Shown: piece after piece, positions 1 to 64,000 of the stretch
How the letters are laid out: each line of letters begins with the position of its first letter
Numbering within the stretch: position 1 is the first letter of the stretch
NCBI GenBank assembly: GCA_051294905.1
Contig: CM119374.1
Location: 5,580,001 to 5,644,000 of the forward strand
From: Botryllus schlosseri
Taxonomy: Eukaryota
Direction of reading: 5' to 3'
Length of the DNA: 64,000 nt
Position numbers and translations under genes: made by a program
Notes under the pieces: model-generated
What the model was told of the DNA's origin: nothing
Databases searched by the model: none
What the model saw: only the letters and a program-made list of their open reading frames with translations

Positions 1-62
1 CGAGTCAAGTCGAGTCATCAGAAAATGGTGACTCGAGTCAGACTCGAGTCTGGTAAACCCTG
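1..62. mobile_element. Right end of a non-autonomous DNA transposon with GACTCGAGTC/AGTC subterminal repeats (partial)
   Basis: Clustered CTCGAGTC motifs ending in ...AAACCCTG; same motif family as at 22298, 37000-37600 and 47585. Confidence 0.5.
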
Positions 63-399
63 CCATATGTGAAAGTACCAATATTATTGGCCAAATGCAT
101 ACGCAAGCTTGAGAAAAAAATCGCGAGACCAATAAACTTATGCATACTGATTTTTCACGGCAGTTGTTTTAGCGATTGGTGCATGGTAACTCGAAAACAC
201 AAATGGAAGTGTGGGGGTCTGTCGAGTCAAGCCTTCCAGAATTTGTTTGATTGGGACCAAGACCATTGTTTTGGAGGTCTGTAAAGTGTTATTACAGCAC
301 TGCTGGAAACAAACACTCGGTACAGCCCGTCTTATTCTCTCAGTCAACAGGTGTTTGCGCGGTAAAAATGATCTTTTTTAATCGTCGGGCAGATTTATC

Positions 400-468
400 C
401 TAAGGGGGGAATTTTGGCTTAAATTTCGGCCAAGGGAGGCACGAGATGAAAAAGGTTGGGAACCACTG
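400..468. mobile_element. Right terminus of a Buster-family non-autonomous hAT
   Basis: AGGTTGGGAACCACTG matches the TIR of the autonomous element at 22807-25405; followed by gctTAgga. Left end not found. Confidence 0.6.
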
Positions 469-1261
469 GCTTAGGAGCAAGTCTGCACGAGATTGAGAGT
501 GTGCACGCTCAACCATTAGCGCAACAATGACCAATACGCTTGCGGTTTCCGTTGCTCTTTATCTGCTCCCAGACGGCATGGTTTCGTCACAATTCCAAAT
601 TCCGTTACAATGCAACATTCGAGGCCAATTTTGGCTGGTTCCAGGACCACGAGCAGAATAAAATTCATATTTTCGCAAGTACCACAGTATCTTTCGATTG
701 ATACCCGTTTTTATCAAATTTCGCGTTCGGCAAAAAGTGCGACGTAGACCAATTTCACCGATCCGCGAGCTTTGCTCGTGTCCACACCATATAAGACACT
801 ATGGTTTCACGTTTCCAGTGTATCAACTCACAAGCGAGAAATTATTCCACAAACGACGAATAATTTTTCCGGGCTTCCCCGTACACATTAATACTTCGGA
901 ATTGCTACTCGTTAAACTCCTGTTATGTAGGAAATCAATTTGGAAGTATCGAATCAATAGGTCTCTCCACAGAGAAAGAACAGTTCATTGATTTTCGAAA
1001 CGCTACTTTCATATAACATAGTTGGCAATACAGATGTATCGGTGTTGACTGTCTCCTTCCTATTCGATGATAGATGCATAAAAGATAAGAATTTTATTGC
1101 AATTTGCTTGTTCAGTGTTACATCAAAATATATATTATATTTTGACTGAAATTAAAGCTTTTAATGATGTCGTCCAATAGTTATTACTTAATGATACTCG
1201 TCTCCTGAGCAATTATCGTAATATGTGCCATAATGTTTACCGCGAATAATTTTGAATGAAG

Positions 1262-1350
1262 CTGGACGGCCGTTCGGATCGCGACCGTGCACTCTTGGAG
1301 GTGTGTGGGAAACACCTACGTGGCTTTCCGAATGTGATATAAGTATAATG
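1262..1350 (+). CDS. aGPCR exon, HormR-like half domain (GRPFGSRPCTLGGVWETPTWLSECDISIM)
   Basis: R-x-C..G-x-W..P....C pattern; donor ATG|gtacgt; a 65-bp phase-0 intron follows. The acceptor (gaag|) is weak, so the 5' boundary is uncertain. Confidence 0.6.
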
Positions 1351-4300
1351 GTACGTAATGGCCCGGCCATGAAATAAAACCCAACAATGTCTAATCTTGG
1401 AATTATGTTTTTTAGGAAATTGCAACTGAAGATATAACTGATGAAAACCGTGAGGAGACTTCCAGTAATCTTGAAATCCTAACGTCAGAACCGGAGGAGT
1501 TGAATGAGGAGGACATTGACGCAACGACTGAAGTCATCGTAGAAGTCACATCTGCAGAAAATTTAACGACATCGGTAAATATGAAATATTTTATTCACAT
1601 ATTATCAGAATATGAAGTTATGATAGCGGTCCATCCTTAACACCATTCAAATTATTTATGCCGACATGGTTAATCTTTGGTACAGGTTGATTCTGCTGTC
1701 ATGTTGCCAAAACCAGTCATACAGCGCAGGATAGGCAGTAATTCGCATCATTGTCGATTGGAAGCATGGACGATGGTTCGTTTTGATATACCGCAGAGTT
1801 TTGTGACGATCTTTTCAAATACACCTGTAGTAAATACGTAGTTTCAAATCCAGTGCGTACGATAATACACCGGTGCCTATTTATTGTTTCAAGAACCAAC
1901 AGAGTAAACATAGTCAGGGATTTCATTCAAATTAGTTAACCAAATGTATCTCTTATGGCAGTGGACGCCTTTTGCCTGTCAGAGACCCCCACGGACCCCT
2001 TTAAGTTTTTGTTCCGATTTAGCTCAATTATTGTTCAACCGTGATATGACATGTGCAAAATTTAACTGTAGGATAGTGATAAACAGCAACAAAATGACTT
2101 ATCTTTTTAATAATTTCATACATGCAGAAATTGCTGAGATTCCTATTATTTCAAAACGAATTTAGCAGCGGCACATATTGAAATAAGTCGCTGTGTCTTG
2201 AATACCCGCGCTCTGATTTGATATGAACGAGTGCTGATAATTCATTTCTACAAAGATAGGTGGTGGCGAATGTAATATTTAGTCATTAACGCTTCCGGCG
2301 ACACCTAGCATCAAAATTGAGTAACAGATTTTTGAATGAACGTCCAGCCTAGCCATTTCTATCTAGCCCAGGGGTGGCCAACCTTTTGGCTATTCACGAC
2401 CGCATTTCGACTACTCATGTAGCCTACGGCTGCATTCCAGGGCATAGTCGCAATAAACTAGCTGGACGTCAAATGCCCAATGTTCGAGTGCATATGTCCA
2501 ATTGTCCATTTGTGGTGAACTTGCTATATGCACTGAAATCGAGAGTGTTACCGGACATATTATGGGTATGAGATTTACTAACGAATTTCGTGATTAATAT
2601 TAGTAGTTTTCTATATTATTATAAAACATTTATCCTTCCTAAGTCTATCGATGTGATCAGATTAACCGGTGGAGTTGAAGGAGGGGGTGTTTCTAAAATT
2701 TTGGGCAGGTTATAAATGATGATGCATCCAGACATGGACAACTAGAAAATTGTCAGCTTTTCCTAATTAAATTAGAATTAGAATTAGAATTCCACAGCCG
2801 TTTCCAAATTAGACTAAAATTAGAATTAGAATTACTGGATTTGGAAAAACTTGGAAATTGAATGAAAGTGTGAGCTAGAAATAAATACAGCCAAAAGTTC
2901 AGTTCATATCAAATCACAGTGGATTTGCATAATGAGGAGAATGATTTACGTCTGTATACCAAGCTTTGCTCGTTTTGCACTATACCAGGGGTTATCAATA
3001 CGCGGCTCGCGAGGTCATATTTTGCAGCCAGCGATCTTTTCTGTGAATTTGGAAGAACGCGAATAATGATCAATACACATTACATCATTCATTATCATGG
3101 CGCAAATAACATGATTAGGCGATAAGCGTCACAATTGTTCAATTAAACAAACAAGCTACTATATGCCAGCGTGGCTATTATTCGTACAATAACTCGTATT
3201 TCTCTACGGTGTAAGTAATGCGATGGCGGCTTGGCAATTGATTTCCCTCTGGGGGAGGGATATTCTTTTTAACTCGCTGCAACATGCCGCGGTCAAATAG
3301 GAATTTTCAGGAAAACAAAAAATTAGATTAGAATTGAAATTAGAGCATAGGATCACTTCACCAAGTAGATTAGAATTAGAATTCGAGCATAAGAACAATT
3401 CACAAATTAGATTATAATTAAAATTAGAGCATAGGAACACTTCACCAATTAGATCAGAATTAGAATTCGAGCATAAGAACAATTCACCAATTAGATTCGA
3501 ATTAGAATTCGAGCATAAGAACAATTCACAAATTAGATTAGGATTAAAATTTGAGCATACAAACATTTCACAAATTAGATTAGAATTAGATTACTGGCAT
3601 TTCGCTCTGATTTAGTGAAATTAGACAACTAGAATTATCTAGTTGACCAAGTTTGGATTATAACTGATGCTGCATCTTCGGTTGGGCCATTGTTTTTAGT
3701 CACTTTGTTGCGTGCTGTTATTTCTTGACCTCCCACCAGGATTGTCGGTTTGTGAGGAGTATACACGAATCCGAGTTGGTATTTCTGTATGGGGCGTATC
3801 ATTTTCCTTTGCTGTTTAAATCCGTAATGTGGGGTTCAAATTGCAACGGGCCCCACTTGATTAAAATCGAGAAATCGCGCAGGGTGCTAAAAAAAATTAA
3901 TGATTCATTAGAATCTATCAAGAAATCAGCAATTAATTCGTAAATTCAAATTGCACGTCGACGGCCGCCAACACAAACTAATTGAACTACGTGTCCACGG
4001 CGGACAAATTTCCGTCTACGGCCGCAGGTTGGCCACCCCTGATCTAGCCGGTCATCATGAAGTTATTCTTGAATCTCGGTTATGCTACAGAAGAAAACGG
4101 ATCAAAAATTTCCATTTCTAGCGACTTCTCACTAGTTTCCTTGGACTAACGACATGTAAACATTTCGAAGTCATCCCGATTGACCATACTATTCAAACTT
4201 TTTATTTTTCCACTAACCCCGAAAAACATCTAACAGCAATATATATATATATATTTGTATCATTAGGCTGCTGCGAGATTGCGCAGTAGAATATTTCATT

Positions 4301-7300
4301 TCCGACGGACATTTTTGTAATGTGAGTCGTGAAGTTATGAGGCGAATCTGTCTCGTGATTTACCAAATTTGAAAACACAAATTATATTAGGCAATCAATC
4401 ATTTTGCAAATGCGGAGGTCTCGCAGACGCCCTGAATATGCTTCGCGCATCTAAGGGGTCCGCGGAACCCCGGTTGAGAAGCACTGTCTTATGGGAACCG
4501 ATGTCTAGTAGATTTAAAAATATGTATGGAATTTACTTGGTGTAATTGTAAAAAATCCCAAATATCATCAATTATTCTAATTTCCAGAGCTTGACTCGTG
4601 CTCGCATCCTAATCATACTTGCTCGCATTCTTGCTCGCTCCTTCCATAATCACACCGCTTTTCCATAATCTTGGATTAAGCCAGATTTTATTTTTGTTCT
4701 GTCACAATATGATCACACACAGAAACCATTACAACCAAAGCCGTCTCGCAATTACCTTGGTGTTGGGTGCAGCCAAAGTATAGCAGGGTGTCCAATTCCC
4801 TTTCGATCTATCAACCACGCCGCATAAACCAATGTTCCTGGTAAATGTTGAAACTAAAACTATAAATGCATATTGTCGTATATAACGTTTTCAACATAGG
4901 CCACCACAGATCAAAAGCGAAAGTGTTTCCTGCAGCGAAAGGTTTACCTGCAGCACCTAGACCAAATTTAGAACCTACTTCGTATTCGACTGTCTAATGT
5001 AGCCAATTCATATAATTGACCATGACCATAATAATGAAAAACGGTTTCGCCAACCCCGATTTTGTGTTGTTGTTGATTATTTTTCGATTCGCGATTACAA
5101 TGCAAATGGTTTTGCTCGCCATATCAAAAAAAAAAAATCTTTTTAATATCTATGGGTGAGCAACTGTGCATCACCAATTTTGTGTGAAATGCCGCAGGCC
5201 TACATTCAAGCTAATTATTTTACAAAATACTCTGCATTCCTTTATTATGAGATCTATGTGGCAAGAGGGAAACATTTTAGGTTACCACTGCTATCGGAAA
5301 GCCCATGATGGGTATTTAAATCCAGGACGATTGAAGTGAGAATAGCACAACTCGATGTAGCATTCAGAGATCGTTTTATATCAGTGGTTTTAACCTTGCC
5401 TCCAGCGCCCCCAAAGGGCGGTGGCTATTTTGAAGGGGGCGGAAACGCTCAGGGGGCGATATGGGGGGGGCGCTGGGCTCAGGGGGCGCTGGGCTCAGGA
5501 GGCGCTGGGCTCAGGGGGGCGGTATGGGGGCGCTGGAGAAAAATGGCTTCGCAGTAGATGATGTGGTGGTAGGACATATCCTTAATGAGTATTCAGAACA
5601 AATTAACACCGAAAACATCGTTATATATAGACTACCAAAGGCCAGTGGCGGCTCGTGACAATATCGGGTGGTGGGGCAAGGGCTGCAAGCGACTTTTTAT
5701 TAAGATGACGTCACAATGGCGTTTTCCAGCATAAACAAGTAACTTAATGATGGTACGGTAACATGAGTTTGCCGGCCACAGTGATTTTAACGTATGTGCC
5801 ACGAGAGGTCCGCCGGTGAGCTGTGACTTGAAGTGTGGTAACTGCGTAAACGGCGTACGGAACAAAGATTCAACACGGTTCATGTTCGCACTAGATCTGG
5901 AAATGACTATAACTCGAGAGATAGCGTAAGTATAGAAATTAAACATGGAACGGCAACGACCGATTTTGCAGCTTCGTTCCGCTTCGCTGAGGCTGGAGTG
6001 GAGAATTGTTTGGGGTAAGCGACTGTAGGATTTCTGGCAATCCAAAAGCTATCTTCCCGAGCGCAGAAATTACTGAATCTGGTCTTGATCGAAAGCTACT
6101 GTTGCACCGATTCCGAAAACATAAATTAAAATATTGATCAGGCACTGATCCACCATATAGATTGGTGTGCGTCTATAAATGGTAAAGAATTGTTATTGAA
6201 CAGAATTTTAGGTGGGACAATTCCCCAGTTGCCCTATAAGACAAGCCGCCACTGCCAAAGACATATAGGTTTAATTGTATATGGCCGCCTAAATGACTAG
6301 CACTGAATTTTCCTGTCTTGGCAATCTGAACCCCAGAAGACTAATTCCATCTGGCAGGGAAAAATTATATGCCAGTGAAGAAATACCAATTTGAAATCGT
6401 GTGCGTCTTCTAGTTTAGTACGATTGGGCGACAGGGATATCTAAAACTAGATATTCCTGTTGGGCGATATCCCTTTTGGGCGATTCTATATTTTTTGATA
6501 TAGCAGACAGGAGGTCACGAAATAACATCATGCAATGAAGCCATACCAACGGGTTCGCCCGCTGGAATATGTTTAAATATTAGTTACGGGCCCTACAGTT
6601 TCCAAGACACCTCACAATGTTCGCTCTACGTTTTGATGAGTCTGCGCACACTCAACAACTCACTGCGCAGACCCTTGTGCAACATTGCGTAACGACTAAA
6701 AAAGGTCATAACTTCGGATTTATTGTGCGCAATGTAGATTTTCTGTGCGCAGACACCGTGTCAGCACTGCGCACGTGCGCAGCTTAGAGGGAACATTGCA
6801 CCTCACTCAGCTCTACCGGTAAATCTGGTAACGTGAGCAGAGACGACAAGAAATTGATAGCAATATATATGCCATTTCAGATCTTATGACCGATTTTATC
6901 ATGAATTATCGATAGTTTTCGCGCTTCGCACTGGCTCGCTAAACAGTACAGCTGATTTCGTGGCAAAAGCGAACAACGTGATGGGGGGGGGGTCGGTTTA
7001 TCACCCTATGGGAGCCCAAGACCATCACACATGACTCAGCTCTACCGGTAAATCTGTTTACGTGAGCAGAGAGAGGATAAAAATTGATATCAATATACAT
7101 GGAATTACCGATCATAGTGACCAATTCAACCATTAATTATTGAAATTTTTCGCGCTTGGCGCGTCTAGGCGAGAATAGTTAGCTCAGTAAATGGACACCC
7201 AATGTAGATGACTAGTATCAGCAAATAACGGATAGCCGAAGGGGGGTCTGGGGGCGAAGCCCTCCCGGAAGTTTAGTTTATCTTATATATGTATTTACCA

Positions 7301-10300
7301 CCTATTCATTCATGCATTATAGAAAATGTTGGTACCTTGGGCAACCAGGCCACACAAACTTTGCTGATCATCGAAATCACGATACGGGGTTCTTGGGTGC
7401 GAAGCCCTCAGAAATTTGGTTTATCACGCTATGAGTTCGCAAGGCAATCGTTTTTAGGGGGTTTGACGAAGTGCTGCTACGGCCTTCCCTCTTACTTATT
7501 GTCTTTATTACATTCCTTACAATATGAGGTTGGGGGGCGCTGGAGCACGATAATTTTTGGAAGGGGGCGCTGGAGGAAAAAAGGTTAAGAACCACTGTTT
7601 TATATCATCTCTGGTATTTCCGGGAACGCATGCTATCATTTTACTTTACAGGTTGCAGATTCAGTCGTTACCACCATAAGCAATTTAATGGAGTCACCTA
7701 GTATAGAAGATTACTCGGATTCATCAGAGTAAGTGATCGAAAGAACATTTATATACGATGTGCGAACAAATAGCCTACTTATAATTTCAGTTAAGAAATA
7801 TTGCTGACAAACCGATTGCGGCGTATGAATATGAGCCAAGTAAACATATCCTTATAGATATTTATATTACAGGCGTAGTTAGTTCGGATAGGTGTACCAC
7901 CTCTTTGTGATGGCGTGCGGCGGTACAGAGCCACCTCCCTGAGATAAATCGTCTTAACAATCGGCTTGTTTGACTCATTTCTACCCCTGGAAGAAAGTGA
8001 AAGCGCATTTTTTACCTTAAACTGTTGTTAACCCTACACCATTGCGAAAATCGGTGCAATACACAATTTTCGTTTACATCGGACCTGGGCATCGAGCCCC
8101 CCATCCCGCGGGCCATTCGTCGTGTCATTCGTGGAGGTCAATACAGCAATTCATGCCGTAGCAATTAAAGATATTAGTCGTCATTTCCATATTCAATTTA
8201 AAATCTTATTTGTTGCCATGCATGTGCTTTGAAATGTTTCGGCATACGTTTTCAAATCCTAATTCGTAAAAGAATGCAATCAGTGAACGTGAGTAGCGGT
8301 CATGTTCACTGTCAATCGATGGTATGTCGAGCAATGAAAGATACGGCTGAAGACCTACATTTTCATCAAGCACTAAATATTTGTTTACTCAATTTACCGT
8401 GAACCGATAATTTCAGTTTATGGTGAACAGCGAGCAGGAGTCCGGGGGAGGGTACTGCTAGACTCACAAAATTTTCAAATTGCGATATTTCATAACCAAT
8501 TGATGCTGGATTCCTAAAAATTGGTGTGTGAGCTATTTATACTCAACTTCATATACTGCAAGAATTTCAGCATTTTACGATGACTCCTTGGGCTCAAATT
8601 GGGGGGGAGATGGGCGAATCGAACAAGTAGCACGGGAAAACGCCTGTCTCATCGATGGATGCTGAGAGATTCTAAGCAATGCTTTATAAAGTGTCCCGAG
8701 GCCTATAAGAACCTGCTGAAACGCTTGAAACTTCCGATATCAAAAAGAAAATTACGGAATATTCGTTTGGTGCTAGTGAGGTGCTGAATTTTCGATTTTT
8801 TTTCGTAAAATTCAGATTATAAGTAGCATAGTGCGTATACTAAATGTCAGGTAGCAAAAACAATAGTTTCAGCAGGTAGAACAGTCCTACCGCTACTACT
8901 AACCCAAGTTTGATCAGGATTGAAGGTCTTTTGATATAAAAATTTCTTGTCCTCGTGACCCCATATTACCAAAAACTAAAAATGAGAGAAAATCAACTTT
9001 GAAAATTGAAAAATATTTTGGTGAAAAAGTAGAGCAGGTATTTGAAATCTGTTGCCTTTAAATGTTGTAGGCATGCTTTAATGAGTATATAGCCAAATTT
9101 GAAGGAAATTGAATGATCCTAAATGCGAAATAAAAGATACAAATTTTGTGCGATTTGATGATTTTTCACTCAAAATTGCTATACCAAATTTGAAAATTTT
9201 CTAAATCCTAAATCAGACATCAGTTAGATGTTGTATAGACGAAATAACATATTGTGAATACTGCAACATTGTCAATACCGATCGCATTTGGTACGAGGGA
9301 AGATATTACACCCACATTTACCTCCCGAGATCTTTCAAACAAGCAAATTTTCGGCATCAAATGTAATAAAAAAAAAACGAAACAAACAATATCGAACGTT
9401 GCAACAGTGAGGAAAGAATCAATGATGCAGCACTAATATAATCAAAATTTTCCTGCACTGTAAGTAGTGCCTTCGTGTCTCTCAGACTCTCTATCCTTGG
9501 ATAAATCATCCAATCTTTTACGTTTCCGTTCCCGCGTTGTGTCAGCCTGAGTGTGAGATCGTTTAATTCTGATGGCATCGTCTCTAGATGCCGTATCTTT
9601 GACGCGGGGACTCATTGGAACTCCTGCAGAATTGCACACATTGAACAAACCTTTTGCACCATTGTTCCATCGTATAACTGCAAGAGCCACCACAAATTCC
9701 ATGTAGTCTTTACCACAAAAAGAATCCTTGGAGCATCGCTTCCATAATGTGCTGTGGAGGCACTCATTCGCATTTTGAGTTTGCAGTTTCATGCACCTAG
9801 AAAGCAAATCTAAACTTGCAAGATCTTGAAATACAGGTTTTACTGCTTGGAACATTTGAGGTGTCAGTGGATGGTACTTGCTTTTTGGTAGTGGTATCGG
9901 ATCACTAGCTCCTTCCCGTTTAGCTTTTTTGTAAAAACACCACGCCTCATCACAATAACCATGAGTGGGTTTTTCCGGGGTTGAACAATTGTGCAACAGT
10001 ATTGCCCAAACTTTTTTTGAGGCTTCTTTTGCATCGGGTGCACTATTCACAATGGCATTGTGGTAGTACTGACTCCACTTTTTTATTCTGGGAATACTCA
10101 ATTTGCCGACCCCTCCCATTTTATGTTTTTTTAGTTTTTCCGTCTGTACGACCTTTGTTAATCTGGTGTACATTCTTTTATTGACGTGGTTGATGCACTC
10201 CTCCTTTACCACAGCGATGGACCCATAGGGTTTTGATTCTTTCAGCATTGCCATCACTGAGGAATCTCCATCTGAAATCATTGTAGTGTAACGAAATCCT

Positions 10301-13300
10301 ATTTCTGCAGAACGATGCCAAAGAATTTTGGCTATATCTCTCTCCATGGCCCCCGATGATCCCTCGTGGTTTTTATAGCATACTGGCTCGTGTTCCTCTC
10401 TCCACTTTTTCAATGCTTCATCCTTGTACCTTTTTTCGTTGGTATCGCAAACACGACTATATTTAGATTTTACTTCATAGTCGAGCACAAAACCTGTGCT
10501 CGGCTCTATGACGAAGCCGATGCCATATTTACTGACGTGCCCCCTTTTTTGCCAGGTTCCGTCATAGGACACACTGATATTGGTCAGGCCATTTTCATCA
10601 CTTTGATCATATATATTTTTTACAGACTGTCTGGATGAATCAATGGAATCTTTCAGAGTAGATTTGGTCCTGTTATAGATTAGAGCTGAAATTTTTTCGA
10701 ATGATTTTTTGGAAATGCCCTTTTCAATACCCATCATTTCTGTGAACGAATTCAGCTTAGCCAAGTGCATAGAATTTTGCAGAGCAGAGAACACAGCTCT
10801 TGTGTTTATTTGGTGATGGGAATGATTCTTACCGTCGAGTTCTACGATATCTTTCATTTCGGAGGTGTATTGTCGAAAAATTTCTTTTTTGCAGCATGAT
10901 ACTCCGATAATAATTTGAGTTGCAAATCCTTTATGCTGTATGCAGTTCCAATAGCCTTTGTCAGTTGAGCCACAGTCGGGGCAATTCACAATTTTTTGAA
11001 CAACTGAATCAAAAAATGCAAAACTTGCGAGGAAAAACGTCTCTGCAGAATCTGAACCACCACTTCCAGATGTTGAGGGCGATAAAAGGTCCAATCTTTT
11101 CTCAAAAGATTTCTTAGGAACTACCGGTACTTTTCCGCGATTATAGCATTTTCTTTTCCTGTTGCCAAATGCCTTCTTAGTGGTTATCTTTGTCCTCATA
11201 ATCAATACAACGATTAGCAATCAATAATCTACCAATGCAATCTTGAAAATTTCCCAATATGATAAACAAAACAGAGAAAATGGATAACTTTCACCTCCTC
11301 TCTTGTGAGCGAACAGCTGATCGCAATCCAGGAGTAGTAGGATTACAATGTTTTGAACGTCACGCTTAATCGATTACAGATATGGCTCTTCTACTCACTG
11401 TATGAAATGATGATTACTGATTGTTTACAGACAATTTTGAGCTTGTTTAAAAATGAGAGGAGGGGGGGGGTATTTATACGAAAACATGAGATTTCAAATA
11501 TCATTTTAACAAACTTCTAATTACAAATCAGGCAAGGTAAGCATATTTTTTGAAAGAGCTAGTTTTATACATTTGGATTCTGCAATAAAAAAAAATGAAA
11601 TTTTTTCCGAGTCCAGCAGTACCCTCCCCCCTTAAAGGAAAATAATTTGTGTCGGCATTATGAGAAAATCCTGAAGTGCATATGTATTGACTGACGCGGA
11701 CCTGCTGGCGAACCTCAAAACAGCAAGGCTATTCTACTAGGCACCACAGAACTAGGGACGCCACCTAATATAAACGCATGTTAACAATGTAATTCACTGC
11801 TTTTAATTTAGAAATAAAACCCCACGTCGAGAAAACGTAGTCAAACTGTTTTTCTCCGCCAAAGTACTTTCTGCTTCACATGTGTCCCGTCGGGAAAAAT
11901 AATTGCCCACCCCTGGCTTACAGTATACGCTGTAACACTTTTCGATAAGCAATCGCTTTTACAATTCTTGAATATCATAGTCACCGAATTGTATTGCTAT
12001 TTAATCATGTGATTGTGACGGTAACGTCAGAACTGATCAGTAAATTTGCACTACATCCTGAAGTGGTGATGCTTTATGCTACGTCTACTTGACAGTTTTC
12101 ATTTTTAGGCAAAACTATGGCTGGAATACGTACTTTTTACTCACTTTCAAACCGTTACTTACAGTTCAACTCGAGTAGAAATTGAGCGCTTACTTCTACT
12201 TCCACTTGAGCACCGTAGATGTCTACTTTGACCGCCACAATATGATTACATTAAAGTAATTGATATATTTTGTGCAGGCTCATCGTTCAGCTTGACACTG
12301 TCGCAGAAAAAGTGGAATTGTCCTCTAACTCATCGGCAACGCGCAGTATCAGAAATACGGATATGGTATCGACTTACACGTCAATTAGTGGTGATGTCGG
12401 TCTGCTGGTTTCAGACAGTGAGTGGTCAACTACTACGCAGAGCTGTGTTTTCTGTGTAGTATTATTATCACATTGTTCTGAACTGAATACAGAAGATTAC
12501 TTGAAGAAGCTTCCTGGAGGTACAGAACTTCAATATACAATTGAATAGTATGTTCATATTGAAATGAACCAGAATATTTTCAGCTGACACTCGTCAGGGG
12601 TAATCTTCAGCAACTAGTAGAGAATTGGAAAGAACATTGTGTATCAACAATCGTATCACAAAATATGACGTCATTTCAATATGAATATACTATTCAATTG
12701 TAGAAGATTACTTGCCTACGCTAACGCGTATTCTCCCCAATTAGACCGCGCCTGCCTGTCTCAGAGACATAGAGACCAACACCACATCGCATATTGCGTA
12801 CTGTCGCCACAACGTTTTATGTTTATGCAGGGCCGTAACAGCACTTCGTCAGGCCCCCCCCCCAAAACGTTGGCCTTGGGCCCCCCATGGGGTGATAAAC
12901 ATAACTTCTGGGGGGCTTCGCCCCCCAGACCCCCCTTTCGCTGTCCGCTTTTTGACGCTATTTACCATCTACACTGGTTGTCCGTTGGGTGAAACAGCTT
13001 TTCCCGCCTAGACGCGCGAAGCGCGGAAAATTTCAGTAATTCAAGAATGTAATCGGGCAATATGATCGGGAATTACATATATATTGCTATCAATTTTGAT
13101 CCTCTCTCTGCTCACGTAATCAGATTTACCGATAGAGCTGAGCGAGGTCTGTTTTAAAACGTAGGACCACCCAATAATAATTAGACATCTTCGGGGGTAT
13201 ACCCGTTGGCAGGAACGAAACAGCACTTCGTCAGCCCCGCCCCCCCCCCCCCCACACACACAAAAAAAACTTGGGTTTGGGGTTCTCATAGGGTGATAAA

Positions 13301-16300
13301 CCGACCCCTCATCACAGTGTTAGCTTTTGCCAAGAAATTAGCTGCACTGTTTAGTGAGCCAGCTCGAAGCGCAAAAATTTTCGATAATTCATGATACAAT
13401 CGGCCAATAAGATCGGGAATTGCATATATATTGCTATCAATATCTTGTCCTCTCTGCTCACGATCAGATTTACCGGAAACTGCAGGGCCCGTAAATAATA
13501 ATTAAACATATTCGGGCGGGCGGACCCGTTGGTATGACTTCGTTACATGATTTTATTTCGTGACCTCCTGTCTGCTATGTCAAAAATATAGAATCGCTCA
13601 AACGTACTAAACTAAAAGACGCACACAATTTCAAAGTGGTATTTCTTCACTGGCATATCTTTTTTCCTGCTGGATGGTATTTGTCTTCTGAGGTTCAGAT
13701 TGCCAAGACAGGAACATATGGCCCATGTCATTTAGGCGCCTATGGACAATTAAACCTTTTAGGTCTGCGTAAGGGCAGTCCGTTTCGGCCAAGCTTTTCG
13801 CGCTGCCGATCGTTCTGGCACACTTCTTGGAGTCGCATGTAATAAGTCCTAAATCATTATATGTCTTGGTGCGTAGTGGCGTCTTAATGGCCAACGCCGA
13901 TAGGTCCATTTATATAAATCTTGCGTGTTTTTTCCTGGGGGAAGAGTACCATTTAATGAAGATATCTGGCAGCTTTAAATCGCGCGCAGCGCGAAAAATT
14001 TTGGAAAAAGTTGCATAAATTTTCAAAAAATACTCTATAATTTATGCTAATTCACGAAATAATTTGGGGCCCCCTTCGAGCTCGGGCCCCCGCCAATTGG
14101 GGGGTTTGGGGTGCGGCAGTTACGGTGCTGTGTTTATGGAACAAATTTTCAGTTCGAATGTCAGCATTTTGGTAAATCGACGAGTGTATATTTCACTAAA
14201 GTGTGGGAATATTAGCCACATAACACTTCCTACATATATTTATCAGAGGAAGTCCTATCAGTTTTTTTCTTCTTGGGAGTTCATTATGTTTCAAGATAAT
14301 GTATGGGATTTCGTTTGTGGTAAAATTTTGTCGTCAAAATTCGCGTTTGACTGAGTAACCAAGATAAAATGACGTCGTCACTACGTCAAAAATGATCTAG
14401 ACATATTCCGTAATATACATTTATTAGGAAATCGTCATTTGTACTGTTCTAATCAAGTAATCGTAAATAGTTGATACCGCAGCCTATACATGTAGATTAG
14501 CCGATAGCTTCAAATATCGCTTGACTTCGAGATTGGTATGAATCAAATTATAGCGCATTCTGGGGAAAGCATTATATTGATCCGTCTCGAACTTCCCACA
14601 CCAAAGATCCAGATTACTAAGCGACTGCATGTCTTGTGTTTGCATGCATCTTGTGTTTGCAAAATAAGTTACTATACCATAACAGAACTAAGCAGCAGAA
14701 TGTGGTAAGCTAGTTTATCTGATTCATAAAACTTTGCTTTCGATCGACGATTGACCATTATTTTATTACAATATTACAATTAAATGTTGATGCAATCCTA
14801 ACGTGTTACACGTAGTCGGCAATTTAAGATATAAATCAGAAGAACTACCCCTTAGTTATGAACTGACTGTACAACCTGCTGTTAGATAAGACTGGATTTG
14901 GGGTAGCTGTACTTCGTAGACCTGACACCGGAGAAGGATTCAGATCCGATCAGATTGTGTTAATTGGCGAACCGATCTCGGCTGGAAGCTTTATCGATGG
15001 AAACAGAGTTCAAGCTTCCATGTTCATTCCCGGAGAAGCGGCCGCTAAGGGTGACCTAAATACTACATCAAGATAAGGTTTTAACATATGATTACAATGT
15101 ATTGACACGGATTTGTTATCGCTAGTATATGCTAATCTACTCACCCGTCGTCTTGTATTATGCACAGACACAATCGATTGGTTTACAGTTCCTCGGTCCA
15201 TATTACGGTATCCACGAAGAGGGCACATTTTAATATTCAATCGATGCGCTAGTTTAGTGTGGACTACAATGTTAGTGAGTTTGGACAAATATATAGGCCA
15301 CGACTAGCTTCACACCATTTCTGGCATAATATATCAATGAGCAAAATACGAACGATACCGAAAGCCGCTCAAACCTATTGAGTTGAGAATGGCTAAACAT
15401 GGCACGACCTGAGCTGGAAAAAAAAAAAAAATTTGTGTGTAGTGTTTTCTGGGGGGAACTTGACAATTTTATCATTAAACGAGAAAAATTTGACAAAAAA
15501 GGGTATTTTTGGACAACCCTGATGTGCAGGCATTGTTCAGTTTCCTAATAATTGTTTTATTCCATTTGCTCACATCTTATGGTGGTGGCGCAAAGTAAAA
15601 CTGGATCCCGAATTTAAAAAGGTTTGGTGTGCAATGAGCATTGTTATAGTGGAAAGAGGCGCTTAATTTCAGTTGTCGAAGAATCGAGAATCGATTTCGA
15701 GAACTCCAATCATGATGCCATGACCTATTATATTACAAAATATACGAAATGTATTTCAGGTTCCAGATCATGGATCGTGGTTTACCGCAATAGCATTTTG
15801 TTCCGGAGAAATACAAATACCAGCGCATCTCGCGTTGAAAGTGACACAACAGTCGTATCAAATGAAGCCGAACTTGCCGACAACATGATATTATCAGCAA
15901 ATGTGTTGACGGAGACGAGTATCACGGGACTAAGTCGGGAGAATATAACATTTTCCGTAAGCAATACAAATAATCGGCGTTCACCAACGAGTAGTTCGTA
16001 TTGAATGAATTTTTTGTGATTTTATTTTTTTCATTCAAAGGAGTCAACACTCAGTGTATACGATCGGATAGCACAAAAATAACTTTTTTGTTCAGATTAT
16101 CACAGCTATTATCTAAACAAAGATTAGCTAAAGATACGTTACGCACCAAATGTGAATCAATTATCACAGTAGGAAAATTTGTAATTCATTATACAAAAAT
16201 GGATTTATTATATAAAAATTACTGTCTACTCCATGGAAATTTCTAGTGGTCGATAAAAAGAAAATTTGGCTCTATTTCAACTGTTAGAAGTAAAGTTTTA

Positions 16301-19300
16301 ATCTCGGATTCGTAAAAAAATAAAAATTACTGTGTGTAGTCCGGGAATTATAGAGGATAAAACAAGAGAAAATTCACTTTTACGAGCTAGAATTGAGTCG
16401 AATTTGTTTTGCAATGTTTTCGTAGACAACTGCACCATTGCATGACGGCAAAACTTGAAAATAAAATAATATTTTTATATTCAAAATTTCCAAACTAATA
16501 GTCGTGGGAATTGTGTCGAATTTGGTATAGATCGTTTTGTTAGCCAGCCTACAAAAGTTAGCGTATAGCCTAAAATTCTGTCAATAGTAGTTATTTTCGA
16601 ACGACTCCAGCATACATAGTATATTCTGGTTCAAATTCAATGTTTACTGCGCAGGAGCCAGACTCATCCAGACATGTGATAAAGATGAGTGAAATTCCAC
16701 ATAAAGCAACGAGATAAAAGGACCATGAATCTGATATAATTGCAGCTTTCCTGTTATTTAAACCGGGGAACACTTGCGCCAGAGGACTCGACCACGAGGC
16801 ACGCAGCCGCATGCGGCCAGCGCGGTTATTTTGTGCGGCTCGCGCAAGCATTTTCGATTTCGAAAATAGTTAACTGTCACATATCTTTTTTATAATTGGG
16901 AACTTAAAGTTCACTCTAAAACTGGTCCAAAAACCTCAACCTACTCATAAAACTTTAATATCGCAACGTTACAATGCGGTGGAAGATCTGTTATTACGTC
17001 ACATTACATGTTCATGAATATAAAAATGACCCGTTGATGATTCGTGTGATTTTCGTTGGTGCGCGATATGTCGTAGAATTACTCGAACTCAGACTGAAAG
17101 GGTGATAAAATCAAGAGGACTCCAGTGGAGTCGATTCAAACGTTAAAATCAGAGAAGGACTTGTGACTTGGAACGTCGTGGTTTCGTAAAGCCATGGATG
17201 CATCAAATGCAATCAAACTGTCGTCAGGGATAGTAGTAGCCTATATCGAAAGGTCATAGCGAGCGTGGCACAGCGTATCGGATTTCCCTATCGAAGCAAG
17301 TCGGTATTCGCATGCTGTTGCCACCCTGATACCACCCATTGCCACCCATTCGCATGCTGTTGCCACCCTGATGTATATCGTTAGTTACAACTTGGGTCTC
17401 TCTGTCCAAGTTATTATCGCCAATTAATGGTTGCTATCACCAATTGAAGGTGGCGAGTAACTAGGTGGTAGGCCTACAATGGACAGCTGTAACAGTAACA
17501 CCGGCGGATTGTCAGGCGATTGGACATTCCATTAGTATGAGAAATTAATTTCGTATTCATATTGGTATTTATCTGTTTCAATATTCGAAGGTAAATCTAA
17601 CGCTGATTTAATCTGACTTTGGCAATGACATGATCAATAGCCTGCTTATCGGGAGTGAGTCCGAAACTTGGATTGGGTTGCACTGTTCGAATATTCTGAT
17701 ATTATATCAATCCTTGGTAAATTCTTAAAGATTTTACCTATAATCGGGGCACATCAAATGTCCGCGAGCTGCGAAATTCTCACGCTACGGTTTTTACGGT
17801 GTCATGATGCATTTGTCCCCTTGCATTGTGCCTGTGTCTCATTATTTTGCCAAGTTATGCCAATTACAACAACAATTTTATTCAAATATTAAAAATGTGT
17901 TAATGATCATGCCAGGCGTGAATATTACGATAATACAACGCACGGTGTGTGTCGAATGCCAATGTACAAGGCCCGTCAAATAAGGCCTATATACTTCGAA
18001 ATACATTTAATCTCCCTACTATTGATGCTGCTGCCCGCGGTGAAATCGAACGGGAATTGGCCCGCGAGCAAATTTGAGTTAGAGACCTCTGACTTACGCG
18101 AATATCCAAATCAGAAAGTCAGAACGAATGTGTTACCGAACTTCACATCTAATATGTTACTATGGATGACTAATGGATTGTGCATCAGCAACAGTCTCAA
18201 AAACAGAGCTAATATAGTATGATTTTCACAGACAACGAAAACATTACATCCAATATATTCATTTCAAGTCAGCATGACCCATGTTGTACTTTGATAGTAT
18301 CAGAATATAATCGTATTGTTAGGTCGAAACAGAACAGCGTGATTATTTCAATATCTAATAACTAGTTTTTGATGCAGCTGTATCCGTGTAAACGTGCACT
18401 CATTGTTCACAAGAGTTGTATTAGTTGCGTTTAATTTCCTCAAAAGTACCACTAAAAAGATGCATTTTCCGTTCCGTATCCGAGGCACTGTATCAAAACT
18501 CAATGTTGGCGACTTCGACCAAATCAATAGCCTGAAAAATTTACACGGTGAAAATATAATTTTCGGCGGTCTAGCCTGAATGTACGTCAAAACAGCAAGG
18601 ACCTCCGATTTAAATGACAGTTTAATAATCTATTTATATATAGTGCCAAATATTTTCAGTAAAATGTTATTTTCCTAACAAATCGAAAAAATTGCAAAGT
18701 GTTGCATAAAAATCGAAAAAAGTGGTAGAAATTAGCATGAAAATCGAAAAAGTTGCAAAAGGTTGCATGACAAAATGAAAAAAAGTACCAAAAGTTACAA
18801 TATAAGATTTCTCTAAACAGATTAAACCACCATACTACATAGCTTCTTAGTATTTGAGTAGCTGCCGAAAGTTGTCAAAAAAGTTACAAAAGTTGCAAAA
18901 ACTTACCCTACTATTACCGTAATAAATATTGGTGATAGAATCGGCATTTCGGAATATCGGGTCTCAACTTTGAACAGCAACTTCTGCTGCATACGCCAAG
19001 GTATGTTACGTGCCGCTACAACAGTGACCATTCCACTACCACTGAAAGCCGTGTGAGACCATAAACCTTGTGCATGAGTTGAATGTCTATCCTGGCCTCC
19101 ATAGGATCTCGAGAGACTTCCCTAGTGAACTCCCGGGCTTCCCGGGGATGACCTACCGTTTAACCCGTTTTAATGCAATGCAGATTCAATGATAATCAGA
19201 AATAAGCTGCTACTTTGTAACTAGGAATTTCTCAATGACATCTGGAAATTATTTTTCCAGCTCCCAGTTTTAGAAATCACCGACAAAACGCCGGTATGCG

Positions 19301-22300
19301 CATATTGGCTCGAACATGTCACTGATTGGTCGCCGGACGGATGTACTGTTAGCGATGAAAGCACAAACGGGTCGCTGATCTGCACTTGTAACCATCTCAC
19401 TAACTTCGCATCTCTTTTTGTAAGTAGCTTTAGCTTTGTTCAGGTATTGGATAGTAATAGAAGCCAATTATTTCTATCATGCATTGGAAAATAGACACAA
19501 TAATCCAGGGGCGTCAAACATACAACCCGCAGGCCGCATTTGGCCCGCGAAGCTATTCAGTGTAAATTGAAAAATTATGTATCATCCATTGCATTTCTTC
19601 ACGGCTTAAAGAGAAACGCGTAATGCAATTTCATCATATAATATAAAGCCTGGTGATAAAGTATTCCAGTGATAAACAAGGATATGGCCTTCGACAAGAT
19701 AGCATGTTGGAATCATTTGATTGGTGCGACTCGCGAGGGATGTACAGAGTTTAATCCGACCCTCGGCCCAAGTGGATTTTGACACCCCTGCATTATTTCT
19801 ATTATTGTAGTGTATAAATATCTTCACTTGTTTCATGTTTTGTCATGTAATTTGAAACAATTTTCTCGCCGTTGGTATGCATGGGACAGCTTAAAGCAGT
19901 GGTTCCCAACGTGGGCGATATCGCCCCCCAGGGGGCGATTTGTCGTTCCAGGGGGGCGAAAATAGCCAAGGGGCGATAGGGGGGCGATGGCACGTTGAAA
20001 TGGCTATATTGGCGTCCATGACCGTGACTTCCACACCCAAACCCCCAATTGGACTGGGGGGCCTGAGCTCGATGGGGGCCCACAATTTCTTCATGAATTA
20101 ACAATAATTATAGATTATAATTTTGGAAATTTAGGCAACTTTTTCAAAAAAAATTCGCGCTGTGCGCCATTTCTTCGTCGCGCATTTCTTGCTTATTGGA
20201 TACCCTTCTTCCAAGAAATATTAAGAATCAGTTATAGAAATAGGCATCTCGGCGTCAGCCATTGTCACCCCATGACGCACCAAGACATATGAAGTTTCAG
20301 GCCATGTAACATGCAACTACGAGAAGTGTGCCAGAACGAGAAAACCTTGGCGGAAAAGGGCTGCCTTTATACTGACCGACTTCGATATATATACGATATA
20401 CGTATATATTTAATCGTCCATAGGCGCCTAAATGGCTGTCGCCAAATGTTCCTGTCCTGGCAATCAGAACCCCACAAAAAATGCCATCTCGCAGAGAAAA
20501 ATTATTTGCTAGTGCAGAAATATCAATTTGAAATCATATGCGTCTTTTAGTTCAGTACGTATGGGCAATTTGAATATCTTTTGACATAGCAGACACGAAA
20601 TGTCATTACATACCCATGGGTTCGCCCGAATCTGTTCAATTATTACGTAGGGGCCCTACATTTCCAAGACGCCTCACTTAGCTTTACCGGTAAATCTGAA
20701 TACATGAGCAGAGAGAGGATAAAAAATTGACAGCAATATATATGCAATTCCCGATCATATTGACCGATTTAATCATGAATGATTGAAAATTGAGAAGTGG
20801 CGGTAAAAAGGTATCGGGGAAATTGGGTCTGAGCGCTGCAAAAGTTTGCTTTATCGCCCTATGTAGGGGGGGCAAGACCAACGTATTGGGATGGGGGTTG
20901 GCTGACGAAGTGCTGTTACGGGCCTTTTGGAACCAAGTCGGAGAAATCACCTTTTTTGTTAGTCAACTCACCAAATTTAGCTGGAAAAGTGTAATTTCGA
21001 GGTCGAGCCGAAAAGTTGACCTTTTTTCTTAGTCTACTCGCCGGTGATTTCAGTCTGTATGCCCATTTTTTGGTTCCCAATATTTGGGGGCCGATGATCG
21101 GTGTGGAGTGTTAAAAGGGGGCGATGAGCCGAAAAGGTTGGGAACCACTGGCTTAAAGGAAGTAAAACCTTCCACAGGACACCACTTCCGTCGTTACCTC
21201 GATATATGCTCTGGACATAATCACCAGCGTCGGTTGCTCGATATCATCAGTGGCCCTGATAGCCGTTATATTCATATACACCTTCTGCGCACCGTGAGTA
21301 GTACTTTCAGTGGTTTTCAGTAGAGAAGTACATCTAATTTTCAAATACTTCAAGCGTATTTTTCCATTAGTTCTCCAAGTGGTTATCATTTTAGAATAAT
21401 TTCACTTCGTCAAATTTCCACTTTTTTAGCAAAAAAGTAGCCCTACCATAAATACTTTTTGCTTGCTTGCTAATCGCTGCTTGTATCTCCACTTGTGTAG
21501 AAATGTGTGGCTTCGCTTCTACTTGTGTTGACAGTGTGGCTACTTGCACCAGCTCTGGTGATTTTGAAATCATTCATTTCAAAGATTTTGTAATGGGCCA
21601 CTAGTCCGCTTTACTTACCTTCAGCAAATCAACGTTACTAAGGCTTGCACTGCGTAAACGAGCGGATAGCGTCCATATTCGATTAGTATCAATCAATCCA
21701 AAAGAGTTTTTGTACTAATAATTCAGTAGTTCCCTCACTGGGCGATTTATGAAAAGGCGAGGAAAACACTAAAGGGGTTTGTTTGTAGTATGGTATTCAT
21801 GGTGTATGTCGACTGCTATGGTCATGTACGTCAGGCTGCCGACTTGTAGCATGGCCCACTTCTAGGCTTTTTATAAGTCACCGCTTACACGGATGATATG
21901 GCGTGGAGGAGCCTATATAAACCTCCAACACTTGGGTAGGATTTCTGGATTCGACCACGGTCGGACTTCGACCCACAACCCATTGGTGTTGTAGTTGTGG
22001 ATTATACCAGTGCGCTATCTCGCCACAAACCAAAGGGGTGATGGGGGGCGAAATTGTTCGAACGTCCAGTGAGGTAAATTTAATTACCACGACTAAAATA
22101 CACGTGAAGACGGCTTATTCTGCATATGATCCTACATTTGACTAAAAACAAGGGCCAATCAAACTGTAAGTAGTCGCGGAAACCGGTTTTCTGAGCACAG
22201 TCTCGGAAAAATGATTTTTTTTCAGTCAATTCAACAGCGATCAGAGTTGCGTTAATTAATTTCCCCTTAATGTGCACTTTTTTACGGATCCGTAAATCAG

Positions 22301-25300
22301 TGTTGGGATGACTCGAGTCATGACTTGACTCGAGTCACTTTGCTAAAATGACTTGACCTGACTTGTCTTGGCGTCTCTAAAATGTGGATTGACTCGTGAC
22401 TCGGAGCAAAATTCACGAGCCAATTTCAAGTCATCAAGTAATCGGTGTCGATAAAAATCACTGTATCTTGCATCTGTTCGTAATGTTCGCGAAACGCTGT
22501 TGTAACCCGTGGGAGCGTTTTACTAGGCCTCCATTGTACTCTCACAAATAAATTTACCGCAAACGGAGTGATCGGAGATAGCGCCCACCAATCTGACGTA
22601 CCGGGTCCGATTCCCGTCGGAGGTTTATCTGGGCTCCTCTTCCCCCGCCGTTGACGTTGCCCCCGCCGTTGCCGTGGACAAAAAAGCCCAGTAAAAAGAC
22701 CCGACGAAACAAAGCACTCACAAGGAATGGAAAGAACTAGTAGAAAGGGTGCCGGCTTCAAAGAAGATAAACATCGAAAAGAACCGTGACATCGGGCCCT
22801 CTAGGCCAGTGGTTCCCAACCGGGGGCCCGTGGCCCCCTTGGGGAGCCACGAGCCAGTTGCAGGGGGGCCACGATAACGAAAGATTTTTCACCAACTTTT
22901 CCGTTTGACGGTTTTGAATTCGTGCTATTTCCTCGGTGTCGTGCAGTCTGCTGCGTAAGATCGGAACCACTGCATCACAGTGGGTGCTTCGTACGTCACT
23001 GTTACGCTAACGCGTGAAGTTTCAAATATGACATCACAATTGTGGTAAAGTCGAGGATCAGAGATGGCTGAATCTTGCATACAGATAACGAAGACGAGGT
23101 CCTAGTTAGCGGTTGTACCTCTTCAGCAGGCTAGTTGTAGTTTTTCTATCAGTCTCTGTCGGGAGTAAGGGGTTGGTACGATACCTGTGTGTTGTTCTGC
23201 CGTATGGGGTGGGCGGTATGCCGGTATGAAAATCATGCGGTATGCCGTACGTGAGAAATCTGTAATGCCGGTATCCCGGTATAGCTGTATTACGCTACGT
23301 CAAGAAAATGCAGCTAGTAGTCTCGTTCTCATGAGCTCAAAATAACGGAATTGAATCTTTTCATATCAAATATAGAGAACCAACGGTCAAACCTAGCCTA
23401 TTTTAGACTCAAAAAGAAATCACCGTAAATTTTAAATTCAAAATGCCTAAAGTTCGAAAATGGAAAGAAAGTTATGTTACTTTCGGCTTTACAAAAGTTC
23501 TCCGAGATTGCCTAGAATGCGCGCAATGTATGCATTGCTCGTATGTTATGTCCAATGCGTCATTACGTCCATCCAAACTCAGAAACCACCACGACAAGAA
23601 TCATCCGCGGAGAAATGACATTGGCAACGATGCTTTGGCTGCTAAGCGAGTACGATTCGACCGTGAAGCAACACTAAACCATTTCGGATTCCTGCCGGAG
23701 GAAAAGCCAGCTCTTCAATGCAGCTATGAAGTGGCATATCGGATTGCAAGGTGCAAGAAGCCGCACACTATAGCCGAGGACCTTATCAAGCCATGTGCGG
23801 AGAAAATGGTAGAACTACTGATAGGACCTGCAGAAAAGAAAAAGATTCAGAAGATTCCTCTTTCAAATAATACGATTCGCCGACGCATTGATGATATGGC
23901 TGTCAATGTATGTCAGCAAGTTTGCTCTGAAATCAAGCAAAGCAAGATTCAGGCTAGCCTTCAGCTGGACGAATCTACTGATTGCGCTCTGGAAAATCAC
24001 TTGATTGCCTTTGCTCGCTATGAAAAAGAGGGAAAGATAAAAGAAGAATTCTTGTTTTGCAATACCATGCCAGGCACCACCACCGCAGTGGATGTGAAGA
24101 CTATTGTGAACTCGTTTTTCGATGCGAATGGACTCGGCTGGCAAAATTTCAAACATATATGTACGGATGGTGCTCCAGCGATGGTTGGTGTCAAAGGGGG
24201 GTTCGTCACGCTTGTGAAGAAAGAATGGCCCCACGTGACGTCCTCGCACTGCTCATTACATCGGTACGCTCTTGCATCAAAAACTCTACCTTCCAGTATG
24301 ATGAAAGTTATGGACGACGCGGTAAAAGTGATTAACTTCATACGTGCGAGGGCCAAAAACCACAGACTCTTTCAAATTCTTACCAAAGAAATGGGAGCTG
24401 AACATGTTCGGCTCCTATTTTATACAAATGTTCGATGGCTATCCAGAGGGAAATGTCTCTCACGGCTATATGAACTCCGTGTTGAGGTGGAAATCTTTCT
24501 GCGAGAAAACAAAAACAATCTCCACGCCCACTTTCAAAATGACGAGTTTGTCATGATACTGGCGTATTTGGCAGATGTATTTGGGTGCTTTAATGAAATG
24601 AACCTTTCCCTACAAGGCCGTGATGTAACAGTCGGTGACGTTCAAGATAAACTAGCTGGAATATGCGCTCGAATTGGAGTTTGGGGAGAACGAATCAAGG
24701 TACGCTCAACTTTCTCGTTCCCTCTGTTAAGCCAATACCTGGAAATCAAAAAAGTTGAGTTACCCGTGGGCATCCAAACTTGCATCTCTGAGCACCTGAG
24801 AGTCGTCTCTGCTGAGTTTGAATCTTATTTTCCCGAAAAACGTGTGCATAATCCGTGGTACAAAGACCCGTTCAACACCGAAATTGACCCTATTGAAGAA
24901 GAGGCAGAGGAACTGGCAGAACTACAGGTTTCAAATGCGCTAAAATTGGTTTTTGAAAACAGAGAAGATTTTGCCAGTTTCTGGATGTCTCTTTACGATT
25001 CATATCCGCTACTCAGCAAGAAAGCTTCTGTGCTGCTCGTTCAATTTGCCACAACCTATCTTTGTGAATCTGGGTTTTCTGATCTGGCTACCATCAAAAC
25101 AAAATCTAGAAACCGTCTCGATGTTGGCAGTGACATTCGTCTTGCTGTGTCGAAGACTGAGCCAAATATAAAGAGCCTCGTCAGACGATCCCAAGAGCAA
25201 ATCTCGCATTGATGGTCAATTAAACTTCGTTGACTTTGTTTTGTTTCGTTTTGTTTTGTTTGCTTTTGAACACCATCAAAGATGGCATCAAAATAATAAA

Positions 25301-28300
25301 CGCAAGCACGTTCAAACAAATCTTTTTTTAGTGGTAAGCAGGGAGCCACCAGTGTTAGAAGCCTGCGCAAGGGGGCCACGGGAAATAAAAGGTTGGGAAC
25401 CACTGTCTAGGCCGAGGTGGATGTTAGAGTAAAGGATCGGTACTGATGCGTGTCGTTCGTCATCCTCCTATCTGTTCATGACGTCGCATTGTGTCTTATC
25501 GCGTGTTATGTTACAGCTTACGTTATCGCAAACTAGTATAGTAAAGTAATTAAATCGCAAAATGTGTATTCCTGTTTTCTGTTCTTACCTTAACCAAACC
25601 ACTTGTTTTATTATAATGGAATTGGAATTTAGCTTATATAGTTCTCAAACATTGGCGCAGGTTCGAGTTGTATCATATCAACTTGTCAATGGGTACTGTA
25701 TCGCATGTTATCAATTCATTTCTCTGTTCTCAATTTTGGCTGGTAACTATAAACTGATGATTTGCAAGTACTCAGGTACTTTAGCGTGTGTATATTTAAC
25801 TCTCTATTCGTTCATCGGTTCAAAATCATTGACCACTCAGACTCAATCTGTATTTCATACATCTAGCAAAATGCAATGACGTTATCATGCCTCATACTTC
25901 GAAAACGCAACTTGTCTTGAATTGTGACTTGAATTGAATTCACTTGACTCGACTTGACTCGAGTCACCTCCAAAAATCGAGAGACTTGACTTGACTCGAG
26001 TCACCTTCGAAAATCGATTGACTTGACTTGACTCGAGTCAAAATGTGCAATGACTCGAAATGACTCGTATCTCGAAGGTAGTGACTTGATCCCAACACTG
26101 CCGTAAATGTGGCGGGTGAAAATTCTTGTCGAGCTCGATAAGCGTACGATGAAGCGAAAAAGGTGGGGAACCACAGTAATAATTGAATTCCATCACTGAC
26201 AATCCTACAATTGCTTTTCGGGCCTTCGAATACATTCCGCATGTCTTCAGAGACGATCTCCTGTATATATGTGACCTTCCTAAGTAATGAAATATTATCT
26301 GTCAAGACACAAAATGGTAACGCATAAACAGCATTTAATGCGATTTTGACTCATACTATCATTGCATATACTACTATTGCTTTTTCAGCTTTACTTCTAA
26401 CCGATCCTGATCTTATACTATCAGGTTATCATGGCGAGGTGAAAGATATCACGCGTCGTTCCTCCTCGTGTCTCTGTCGGTTTCACTACTGGGAATGAAT
26501 ATCACTCTACTTGTGAGTCAACTACCCGCTCTATCTGACCCTGCTGTAACGGACGTCGACTCTGCTTCCTGTATAACGATTGCTATGCTTCTACATCTCT
26601 TCATGCTGTCATCTTGCGCTTGGATGAACTGCGATGCAGTGGTTTTGGGAATTGACGTCGTGAAGGTTCGTATTATATCGGCTGCAGTTTAAATAAGCTG
26701 TTTCATATACCTTATGAAATCTGGTAAATTTTGATACATACATATAACAGAAGCCTTAGCATGATATTTGTTGTTAAGCTCCTGATAAATATGATATCGC
26801 GACAAAACTCTGAACAAGGAAACTTTGTTGAATTAAAATAGTCAAATAGTGCAAGGCAATATATTCTTCTAAGTCGGCATCGATTGCTTATATCTTGGAC
26901 ATAATGATTACACAATACTATAGCAATGTTTGTTTTACCTTAAACGGAATATTACGACCAAAAAAATCAAAATTTGGAAATTATTTTACCTTAAAAAACT
27001 GTATTTTAACAAATTTTTACCTCGTATATGTAAATTAGATGTTTTCCCACATAATGTTAGCTTTGTACTACTGATCTACCTTTTTCTGATATGTACTATC
27101 TGTCATTACGAAGTAGTGTGGCCTGAAAAAAACTGTTTGACTTAGAAACTGACAAACTTTCACAAGAAAAACTTTATTTTAAAGAAATCTTTGCCTATGA
27201 AGAATTCCAGGAGTTATATCACGCATTATGGTCGAAATAATTAAAGAAAAATTGTAGAGAAAGATACTTTCCTACATTCTCGGGTAGAAAGTTTCTGTTC
27301 TTTCTAAATTGCTCGCCAAGCATGAAGAAATAACGTTCAACAGCAGCAGTTATTGGCTGACAACACTGAAGTTGTGCAATGAGCATACACTGCTGATGGT
27401 AAACCGTGTTACTTCATGCTGACAATGTTGTCTACATTACAATTTTTCATCATGCGGTCCTTCATATGAAAACCAATGCGCTCGAAGTTTTGCTTCAGTT
27501 AGGAATTTGCGGTACGTTGAGTATAACAACATGTCAACCTATTTGTTTCATTTGACCGTATATGATTCACAACAAAGGTGGTCAGTAACGAATTACTTCT
27601 ACTTTTGGGCTGTACTAAAGTAGTTTTCCGCTACTTCTGGTACTTACTCCGGTAGATCTGATTTTCTCTACCTCTACATCTACTTCGTAAAATTTTGTGA
27701 TCAACTTACTAACTTTTCGTTATTTCCAGTTTGTCAAGTAGAGTAGTTTAATCCCCCAATAAGAAAGATAGCCTGTGGAATTTCGGGGCTGTTTTCACGG
27801 AGTACCAACATTTAACATTCTTAAAAGTCAAGTAAAGTACAGAAATTTTGTTGGGCTTCACCCACAGTGGTTATGGGGTGACAAATATGTTTTGACGCAA
27901 GTATCAGTGAATATAATTGTGGTACCTAATTGCTTGGCTCCGCTCACACCGCATTGTCGCCCATATCGAATATTTCATCACAGTAAATATGGCCCACCAC
28001 AATGTTTGAAACTACTGTTTCGCAATCTAGCAATTACCTATCATATCGTAATCTAGCAGCCCATGACATGTCCAGCTAATCTGAAAAATCCGGCTTTTTG
28101 AACCTTACACCTGTTTTAGCTTACAACCTTTGTAGCTTTGTGGTCAAATGACATGAAATATATTTTCCTTTGTTTGAGAATGGTAGTTGTATTTCACTTT
28201 CAATTCTGATTATCTTACTTTGAGTTCTAATTACTTTCAGATCTTTTGTCTGCAGAACATACATGTTGAAGCATAAAAGCAAGTGTACTAATGCCTCTAT

Positions 28301-31300
28301 TTTCCGAAAATAAAGCTACACTAAATATAAATTTTACGATCCATAATATTTGTTAACGTATACTAATCGCGAAAGTGTTGAAACCGTATCCGATACAACT
28401 CATCCGTATTGCTCTTCGTCTAAACTTAGGTCCTTATAATATTGAAGAGGGCACCATGCCATGATGTTCTCTAAAACGGGGTCTTCTATTAAACAAAGGG
28501 TGGGTATCGCATTTTCATATCGATACTATAATTTGCATCCCATGATCCAAAACAATGCTTATTCTATCGGCGATTGATACCTCCGAGGATGCATCAATAT
28601 TATTCAAGCTCTCTGCACCTTCCGCATAACTCAAATTGCAGCTGTTGACAGTCCATACGAAAGAATCAAGACTGTTTTCAAAGCTACTTACATACTTGAG
28701 TAGATTTGAAGTCAGTCAATTCTACTTCTACTGTAAGTAGTTTTAGGTGGCTTATGAAAGAAGTACTTCTACTCGTACTTGAGTGGATTTTATCGTCGCT
28801 ACTTCTACTTTTGCTTGAGTAGCTTTATTGACTACTTTGACCACCTCTGCGTCACAATGAGCGGACAATGAGCCGTCTACAACTGTAGGCCTATAAAGTA
28901 GGGTACAAGCTGTAAAATGTGAAATGATAACTTCACCGAAATTGTGTGCAAACATCTACGATACATACGAAATGCAGGTCGCAAAAAAGTTTGGGCCTAA
29001 CGCTAATTTTTTTTGGCCTAACACTTTGACTTATTTTGACATGTAAAAAAAAGTATGACCATTTGGTAAATTTTGGGCAATTCCAATGCTTCCAACTTCT
29101 GATTACGACTGCGCCTATAGGTGTGGTACATCGACTCTTAGAATGAATGTACGCCTACTTCATATAATATTTGTATATTTGCTTTCAGCCGTTTTACAGC
29201 AAAAATAACGTCGAGAGCAAGCGGTTGCTTCTTTGGTCGATATTATGGGCAGTCGTTATGCCTCTACTGTTTGTGGGGATATCAGCAGCAGTTAATACCG
29301 ATAACTACGTGTATGGACATGATCCCGAAACAGATAACTCGGTAACGTGAGTATCTTATTGTGGTTAGCATACGTCAGTGGTCGGGAACCTTTTTGGTCT
29401 GAAGAGCCATGCCAGCTCTATATTTTCCATTATAACTCTCAAAGAGCCATACATTTCAATCAATTGTTACGTCACAATTGAAAATTCGGTACGTTATGGT
29501 GGTACTAATTCGAACTCGAAACGGCCCGTGGACATATGAGCATGCGACATTTCAGAATGCGAGACTTCAGCATGCGACAATTTGGCATGCGACACATGAG
29601 CATGTGGGTTAAATTACGGGTTAGGGGTAGGTTAGGGTTGGATTTATGGTTGGGTTAGGGTTAGGCTTTAGGTTAGGTTAGGCTAGGTTAGGTTAGGTTA
29701 GGCTATGTTTCGGGTTAGGGTAAGTTTTTGGGTTATACAGTCACATGCTGAAGTGACGCATGCTGATGTGTTCCATACTGAACTGTCGTTTTCCATTGTG
29801 TCGCATGCTCATATGTCGGGCAACCCTCGAAACATGGGATTCGTCGTGGCCACCATGTTTTCTCTGTAAAACTCGTAACGCAATTCATCGTAAATAGCTC
29901 AGAATTTATAATATCTGATATTAATCTAATACAGGGCGGCCAACCCTTGGCCCGCGGGCCAAATGTGGCCAGCGATGTAATTCTCGAAATTAGATATAAC
30001 ATCAGGTAAAATTGCAAGGCCAACCAAAAATTGATTAGCCTAACCGCGAAAATTGATGATGACTAAAACATCAGATCCGACGGTCCAGACACATTTATCG
30101 CCGGAGATTTACTTAACTTGAATTTTTTCTTAGCACTTCACATTATTTGTTGTCACTAGAATTCTTGCATTTAGTATTTGATCCCCCTTTTTAAAATTAT
30201 AAATACGTGTGATTTACAGAATTGAGTCCATTTATATTCGTAATTAGGAGATAACGTGTCGTCAAACACATGAGACTTCGCTTGTGCGCTCGCAGCGAGA
30301 TCGTCGGCGATAAAGCATTTGCACAAAATGATAGAGTCATGTTCATCGAAACCTTCGATATTGCTGTGTCTAAACGCCGAATAATCAAGCCCTTGCCAAA
30401 TAAGCCCAGTGGGAGGCGACCCCCAATATATGGAAACAACATTTTTATTGATCGAATTCATTCACTATACCTTTGAATAAGTTCGCGATTCTGGCGACCA
30501 GGACATGAATCCACACTGCACAGTTGAACACAGAGTTTTCGTGACATATTTGTTATCTATTTTTAAGCGTAGTAATATAAGACTTGTATTCAACTTTCCT
30601 TAATTCGGTTCGCTACTATCGGAAGACTAAGAAAGGTCATCAACATTCAAGTAGCGCACGCAATGGTTCGTACATCTCATGCGGCACTTTGGCCGGAAAG
30701 GTTGGCCACCCTTGATCTAGCTAGTAAAACTAAAGCACTGTTTCCGAAAATCTAAATATTGATCGATTTCTTAATTCGGCGGTAACATAAATGTTGCGCA
30801 ACAGGCCTACATTTTATCGGCAGTACTAGAAATATCCTTATGAATTTGGACGCGGATAGCGAGGTGATACTTGTAATTTGAATGTGTAATTGGAATGTCC
30901 TTTCCAAGGCAGTTCATTTCTCGGCGTAAATCAGGAAGACAAGGGGTATTTGAAAACTATAGTCATAGGCGTCCCCATGTCTGCTATTCTCATGATCAAC
31001 CAACGTATGGTGCAATCTAAGATTACGCAGCGCTCGATGTCTGGTACATCGAATTCGCGAGGGATATTCGTTGCTGGCGCTACAGCAACTTACATTTGAA
31101 GATTTTGTAGAGGAGTCCGAGCCCTTAAACCTGGATACGCCACTGCCTTAACCTCTTAAATACATGTTTAGCTGCAAAGAGAATAAATATTTCGGCCATT
31201 AAGACAACTTACTATCAGGTTGCTGCAATTTCGATAAAAAGTACAAATTTAAAAATATGTGAAAGAGCCATATCTTATACGCAAAAGAGTCATATATGGC

Positions 31301-34300
31301 TCGCGAGCCATAGCTCCCGACCACTGGCATACATAGATCATGCTACATTATATGAAATCAAGCGAACCGTGCTGTGTCGATTGTTAATTGTAATCGTAAC
31401 TGAAACAAACTAAGGTTGGACTTCGTTGGTCAAGATCACTTCGGATCGTACACACAAATAATGAAAAACCCTTCAGCCATATCAATATTTACCAGCATCT
31501 ATAAACCAAATTGAATGTACTCGACAATATTTGATTGACATGAATACCATCTTAACTTTCTCATCATTGCCTCCATTCCAATCGCTAACCCTTGCTACGC
31601 AGAGACGCACATTTCGTAATGGCGTATATTGAAATTCGTAAAAACTCGTTCGAATCCAATATATACTGCTCAACGTGTAATCAACATACTCACAAGCTTG
31701 TTTGTGAAATGAAGATGGTATGGTGGGTCTTAAGCTTGAGTCATAGCAGATAAGATTTCTGTTTATATTTACTACCACAAAAATGAAAATAATAACTCTG
31801 CTGTTTCCTTTATGTACCTATTTCCATCGGTATGGGCCAAACCTATTGTAAATAAATATGACTTTCAAGATAGAGAATTATATTTTACGAATATATTTTC
31901 AGATGCTGGATGGATCCGGAAAAAGTATTGTATCTCGCCATAATACCGACGGCATTGATGATATTCTTCAACCTTGCTGTGTATATTGTGCTGACTTATT
32001 ATTTGTGCACGACAAAGGAATCTGAACACGTAAGTCTGTATTTTAAACATTGTGAAGGATTCCTTATTTCAACTGGTGGTGAATATATAATTTCAGGGAA
32101 CGTATTGGAAGAGTACCCGACAATCACAAAAGAGGAGACTTTTGACTAATTTTACGATCGTTTTCAACCTGGGTGTATCTTTGGTGTTCGGATTCCTCAT
32201 GGTGGCTGCCAGAAACGAAAATACTTTTATAGCGTTCGCTTATATATTAACCATATCCACATCCTTGCAAGGTAAGGAACAACGTGTTTCTCAGCAAATT
32301 ATCAGTAGCTAATATCAGAAACTTGCACGCACATGGTCCCACGGATTGCTATAATACAGGTCTACGTCGTAACGAATGCATTTCCCCGGAACGTATGCGA
32401 TATGATTACTGTCCAATTTTAATTACATAATAGATATTATTATAAGATGAACTGAATATCTAATTAGCAATGGCTTAATGACAGACTTATATTCAAGCCA
32501 AATTACACACATTGAAGCATCTTCGTCTAAAACAGGGGTTCTCAACGTAGGGGGCGCGCCCCCCTCGGGGGACGCGGGAGGCTATCAGGGGGGGGGGCGA
32601 GAAATTGACGAAGTCAGTATAGGGGGGCGCGAGAAATTGACGAAGTCAGTATAAATTGTACGTGTCTGAACATGTGTTTCACATCCATTATGAGAAGACG
32701 ATTAATGAAGATGAAATTTATTCCATATTTAAGAAAGCTTGCAAAATACAAACTCTAGCAACCGCGCTCAACGGAGAATAGTCTGATTTCAACTTCATTT
32801 GAGCAAATTTTTGAAATTCTTTGGAGATATAGAGAGCAATTCCCACGTGTAAGTCATTCATTGCTTCATAGCTTTGACAGTAGCCTAAAGCTTGTCGCGC
32901 TGGGCAGCTCTTGTTAGTAGCTTGCGAACTGCACTGCCGAAGACAGACTTAGATGCAACATAGGTTGCCCGGTTTCGCCCTCAATTAGGCTATAAATCAA
33001 CACAATTTAATTAATTTCCAAAACTGATCAAATTTAGCCAGGCAGGACAGAACGACGCCTTGCTCTCTGTACTCACTACCAGCATCAGGATTAGTCTTGT
33101 TCAATGTTTTTTTGTTATTTTCAAACAAGTTTGGAGAAATTTGTCAGACTCAACAACTGGAATGCAGATTCAAAATTGGCGTAAGATATACCTTATGTAT
33201 ATTATTAGATCAGGGGTGGGCAGCCTGCGGCCGTAGAAGGGAATTTGAGCGGCCGTCGACGCCTAATTCAATTAGTATGTGTTGGCGGCCGTAGACATGC
33301 AAATTGCAATTACGAATTCACTCCCGCATTTTCGAGAGATATTAATTAATCTTGAAATTTCTTCGCCCTCCGCGCAATTCAATAAGACTTCATTTTTCGA
33401 TTTTAATGCAGTAGCGCCCTTCTTAATCTGAGCCGGCAAGAAATAACAACGTTCGCGGCCCTGAAAAATTTTCGCGCTCAGCGCGACAATATGCACCTCC
33501 CGGCAACTATCCATAACATTGCCACTCGCGATTTCGGTGCGTACAATAGGCCATTGTGAAAAGCAGAATAGTCCGGAGTTCACCGGGAATGGATATGGAC
33601 ACTGGACAGTTTACCATAGGAATTTTGCATCCAGATCGTTCATTGCGGCCATGCCCTGGAATGCGGCCTTACGCTACATAAGCAATCGAAATGCGGCCAT
33701 GATTATCAAAAACGTTGCCCACCTCTGTATTAGATGATGTGCTCTCTTTGACATGACGATAAATGCAAGGGGGGTCAGGGGGCGCGATTTTTTTCACCAC
33801 CTCCAAGGGGGGCGCGTGTCAAAAAAGGTTGAGAACCACTGGTCTAAAAGTCGGAAAGTCGACTCGACAATCGACACGGCCCGCGAAAGGCTCGAGTAAC
33901 GTTTTAAAAATATTGATAAAATGCGTACTGAAAATCTAATTACTGCAGGAACCCGAATAAAAATTCCGTATTATATTTCAACACGATGATTATATGTTGT
34001 ATTCATATATTTAGCATTATTTCATTGCTGACTCGATAGTCCGACCTCACCCTTTCAACTGCTAAATATCACAGAAAGTCAAAACGGGAATGACTTCCAG
34101 ATCACGGGTGTAATTTTACATTGTCCACTCCAGCAAGTTCATTAGTTTCAGTACTGTACTTGGAGAAACCGATTCGCGCGAGTGATAGGTAGATTCGTTC
34201 TCTATATGTTCAAAAGTATTTATATTTATAAAATCTATGTATTTTAGTGGGAGCGCATTTTAAGCTAACGTGGTTATGACGCTGCCAGCTTTGTGTGTCC

Positions 34301-36034
34301 TGGAGTCGAAGCAAAAGTAGAATCAACAAAGCTGTTTACAGATTACTGCTCACAGATTCAAATCACCATCCTGTTCTAAGAATCGGGACAACAAACCTTC
34401 CTCCCTAGTTTTGAAAATTGGTTATTGAGTGTGACCAGCTCAAGAGGTTGACTCTCCACTGTTTCTGACGCGTGTATAATATCATCAAATCAATGGTTGG
34501 TTTGTTATAAATAAGCATATATTATGTCCATATCCTCAGTACATAATCAAATACCAATATTGCATTTTGGTTTACAATCCGAATTATATATATACAGTGC
34601 GGTCCGCAAATTAATTAAGATGTTGAATGAAGCCGCGAGCAAGATGTTTGTCTAGCACCCCTGCTGTAACCGATGCCGAACGTAGCACTTGACCACTTAA
34701 TTCTACCCAACAAGTAATAAATGTCTCTATATCATCTTCTCAATGACCTCTTTTAACAGGTCTTTTCATTCTCATTATAACTGTTTTACGAAACGATGAT
34801 GTGGGAAACTCAATATCAGGCAGATTTAGTTCTGTGACTGACAGAGTCGCCAGGGACCCAAGTCAATATTATGCTGAAACGATCCGAAACGCTAATAGGT
34901 AAGTCAACAAATTAATATGCAGTTTCGAATCCATCCTATCCAAATATTCTGGTACAATTTGCTGGTAAAAACTCGAAGAACGCATAGTAGTTTCTCTTTT
35001 AAGATCACCATACATTGTAATTCATTCGCATACACTTGCTCTGTGGGCCAATAACCTGCTTTTACAGTAAGTTGAAACGATAGTAAAATATCACTTAGAA
35101 ATATCAAGTCATATTTTTCGTTATCAAATCGCAAGTTATGTCATTGGTAATTCTACAACATCAGACTTCACATCGACTCTAATACTATAACCTCAATACC
35201 AGTTTAGTGTCGAAGTACAACACAAACCAACTCCGTGATGTTGAATTATTAGGTACAACCTACCTGGTATCTTGAGGTTCCACGGTGACACTTGTATCCG
35301 AACAGTATCCACGCTTCGTTTATATTCAATAAAAGGATGAATCAGTTCTGAAGGCAATGTCTGGCTTATACGGTCCTTTCAAGATAATGTCTTATAGGCG
35401 CAGATTTATTCTCGTTATTTAGATCGTAGATCGATGTCGATCGGTAAATATAGGGGTGAACGCCAAATTTCAAATGTCAATTAATAATGATATACAAAAA
35501 AATGAAACAAGCTTACCCTATGGCTGCGATAACCGCAAGGCTTGACGTAGTTAACCATCGGCAATTATGTTTAAAGTGACGCTAAGTATTTAGCGGATAC
35601 AAATAAGCATGGCAAATTCATGTTTTGCGTGAAGGTTATCTTAGCGTCGCATGTGGTAATTGTCGAAATGATTTACGATGGCCATGGTCCCTCCGTGCGT
35701 GTTACTCCTTTAATTGCTTTAAACATGAGTGGCTTTCATTTACTGCAATTATCTAAATTCCATCACCTACCCACGGCACATCAATAACAAAGTACAAGGA
35801 AGGTATGGAGACTAAACCTAACGTATTCTGGTTTTCAATTAAACCCTATGCTTTTCTTCTTTTTGAGAAATTAGTGTACTCATGGTGGTGATATCACGGT
35901 GTTATATGCTCCCTTTCCTTGTTCGTTACAGTGCATATTCCAACCCGACTTTCACTGGCCCCAACAATCCTTACACGGGAGAAACAGAGGATGAACACTA
36001 TTACTACTCGATCGACGACTGGGGAGACCGTTGA
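1262..36034 (+). CDS. Adhesion GPCR (family B2/aGPCR), 5'-partial; join(1262-1350,1416-1574,7652-7728,12278-12417,14886-15050,15760-15956,19261-19419,21178-21293,26425-26665,29189-29346,31903-32029,32097-32271,34760-34898,35932-36034)
   Basis: Exons found by eye, each with AG/GT boundaries and matching intron phases, giving one open frame. It contains GAIN motifs (ASMFIP..; WIVVYRNSILF), the GPS (CAYW..WSPDGC..CTCNHLTNFASLF), seven hydrophobic segments with aGPCR signatures (GCSIS; LLHLFMLSSCAWM; CWM in ECL2; SLQG) and a stop at 36032-36034. The first exon's acceptor is uncertain. The N-terminus is presumably upstream of the window. Confidence 0.92.
1416..1574 (+). CDS. aGPCR exon, GAIN-A helices (EIATEDITDENREETSSNLEILTSEPEELNEEDIDATTEVIVEV...)
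   Basis: ttttag| acceptor, |gtaaat donor, 53 codons, phase 0/0. Confidence 0.88.
2369..4041. mobile_element. Non-autonomous hAT (TIR CAGGGGTGGCCAACCT) with nested inserts
   Basis: Perfect 16-bp TIRs; perfect 8-bp TSD ATCTAGCC (2361-2368/4042-4049). Confidence 0.9.
3321..3595. repeat. 42-bp minisatellite (about 6.5 units, AATTAGATTAGAATTAGAATTCGAGCATAAGAACAATTCAC-like) inside a TTAGAA-rich element (about 2725-3675)
   Basis: Direct reading of the tandem units; a related element lies at about 60730-62200. Confidence 0.85.
5643..6254. mobile_element. hAT-type MITE (TIR CAGTGGCGGCT)
   Basis: TIR pair; TSD CCAAAGGC/CCAAAGAC (1 mismatch). Confidence 0.8.
6616..6798. mobile_element. Short MITE (termini AATGTTC...GAACATTG, CTGCGCA repeats)
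   Basis: 8-bp duplication CACCTCAC; the homologous site in the sibling copy near 20670 is empty. Confidence 0.75.
7652..7728 (+). CDS. aGPCR exon (VADSVVTTISNLMESPSIEDYSDSS)
   Basis: tttacag| and |gtaagt; phase 0/2; V..TISNL GAIN-A motif. Confidence 0.88.
8444..11631 (-). mobile_element. DNA transposon, Kolobok(H)/Mutator-like, with transposase ORF
   Basis: TIR GGGGGAGGGTACTGCT(A/G)GACTC at both ends; TTAA directly outside the right end only; encloses the 592-aa transposase. Confidence 0.85.
9442..11220 (-). CDS. DDE transposase, Mutator-like/Kolobok-H-type (592 aa)
   Basis: Motifs SYDGTWQKRGH, C.KNHEGSSGAME, ISDGDSS, EECINHVNKRM, H..C....C and TQNANECLH; no internal stops. The start is an alternative codon in the ORF track. 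Confidence 0.88.
   Translation of the reverse strand: MLIVVLIMRTKITTKKAFGNRKRKCYNRGKVPVVPKKSFEKRLDLLSPSTSGSGGSDSAETFFLASFAFFDSVVQKIVNCPDCGSTDKGYWNCIQHKGFATQIIIGVSCCKKEIFRQYTSEMKDIVELDGKNHSHHQINTRAVFSALQNSMHLAKLNSFTEMMGIEKGISKKSFEKISALIYNRTKSTLKDSIDSSRQSVKNIYDQSDENGLTNISVSYDGTWQKRGHVSKYGIGFVIEPSTGFVLDYEVKSKYSRVCDTNEKRYKDEALKKWREEHEPVCYKNHEGSSGAMERDIAKILWHRSAEIGFRYTTMISDGDSSVMAMLKESKPYGSIAVVKEECINHVNKRMYTRLTKVVQTEKLKKHKMGGVGKLSIPRIKKWSQYYHNAIVNSAPDAKEASKKVWAILLHNCSTPEKPTHGYCDEAWCFYKKAKREGASDPIPLPKSKYHPLTPQMFQAVKPVFQDLASLDLLSRCMKLQTQNANECLHSTLWKRCSKDSFCGKDYMEFVVALAVIRWNNGAKGLFNVCNSAGVPMSPRVKDTASRDDAIRIKRSHTQADTTRERKRKRLDDLSKDRESERHEGTTYSAGKF
12278..12417 (+). CDS. aGPCR exon (LIVQLDTVAEKVELSSNSSATRSIRNTDMVST...)
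   Basis: tgtgcag| and |gtgagt; phase 2/1. Confidence 0.85.
12828..14130 (+). mobile_element. Non-autonomous hAT-like element (termini CAGGGCCGTAAC...GTTACGGTGCTG), family A
   Basis: Perfect TSD TGTTTATG; imperfect TIRs; internally duplicated unit; siblings at about 6255-7280, 20017-20927 and 55945-57209. Confidence 0.88.
14886..15050 (+). CDS. aGPCR exon (KTGFGVAVLRRPD...RVQASMFIPGEAAAK)
   Basis: gttag| and |gtgacc; phase 1/1; AS-x-x-IP GAIN-B motif. Confidence 0.85.
15760..15956 (+). CDS. aGPCR exon (SRSWIVVYRNSILF...ILSANV...ENITFS)
   Basis: atttcag| and |gtaagc; phase 1/0; Y....LF and ILSA motifs. Confidence 0.9.
19261..19419 (+). CDS. aGPCR GPS exon (PVCAYWLEHVTDWSPDGCTV...ICTCNHLTNFASLF)
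   Basis: tttttccag| and |gtaagt; phase 0/0; canonical GPS with HL|T autoproteolysis site. Confidence 0.96.
19506..19790. mobile_element. hAT MITE (CAGGGGCGTCAAA...TTTGACACCCCTG)
   Basis: TIR pair; TSD degraded (CAATAATC/CATTATTT). Confidence 0.65.
19897..21150. mobile_element. Non-autonomous Buster hAT (TIR CAGTGGTTCCCAAC) with a nested family-A copy
   Basis: TIR identical to the autonomous element; perfect TSD GCTTAAAG. Confidence 0.92.
20017..20927 (-). mobile_element. Family-A element, reverse orientation, nested
   Basis: Reverse-complement similarity to 12828-14130, including both terminal motifs. Confidence 0.75.
21178..21293 (+). CDS. aGPCR TM1 exon (DTTSVVTSIYALDIITSVGCSISSVALIAVIFIYTFCA)
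   Basis: ccacag| and |gtgagt; phase 0/2; AL..IT..GC.IS motif. Confidence 0.93.
21770..22025 (-). mobile_element. Putative tRNA-derived SINE
   Basis: Minus strand shows an A-box-like TAGCGCACTGG and B-box-like GGGTCGAAGTCC; body motifs shared with about 43015-43145 and 61765-61900. Confidence 0.5.
22807..25405 (+). mobile_element. Full-length, apparently autonomous Buster-type hAT transposon
   Basis: Perfect 15-bp TIR CAGTGGTTCCCAACC; flanks share TCTAGGC (near-perfect 8-bp TA-core TSD); single intact ORF. Confidence 0.93.
23443..25212 (+). CDS. hAT Buster-family transposase (ZBED5/FAM200/SCAND3-like), 589 aa
   Basis: BED finger (CMHC..KLRNH....HP), LQLDESTD, CTDGAPAM, CSLH, VRWLSRG and dimerisation-domain TTYLCESGFS; full DDE triad. 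Confidence 0.95.
   Translation: MPKVRKWKESYVTFGFTKVLRDCLECAQCMHCSYVMSNASLRPSKLRNHHDKNHPRRNDIGNDALAAKRVRFDREATLNHFGFLPEEKPALQCSYEVAYRIARCKKPHTIAEDLIKPCAEKMVELLIGPAEKKKIQKIPLSNNTIRRRIDDMAVNVCQQVCSEIKQSKIQASLQLDESTDCALENHLIAFARYEKEGKIKEEFLFCNTMPGTTTAVDVKTIVNSFFDANGLGWQNFKHICTDGAPAMVGVKGGFVTLVKKEWPHVTSSHCSLHRYALASKTLPSSMMKVMDDAVKVINFIRARAKNHRLFQILTKEMGAEHVRLLFYTNVRWLSRGKCLSRLYELRVEVEIFLRENKNNLHAHFQNDEFVMILAYLADVFGCFNEMNLSLQGRDVTVGDVQDKLAGICARIGVWGERIKVRSTFSFPLLSQYLEIKKVELPVGIQTCISEHLRVVSAEFESYFPEKRVHNPWYKDPFNTEIDPIEEEAEELAELQVSNALKLVFENREDFASFWMSLYDSYPLLSKKASVLLVQFATTYLCESGFSDLATIKTKSRNRLDVGSDIRLAVSKTEPNIKSLVRRSQEQISH
26425..26665 (+). CDS. aGPCR TM2-TM3 exon (LSWRGERYHASFLLVSLSVSLLGM...CITIAMLLHLFMLSSCAWMNCDAVVLGIDVVK)
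   Basis: tatcag| and |gttcgt; phase 2/0. Confidence 0.92.
29189..29346 (+). CDS. aGPCR TM4-ECL2 exon (PFYSKNNVESKRLLLWSILWAVVMPLLFVGISAAVNTDNYVYG...)
   Basis: tttcag| and |gtgagt; phase 0/2; W..P motif. Confidence 0.92.
29376..31326. mobile_element. Composite non-autonomous hAT (TIR CAGTGGTCGGGA)
   Basis: TIR pair; TSD GCATACGT/GCATACAT; contains the 29523-29825 MITE and another insert at about 29932-30714. Confidence 0.85.
29523..29825. mobile_element. MITE with a telomere-like (TTAGG/TTAGGG)n core
   Basis: 19-bp perfect inverted repeat GACATATGAGCATGCGACA (29531-29549/29799-29817); GG...CC termini; 8-bp TSD CTCGAAAC. Confidence 0.8.
31903..32029 (+). CDS. aGPCR TM5 exon (CWMDPEKVLYLAIIPTALMIFFNLAVYIVL...)
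   Basis: ttttcag| and |gtaagt; phase 2/0; CW and P......N motifs. Confidence 0.93.
32097..32271 (+). CDS. aGPCR TM6-TM7 exon (RRLLTNFTIVFNLGVSLVFGF...AFAYILTISTSLQ)
   Basis: 67-bp intron, then tttcag| and |gtaagg; phase 0/1. Confidence 0.93.
32533..33841. mobile_element. Non-autonomous Buster-like hAT (CAG(G/T)GGTTCTCAAC)
   Basis: Perfect TSD GTCTAAAA; GGGGGCGCG subterminal repeats. Confidence 0.9.
33211..33727. mobile_element. Nested hAT MITE (CAGGGGTGGGCA...TGCCCACCTCTG)
   Basis: Perfect TSD TATTAGAT; related to the right arm of 2369-4041. Confidence 0.88.
34760..34898 (+). CDS. aGPCR TM7 end/helix 8/tail exon (GLFILIITVLRNDDVG...SQYYAETIRNAN)
   Basis: ttaacag| and |gtaagt; phase 1/2; completes SLQG.FI. 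Confidence 0.92.
35932..36034 (+). CDS. aGPCR probable terminal coding exon (AYSNPTFTGPNNPYTGETEDEHYYYSIDDWGDR*)
   Basis: Long pyrimidine tract ending gttacag|; phase 2 matches the previous exon; ends in TGA. Confidence 0.75.
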
Positions 36035-38337
36035 CCTTCCAGTTAATCAGCAAAAACACTTCTATCAAACTGCACGTACCTTCTCGTATATTCTAGTATA
36101 CCGCATAGATGTTTACTGATTTTCTCTTGTATATATTCCATATTTTAAAATCGTTAATTTTTCTGTTCGACTCCGTTCAGTATTGGAAATAATCCACAGT
36201 TGGTCAATAAGCTATTTTTTATATATATACTTGTGTTTCTATTCGTTGACCGAAAAAATATTACAAACAGCAGTGTATGACATCATGTGGCATATAGGCT
36301 GAACTGTATATAGTCCAGGACTAGATAGAGATAATAGTGACGTCTGCCCAAAGTTATTTCCCAAGAGCTTTAAAATTGATTAGAAATCACACCAACAGTT
36401 GGCATAGACTGTAGTAGAAAGTATTAGGTCAAACGTTAGTTCAATTGCATTGATGCGGTTATGATTGGATAAAAAGCATAACACACGAATATGCATTTTA
36501 TACAACGATTCCGTCATGACCTGTATTTTGCGTACTACATTCACCCAGTCTTTATGTTTATTGTGAAATTTGTATTCCGAATGTGAATTATCTGCGACGA
36601 TAAGATACATCTCTCTCTTCTCCAAAGCAAGTGAGTTTTTCGGAGGATAATATCGGTTCAACCAGCCTAAGACCATTATTTGCTGTTTTCCTGCTTCTTC
36701 CGGAACTTTGGTTGTGTTGGGCAATTGGTTGGCCACCCCTAATCTAGTGGTCAGCCTTGATGAAATCCTTCTGATCTTTAACAGTTTAAAATATCTTATG
36801 ATAAAATACACACTGAGTTTATTTCGTGGAATGAAGATGTAATCCGCTGCAGCTGTGGTTCTCAAACTGTGGGACACCTCTTTTGGGGTCGTGAAAGCAT
36901 CTAAAGGGGGCGCCACAATAAAGAGCAACCGAATGCATGTAATAGTTAGCTGATGCTGTTTATGGCCAGTCTGTCACGCATCTGTGCAGAGTGAGCAGAA
37001 AACCGAAAGTTATGGAGAAATAAGATATTTCCATATAAAATTATGCCAGAGTGTAACCAAGTCAAAATGCTCCGAGTCACAAGTCAATCTCGCTTTTATA
37101 GTTTTGAATAAGTCGAGTCAGTTTCAATTCACCGCCGAGTCAAGTCCAAGTCACGGAGAAGAGTGTCGAGCATGAGCCATAATGTTTTGATATGAGTCCG
37201 AGTCCAAGTCATTGTGTTGACTGTTCAGTTCCGAGTTAATGTGAAACCCACTTTTTAAACTCTGCTCGGTGATATCGAATGATATGCATTCATAATATAA
37301 TGATCTTCCTCACTGTTAACAGTTTCTGGTAGCAATTTCAAGTACCAGTATTTATAAACGAAATAATAAAAGTGTGTTTACTTTGCCATTCTTCGAAATT
37401 ACAATGAAATGACTGCTTTGCTAGACACAATCTCGAGTCATATGACTTGTTACTCGAGTACAAATCGATTCAATGCACAAATTGACTCGAGTCAAGACGA
37501 GTCATTTTTTATACTTTTAAGAAAATGAATCGAGTCAAGTCGAGTCACCAGAGAATCGTTACTCCAGTCATGACTTATGACTTGAGTCATTACAGCCATA
37601 TGCCAGATAAAATAATATGCTTTATGAATCAAAGAATCAAGGATTCGAACTGAAGTAACTTACAACGTAGCTACTCCGAGCATACTCGATTAGGACACAT
37701 TTCCTAGAATGCCACTCTGAAGAAGCGCATTTCATAGCAGCCCAAGAAGTAATCAATTGAATTCTTCTCTTACCGAACACATGCGAGCCGTAGAGAAAAA
37801 TGTTTGTCCCTCGTTTCGTCCCAAGTTTGAAGGCCGTGCGTCCCGCACCATTGGTGATTGTTTTAACTTGTGGTCAGGTACGTTGAAGCGAAGCGAAGTA
37901 GAGGGGATTAGACATCAATATCGTTAAAATATCTTTATGCGCTACGTGCTACCATTGTATATAATTATTATTGACAAACTATTCTACTGAAATCTGCGCT
38001 ACTCAGAATTATTTACCTCCAGCTCGGAATTAGTGCATCTTGTATAGTCCGAATGACACATGTGAGACGTCTCGCGACAGTTCGAACTTTTCATGCTATA
38101 AACTAGCGTCGGGATTGCGAATATTACGGTTGCTCTTATAAATATTTTATGGGATATTGCGATAAGGGGACGTGAAATTGTTCACTGTCATCAATGGGGG
38201 ATATGGAAATAGGTTTGAGAACCGCTGCGCTACAGCAATGCCGTGGCTCTCCAGCGAGACCGAATGAACCGGGTCCAAGTTTCGGGCAGGTAGGTTCAAT
38301 TTTCATTTTGAAATATCGTTTTGAGATTTTCCAAGAA

Positions 38338-38900
38338 TGGCATTCCCTTCAATTGGGAGGCCGCACAATTGGTCATGCACGGCCGCAGATTGGACAAAGT
38401 TGATCTTCTACGATTTGACACTGGCGTGTTTCAGTTACACAATCGGTTCACACCGCCGTGTCAACATGATTTGTGAATATGGTTCACCAACACCGAATTA
38501 GTCATTAATTGGACAACTAGAAATTGTTGCAAGCGTTATTGGATACTGTTCTTAAAGGGATATCCGAGAAGCAATAGTTTGCTGGTGTGTCATTTGAAAC
38601 AACTGAGTAAATTGAGTAAACAGAGGTAAACGAGTAAAAGATATGGTAAGGGATTACAACAGGATTACAATTATCTTTACAGCTGATTTCGTGAGCAGGA
38701 TGTTGGTACAAATAAATGCTGGTGGACCGTAAATATATATTGTTGGCACCATATATGGCAGTCGGACAACGTAACATTAGTTGCGACGATAAAGAAACCT
38801 AGCGCATTCACACGATATTCACAGAACGCAGGGCAATTCGCCTGCGATAATAATATGTTAAGTTATATATGTGAAATCGTGAACGCGCAAATACTTCATA
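38338..38900 (+). repeat. Dispersed repeat, copy 1 (copy 2 at about 60010-60600)
   Basis: Colinear similarity starting GCATTCCCTTCA(A/G)TTGGGAGG. Confidence 0.75.
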
Positions 38901-39392
38901 ATATAAAAATCTCCCTCAGTGGAAAGATGACATATGTCTAGGAAGGAGAGTAAATACGGTTGAAACAAGCAGGGCTTCCTGTACAAAACGCTAAACTCGC
39001 TTCGTTGTCATATATTAGGCTTACCATATTTTGGAAATCTAAAAAGAGGACACTTTTTCAGAAATTTGAGACTTGCAAAACCGAAGGAGAATTCTCAAAA
39101 CCGGTGAATTTTTCTCTTCACATTGCTAGGTGGTTGACTAAAAAAAAGGTCATCTTCTCGCTCAGAGCTCATATCACCGTTTTTCCCTCCGAAATACCCG
39201 CCGGAGCGTCACTTCTGTGCTAATTTACGGCATATCACTCGCATTTTGCTATAAATATGACCCAAATTTTCAAAAAAGAGGACAAAATCTCAATAAAGAG
39301 GGCAAAGGGGCGTCCTCCGAGGACACTTTCAAAAAAGTCAAACAAGAGGACAAATCCTCTTAAAAGAGGACGTATGGTAATCCTATCATATA

Positions 39393-40270
39393 TTGGCAAG
39401 GCAAGACATCGCAAAAATCTCGCTAAATTACGATGTCGTGTGCAGCAGGTGTGACCAATGGAGAATTCTTGCGCAGTCAGACATGATCTCTGCGAAGAAC
39501 TATTGGACCCCCTGCCGCGCCCAGGGAGCCGTGCCTGCTTCCAGTAACTCTTCTCCTTCGACGTCTACGATTGCTGCGCGACTCGACGGAATCTACCCCC
39601 TTTCTTCGCGTTCTAAAGTCCGCTTTGCCGTTGACGCAGCGGAAAACTCTGCAACGTCCTTTCCCGGTACTATACCGAACCCTCTCTCACCCGTGACCAA
39701 TCTCTCATTTTCATCGGAAGCCGCTTCATGGGTAACCGTACTTTCCCGGGCATGGTCACGAATAGTTCTAACTCTATCCCTTCTCTCACACTCGCAATTC
39801 TTCATCTTCGACTACCCCCTCTGGGCCATGTGACTCGCCAACAGTCGCAACGCCATCAAATTCTTCTGCGCCTCAAACCCCGTCCCCGATACTTATTAGC
39901 CGATTCCCGGTCCGTAAGCCAGTCGCTGGGGCCTTACCCGCTGCCTGTGCCTGGATTCTGACTGCCGGGAGTAGCAACCAGTCCCTAGATCGTCTCACCA
40001 CACCAAACCCAAAAATTGTGGTCTCCCACCCCAGGGATTTTACTCCCTCCCCACCCCAAACGTTCGTGAGTAGTCATTTGAGTTTAGACTCTTCACCAGA
40101 CCCAATTCCTTCGCTGTCGGAATTGTTCTAGGCACCTCTGCCGGGTAGCGGCGGCTCTACTCAAGAGCTTCTTACCCGGTTGGACCGGGGATGTCATTTC
40201 CCACCACACGCGATGATCCGAAACAGATATCGTCGGCGGGAGCGAGTCCAAACATCGTAGACTCACCTAT
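39393..40270 (+). pseudogene. Possible degenerate N-terminal region of an R2/NeSL-like non-LTR retrotransposon
   Basis: GC-rich; CSRC....C zinc-finger-like motif followed by S/P-rich low complexity. The link to the RT fragment at 52980 is inferred only. Confidence 0.3.
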
Positions 40271-40280
40271 CGTCGGTCAG

Positions 40281-40506
40281 AGTATAGAAATTAAACATGG
40301 AACGGCAACGACCGATTTTGCATCTTCGTTCCGCTTCGCCGAGGCTGGAGTGGAGAATTGTTTTGCGTAAGCGACTGTAGGATTTCTGGCAATCCAAAAG
40401 CTATCTTCCCGAGCGCTGAAATTACTGAATCTGGTCTTGATCGAAAGCTACTGTTGTACCGATTCCGAAAATATAAATTAAAACAATGATCAGGCACTGA
40501 TCCACC
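40281..40506 (+). repeat. About 226-bp dispersed repeat (second copy 5929-6154) with a 3' hairpin GATCAG-GCA-CTGATC
   Basis: Near-identical copies read directly. Confidence 0.85.
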
Positions 40507-40583
40507 TAGAATCCGTCCTCCAAGTCTGAAATATCGGCATCTGGCAGCTTAAATTGTCCGTTATAGTGTTCGAAAGTCATATT

Positions 40584-42083
40584 ATGCCGGGTTGTTGTGT
40601 GCCTTATTGTGTGAGACGTGGCAGTCATTTAATCCCAAAACATTCATTAGTTCGTGAAAAATGGATTATTGCTACTAAAAGGATAGATCCTGTTAGCAAA
40701 CAAAAGCTTTGGACCCCTGGTCCTGGGGCAGTTGTTTGCCGGGCTCATTTCACCCAACAGGATTATCACATATCACCTGCTGCAAGTAAGGCACTTCGAT
40801 CAGTTTGCTACATAAAGCGTTATTAATTCCAGTCAAACATATGTAATTTACATTTGCTGACCGGAGTTCCTACTATATATATAATAATTATCTATTTGAA
40901 TTACAGGTAATCTGATGAGGCTTAATCAAGATGCAGTCCCGTCTTTCTTTGATTTCAAGAAAGCAAGACCTTGCAGGAGACCCCTAATAAAATATTATAA
41001 AGCGCCGTCGACACCTAAATCGGTTGCAAAAGATTCACCTGCCACGGTACTTTTTTCCTGGATGTGCACGATATACAATGTGAGGAGACTGTTGAATCAA
41101 CCGTACCGGTACCGGTAACTCATAACAATACTGAAAAGAGCTATGAATCTAGCAATTCTGCCATCCCTGAACAATACATAGCTCATAGCAATACGCAACC
41201 AACATTAAATCCGCTACAGATGTATTATTCGAACGATGAAGCCGTGAAATATTATACTTCTTTCGACAATTACAGCCACTTCAAAATCTTTTTTAACACT
41301 CTTGGCCCGTCCGCCTACGAATTGAATTACAGCTGTCTGGCATTAAATCCTGAGGAACATCTGTTTTTAGCATTAATGAAGCTGAGGCAAGCTAAAGAGG
41401 ATTTTGAACTGTCCATTATGTTTGGAATATCAAAGCAGACTGCAGGAAGAATATTTAAAACATGGCTGGATTTTTGGTATTACCAATTGAAAGACTTGGA
41501 AGTTTGGCCTAGTTGTGAGACAGTGAAGCAAACATTGCCACTTGACTCCAAGAAATAGTTTCCCACAACTAGAGTTATCCTGGATGCAACTGAAATTCCT
41601 ATACAAAAACCAACTGATCTTTTGGCGCAAAGTGCAACATTTTCTTCTTATAAAAATCGTAATACCTCAATGACTATCATTGGCTGCTCACCATCCGGAC
41701 TCGTATGCTATGTATCCGATACATATGGAGGCAGAGCAACAGACCGTCAAATTATGGAGAGGCCTGCAATGTTATCAAACCCTGATATGCTTCACCCTGG
41801 GGATAGCATAATGGTGCAATATTTGTTTGGGACGAAGGGAGTGTTTGTCAATACGCCTCACCTCATGAAATCAAGGAGTCAACTTGATCCGAAAGAAGTC
41901 ATTCAGGGCAGTCGAGTGGCATCAAAGCGTACCCATATTGAACGTATTATTGGCCTCGCTAGAACGTTCAAAATTCTCAAGAAGGAACTTGATATATCAA
42001 GGATACCTGACACTCATCAGATCATTTTCGTGTGTTTCATGACATGCAATTTTCGCAACAGCATTGTCGACCAATATGCTTAG
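40584..42083 (+). pseudogene. THAP + HTH + DDE_Tnp_4 (Harbinger/ISL2EU) transposase pseudogene; intron 40786-40906
   Basis: THAP C2CH (MPGCCVPYC..W...C..HF..AVPS); HTH (EEHLFLALMKLR..FGIS..T); ILDATE, SSYK, YGGRATD, HIERIIG. Frameshift near 41050, TAG at 41556-41558, and the ADKGF block is missing after GDSIM. Confidence 0.9.
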
Positions 42084-42526
42084 ACACTAGTATCAGTTCA
42101 ATAACATTTACATCATTTCAAAACACCGCAAATCGAGGGGTCACCACCAGGTTAACTGTTCAAAAGATTCGGTGTCCTAAACATATAAGCAGGGTTGCCA
42201 TACCGTCCTTACTTCTAGGATTTGTCCTTATTTTGAAAGGCCAGGTCTTAGAAAACTCAACTGACCTTATTTTTAAGAAATGTCCTTATTTTCGACTTGC
42301 GTCCTTATTTTCAACAACTACAGAACTTCGATTTTTTCCCTATGTTATCTGTGTTGCACAATATTTTAAAATAATGATTTTACGGGGAGATTTAATGACA
42401 TCAGAAATGAAAAGAACGCCCGGCGTGTGCACACCACAGGATTTGACTTATAAGTGGTGAGATCATAGTGTCCCAAACGGTGTGGACAGAGCGAGATTGA
42501 ACGGCTCACTGCATTTGGGTTTGCAT

Positions 42527-43384
42527 CAGGGGCGGGCAACTTCTCCAGTCGGCGGGCCGGATATAGGAAAATTAAGTACTTGGCGGGCCGGATTGCTCAA
42601 TCGATACATTATTACCCCATTTATCCACATATACAAGGTGTAAATCGTATTTAATGAATGTATTTTACCGACTGCAATGTCACTTCAAAGCTATTTCTCG
42701 CCAATAATGACGAAGACAATGTGGATTTGAGAACAGCATTGTCATGCAGGCGCCGCCATGTCTGCTTCTCTCCGATCAATCAACACACGCTGCAATCACT
42801 AATTAAGATTTCAAGGCGTTCGATAAGGCCGATACCTCAAATATACGGATATAATATATCCGATATATCAATTCATTAGGGCTGAGTAGGTGACGAGATA
42901 GGGTCGTTGTTCAACTGTGTGGCATATTTTATCTCGATATTGAATTCATGCTGACCGCGGCTTCTACGACAATTAAAAAGTGGCGCGCGACCCATTTTGA
43001 GTAGGCGACCCCGGGCATAAGCGGTGTCTTACAAAATCCTAGAACTGTGCCGTGCTACATGTCGGCGGCCACGGAATCAAAAATAAGAAATATCGGCCTG
43101 GTGTAAATGACCATTGCAGTCGACAAACACCATGATTACCACAAACGATATTAGGGTTGACTACATCGTAAATGCCGATAATGCAAGTCTTCCCGCTTCG
43201 ACGAACTTAGCGTAAGCTCCACTATCGCACGCTGCGCAGTGCGCATACATGTATATAATAACTTACAGTCACTAAAATTAGACGTAGTAAGCAAGTAGCG
43301 GGGAATCTCGCCAGACTGTAGCCGCGGGCCGCATTATCATATAAGACGGAAAACTGTCCGCGGGCCGTATGTTGTCCGCCCCTG
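42527..43384 (+). mobile_element. hAT MITE (TIR CAGGGGCGGGCAAC)
   Basis: TSD GTTTGCAT/GTTTACAT; sibling at 61300-62128. Confidence 0.88.
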
Positions 43385-43935
43385 GTTTACATCATACTTT
43401 TCATTTGGCCAAAGGCAATTTACGACCATTTTTGACCGGCTTGCCGAGCGCTAACCGTGATGAATTGGTAATAATGGAAAGCTGCTACTGCACTGATTAC
43501 GAAAATATAAATTTTACTCTGTTCGTGGCTCAGGAACCGCAATAACCATCCCCAATTTTCCATTGTGACACAGCAATTCTGTCTGGTAAAACGAGAGTGC
43601 AGCTCAAGTGAAAGGAGCCAGACAGCATCGTTGTTTCACAAAGCCAAACTCCATCCCAATACAAAATTCGAGGGTGATTTTTTAGGGGTGGGGTGTTCCA
43701 GGGCCATGAGCAGAATAAAATTCATATTCTCGTAATCAATATACAGCTTTCCATTGATTATTAAATTTAGCACTCGGCAAGCCTGTTAAAATGGACGTAA
43801 GATTGAAATGACAGTCAAATCCCAGCTACCAGTCACGGTAAATTTAGACCTCAGTTGTCGTGAGATCCTTGAAGAACTTTCTAATAACAAGTAGTTGCTG
43901 GAGCAGATAGTGCTCCCAATACCGATACAGTTAAC

Positions 43936-46560
43936 ATGGAGCCTGAAATCCCACACCAGGGGCTGACCATTAGCACGGTGGAACCAGCGGAAGATATTGG
44001 CTGGTTTGTCAAGCTCAAGGTTGCCCTTGACCTGCTTACATGGTGCGTTGATACTGGCGCACAAGTATCAGTCATGCCCTTGCACATATACAAGCGTCAA
44101 TATGGATCCATCAGACCCTCCGACAAACGTTTGATGACTGCAGGGAATAAGGAACTTTCCACCCTTGGCTATGTCGCTATGACGCTCGGGTTTGAGGATA
44201 ACTCCGTTGTGGAAAAGGTCTACGTTGTCCGGGATACGCCTAAACTACTCTTGGGTATCCCAGGGGCATTCAAAATCGGACTCCTGCAAGATGTGCCGGG
44301 TACAGTCAGCATCCGTGCAGTAGACTGTGCAGTAACTCCCTCGCTTCGGTCTAAGGAAGAGGTCATGAAAGCTTACCCTGAACTCTTTCAAGGAGTTGGA
44401 AAAATGAAAGGACAGTACTCTATCAAACTGAAGGCGAATGCTAAACCGTTAAGCCTGAAAGTACCTCGCAGAGTTCCCATTCCTTTGCTTGGTAGTTTGA
44501 CTGCTGAGCTAAATAAATTGCAAAAGGCGGACATAATTGAGCCTGTCAACGAGCCAACAGACTGGTGCGCACCGATCGTTGTGGTACGGAAGAAAAACTC
44601 TGAAATACGCCTGTGTGTGGATCTAACGAAACTAAATGATTCTGTTGATAGGGAACTCTACCCTATGCCGACAGTTGAGAGCACCCTGGGGAAGATTGCC
44701 GAAGGAACTGTTTACACCAAACTGGATGCAAATAGTGGCCTTTATCAAATAGAACTTGAACCGGAGTGTCGTAAGTTAACTACATTCATCACCCCTGATG
44801 GGAGGTTCAGATTCAAGAGGCTTCCATACGGTATCGCCAGCGCACCCGAAGTCTACCAACGGAAAATGAATCAGGTGCTTGCTGGCATCCCCAATGTGAT
44901 ATGTCACATGGATGACATCATAATTGCTAGCTCACCACAGGATTACAATACCACCCTCGGACTTGTACTGGATAGACTCCGAGATGAGGGAATTACATTG
45001 AATAAAGACAAATGTGTCTTTTCAGCGACTAAACTGGAATACCTTGGACATGTTGTTGGTAAAGATGGCATCGGCAAGGATCCTAAAAAGGTTGAGGCGA
45101 TTGCCAAGTTCTCCGCTCCCTCAGACGTCCCGGAACTGAGAAGGTTTCTGGGAATGACCAATCAACTCATGAAATTCTCAGCCAACCTGGCTGAGCTTAC
45201 AAAGCCTCTGAGGGATCTACTGAAGAAAAACACTTCGTGGCTCTGGGGTGCTGAACAACAGCTGGCGTTCGACCAGGTTAAGGCAGAGCTGTCCTCGGAT
45301 GTGACTCTTGCTATGTACAGCCCGGATAAGGAAACTGTTATCTCTGCCGACTCCAGCAGTTATGGACTTGGAGCTGTGCTGATGCAACGTCAGGTAGACA
45401 ACTCTCTACGGCCTGTCGCTTATGCTAGCAGATCACTGACTGAGACAGAGAGACGATACGCTCAAATCGAGAAGGAGGCCCTTGCTATAACGTGGTCTAT
45501 GGAGAGATGGAAGGAACTCCTGATCGGCTTGCATCAACTTCGCGTGGAGACTGATCACCAACCATTAGTTCCACTTTTGTCAACAAAGACTCTTGATGAG
45601 CTTCCGCTCAGAGTGCAACGATTTCGAATGCGGCTGATGAAGTTCAACTTCACCATATCTCATGTTCCGGGGAAACTGCTATATACCGCTGACGCATTGT
45701 CTCGTTGTCCGTTGCCAACTTTCGAGGACGTTGATGGCCTTCATAATGAGACAGAAGCCTATGTCAATGCCGTCACATCCAGCCTTCCTGCGTCTTGTAA
45801 ACGGTTGGATGAAATTCGCTCAGAGCTCCAGAAAGATGACGTATTGCGCACAGTGATGCAATATGTATCCTCAGGGTGGCTGAAATGCAAAGAGACGCTG
45901 CATGGCCCACTTAAGCCATACTGGAACGATAGAGCCTGTTTATCTACTTATGAAGGACTCCTGCTTAAAGGGAATCGCTTGGTGATCCCCTGTACGCTGA
46001 TACAAGACGTTTTAAGATACCTTCATGATGCTCACCAAGGGGTGACAAAATCCCGACTCAATGCATCACAGTCATGCTGGTGGCCTGGAATTTCTAAGGA
46101 CATTGAAGAAACCGTCAGAAATTGCGAAAAGTGCACGGAGCATCTGCGAGAAAAAGTTGAACCGATGCTGTCAGCATCCTTCCCAGAGAGACCCTGGTCC
46201 CGTGTTGGTGCCGACTTCTTTCAATACCAGAATTCCATGTACCTGCTAGCCGTTGACTACTACTCCAGGGACATTGAGATTTGCATAGTCTCCAAAACAG
46301 TGAACGCAGCAGAGACGATTCTGAAATTCAAGAAGATTTTCAGTAGGCATGGCATCTGCGAGACTTTGCTCACCGATGGAGCACCTATGTTCTCTTCCCG
46401 CGACTTTGTGTCATTTTGCGAAAGCTGGAAAATTGAACATATCATGTCCTCACCTAGATATCCACAGGGGAACTCGGAGGCTGAGCGTGCCGTTCAGACC
46501 ATCAAAAACCTTCTGCGAAAATGTGACGATGAATATCTGGCGCTACTCACGTACCGCTAA
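43936..46560 (+). CDS. Ty3/Gypsy pol (protease-RT-RNase H-integrase), 874 aa, integrase C-terminus truncated
   Basis: DTGAQVSV; KLDANSG, LPYG, CHMDD; ADSSSYGLGAVL, EKEALA, TDHQPL, ADALSR; HHCC, GADFF, TDG, AERAV; ends at LLTYR*. Confidence 0.95.
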   Translation: MEPEIPHQGLTISTVEPAEDIGWFVKLKVALDLLTWCVDTGAQVSVMPLHIYKRQYGSIRPSDKRLMTAGNKELSTLGYVAMTLGFEDNSVVEKVYVVRDTPKLLLGIPGAFKIGLLQDVPGTVSIRAVDCAVTPSLRSKEEVMKAYPELFQGVGKMKGQYSIKLKANAKPLSLKVPRRVPIPLLGSLTAELNKLQKADIIEPVNEPTDWCAPIVVVRKKNSEIRLCVDLTKLNDSVDRELYPMPTVESTLGKIAEGTVYTKLDANSGLYQIELEPECRKLTTFITPDGRFRFKRLPYGIASAPEVYQRKMNQVLAGIPNVICHMDDIIIASSPQDYNTTLGLVLDRLRDEGITLNKDKCVFSATKLEYLGHVVGKDGIGKDPKKVEAIAKFSAPSDVPELRRFLGMTNQLMKFSANLAELTKPLRDLLKKNTSWLWGAEQQLAFDQVKAELSSDVTLAMYSPDKETVISADSSSYGLGAVLMQRQVDNSLRPVAYASRSLTETERRYAQIEKEALAITWSMERWKELLIGLHQLRVETDHQPLVPLLSTKTLDELPLRVQRFRMRLMKFNFTISHVPGKLLYTADALSRCPLPTFEDVDGLHNETEAYVNAVTSSLPASCKRLDEIRSELQKDDVLRTVMQYVSSGWLKCKETLHGPLKPYWNDRACLSTYEGLLLKGNRLVIPCTLIQDVLRYLHDAHQGVTKSRLNASQSCWWPGISKDIEETVRNCEKCTEHLREKVEPMLSASFPERPWSRVGADFFQYQNSMYLLAVDYYSRDIEICIVSKTVNAAETILKFKKIFSRHGICETLLTDGAPMFSSRDFVSFCESWKIEHIMSSPRYPQGNSEAERAVQTIKNLLRKCDDEYLALLTYR

Positions 46561-46657
46561 CTGCCTCAATTCGGATTGTTTATTGTCTTCATTCTGTGCT
46601 TGCGTTGTATATGTTTGTGCTGCTTATAAGCATTTGTGCTTGTCCCGAGAAGGGAGA

Positions 46658-46792
46658 TGTAGTGGTAGCTCTATGGCGCCACTAGGGTGTGACGACATCG
46701 CAGGTGCATCGGTGCTTGGTCGTCACTGAATACATGGCTGCTTGAGAACTCACGTCTCGTATATTAGACAGACCGTCAGTCACGTTACTACA
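46658..46792 (+). mobile_element. Gypsy 3' LTR (135 bp)
   Basis: Polypurine tract GAGAAGGGAGA immediately before TGTAGT...ACTACA; no matching 5' LTR seen. Confidence 0.75.
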
Positions 46793-46949
46793 GTTTCTGG
46801 CAAAAAATATTCCAATCAAAGTAACAATATAGCATCATCTGTTGGGTAGGCTGCCAGCGTTAGGGCACTGAAGCCTCCGCAGAAAAACACAACTTCATGT
46901 TCTCCGTGTCATAGCCAGGGCCCCAAAGGGACCGGGATGTGTGCCCAGC

Positions 46950-47540
46950 AAATCACTGCTAAAACGATTGGGTCTCCTAAACATAAAAGACTAGAAATTA
47001 GACTAGAAACTAGAAATTGCCAAGTTTGTGTATCAGTGCCACTGCCCCGAAAACTTCAATAACTTCTTCACCTCGGTATCAAAGATGCACGACACACGCA
47101 CGTCCACGTCGTCCAACTACCATATAGTGGGCAAAAAAGATCTTCGTTCTATCCAATATGCCGGACACAATTTGTGGAACAATATCTCGCCGGGTATCCG
47201 ACAGTCATCGAGCATGTCCAGTCCACATTCAAGTCAAAATACCAGCAATTTATAGTGAATGAATCTTAGGCAGCCCTCTAGTTTACCGGACCTGACATAT
47301 CGATCTCGCCTTCCGACACATGCCACTTTTTGTCTCCTGTCCTTCTATATTTGTATTTATACTATCTTCCTTTACTTTTCATTCAGTGTGCATGCCTCCT
47401 TTTTACATCGCTTAGCCCAGGTGGGGGTCTGATTTCGGAACTACTACAAGTCGTTTTGACACCGTCCTATCTTTCATTGTATTGCAGTCTTGCGGTGAAT
47501 TAAAATGACGAAATTATAAGCAATAAGATGAATTGAATGT
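46950..47540 (+). mobile_element. 3' end of an L2/CR1-group LINE (degenerate RT C-terminus and 3'UTR)
   Basis: LGLLNI.D..LEIAKF.Y...P..F..FF..H.TR...RSIQYAG..LWN; 3'UTR repeated at about 50515-50670. Confidence 0.7.
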
Positions 47541-47584
47541 GATATGCCGCAGCTTGTATAAATACAAACAAAGTATGTACAACA

Positions 47585-48498
47585 CAGTGTTGGGATGACT
47601 CGAGTCAGACTCGAGTCAACTTTTTCGCATGACTTGGCTTGACTTGAGTCACTTTGCAAAAATGACTTGACTTGACTTGACTCGGCGCTTCAGAAATGTG
47701 GATTGACTCGTGACTCGAAGCAAAATTTACGAGTCAATTTCAAGCCATCTAGTAAATGGTGTCGATTAAATAGCTGCATCTTTTTTATGTTCGGATTGTT
47801 CGCGATACGTCGGAGTGACTTGTGAGAGCAATCAGTCATTCACTGATTGTCCTTTTCACTGATCCTCCATTGTTACATCACAAATAAGTTAACCGAACAC
47901 GAAATGATCACAGCTTACATTTATGTACTAGCTGTAGAATAATCTAATAGCAACGTTTCTCTGTTTGTGAGACGGCTCAGTGCTTGCATCACGAAGTGCC
48001 CACCTTAGCCAACCCTCTTGTATGATTTTAATCGAACGAATATAGTTTATGCGTTCATAATCTCACTGATGTGTGGATGGGTAGTGTACCATATCAATTT
48101 GTTTCAACTTCTCGGCGCTTCGTATTCGATCCTCTATTTTGGCTCACGTATTTTATGAGCAGCTCTAAGCGTGCGTGAGCGATACAATATTTAACTCAAT
48201 ACTCGTTATTTGATTCAAGATATATCACCAATTAATCTGTCATTCACACGACTAGCAAAATGTAATGACTTTGAATCATCACTCATACTTCGAAAATTCT
48301 ATTTGACTTGAATTGTGACTTGACTCGTGACTTGACTTGACTTGACTCGACTTGACTCGAGTCACCTCCAAAAAACGAGTGACTTGACTTGACTCGAGTC
48401 CCCTTCGAAAATCGATTGACTTGACTTGACTCGAGTCAAATTGTGCAATGACTCGAGATGACTCGTGACTCGAAGGTAGTGACTTGATCTCAACACTG
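47585..48498. mobile_element. Non-autonomous hAT (CAGTGTTGGGAT family)
   Basis: Perfect TSD GTACAACA; same ends as 22298-26100. Confidence 0.9.
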
Positions 48499-49070
48499 GT
48501 ACAACAACGCCTTTTAATGCTAATCTAATTTATCGACCGTCCTTATTTTTGGGTCCATGTCGATGGCAACCCTGCATATAAGATATGCGTAAACTACAAA
48601 TTGATAAGTTCATGATCAGTTCCATTGCCTTCACTGCCCAAAAAATTTCAATGACTTCTTCACCTCGGAATCGAAAGAATGTAAGTACTACACCCAACTG
48701 TGTGTGCATTAGGGTTATGACTAAAAAAAATTTTTTTGGCCTGTAGCAGGAATTGATGAACATTTTGGTATAAATTAATAAAATCATAATGATTTTGTTC
48801 AAATCAAAAAAAATGTCCCGCACAAACTAACATCAAATTTTCGACACTGGTCCAAATATGGAAAAAAATTAAAATTCAAATATATTCTTTGCTACAAATT
48901 TAATCTTCAAATATATGTCCTTTTCCACTTATTGTAAAGTCCATTCATCAATTTGACCTCCCTCTCTGTTATTATGTTAGTGCCAGGGACTTCAAATGGG
49001 GTTTTGGGGCACTTTATCGCTGCAGGACATTCGACCGCATAGATAGCAGCAAATGATCTTTGGTATATTC

Positions 49071-49491
49071 TAGAGCCCGACCGATATTGGATTTTTGGGT
49101 CGATACCGATAAAACCAATATCTCACACCTTAGCCGATAACCCCAATACATTCAGCCGATATTCAGAAGAAGTTGGATGTATACATAAGCACATTTTCAA
49201 ATCTTCAGAGGGCATCTATTTGAACATCTTTACAGCCATTGTTATACTTGAACATGAAATGAACTAGAAAGGCTGCATCTGGACACCTGTAAAGTGTAAG
49301 CTATATGAAATATATCAATATTTTCAGTCTAGCGATCAAAGATTATAGTTTTCTGGCTTCCTTCCGCCATGTTGTGACGTCACACGCAAATTGCCGTTAA
49401 TTTTTCAACTCCAATGGCCGATACCGATAATTCTTTCAAAGTGTGATATCGTCTCGATATTATCGACGAACCGATAATCGGTCGGGCTCTA
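49071..49491. mobile_element. hAT MITE (TIR TAGAGCCCGACCGAT; CCGATA repeats)
   Basis: Perfect 15-bp TIR; perfect TSD GTATATTC. Confidence 0.9.
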
Positions 49492-50764
49492 GTATATTCC
49501 ATCTTTAGACATCTGGTTAGAATACCAGTCTTCCTGACACGCATTTGCGATAAATAAGTATCTCCAGAGTTATTCTCTATCTGCGGAAGTGGAAGAACGC
49601 AACGCAACCCTTGAGCACCCTCTCGCATTGCGTAGAGATGGAAGTTTATGCCATTTGATCAGTAGTAATCTATACTATTTTCTTTGAAAGAACGGCATGT
49701 TCTGCACATGCCATAGATAAACTTAAAATCATCCTTACATCCTTGGTTTTCTAATATTTTCATCTGAAATTCGTGCTTGGTGGATTGCACCTAGTTTTCG
49801 TAGTGTTTTTCCACATCATCTCCAAATTTGTAGCTGAGAGTTGGATTTCTTGAAGATGTTGGATCGTAGAACTCTAATATATGCTTTAAGAATCGATAAT
49901 ATGATGTTGGCAAGGGATATGAAAACCCACGCTCATCATTGCATTTCGCAGTTTCGAAACAACGCCATTCTGCCGTCCAGTATCAACAGATGCTACGGTG
50001 TCACATTGGATATATGAGATTTTCAAATTTTCCTGTACATCATATTCTTCTAAGCGGTTTTCTAGACCGCTGAAAATACCTAGAGTTGTTCTACTTTCGC
50101 CTTTTCGAACACCCAGTTTGATTTGTGCCAGACAAATTGAAATTATACGATATATACAGTCTACATCTAAAATCGGAATTAATAATTATTTAATAATTAT
50201 TTAATATTGACTGTAAGCGAGAACACGATAGGAATAATTCAATCTGGGCGGTCAAAATGTACCAAAATACTATTTTAAATCTTCGCAATTGGAATTGGGT
50301 CAGTTAAATTCAAATCAGTCGATAAATAAATTATATAGTCTGTATCTACAAAAGAAAGCCTATCCTCCATACAGTGAAAACTGGAAAATTTTTGTGCGGG
50401 AGGTTTTTGTTCAAACAGTCTTAACTTTTGTGAGTTTTGAAATCAGGACACAAAAGCTCATCATTTGTGACTACAGGACACACAAAATTTTGAATTTTTT
50501 TTTCTAGTCATAACCCTAGTGTGCATGCCTCCTCTCCACATCGCCTCAGCCCGGATGGGTGTCTAATTTCCAAGGCTGCTCCAAAGTCATTTCGAAACCT
50601 TCCTGTCTATTTCCATTGTATCGCAGTCTTGTCGTACTTTGAATTGATGAAAATTCAATAACAAAATAAATTGGAACAGAACTGGTTTACTGTATATTTA
50701 TTTGTCAACAATCAATGATGGAGAACCTAAAAAACGTATAGGTATATTCGAACATTCGTTTAGT

Positions 50765-52871
50765 TTAATTCTGGTGAATTTTTGGCAACAAAATGGCGAT
50801 AACAAAATAACAGAACCATTGCAGTTTTGGTAACAATTCACTGTGTCAGAACTCCTCATCCCATGGAGCTAGGTTAATGAGTATTTCCGCATCTCCATCA
50901 CAAGGACAATACACCAGGAAATACCATCCTTAACGTGCGCTAAGAGCCATTTGACCCTGAATTTGACAGTAATATGGATGGTTTTTATTGATTTGAATTC
51001 CACCACCCTCGCCATACACCAAGGAACGGAAATTAGGTCCAGGTTTAGGGGATTCTCCTCGTCCAATATATGGGCATTTGACTTCTACTGTAAATTCAGA
51101 CCATACTAGACCATCAGGAGTTGCACCAAGGTAGGGAAAGCTGGGGTGAACATGGAGCCCCGACTTCACAAGAGTCAATCCAGTTTTCTTTTGAAATAGC
51201 TTCAAGGCCATTGGTTCATATGTTTTACCATGTATCACTGACGGTACATTCAATTCCCTACTTATAAACATTGCGCTGCAAATAGAATCCCATCTGTTCT
51301 TGCTCTGAGCATGGTAGATTGATCCGAAATGGCTTGCCGTCACCCGCCACTTGCGTTTCAAGTGCCATAGCACACACTTAGATTGTTCTTTAGTATTTCT
51401 CTCTAACGCTTTGCACTTTTCAGAGGTGATCTAAACAGTCGAACAATGTCAAAAAAAGACAAGCTTTGACCTCACTCTCTCTCCTAGACAAAATCTACTT
51501 ACCTCACATGCTCCGTCCACCCAATACTCTGTGAAACATGAATATTAACAGTAGTCGCGCTCCATAGTAGCTACTGGCAAGTTGACCTTCGTATATAGCT
51601 TCCTTAGTGGTATGTCCTTGGCTTCGTTAAAGCAGAATTTAAACACCGAGTTTCTCACATAAGAGTCATGATCGAAACTACCAGTCTTCCGGTATTTCAA
51701 CGGTCTGGGGTCTTCATCATCAGAAGTATTAGCAGCGGTGCGCAGGTCTTTTGATTTCAATGGTGATCCTGAAATTAGAAGATCTTTCAAACAAGAGTGT
51801 GGGAATTTACCGAAACTATCAACCATGGTTGTACCATTCATCATGAAATCAAGAAATATGGAATACCCGAATAAGATTTGGTTGGGTGATGGAACGTCTG
51901 CAGAACATCAGTGCAGCTTTTCCCAACTTTAAGATGGCCAAAACTCCGACTTTCACTGAGTGTGAACAGAAGGCAGGCAGTATGTTAGCATTTTCCGTGA
52001 TCACCACCTCCAGCAGGGCACTCGCATGTTGTATCGAGGGTTTCACCCGAAGATTTTAATTTCAGTTTAACAGGGTATAACACCTAAAAAATATTCTTAT
52101 GAGTTATTGAAAATTTTCAAATGCACGCACAACTGTTCTAGACTGCAAGACTGATGCATTACAGGTTACAAATACACAAATCTGTTTGCAACTAGATAAG
52201 ATAATAAAAGGCATTTCTTATGCTGAAAACGTCTTCTCAACTGGAGTGAACAGCTGAATAGCAAGTGAATCTTTCCCTTATGCTCTCGCATATACATACA
52301 GCTTTTTAATTAGTGATCAACAAAGTCAAGATTGACCTAGCTTCAATTGAAATCACAAATCTTTTTCTTCATAGAAGCTGCTACAATTCCAGAAAAATAA
52401 TAAAACTCTCCCTTCTTCAATACACTGCATGTTCTAAGTTTACCAGCTTCATACATTAACCAACCTTTATTCAATGCTTTAGTGTCTGCACTTTTCTTTC
52501 TACCCAGCACCAGGCGATAAGTAAAGTATCCCTCAATCAAAGAATGTGGTATACTGGGAATCACTTTTACAGATCCCGAGTTCAACTCGCAAATCTTTCC
52601 CCTGGCCATAACACTTAACCATTCGGAGGAACAAGAACAGGTAGGCTACTGCTAATGCGCGCAAATTCAAGTCATATGCTCGGAGCCTGTAATGCAGTTA
52701 AAATTGGTTCATGTAAGAGCTTAAAATGTACCACGAAATGTAGTACGGTGGGGTAACTCAACATCTCATACGATACCTCTGTAGAAGATCGTATTTTTTC
52801 CCACTGACTTGAGCATATCTTTTCCCAAGTTCTACTTGCAACTCAGCTACAGTCATCGCTGAATAGTCCAT
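50765..52871 (-). pseudogene. SAP + SWIM-type Zn finger + YqaJ (lambda-exonuclease-like) nuclease pseudogene, spliced
   Basis: Exon 1 MDYSAMTVAELQVELGKRYAQVSGKKYDLLQR (SAP) with a GT donor at 52776; CECPAG...C*H (SWIM); RVTASHFG, HGKTYE, YLGATPDG, EVKCP, YYCQIQGQM (YqaJ); several in-frame stops. Confidence 0.88.
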
Positions 52872-52979
52872 CGAATATTGCGTTATCAGTTTATAATGCG
52901 CCATCCTCCTCAAAAATACAGATTTGGGTCGAGTTACCTTTGTCGCCACCACGTGGTAAAAATGAAGTGGAATAGCCCC

Positions 52980-53790
52980 ATTGAATGGCCAGCGCGGGTA
53001 CCGGTCTGGAGCAGCCCAACATTTAAGGTTCGCTTTCTGGTGCAATCAGAAGGAAACGGTCAGACAGATCATCGAGGATGATTCTGGCAGTAAAAGGTGC
53101 GAAATTCCTGCTGACGTCATCGAGCGGTAATTTCGTGCTGACGCTGCTGCCGCGGTTTCCGATGATGATGATGCTTTTCCTTAGTGGATGACTCAGCACA
53201 GTTACCAGGGCGACCTGGCTTCTGCTGTTTGCGACGAGCCGATTACTTCCTTAGAGGTAGCTGAAGTACTGGCAACCTTAGACACAAGTAGCTCACCAGG
53301 CTACGACGGTCTCATTTATGGATTTTGGAAGCGCTTGGACCCCAAGGAATAAATCCTCTCCGAGCTTTTCGAAATCTCTAGGTGTTGCCGACGAATTCCA
53401 TTTGAGTGGCGCTCGTCGCGGGTAATCCTAATTCCAAAGGACCGCGACGGCGACATGCAAGACGTCGGCAATTGCAGACCCATAGCGCTATCGAGGACGT
53501 TGTGTAAGATCTACGCGTCGTCGCTCGCCGTCTCCAGAGCTGGGTATCCGATGGAAATGTCGTCTCCATGGAGCAAAGGGGGTTTGTTCCGCAAGAGGGG
53601 GTCTTCGAGCGCGTATTCATGCTTGATTCCTTGCTTGCGGATGCCAAGTCGTCACGGCAGGATATTTAACTTGCTTGGCCTGACATACGCAATGCTTTTG
53701 GTACCGTTCGGCCTGGCTCTGATCGAAGTCCTGAGGCACTTTGACGCCCCGGAGTCATGCTTCACCAGCGGTATAAAATCGATGTAAGCA
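52980..53790 (+). pseudogene. R2/NeSL-like non-LTR retrotransposon RT fragment
   Basis: N.KETVRQI..CEIP, EPIT..EV, SPGYDGLIYGFWKRLDP, WRSSRVILIPK, NCRPIAL; stops and frameshifts. Confidence 0.8.
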
Positions 53791-55944
53791 ATCGGTTCGT
53801 CAGCAATCATTCTTCAGGAACTGGCGTTTAACGCAGTGAAAAGTTTTTTATCGAGACCTTTGTTGCAGGTGAAATGTTTGCATACTGTACAGGTTTTGGC
53901 CACTACCGGTAGCATGGCTTAATATTCAGACGGAACTGATGTACCAGTGGGCCTACGTGATGAGCATTGTGATCGAAGGTGGTCTCGCAGTTTCAAATAA
54001 CGGTTGATAGGTACTTCATAGTACGAGGTAGAGTTGGTATCAGGTCACTATCTTCAAGTCATTGCAAATTTTTAATCAAGTCACGAAGTCATTTCTAAAT
54101 TTTTCAAGTCAATTCAGGCAAGTTCTAAAACTGACTTCGAAGTCAGGCCTTCTGAAGATGTGAAAGTAGGCAAAACGTTTTTGAAGTAATAATAGTCATT
54201 ATACCTCTGTTACGGAGATTCATCTTGTGATTCGAATGCTCCTATATACAGAAATTGAATAACTCGGAAAATTTTTGCTTGATACTTATCAGGAGTAATC
54301 GTCAGCAGCTTTTAGATACAGAATACAATTGACTAACAGTTATATACAAAGTCTAGCCTAACTCATTTCTTCATACTACTCGAGTACTTTTCATACCGTT
54401 CATTTTCTGCTTCAACAAGTAGATTTCAATATCCAATTGACTAACAAAAGTCTGCAAAATTTGGTCTTAACATACTTTTTCAAACTACTTCATGAGTACA
54501 ATTTACCATGATATGACGGTATATCTTATAAGTGTATGTGAGCGCAAGAGCAACCCACAATAGGTAGAAAGTTCCTGCCACTGTCCATTTCAGGTTTGAT
54601 AGATTTGTGCACAGCCAATGATATATAAATGATTGTTCACAGCATATACTTTGCATATTCATTTAATTATAATGTTGTCCATGTCCACTTGTCCAGTATG
54701 TCAACTCTTGCAATCGTTGACTTGCAAGATGGTGACTTCGAAGAATGGGACGGAATAGACACTGTCCAACAATCCCCTTCACTCAACAAATTTCCGGACT
54801 TACACATCATCATCTATTCCTTCGACAGTCGAGGTGATCATGCAAGAAGTTGATCAAATCCGAGCGTCATAACAATGTGTCATCGGATAGGTATTACAGA
54901 AGCAGGATTTTGAACAGCTCATATACCTCACCGATTCATGGACTCCTAAATGCGCTGATACTAGTCGTGCCTAAATTTCAATGAGGATGCCAACACCATA
55001 ATATTGAGAATTTTATGCTGGGTATAGATATTTCATTTACTATAACACTTAAAAACTGCACAAACAACTTTTGTTATTATGTCAGACTTGTCATCTAAAT
55101 TCAGAATAACAAGAACCAAAATCCTAGTCAACGGAAAGCATTTAATTCAAGTCAATATCTAGCAAAAAGGGATTTTCATGTTTATGCAAATTACAATCTC
55201 AGATATAGCCTGTCTATGTTTAAGCCATTCGATAAATGTACTGTGTGCATCAATTTTTGTTGTAATTTATGAAACTGTGCTTTGCTATTATGAACAATCG
55301 AATAACTGTGCCTAATAGTTGATAACGTCAATGTTTCTTGTCACGTAACAAAAATATATCTTCTCAAATGTTTTTTCGAGCTTTCTTATTCTCTCTTAAT
55401 GACAATAACAGTGCCGTACTGCAGTTGGATGATAGAGCAGCGATTTTAGGCGTCGAGCATCGGCGGGCATTGAAGCATCAAGTACCATGGCATTTGAACA
55501 CTAGTATGTTTCAAGCCTCTTTAGAAATCAATTATTCTTTAAAAATTACCATATCACAGGTAAGGCCAGATTTCCTGATCAGGCTAAAAATGATTCCAAT
55601 AACGCATCAAGACTCAATTTCTTGGTGATAATGAGGTAGTCTGCTCGATGGATTGGCAAAAATGCCCAGATAAAATTTATCATTGTTGTTGTTTTCTTGT
55701 CTCCTTGATAAGCTTCCCCGCTCACGAATTTCGTTGCTGTTTCTGCGACATAAGAATATCTCTAGTTTTGCAGTAGCGGCATATCTCTTTCCAGCTAGTA
55801 CAAGTGAAGTAATATTATCTGTAATGCAATATGGCTTAAAATGGCAATTGTAGCTGAACTTGGTTGTCGTATTCACAAGGCACACAAAATTATCAACAGA
55901 TTGCATTGTAGTGTCCATCTCTTCACCTCTCGCACTCGAATAAT

Positions 55945-57209
55945 CAGGGTCGTAACAGTACTTCGTCACCCCCCTCAAAACTTTGGTCTCGGGCCCCCAT
56001 AGGGTTATAGGCCGAGCTTCGCCCCCCAGACCCCCTATCCGGTGATACACTGTTTACCGATATTTATCATCTTCATTGGGAATTTGTTTACTGGATCGAC
56101 TTTCGTCGCATAAGCGCGCGAAGCGCGGAAAATTTCTAGAATTCATGATTGAATCGGTCAGTATGACCGGGAATTGCATGTATATTGTTATCAATTTTTA
56201 TCTTCTCTCTGCTCACGTAATCAGATTTGCCGGTAGAGCTGAGTGAGGTATGTTTGAAAAGGTAGGATTACTCAATAATAATTAAATATCTTCGGTCGTA
56301 TACCCGTTATCAGTAACGAAACAGTACCTCGTCAGGCTCCCAAAAACGTGGGTCCTGGGATCCCATGGGTCGTAAAACGAACCCCCATCACGTTGTTCGC
56401 GTTTGTCACGAAATCATCTGTACTGTATTGTGAGGCAACGCGAGGCGCGAAAATTTTCGATAATTTATGATAAAATCGGTCAATCAGATCGGCGATTGCA
56501 TATATAATATGCTATCAATTTATTGTCCTCTCTACTAACGTAATTAGATTTACCGGTAAAGCTCAGTGAAGTGTCTTGAAAATGGGAGGGACCGTAAAAT
56601 TAAACATATTCGGGCGGGCGGACCCGTTGATATGACTTCGTTACATGATGTTATTTCGTGACTTCCAATCTGCTATATCAAAAAATAGAATCGCCGAAAC
56701 GTAGGCTTTTAAACTAAGAGACGCACACGATTTCAAATTGGTATTTCTTCACTGGCATAAAATTTTTCCCAGCGGGATGGTATTTGTCTTGTGACGTTCA
56801 GATTGCAAAGACAGGAGCATTCGGCGCCAGTCAGTTAGGCGCCTATGGACAATTAAACCTATATGTATTTTGTAAATATAGCGAAGTCTTCGGTCAGCGT
56901 ACGGGCATAGACCTTTTCGGCCAAGGTTTTCTCGCTGCCGATCTTTCTGGCACACTTCTTGGAGTCGCATGTTATATGGCCTAAAACTTGATTGTATGTC
57001 TTGGTGGGTCGTGACGCGGTAATGACCCAATACCCAATAATAAAGATAAACGGCTACCTGAATTGAAATTTTGAAAAAATTGCATAAATTTTCAAAAAAT
57101 AGGCTACTCTATGATTTATGCTAATTCACGAAATAATTTTGGGGCCCCTTCGAGCTCGCCTCCCCCCCCCACCAATTGGGGGGTTTGGGGTGCGGCAGTT
57201 ACGGTGCTG
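55945..57209 (+). mobile_element. Family-A non-autonomous hAT-like element
   Basis: Termini CAGGGTCGTAAC/GTTACGGTGCTG; perfect TSD CGAATAAT. Confidence 0.9.
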
Positions 57210-60200
57210 CGAATAATATGCATAGTCTTTCAACAAGACTATTTTTCTCTGCATCAATCGATCCAATGAGTATCAATACAATCTAGCAGCAATCGTCAAA
57301 GTATTATTCATTTTGACTACAATCTTTGGAAATATCTGAATGTCTGAAGCAGAGTGGCACATGACATTGTTGCTTCTCATAGATTGCCCGGCGTGCCAGA
57401 ATCCCATAAGATAATGATTTGCACTTTTATTAAGATCCCTAAATTCATTTCAATTTCCCCGCAGTTGTGGGTTGCTTTGCGGATGTTTCAATACACGAAC
57501 AATCTTTTCTTGAAAGTTAGAATGGACTACAATTTTTAAATTGGTCAATAACGGTCCTGTAAAAAAATTATGCATTAAACATTTACAGAACGGGAATTTG
57601 TTAATGTCACAGTTTTGCCAGTCAACTACAATTGAAATCAAGGTAAATATTCAAGCCGTCAAGTATTTTCCGTATTATCGCATATGCAATATATATGAGC
57701 GATGAGCAGAGAGAGATTTTGCATTGGAGGATTGCGGAGTTACATTGCTGGAAAAATAACCTGGGTATTTGAGGCAGCAGTACATACAAATGCAATTCGA
57801 TGCTCATGCTCAGGTCATAAAGCGTGATGGAAATAGCGAAAAGCTATGAAGGCTATACATAAAATACCATAGACGTACACACTATACAATGATGAAGGTT
57901 ACAAAATCATTTCCTAACCTTTCAATGATTAAGACGCCATAGAATGTTGCACGCAAATGCATAAATCATCTATTTTGTACAATCCTTCCAGCTATCAATC
58001 CTTGTTAATTTTCAAGGTTTACAGGCAGTTCATGGGGAACACTTCTCAACGTGTAGTTTATATCGAAGAAGTGCAAAAATGTCTACCAGGTATATTTTGA
58101 ATAAATGGCAATTGGTAGACGTTTTCGGACACCCCGGTGTGGAAGATTCAACTATTGAGAGGAGTACGACAGATCACGCCAGGTCGATGTGAACAATACC
58201 AACTATGGAGTGATTATCGTTAGTGTCATTCCAGTGCATTGTTTTGCCGATTGAATATTGTTTGGAACAATGCCGATTCTCATCATTGATGTGGATGTAA
58301 CGGCCTGACCCGGTAAAAAGTTACATATGTTAGCATTTTAGCAATCAGTACAATGATAGTTTTCGGTTAGTTCCGATTTTATATTATGAAGGTACAATCA
58401 CTATGGCTGCTAGTGAACTCAGCCCTTGGTGAATTCGGCCCCACAATATTACAATATATACTATTTAAATCAACTTAGTTGCTCACACAAATATCGTAAT
58501 CAACCCTTCTCTTTTAAAAAATCAGGTGACGTAAATGCTGCCAGAAAATTTTCAAATCTTTCTACTTTGATAAATGTGCATTGTAAAAAGTTTTATTACA
58601 TCCTAGTATGCAGCACTGCCTCACTATGCTCAATAAACCAACAAAACTAAGCCAATTGCGGAAAATCACTGAATTAGTACGCCGGCAAGGTCGATTGCAG
58701 CAGTCCACCATAGTCGAAATACGCAATCCGTACCTCTGCTCAAGCATATCCTGCGACGGACTGATTTCACCGGGAACCTATCTGATAGCGTTAAGGGGCG
58801 TGGCAGTTTCCAATCATTGTATATATATCATTGGTCTGCCGTATAGGGCCGCAAACAGCGATTGAAGGTTTATATTACAGTAAAAAAATATTATATATAA
58901 CTTTTTATCGATATGTTTCAAGGTTCGAAAGTTGCTTTAATTAAACATTGGCTATGACATGATTAACTTACAAGGAGTATGCCCGAGACTTGGATGCGGC
59001 CACCCTGCAGAAACGCTCTGATAGTTGCCGCAAGCCAAATGTCCGATGGCTGCAAAATTTCAACGCGACAGCTTCTACGATGTCATGATGCCTTTGTCAT
59101 CTCGCTTGATGTCCATGACTCAATATTTCGACAGATTATGCCAGCACATGCAACAACAATTTTATCCAAATGTTTGAAAATTGGACTTTTCGTGGCAAAC
59201 ATGAATATTTCAATAGTAGCCTAAATCACATTTTCGCGATGTGAATGAAATGACAGTCCGCAAGGTCCCGTCATATAAGACCTAGTTGCAAATACATATA
59301 ATACCCCTATATCATGCTGCAACCTACGGAGTCATCGATAACTAGGAGATTGGCCTGCGGGCACATATGAGTTTTAGACCCCTAGTGTTTGAGACCCCTG
59401 TTCACTGTCGGTGATCTTTCGGGGATATTGACGAATGTAACGAAGGAAAGCAAACGCAAAATTGTCAGCGATACCCAATGCACCGGGTTGATGTTTCGGG
59501 CAGATTGGTTTGATTTTCATTTTAAAGCATTGTTTTCAAATTCTTCAAAAATGGCATTCGTTTCTGCAGTCTGTGGCAGTCTGAATCCTGCGAGTATAGG
59601 CGCAGACGCTTGTCTAACGCGGTTATCTAAGGATGCTAATCGTTGTATAATTCATACACGTAATCCATGACTTTAATACCACAATAACTCGCCCAAGTCG
59701 GATTCGGATGAAGATAGCTGACGAATAGTGTAGCAACAGCATCATGCAACTTGCATGAAGATAGCTGACACTTAGTACAGCAACAGTATCATACGACCGA
59801 ATGAACGTCATAACGTAGAACGTAGGTAAGTAAGTAAGGAACCAACGTAAGAAGACGAGTAAGATTTAATTTATTTTACGTCAACGTAAATAACCAACAA
59901 ATGGTTGTCCATAGACGATTATACAGCGGTAAGAACAGCCTCTCTAAAAAGGCTTGATCACAAATGATTACTAAAATCAAGATTAACAAAGGAAATGCGT
60001 AATCGAAAACAGCATTCCCTTCAGTTGGGAGGACGCATGATTAGTCATGCACGGCCGCAGGTTAGACACGGTTGATCTAGTACGATTTAACACTGGCGGC
60101 TTTCAATCAGACAGTCGGCTCAATCCGCCGTGTCTAAATCAACATGATATGTCAACATGGTTCACCACCACCGAGTTGATCATAGACTATAGACGGCTAG

Positions 60201-61299
60201 AAATCGTTAGGGGATACCGTTCCTAAAGTGATATTCGAAAAGTATTATTGAGGTGGTGTGTCATTTGAAACAACTGAACTGAGTCAATTCAGTAAACAGG
60301 GGCAAACGAGAGAGAGATATGGTAAAGGGTTACAGCTGGATTACAATAATCGCTACAGATGATTTTGAGAGCTGGATGTTGGCCACCATTAAATGCTGTT
60401 GGACCGTATATATAGCAGTTGTTGGCACCATATAGGGCAGTCGGACAACGCAGATTAGTTGCAACGATTAGGAAACATAGCACATTTACACGATATTCAA
60501 AGACATAGTGAAATTTGCCTCCGATATTTCAATGTATAGTTATATATGTGCAATCCTGGAAGAGAAAGTTCATGATATTATAAAAATCTTGCACATGGGA
60601 ACGATGCACCATTTTTATTTTTATTCAATACGGTAATGGCAGCCTATTTGACAAGTTTGCGCAGGGTCATGTAAATATTCAACCAACCCGCATCACTTCA
60701 TTGTATTAGGGAAGTCCGCTAAAACTCATATTAGACATGCAGAACCAGAAAAAAAATAGGTTTTTTTTAAATCAAAATAGAATTAGAATTGGAGCTATAC
60801 AGTATATTTCCGAAATTAAAGTTGAATTTGAATTTATTGCATTACAGCTTTTTAAAATTATATCAAAATTAGAATTAGAATTGGTAGTGTTACGTAAAAC
60901 GAAGGCGTTAGGCGAAAATGCGATTTTCGATATACAAATTGGCTATAATATAGTCATACATGCATATTGCATATTTATTTTACACCGTTCTTACGTCACA
61001 CTACCTATTTCGTCTTCCATTGAGAATTAGAATTATAGATACATAGTATTTCCGAATTAGATTGGCATTGGAATTCTTGAATTCGCGAAGACTTGTAAAT
61101 TGAATCACGTTCAGCTCGTATCAAAATCAGCGTTTATTATCATAAGCATGAGAATGACAAATGTATGTACAGGAAGCTTGGTTCTTTTCACACTATGCAG
61201 TTTAGGACAATTGGAGCATAGAAACATTACATGAATTAGATTGTAATTAGAATTAGAGCAAACAAACATTTAAAAAATTGCATTAGAAATAGATTACAG

Positions 61300-62128
61300 C
61301 AGGGGCGGGCAACTTATTCAGTCGGGGGGCCGGATGTAGGAAAATTGAGTACTTGGCGGGCCAGATTGCTCAATCGATACGTTAGTCGCCAATTTATCCA
61401 CATATACAAGGAATAAATCGTATTTAATGAATGTATTTTACGGACAGCAATGTCACTTCACAGCCATTTCTCGTCGATAATGACGAAGACAATGTGGATT
61501 TGAAAATAGCGTAGTCATACAGGCGCCGGCATGTCTCCTTCTCTCAATCAACACACGGTGCAATCCTTAATTAAGATTTCAAGGCGTTCGATAAGTCCAG
61601 TATGCCTACCCCAAATATACAAAGATATCTATTCGTTAGGGTTGAGTAGGTGACGAGATAGCATCGTTGTTCGACTGTGTGGCTAAATTAATCTCAATAT
61701 TGAATTCATGCGGCCTCTACGAAATTTGAATATTGGCCGCGACCCGTTTTGAGTTGGCAGCACTGGCATAAGCGGTGTCTTACAAAAGGCTAGAAGCGTG
61801 CCGTGCTACATGTCGGCAGCTACGGAATCAAAAATAAGAAATACCAGCCTGGTTTAAATGACCATTGTAGTCGACAAACACCATGATTACTACAAACGAC
61901 ATTAGGGTTGAGTACATCGTAAATGCCTATATTGCAAGTCTTCTCGCTTCGACGAACTTACGCGTAAGCTCCACTCTCGCACGCTGCGCACACTCGTATA
62001 TAAAACATACAGTCACTAAAATTGGACCTAGTAAGCAAGTAGTGGGGAATCTCGGTAGACTGGGTCCGCGGGCCACATTATCATCTAAGACGGAAAACAG
62101 TCCGCGGGCCGTATGTTGCCCGCCTCTT
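61300..62128 (+). mobile_element. hAT MITE (CAGGGGCGGGCAAC family)
   Basis: Perfect TSD GATTACAG; inserted into the TTAGAA-rich element. Confidence 0.9.
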
Positions 62129-63379
62129 GATTACAGGCATTACGCTAGAATTGCCAGAATACTAGAATTGCTAGAGTACAATTAGAATTATCTAGATGTC
62201 CTGGTGCGATTCAAATATTAGGAATCGTCAAGTCCAATCCATCTAGCATGAAATCGTATTTAGTGAACGTAGCTCGATCCGCAATATAACAGCAAAAGTA
62301 CCCGGGATAGAAAACGATGTTGAATTTATGTTATATGCGAATTCCTTACAAAACACATGTATCGACCAATGAAAAATTAAATGTCAAAAGTGAACAATTT
62401 CAGTTCAGCAATCATTGATGTATCCATCCTAGTGTGCGCGACTCAAATAAAGCGTTAGCTCATATACGAATTCAATGTTTATCGTAATGAAAAGCAGAAT
62501 AATATCCGTTTTCTTTAGGAATACACCATGAATGTCGCATAGGGTTTCGATCTGTGAAATCCTGATACTGATTCCGTAAATCCCGTGTACTCAATTTTGA
62601 TAAGCCGGATATAGATCAACGATAATGCATTTCAAGATGGAGCGGATCATTCCGTATGGTCATTTCACAATCCTAATTTCTTTTAGTGATGCTGTAGATT
62701 TAAACTTATAGATATCCTCAGAGTTGATTATTGTCGTGGTGGTAGCAATGTAGGGTTATTTATCGCGATGCAACTATTTCGAATATTATTCTGTTTACAG
62801 GGTCATTATATACTTATTGCAGTCGACTGTATTCAATAGAACGCAAATTTATAAAATATGTTTAAGAAAAAGTGTATCGCGATTGCAATTGGGTACATGG
62901 CTCTCTTCGGTATATTTGTTCTGATGAAGCTAAACCTGGACATAAAGGTAAATACTCTAATATCCATCACCGTTGGGGTATGTGTTGCGAGTTACAACTA
63001 AGCAAAACGCCGTATCTTGGGGCATTCGAAATTGGCGTGCTATTGTATCCATCATAGCCATATCATCCGCAATGCTTTGCAGCAATATTGATACGTTTGT
63101 CGATATTACTGATCCCTACTTCATTATATGTTCATCCCATTTAGTTGAATTGCAGTCAAAAAATACACCGCATCGGATATTTCTAGGGTTTAGTACTATA
63201 ATGTAGAATCGAAATGTCAACCTGAGTCATGCTTTATTGCTAGGGCGATTTTTTAACTAAAAACGGGCGATTTTAACCTAAAAAAAACTAACTTTGACCA
63301 AATTCTGACTTCACGTATGTAAATTAGGTGTTATCCAATATAATGTTAAAATTGAACTACTTATCTTCATTTCTGGTTG

Positions 63380-63960
63380 GAACTGTTTGTCCTTACGAAG
63401 CAGTTTGACATTAAAAAAATGTTTTTGACTGAAAAACTGACAAATTTTTAAATGAAAAAAAAAACACTCTATTTTAACGAAATCTGGCCGTATGAAGAAT
63501 TCCAGTAGGTAAATCACACATTATGGTACAGATATTTAAAATTTGCTGTAGTACAACGAAAGATACTTTCTTATATTATCGGTTATAAAGTGTCTGTCCT
63601 TACTAAATAGCTTGTCAAGAATGGGCAAAGAACGTTCAACAGCTGATAACATCGAAGTTGTGCGTACACTGCTACTGACACACTGTGTTTCTTCATCCCG
63701 ACTCTGTTCTCTACATCACAATTTTTATCATGCGCTTCGTGATATATGAACCATGCGATGCCAAAGCAGTCTTGCTTCAGATAGGATATTACGGTATGTT
63801 GACCTTAACACCATGTCACCGTTTTTGTTTCATGTGACCATTTATGATTCGCAATAAGCTGACAATTGGCCATCTACATCGGTAGACCTATAAAGTAGGC
63901 TTCAAGCTGTAAAATATCAAAATCACTGACAGTGCAAAATCCACGATTCAAATGAAATGC
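63380..63960 (+). repeat. Dispersed repeat, similar to about 27100-27560 and 28870-28940
   Basis: Shared strings, e.g. TATGAAGAATTCCAG and CCTATAAAGTAGG..CAAGCTGTAAAAT. Confidence 0.65.
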
Positions 63961-64000
63961 AGGAGTCAAAGAAACTTGACTTTGTAAAAAACTTGACAAA

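What the first reader, a model, noticed from the sequence alone, without database searches (positions are those of the whole stretch)
34760..36034. Adhesion GPCR with a tyrosine-motif cytoplasmic tail (hemITAM-like and NPxF motifs)
The roughly 70-aa predicted tail has 7 tyrosines: SQYYAETI, AYSNPTF, NNPY and EDEHYYYSI. An acidic run followed by YxxI resembles the hemITAM of CLEC-2/Dectin-1, and NPTF resembles a PTB-binding NPxF motif. It ends WGDR, with no class-I PDZ motif of the kind many vertebrate aGPCRs carry. Inference: this receptor may signal through Src/Syk or SH2/PTB adaptors, as immune receptors do. That would be unusual for an aGPCR.
Basis: partly seen in the sequence, partly recalled or inferred. 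Interest (0 to 1): 0.7.

Follow-up and report, generated by a model that had tools for sequence, protein, structure and literature searches.

The report
Tyrosine-rich tail of tunicate adhesion GPCR
These are the last two coding exons of a real, expressed sea-squirt adhesion GPCR with an unusually tyrosine-rich tail, but only a small Asn-Pro-Tyr motif recurs in relatives, so the immune-receptor-like (hemITAM) reading is not supported.

Summary
Exons 34760-34898 and 35932-36034 (+) encode the end of TM7 and a 70-aa tail with 7 Tyr. The tail contains SQYYAETI, AYSNPTF, NNPY and EDEHYYYSI and ends WGDR. Transcript contigs from two studies and raw RNA reads from a third show the GT..AG junction 34898>35932.

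The gene is an adhesion GPCR, with a GPS motif (HLT|NF), 7tm_2 pieces and a GPR128-type GAIN subdomain A. It belongs to a tunicate-specific ADGRG-like clade. The closest protein is Styela clava "ADGRG7-like", about 50% identical and colinear.

At 10.4% Tyr, the tail is richer in Tyr than all 139 other aGPCR tails sampled.

Two homologues keep the last intron at the same place and phase: Styela and a compact tunicate contig, L002. Against them:
- Only an NP-aromatic motif (NPY) is shared by all three (shuffle p about 0.005).
- An acidic-Tyr site is shared with L002 and possibly Styela.
- YxxI, the full [FY]xNPx[YF] motif and SQYYAETI occur only in the window sequence.
- No single register meets the hemITAM definition.

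Most likely this is a disordered tail carrying sorting or adaptor-docking motifs. Syk/SH2 signalling remains a low-probability speculation. Overall it is a new member of a known kind, of modest interest.

The parts
34760..34898 (+). Penultimate coding exon: C-terminal half of TM7 (LFILIITVL) and the proximal tail, including SQYYAETI at 34861-34884.
   Evidence: AG/GT flanks and frame. RNA coverage and junctions on both sides. X7 allele SNPs: 34804 G>A (Gly>Arg), 34851 (synonymous), 34873 G>T (Ala>Ser).
34899..35931 (+). Last intron, 1033 nt, GT..AG, phase 2 (split codon AG|T = Ser).
   Evidence: Joint seen in X1, X3 and X7. The same intron place and phase occur in the Styela clava locus L003 (AG|G) and in L002 (GG|G).
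35932..36034 (+). Last coding exon: distal tail from AYSNPTF to WGDR, then stop TGA at 36032-36034.
35936..35974 (+). Two NP-aromatic motifs, YSNPTF and NNPY. This is the only tail element shared with the Styela and L002 last exons, where it reads [GE]NPY.
   Evidence: The MAFFT alignment makes N-P-Y invariant. NPY is the only 3-mer common to the three last exons; 0.5% of shuffles give any common 3-mer.
35987..36013 (+). Acidic Tyr cluster EDEHYYYSI, the 'hemITAM-like' element, which also contains the YxxPhi match YYSI.
   Evidence: It aligns with ENEAYEFDA of L002. A similar TEN[VE]GY lies at the C-end of Styela, but positional homology is uncertain.
36035..36220 (+). 3' UTR, extent approximate. 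Variant poly(A) signals AATAAT at 36188 and AATAAG at 36206.
   Evidence: X7 read depth continues to about 36219. Signals listed.
19261..19419 (+). GPS exon with the autoproteolysis site CNHLT|NFASLF.
   Evidence: Pfam GPS 1.8e-13. Boundaries.
21178..21293 (+). Stachel/linker and TM1 exon.
   Evidence: tblastn with Styela P0002. Weak 7tm_2 match. Splice sites and frame.
26425..26665 (+). TM2-TM3 exon.
   Evidence: Pfam 7tm_2 7.3e-07..
29189..29346 (+). TM4 exon.
31903..32029 (+). TM5 exon.
32097..32271 (+). TM6 and first half of TM7. The exon ends SLQ plus the first base of the Gly codon that 34760-34761 completes.
   Evidence: It is joined to 34760 in the X1 transcript contig.
1264..16001 (+). 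Upstream GAIN-region exons of the same gene. Boundaries are approximate and come from HSPs: 1264-1347, 1437-1577, 7652-7741, 14891-15040, and one exon within 15618-16001. The N-terminal part lies upstream of the window.
   Evidence: Colinear tblastn hits of Styela P0002 at about 50% identity. Pfam GPR128_GAIN_subdomA 1.8e-05 on ORF 1416-1637.

Best explanation
The region holds the last two coding exons of an expressed adhesion GPCR. The gene belongs to a tunicate-specific ADGRG-like clade, and its closest relative is Styela clava 'ADGRG7-like'.

Shown:
- The receptor has a cleavable GPS site (HLT|NF) with a Stachel, and seven TM helices.
- Its tail is 70 aa long, acidic (12 Asp/Glu against 6 Lys/Arg) and exceptionally Tyr-rich.
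- The last intron is conserved in place and phase in three tunicate lineages.

Inferred:
- The tail is a disordered platform of short linear motifs.
- The motif under constraint is an NP-aromatic signal early in the last exon. It is NPY in all three lineages. In this species it is doubled, and one copy is a full [FY]xNPx[YF] match, YSNPTF.
- A less certain second element is an acidic Tyr site, E-[DN]-E-x-Y.
- The most likely job is docking of PTB-domain clathrin adaptors of the Dab/Numb/ARH/Ced-6 type. AP-2 may also bind the YxxPhi match YYSI. Together these would control endocytosis and sorting of the receptor.
- Primary signalling probably runs through the tethered agonist and G proteins, as in other ADGRG receptors.
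- The hemITAM-like look of EDEHYYYSI is a species-specific near-miss, probably produced by local TAT/TAC codon repetition.
For: - Family: Pfam GPS, 7tm_2 and GPR128_GAIN_subdomA. A 405-aa spliced ORF runs from the GPS exon to the stop, with AG/GT at every junction.
- Relatives: colinear match of about 50% identity to Styela P0002. The tunicate clade has 100/100 support, with the window sequence next to the Styela genes. The closest solved structures, searched with the Styela orthologue as proxy, are ADGRG6 and ADGRG2.
- Expression: RNA junctions in three studies.
- Tail comparison: the last intron has the same phase in Styela and L002.
- NPY sits 41-49 residues after TM7 in all three lineages and is invariant in the MAFFT alignment. 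It is the only 3-mer shared by the three last exons, with shuffle p = 0.005.
- Smith-Waterman scores for the whole tail against L002 and Styela give p of about 0.03 and 0.05.
- YSNPTF matches the PTB-apo pattern.
- PTB adaptors read FxNPxY and also variant NP signals such as FQNPLA (PMC3338440; PMC2845073).
- Composition is an outlier among 139 aGPCR tails.
Against: - Only three lineages could be compared.
- Over whole tails the shared 3-mer test gives only p = 0.05. Pairwise similarity of the last exon alone is not significant.
- The full [FY]xNPx[YF] motif and the YxxPhi match occur only in this species; Styela has NPYS and L002 has NPYV.
- Ciona P0140 and the Clavelina paralogues lack NPY.
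- NPY is not a canonical PTB, EH or SH2 ligand.
- Two of three SNPs in the penultimate exon change the amino acid, which fits weak constraint on the proximal tail.
- No disorder prediction, binding data or trafficking data exist.
Confidence: 0.45

Rival explanations
1. The Tyr motifs have no specific function. The tail is a fast-evolving, weakly constrained disordered segment. Its Tyr richness comes from local codon repetition (TAT TAC TAC, and a duplicated NP-x-aromatic-TG unit). The shared NPY is chance or a relic.
For: - Tail identity to the closest orthologue is about 16%.
- Similarity of the last exon alone is not significant.
- The shared 3-mer test over whole tails gives p = 0.05.
- Two non-synonymous SNPs lie in the proximal tail.
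- Clavelina and Ciona relatives have unrelated tails.
- YxxPhi occurs in 35% of aGPCR tails by chance.
Against: - NPY lies at a similar distance from TM7 and early in the homologous last exon in three lineages.
- The shared 3-mer test on the last exons gives p = 0.005.
- NPY and NPx[YF] are rare in other aGPCR tails, at 0.7% and 2%.
- No read or contig differed from the window in the last exon, although depth was low.
Confidence: 0.3
2. One reading: the tail is a phosphotyrosine signalling platform. Src-family kinases phosphorylate the acidic Tyr cluster and the YxN/NPxF sites. Syk-type tandem SH2, Grb2-type SH2 or Shc-type PTB adaptors then dock, so the aGPCR signals like an immunoreceptor or like Draper/CED-1.
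For: - Seven Tyr in 70 aa is the highest fraction among 140 tails.
- An acidic context precedes Tyr (EDEHY), and similar ENEAY (L002) and ENEGY (Styela P0136) sites exist.
- YSN in the window sequence and YEN in L002 fit the pYxN Grb2-SH2 pattern.
- Acidic residues upstream of Tyr promote hemITAM phosphorylation (PMC3576117).
- Tunicates use ITAM/Syk-type signalling in allorecognition according to PMC12582321 and PMC12065747; these papers were only listed and were not read.
Against: - No register of EDEHYYYSI meets the hemITAM definition.
- YxxI/L is absent in Styela and L002.
- There is no ITAM, ITIM or ITSM.
- hemITAMs sit in N-terminal tails of type II C-type lectins.
- The 2026 aGPCR consortium review does not mention ITAM, SH2, PTB or tyrosine phosphorylation in the 300,000 of 412,533 characters held; Src appears once, in a reference title.
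- There is no expression evidence for blood or immune cells.
Confidence: 0.12
3. The tail recruits ELMO/DOCK/Rac, as shown for mammalian ADGRG7/GPR128 and BAI1, through a helical ELMO-binding segment.
For: The GPR128 tail is of similar length (aa 717-785). It binds ELMO RAE through aa 750-778, with Tyr760 and Arg772 needed (PMC6318265). The gene here carries a GPR128-type GAIN subdomain A.
Against: The matching stretch here is rich in Pro and Gly (SNPTFTGPNNPYTG), which makes a helix unlikely. A PDB sequence search with both tail exons found nothing relevant, and no BAI1 fragment. No vertebrate ADGRG7 sequence was in hand, so the motif itself was not aligned.
Confidence: 0.05

Closest known systems
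Styela clava 'adhesion G-protein coupled receptor G7-like' (XP_039264691 = P0002; locus L003)
   Same: It is colinear at about 50% identity through the GAIN, GPS and 7TM regions. It is the nearest neighbour in the tree. The last intron has the same place and phase, and the tail carries an NPY motif 41 residues after TM7.
   Different: The Styela tail is basic, with 14 Lys/Arg, and has 3 Tyr. It has no YxxI, no [FY]xNPx[YF] and no YYY run, and it ends GYSVSC. Overall tail identity is about 16%.
Vertebrate ADGRG family (ADGRG6/G2 solved structures; ADGRG7/GPR128)
   Same: GPS plus 7tm_2, and a GPR128-type GAIN subdomain A. With the Styela orthologue as the query, the best PDB matches are ADGRG6 (3e-38) and ADGRG2.
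   Different: The tunicate genes form their own clade, separate from the ADGRG6 and ADGRG2 representatives. One-to-one orthology to ADGRG7 was not tested. The known function of the GPR128 tail is ELMO binding, not a Tyr motif.
hemITAM receptors (CLEC-2, Dectin-1, CLEC9A)
   Same: A triacidic run lies next to a Tyr, and a YxxI lies nearby.
   Different: The definition needs acidic residues at -2, -3 and -4 of a YXXL (PMC3576117), and here the two conditions fall on different tyrosines. Those receptors are type II C-type lectins with N-terminal tails. The element is not conserved in relatives.
[FY]xNPx[YF] sorting/PTB signals of LDLR-family receptors, APP and Draper/CED-1
   Same: YSNPTF fits the pattern. 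Drosophila Draper carries FDNPVY, which binds Ced-6 (PMC3338440). From my own knowledge, not checked here: APP carries YENPTY, and Draper also has an ITAM that binds the Syk-like kinase Shark.
   Different: Those are single-pass receptors. Here the full motif is species-specific, and only NP plus an adjacent aromatic residue is shared. No binding has been tested.

Membership tests
Adhesion GPCR (class B2) | GPS motif with an HL|T-type autoproteolysis site immediately before the 7TM | tested here: met
   Pfam GPS 1.8e-13 on ORF 19225-19491. The sequence reads CNHLT|NFASLF.
Adhesion GPCR (class B2) | Secretin-like 7TM domain (7tm_2) | tested here: met
   7tm_2 matches on four exons cover profile positions 3-27, 33-110, 148-191 and 196-247. 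Only the 26411-26689 piece, at 29.1 bits, passes the gathering score on its own. The 7TM is colinear with that of Styela P0002.
Adhesion GPCR (class B2) | GAIN domain and N-terminal adhesion modules | tested here: inconclusive
   GAIN subdomain A (PF22259, 1.8e-05) and GAIN-B-like exons are present. The N-terminal modules, which are EGF and mucin repeats in Styela, lie upstream of the window.
ADGRG7/GPR128 orthologue | Groups with vertebrate ADGRG7 in a tree; ELMO-binding segment in the tail | not tested
   No vertebrate ADGRG7 sequence was in hand. The tree shows only a tunicate-specific clade apart from ADGRG6 and ADGRG2. PDB searches with the tail exons found nothing.
hemITAM | A single YXXL with acidic residues at -2, -3 and -4 (PMC3576117) | tested here: not met
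   In EDEHYYYSI, the first Tyr has E, D and E at -4, -3 and -2 but Ser at +3. The second Tyr gives YYSI but its acidic run sits at -5 to -3, and +3 is Ile rather than Leu. The strict regular expression finds nothing; only a loosened one does.
hemITAM | Motif conserved in orthologues | tested here: not met
   Styela has YSVS or YSAY and L002 has YEFD at the acidic-Tyr site. No YxxL/I occurs in any compared tail.
hemITAM | Recruits Syk through its tandem SH2 domains after Src-family phosphorylation | not testable with these tools
   This needs phospho-peptide binding or cell assays.
ITAM / ITIM / ITSM | YxxL/I-x6-12-YxxL/I; [ILVS]xYxx[ILV]; TxYxx[IV] | tested here: not met
   No matches in this tail or in the relatives. 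The regular expressions were written from my own knowledge of the motif definitions.
[FY]xNPx[YF] PTB/clathrin-adaptor signal | Sequence match | tested here: met
   AYSNPTFT matches .[^P].NP.[FY]..
[FY]xNPx[YF] PTB/clathrin-adaptor signal | Conserved in orthologues | tested here: inconclusive
   The NP core and an adjacent Tyr are kept (NPYS in Styela, NPYV in L002), but the aromatic residue at +3 and, in Styela, the one at -2 are not. Shared 3-mer test: p = 0.005 on last exons, 0.05 on whole tails.
Class I PDZ ligand | C-terminal [ST]-x-hydrophobic | tested here: not met

The most novel reading that the evidence does not exclude
A chordate adhesion GPCR whose tail is a true phosphotyrosine docking platform. 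It would combine a Grb2-type YxN, a PTB-type [FY]xNPx[YF] and an acidic Tyr cluster phosphorylated by Src or Syk kinases. Tethered-agonist activation would then be coupled directly to SH2/PTB adaptor signalling, in the manner of Draper/CED-1 or immunoreceptors.
Probability: 0.1. Interest if true: 0.65.

Novelty: new member of a known kind. Interest (0 to 1): 0.3.

Why it matters
aGPCR tails are known mainly for PDZ ligands, arrestin/GRK sites and, in BAI and GPR128, ELMO binding. The held text of the 2026 consortium review mentions no tyrosine-motif signalling. A conserved NP-aromatic or acidic-Tyr module in a chordate aGPCR clade would add a trafficking or adaptor route that peptide pull-downs and tail chimeras could test. 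As it stands, the evidence shows an ordinary but compositionally extreme receptor tail with one weakly conserved short motif. The more exciting immune-receptor analogy rests on a motif that fails its own definition and is not conserved.

Tried and rejected
- Paralogues in the window: tblastn of every exon against the window found none.
- The species' own protein or close orthologues: an exhaustive phmmer search with the TM2-3 exon gave 11 hits, the best about 50% identical. A word search with the Styela orthologue and a TM6-TM7-tail profile search for fragments found no closer relative.
- A profile of the four last exons found no candidate at all.
- Two MAFFT alignments that mixed exon fragments with full tails misplaced the last exons and were discarded.
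- PDB sequence searches with both tail exons gave only chance hits: RNase U2, an antibody CDR-H3 and an endopeptidase, all with E above 0.5.
- Invertebrate 'B1-like' proteins in hand have short tails, so they could not serve to fetch the BAI1 ELMO-binding fragment.
- The ELMO-motif test was dropped because no vertebrate ADGRG7 sequence was available.
- A possible alternative or duplicated TM6-7 exon, suggested by the X1 overhang, was rejected. The overhang matches 32240-32269 with 2 mismatches, so it is an allele.
- TE origin of the tail exons was rejected for repeats within this window: self-blastn hits do not touch them.
- A literature search for 'adhesion GPCR' with 'hemITAM' found two papers, neither linking the two by title or abstract.
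- The spliced protein was never submitted as typed letters. As a result, no whole-protein search, fold or disorder prediction of this receptor was run.

Full report
**What is there**

The plus strand between about 1.2 kb and 36 kb of the window carries one large gene with long, repeat-filled introns. The ORF pieces give these Pfam matches:
- GPS: 1.8e-13 on ORF 19225-19491.
- 7tm_2: profile positions 3-27, 33-110, 148-191 and 196-247, spread over four exons.
- GPR128_GAIN_subdomA: 1.8e-05 on ORF 1416-1637.

I placed exon borders from splice sites and reading frame. Joining 19261-19419, 21178-21293, 26425-26665, 29189-29346, 31903-32029, 32097-32271, 34760-34898 and 35932-36034 gives an uninterrupted 405-aa reading frame. 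It runs from the GPS motif (CNHLT|NFASLF) through seven helices to a TGA at 36032-36034, with AG/GT at every junction. The finding's interval is therefore the last two coding exons of an adhesion GPCR.

**Check of the observation**

Read from 34762, the two exons encode the end of TM7 and then 70 cytoplasmic residues with 7 Tyr.

Public RNA data confirm the 34898>35932 junction (GT..AG, 1033 nt skipped):
- A 350-nt contig in run X1 carries it. The contig also carries the end of the previous exon; its overhang matches 32240-32269 with 2 mismatches in 30, so it is an allele.
- A 156-nt contig in X3, from another study, carries it.
- Four raw reads from two start points in X7, from a third study, carry it. 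Their orientation is the one expected for a plus-strand RNA in a stranded library.

No competing junction or loose end appeared at 34898. Coverage continues to about 36219, near the variant poly(A) signals at 36188 and 36206. Expression is low: 14 reads in about 6% of X7, and none in about 13% of X11.

The X7 allele differs at three positions:
- 34804: Gly>Arg.
- 34851: synonymous.
- 34873: Ala>Ser, inside SQYYAETI.

**Is the tail unusual?**

| Measure | This tail | 139 other tails |
|---|---|---|
| Tyr fraction | 10.4% | median 2.7%, maximum 9.6% |
| NPx[YF] | present | 2% |
| NPY | present | 0.7% (one tail) |
| [DE]3-x0-2-Yxx[LI] | present | none |
| YxxPhi | present | 35% |

The composition is a real outlier. 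YxxPhi alone says little.

**Whose gene is it?**

An exhaustive phmmer search with the TM2-3 exon gave only 11 hits. The best full-length hit is Styela clava 'ADGRG7-like' (P0002), followed by other Styela and Clavelina proteins and two Logan contig ORFs. P0002 aligns colinearly with window exons at about 50% identity, from the region before the GAIN domain to TM7.

A maximum-likelihood tree places the window protein in a tunicate-only clade with 100/100 support. It groups with the two Styela genes (92/94) and, weakly, with the G7-like one (81/49). This clade is separate from the vertebrate ADGRG6 and ADGRG2 representatives and from amphioxus, echinoderm and mollusc genes.

With the Styela orthologue as the query, the nearest solved structures are ADGRG6 and ADGRG2. 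Earlier notes of this scan also call the genome a sea squirt. The species' own protein was not found in either protein collection. The N-terminal adhesion modules lie upstream of the window.

**Are the tail motifs conserved?**

Only three lineages could be compared:
- this window;
- Styela clava (proteins P0002 and P0133-P0136, genomic locus L003);
- L002, a compact 6-kb tunicate contig that holds the 3' half of a homologue.

All three have the last intron a few dozen residues after TM7, in phase 2. The split codons are AG|T here, AG|G in Styela and GG|G in L002. The last exons are therefore positionally homologous.

Comparison results:
- MAFFT alignment of the last exons makes N-P-Y invariant.
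- NPY lies 49, 41 and 46 residues after TM7 in the window, Styela and L002 respectively.
- NPY is the only tripeptide common to the three last exons. Only 0.5% of composition-preserving shuffles give any common tripeptide. Over whole tails the figure is 5%.
- Whole-tail Smith-Waterman scores against L002 and Styela give p of about 0.03 and 0.05. The last exon alone is not significant pairwise.

In a gapless alignment from TM7, the first NP of this tail (in YSNPTF) falls on the Styela NP. Which of the two NP motifs here is the homologue is therefore ambiguous. The pair SNPTFTG / NNPYTG looks like a local duplication.

The acidic Tyr site EDEHY aligns with ENEAY in L002. Styela has TEN[VE]GY at its very end, but positional homology there is uncertain.

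Not shared with either relative:
- YxxI: Styela has YSVS or YSAY, and L002 has YEFD.
- The full [FY]xNPx[YF] pattern.
- SQYYAETI.

Ciona P0140 and the Clavelina paralogues lack NPY.

**The hemITAM reading**

PMC3576117 defines the hemITAM as a YXXL with acidic residues at -2, -3 and -4. It shows that the acidic run is needed for phosphorylation.

In EDEHYYYSI the first Tyr has exactly that acidic spacing but Ser at +3. The second Tyr gives YYSI, but with the acidic run one place too far away and Ile in place of Leu. A strict pattern finds nothing, and only a loosened one does.

The other evidence points the same way:
- The element is not conserved in relatives.
- It sits in a C-terminal GPCR tail, not in the N-terminal tail of a type II lectin.
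- No ITAM, ITIM or ITSM is present.

I therefore reject membership. 'Works like' remains untested.

**The NPxF reading**

AYSNPTF fits the PTB-apo pattern. It resembles the LDLR-type FxNPxY signal read by Dab2 and ARH (PMC2845073). It also resembles variant signals such as Yolkless FQNPLA, which Ced-6 reads, and Draper FDNPVY (PMC3338440).

The cross-lineage support covers only NP plus an adjacent Tyr, which is not a canonical ligand. This is the best-supported functional element, but the support is modest.

**Mechanism**

My preferred reading has a confidence of about 0.45. The receptor signals through its tethered agonist and G proteins, like other ADGRG receptors. That part is inferred from family membership.

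The short, acidic, Tyr-rich tail would be a disordered motif platform. Its conserved NP-aromatic signal, and perhaps the acidic Tyr and the YxxPhi match, would recruit PTB-type clathrin adaptors or AP-2 and set the trafficking of the receptor.

Rivals:
- Neutral drift with chance motifs: 0.3.
- ELMO recruitment, as for mammalian GPR128 (PMC6318265): 0.05. The Pro/Gly-rich sequence disfavours it, but it was not formally tested.

**Novelty**

The gene is a new member of a known kind. The held text of the 2026 aGPCR consortium review does not mention ITAM, SH2, PTB or tyrosine phosphorylation. A literature search found no paper that, by title or abstract, links aGPCRs with hemITAMs. A proven Tyr-motif route would therefore be new, but the present evidence does not reach that point.

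**Limits**

- The spliced protein has no reference in the tools, and I did not type it into any call. No whole-protein search, fold or disorder prediction of this receptor was run.
- Only three lineages inform the conservation claim.

Noticed in passing
window 23407-25209 (+): An uninterrupted 601-aa hAT-type transposase ORF (Pfam Dimer_Tnp_hAT 2.5e-06, weak DUF4371). It sits in the intron between the TM1 and TM2-3 exons, on the same strand as the host gene. It may be a young or still active element.
   Followed up: partly
window, e.g. 12915-13757 ~ 56016-56860; 42521-43391 ~ 61294-62135; 5929-6154 ~ 40281-40506 (96%); 13569-14126 ~ 20021-20595 (inverted): Many interspersed repeat copies fill the introns and the flanks (self-blastn). 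None overlaps the two tail exons. A repeat copy ends within about 20 nt of the acceptor of the TM1 exon at 21178.
   Followed up: partly
window 3320-3590: A tandem array with a period of about 42 nt. Self-blastn shows offsets of 42, 84, 126 and 168 nt at 84-88% identity.
   Followed up: no
window 32240-32269 and 34804-34873: Transcript alleles are highly polymorphic. The X1 allele has Leu>Phe, restoring the family-consensus FAYIFT in TM7, plus a synonymous change. The X7 allele has 3 SNPs in 139 nt of the penultimate exon, 2 of them non-synonymous. No read or contig differed from the window in the last exon, but depth was low.
   Followed up: partly
L002:4912-4951: In the compact tunicate homologue, the apparent NPSF just before the last exon is intronic: it lies in the polypyrimidine tract and acceptor. 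ORF listings alone would have suggested a conserved NPxF that is not there.
   Followed up: yes
I did not examine it.
   Followed up: no
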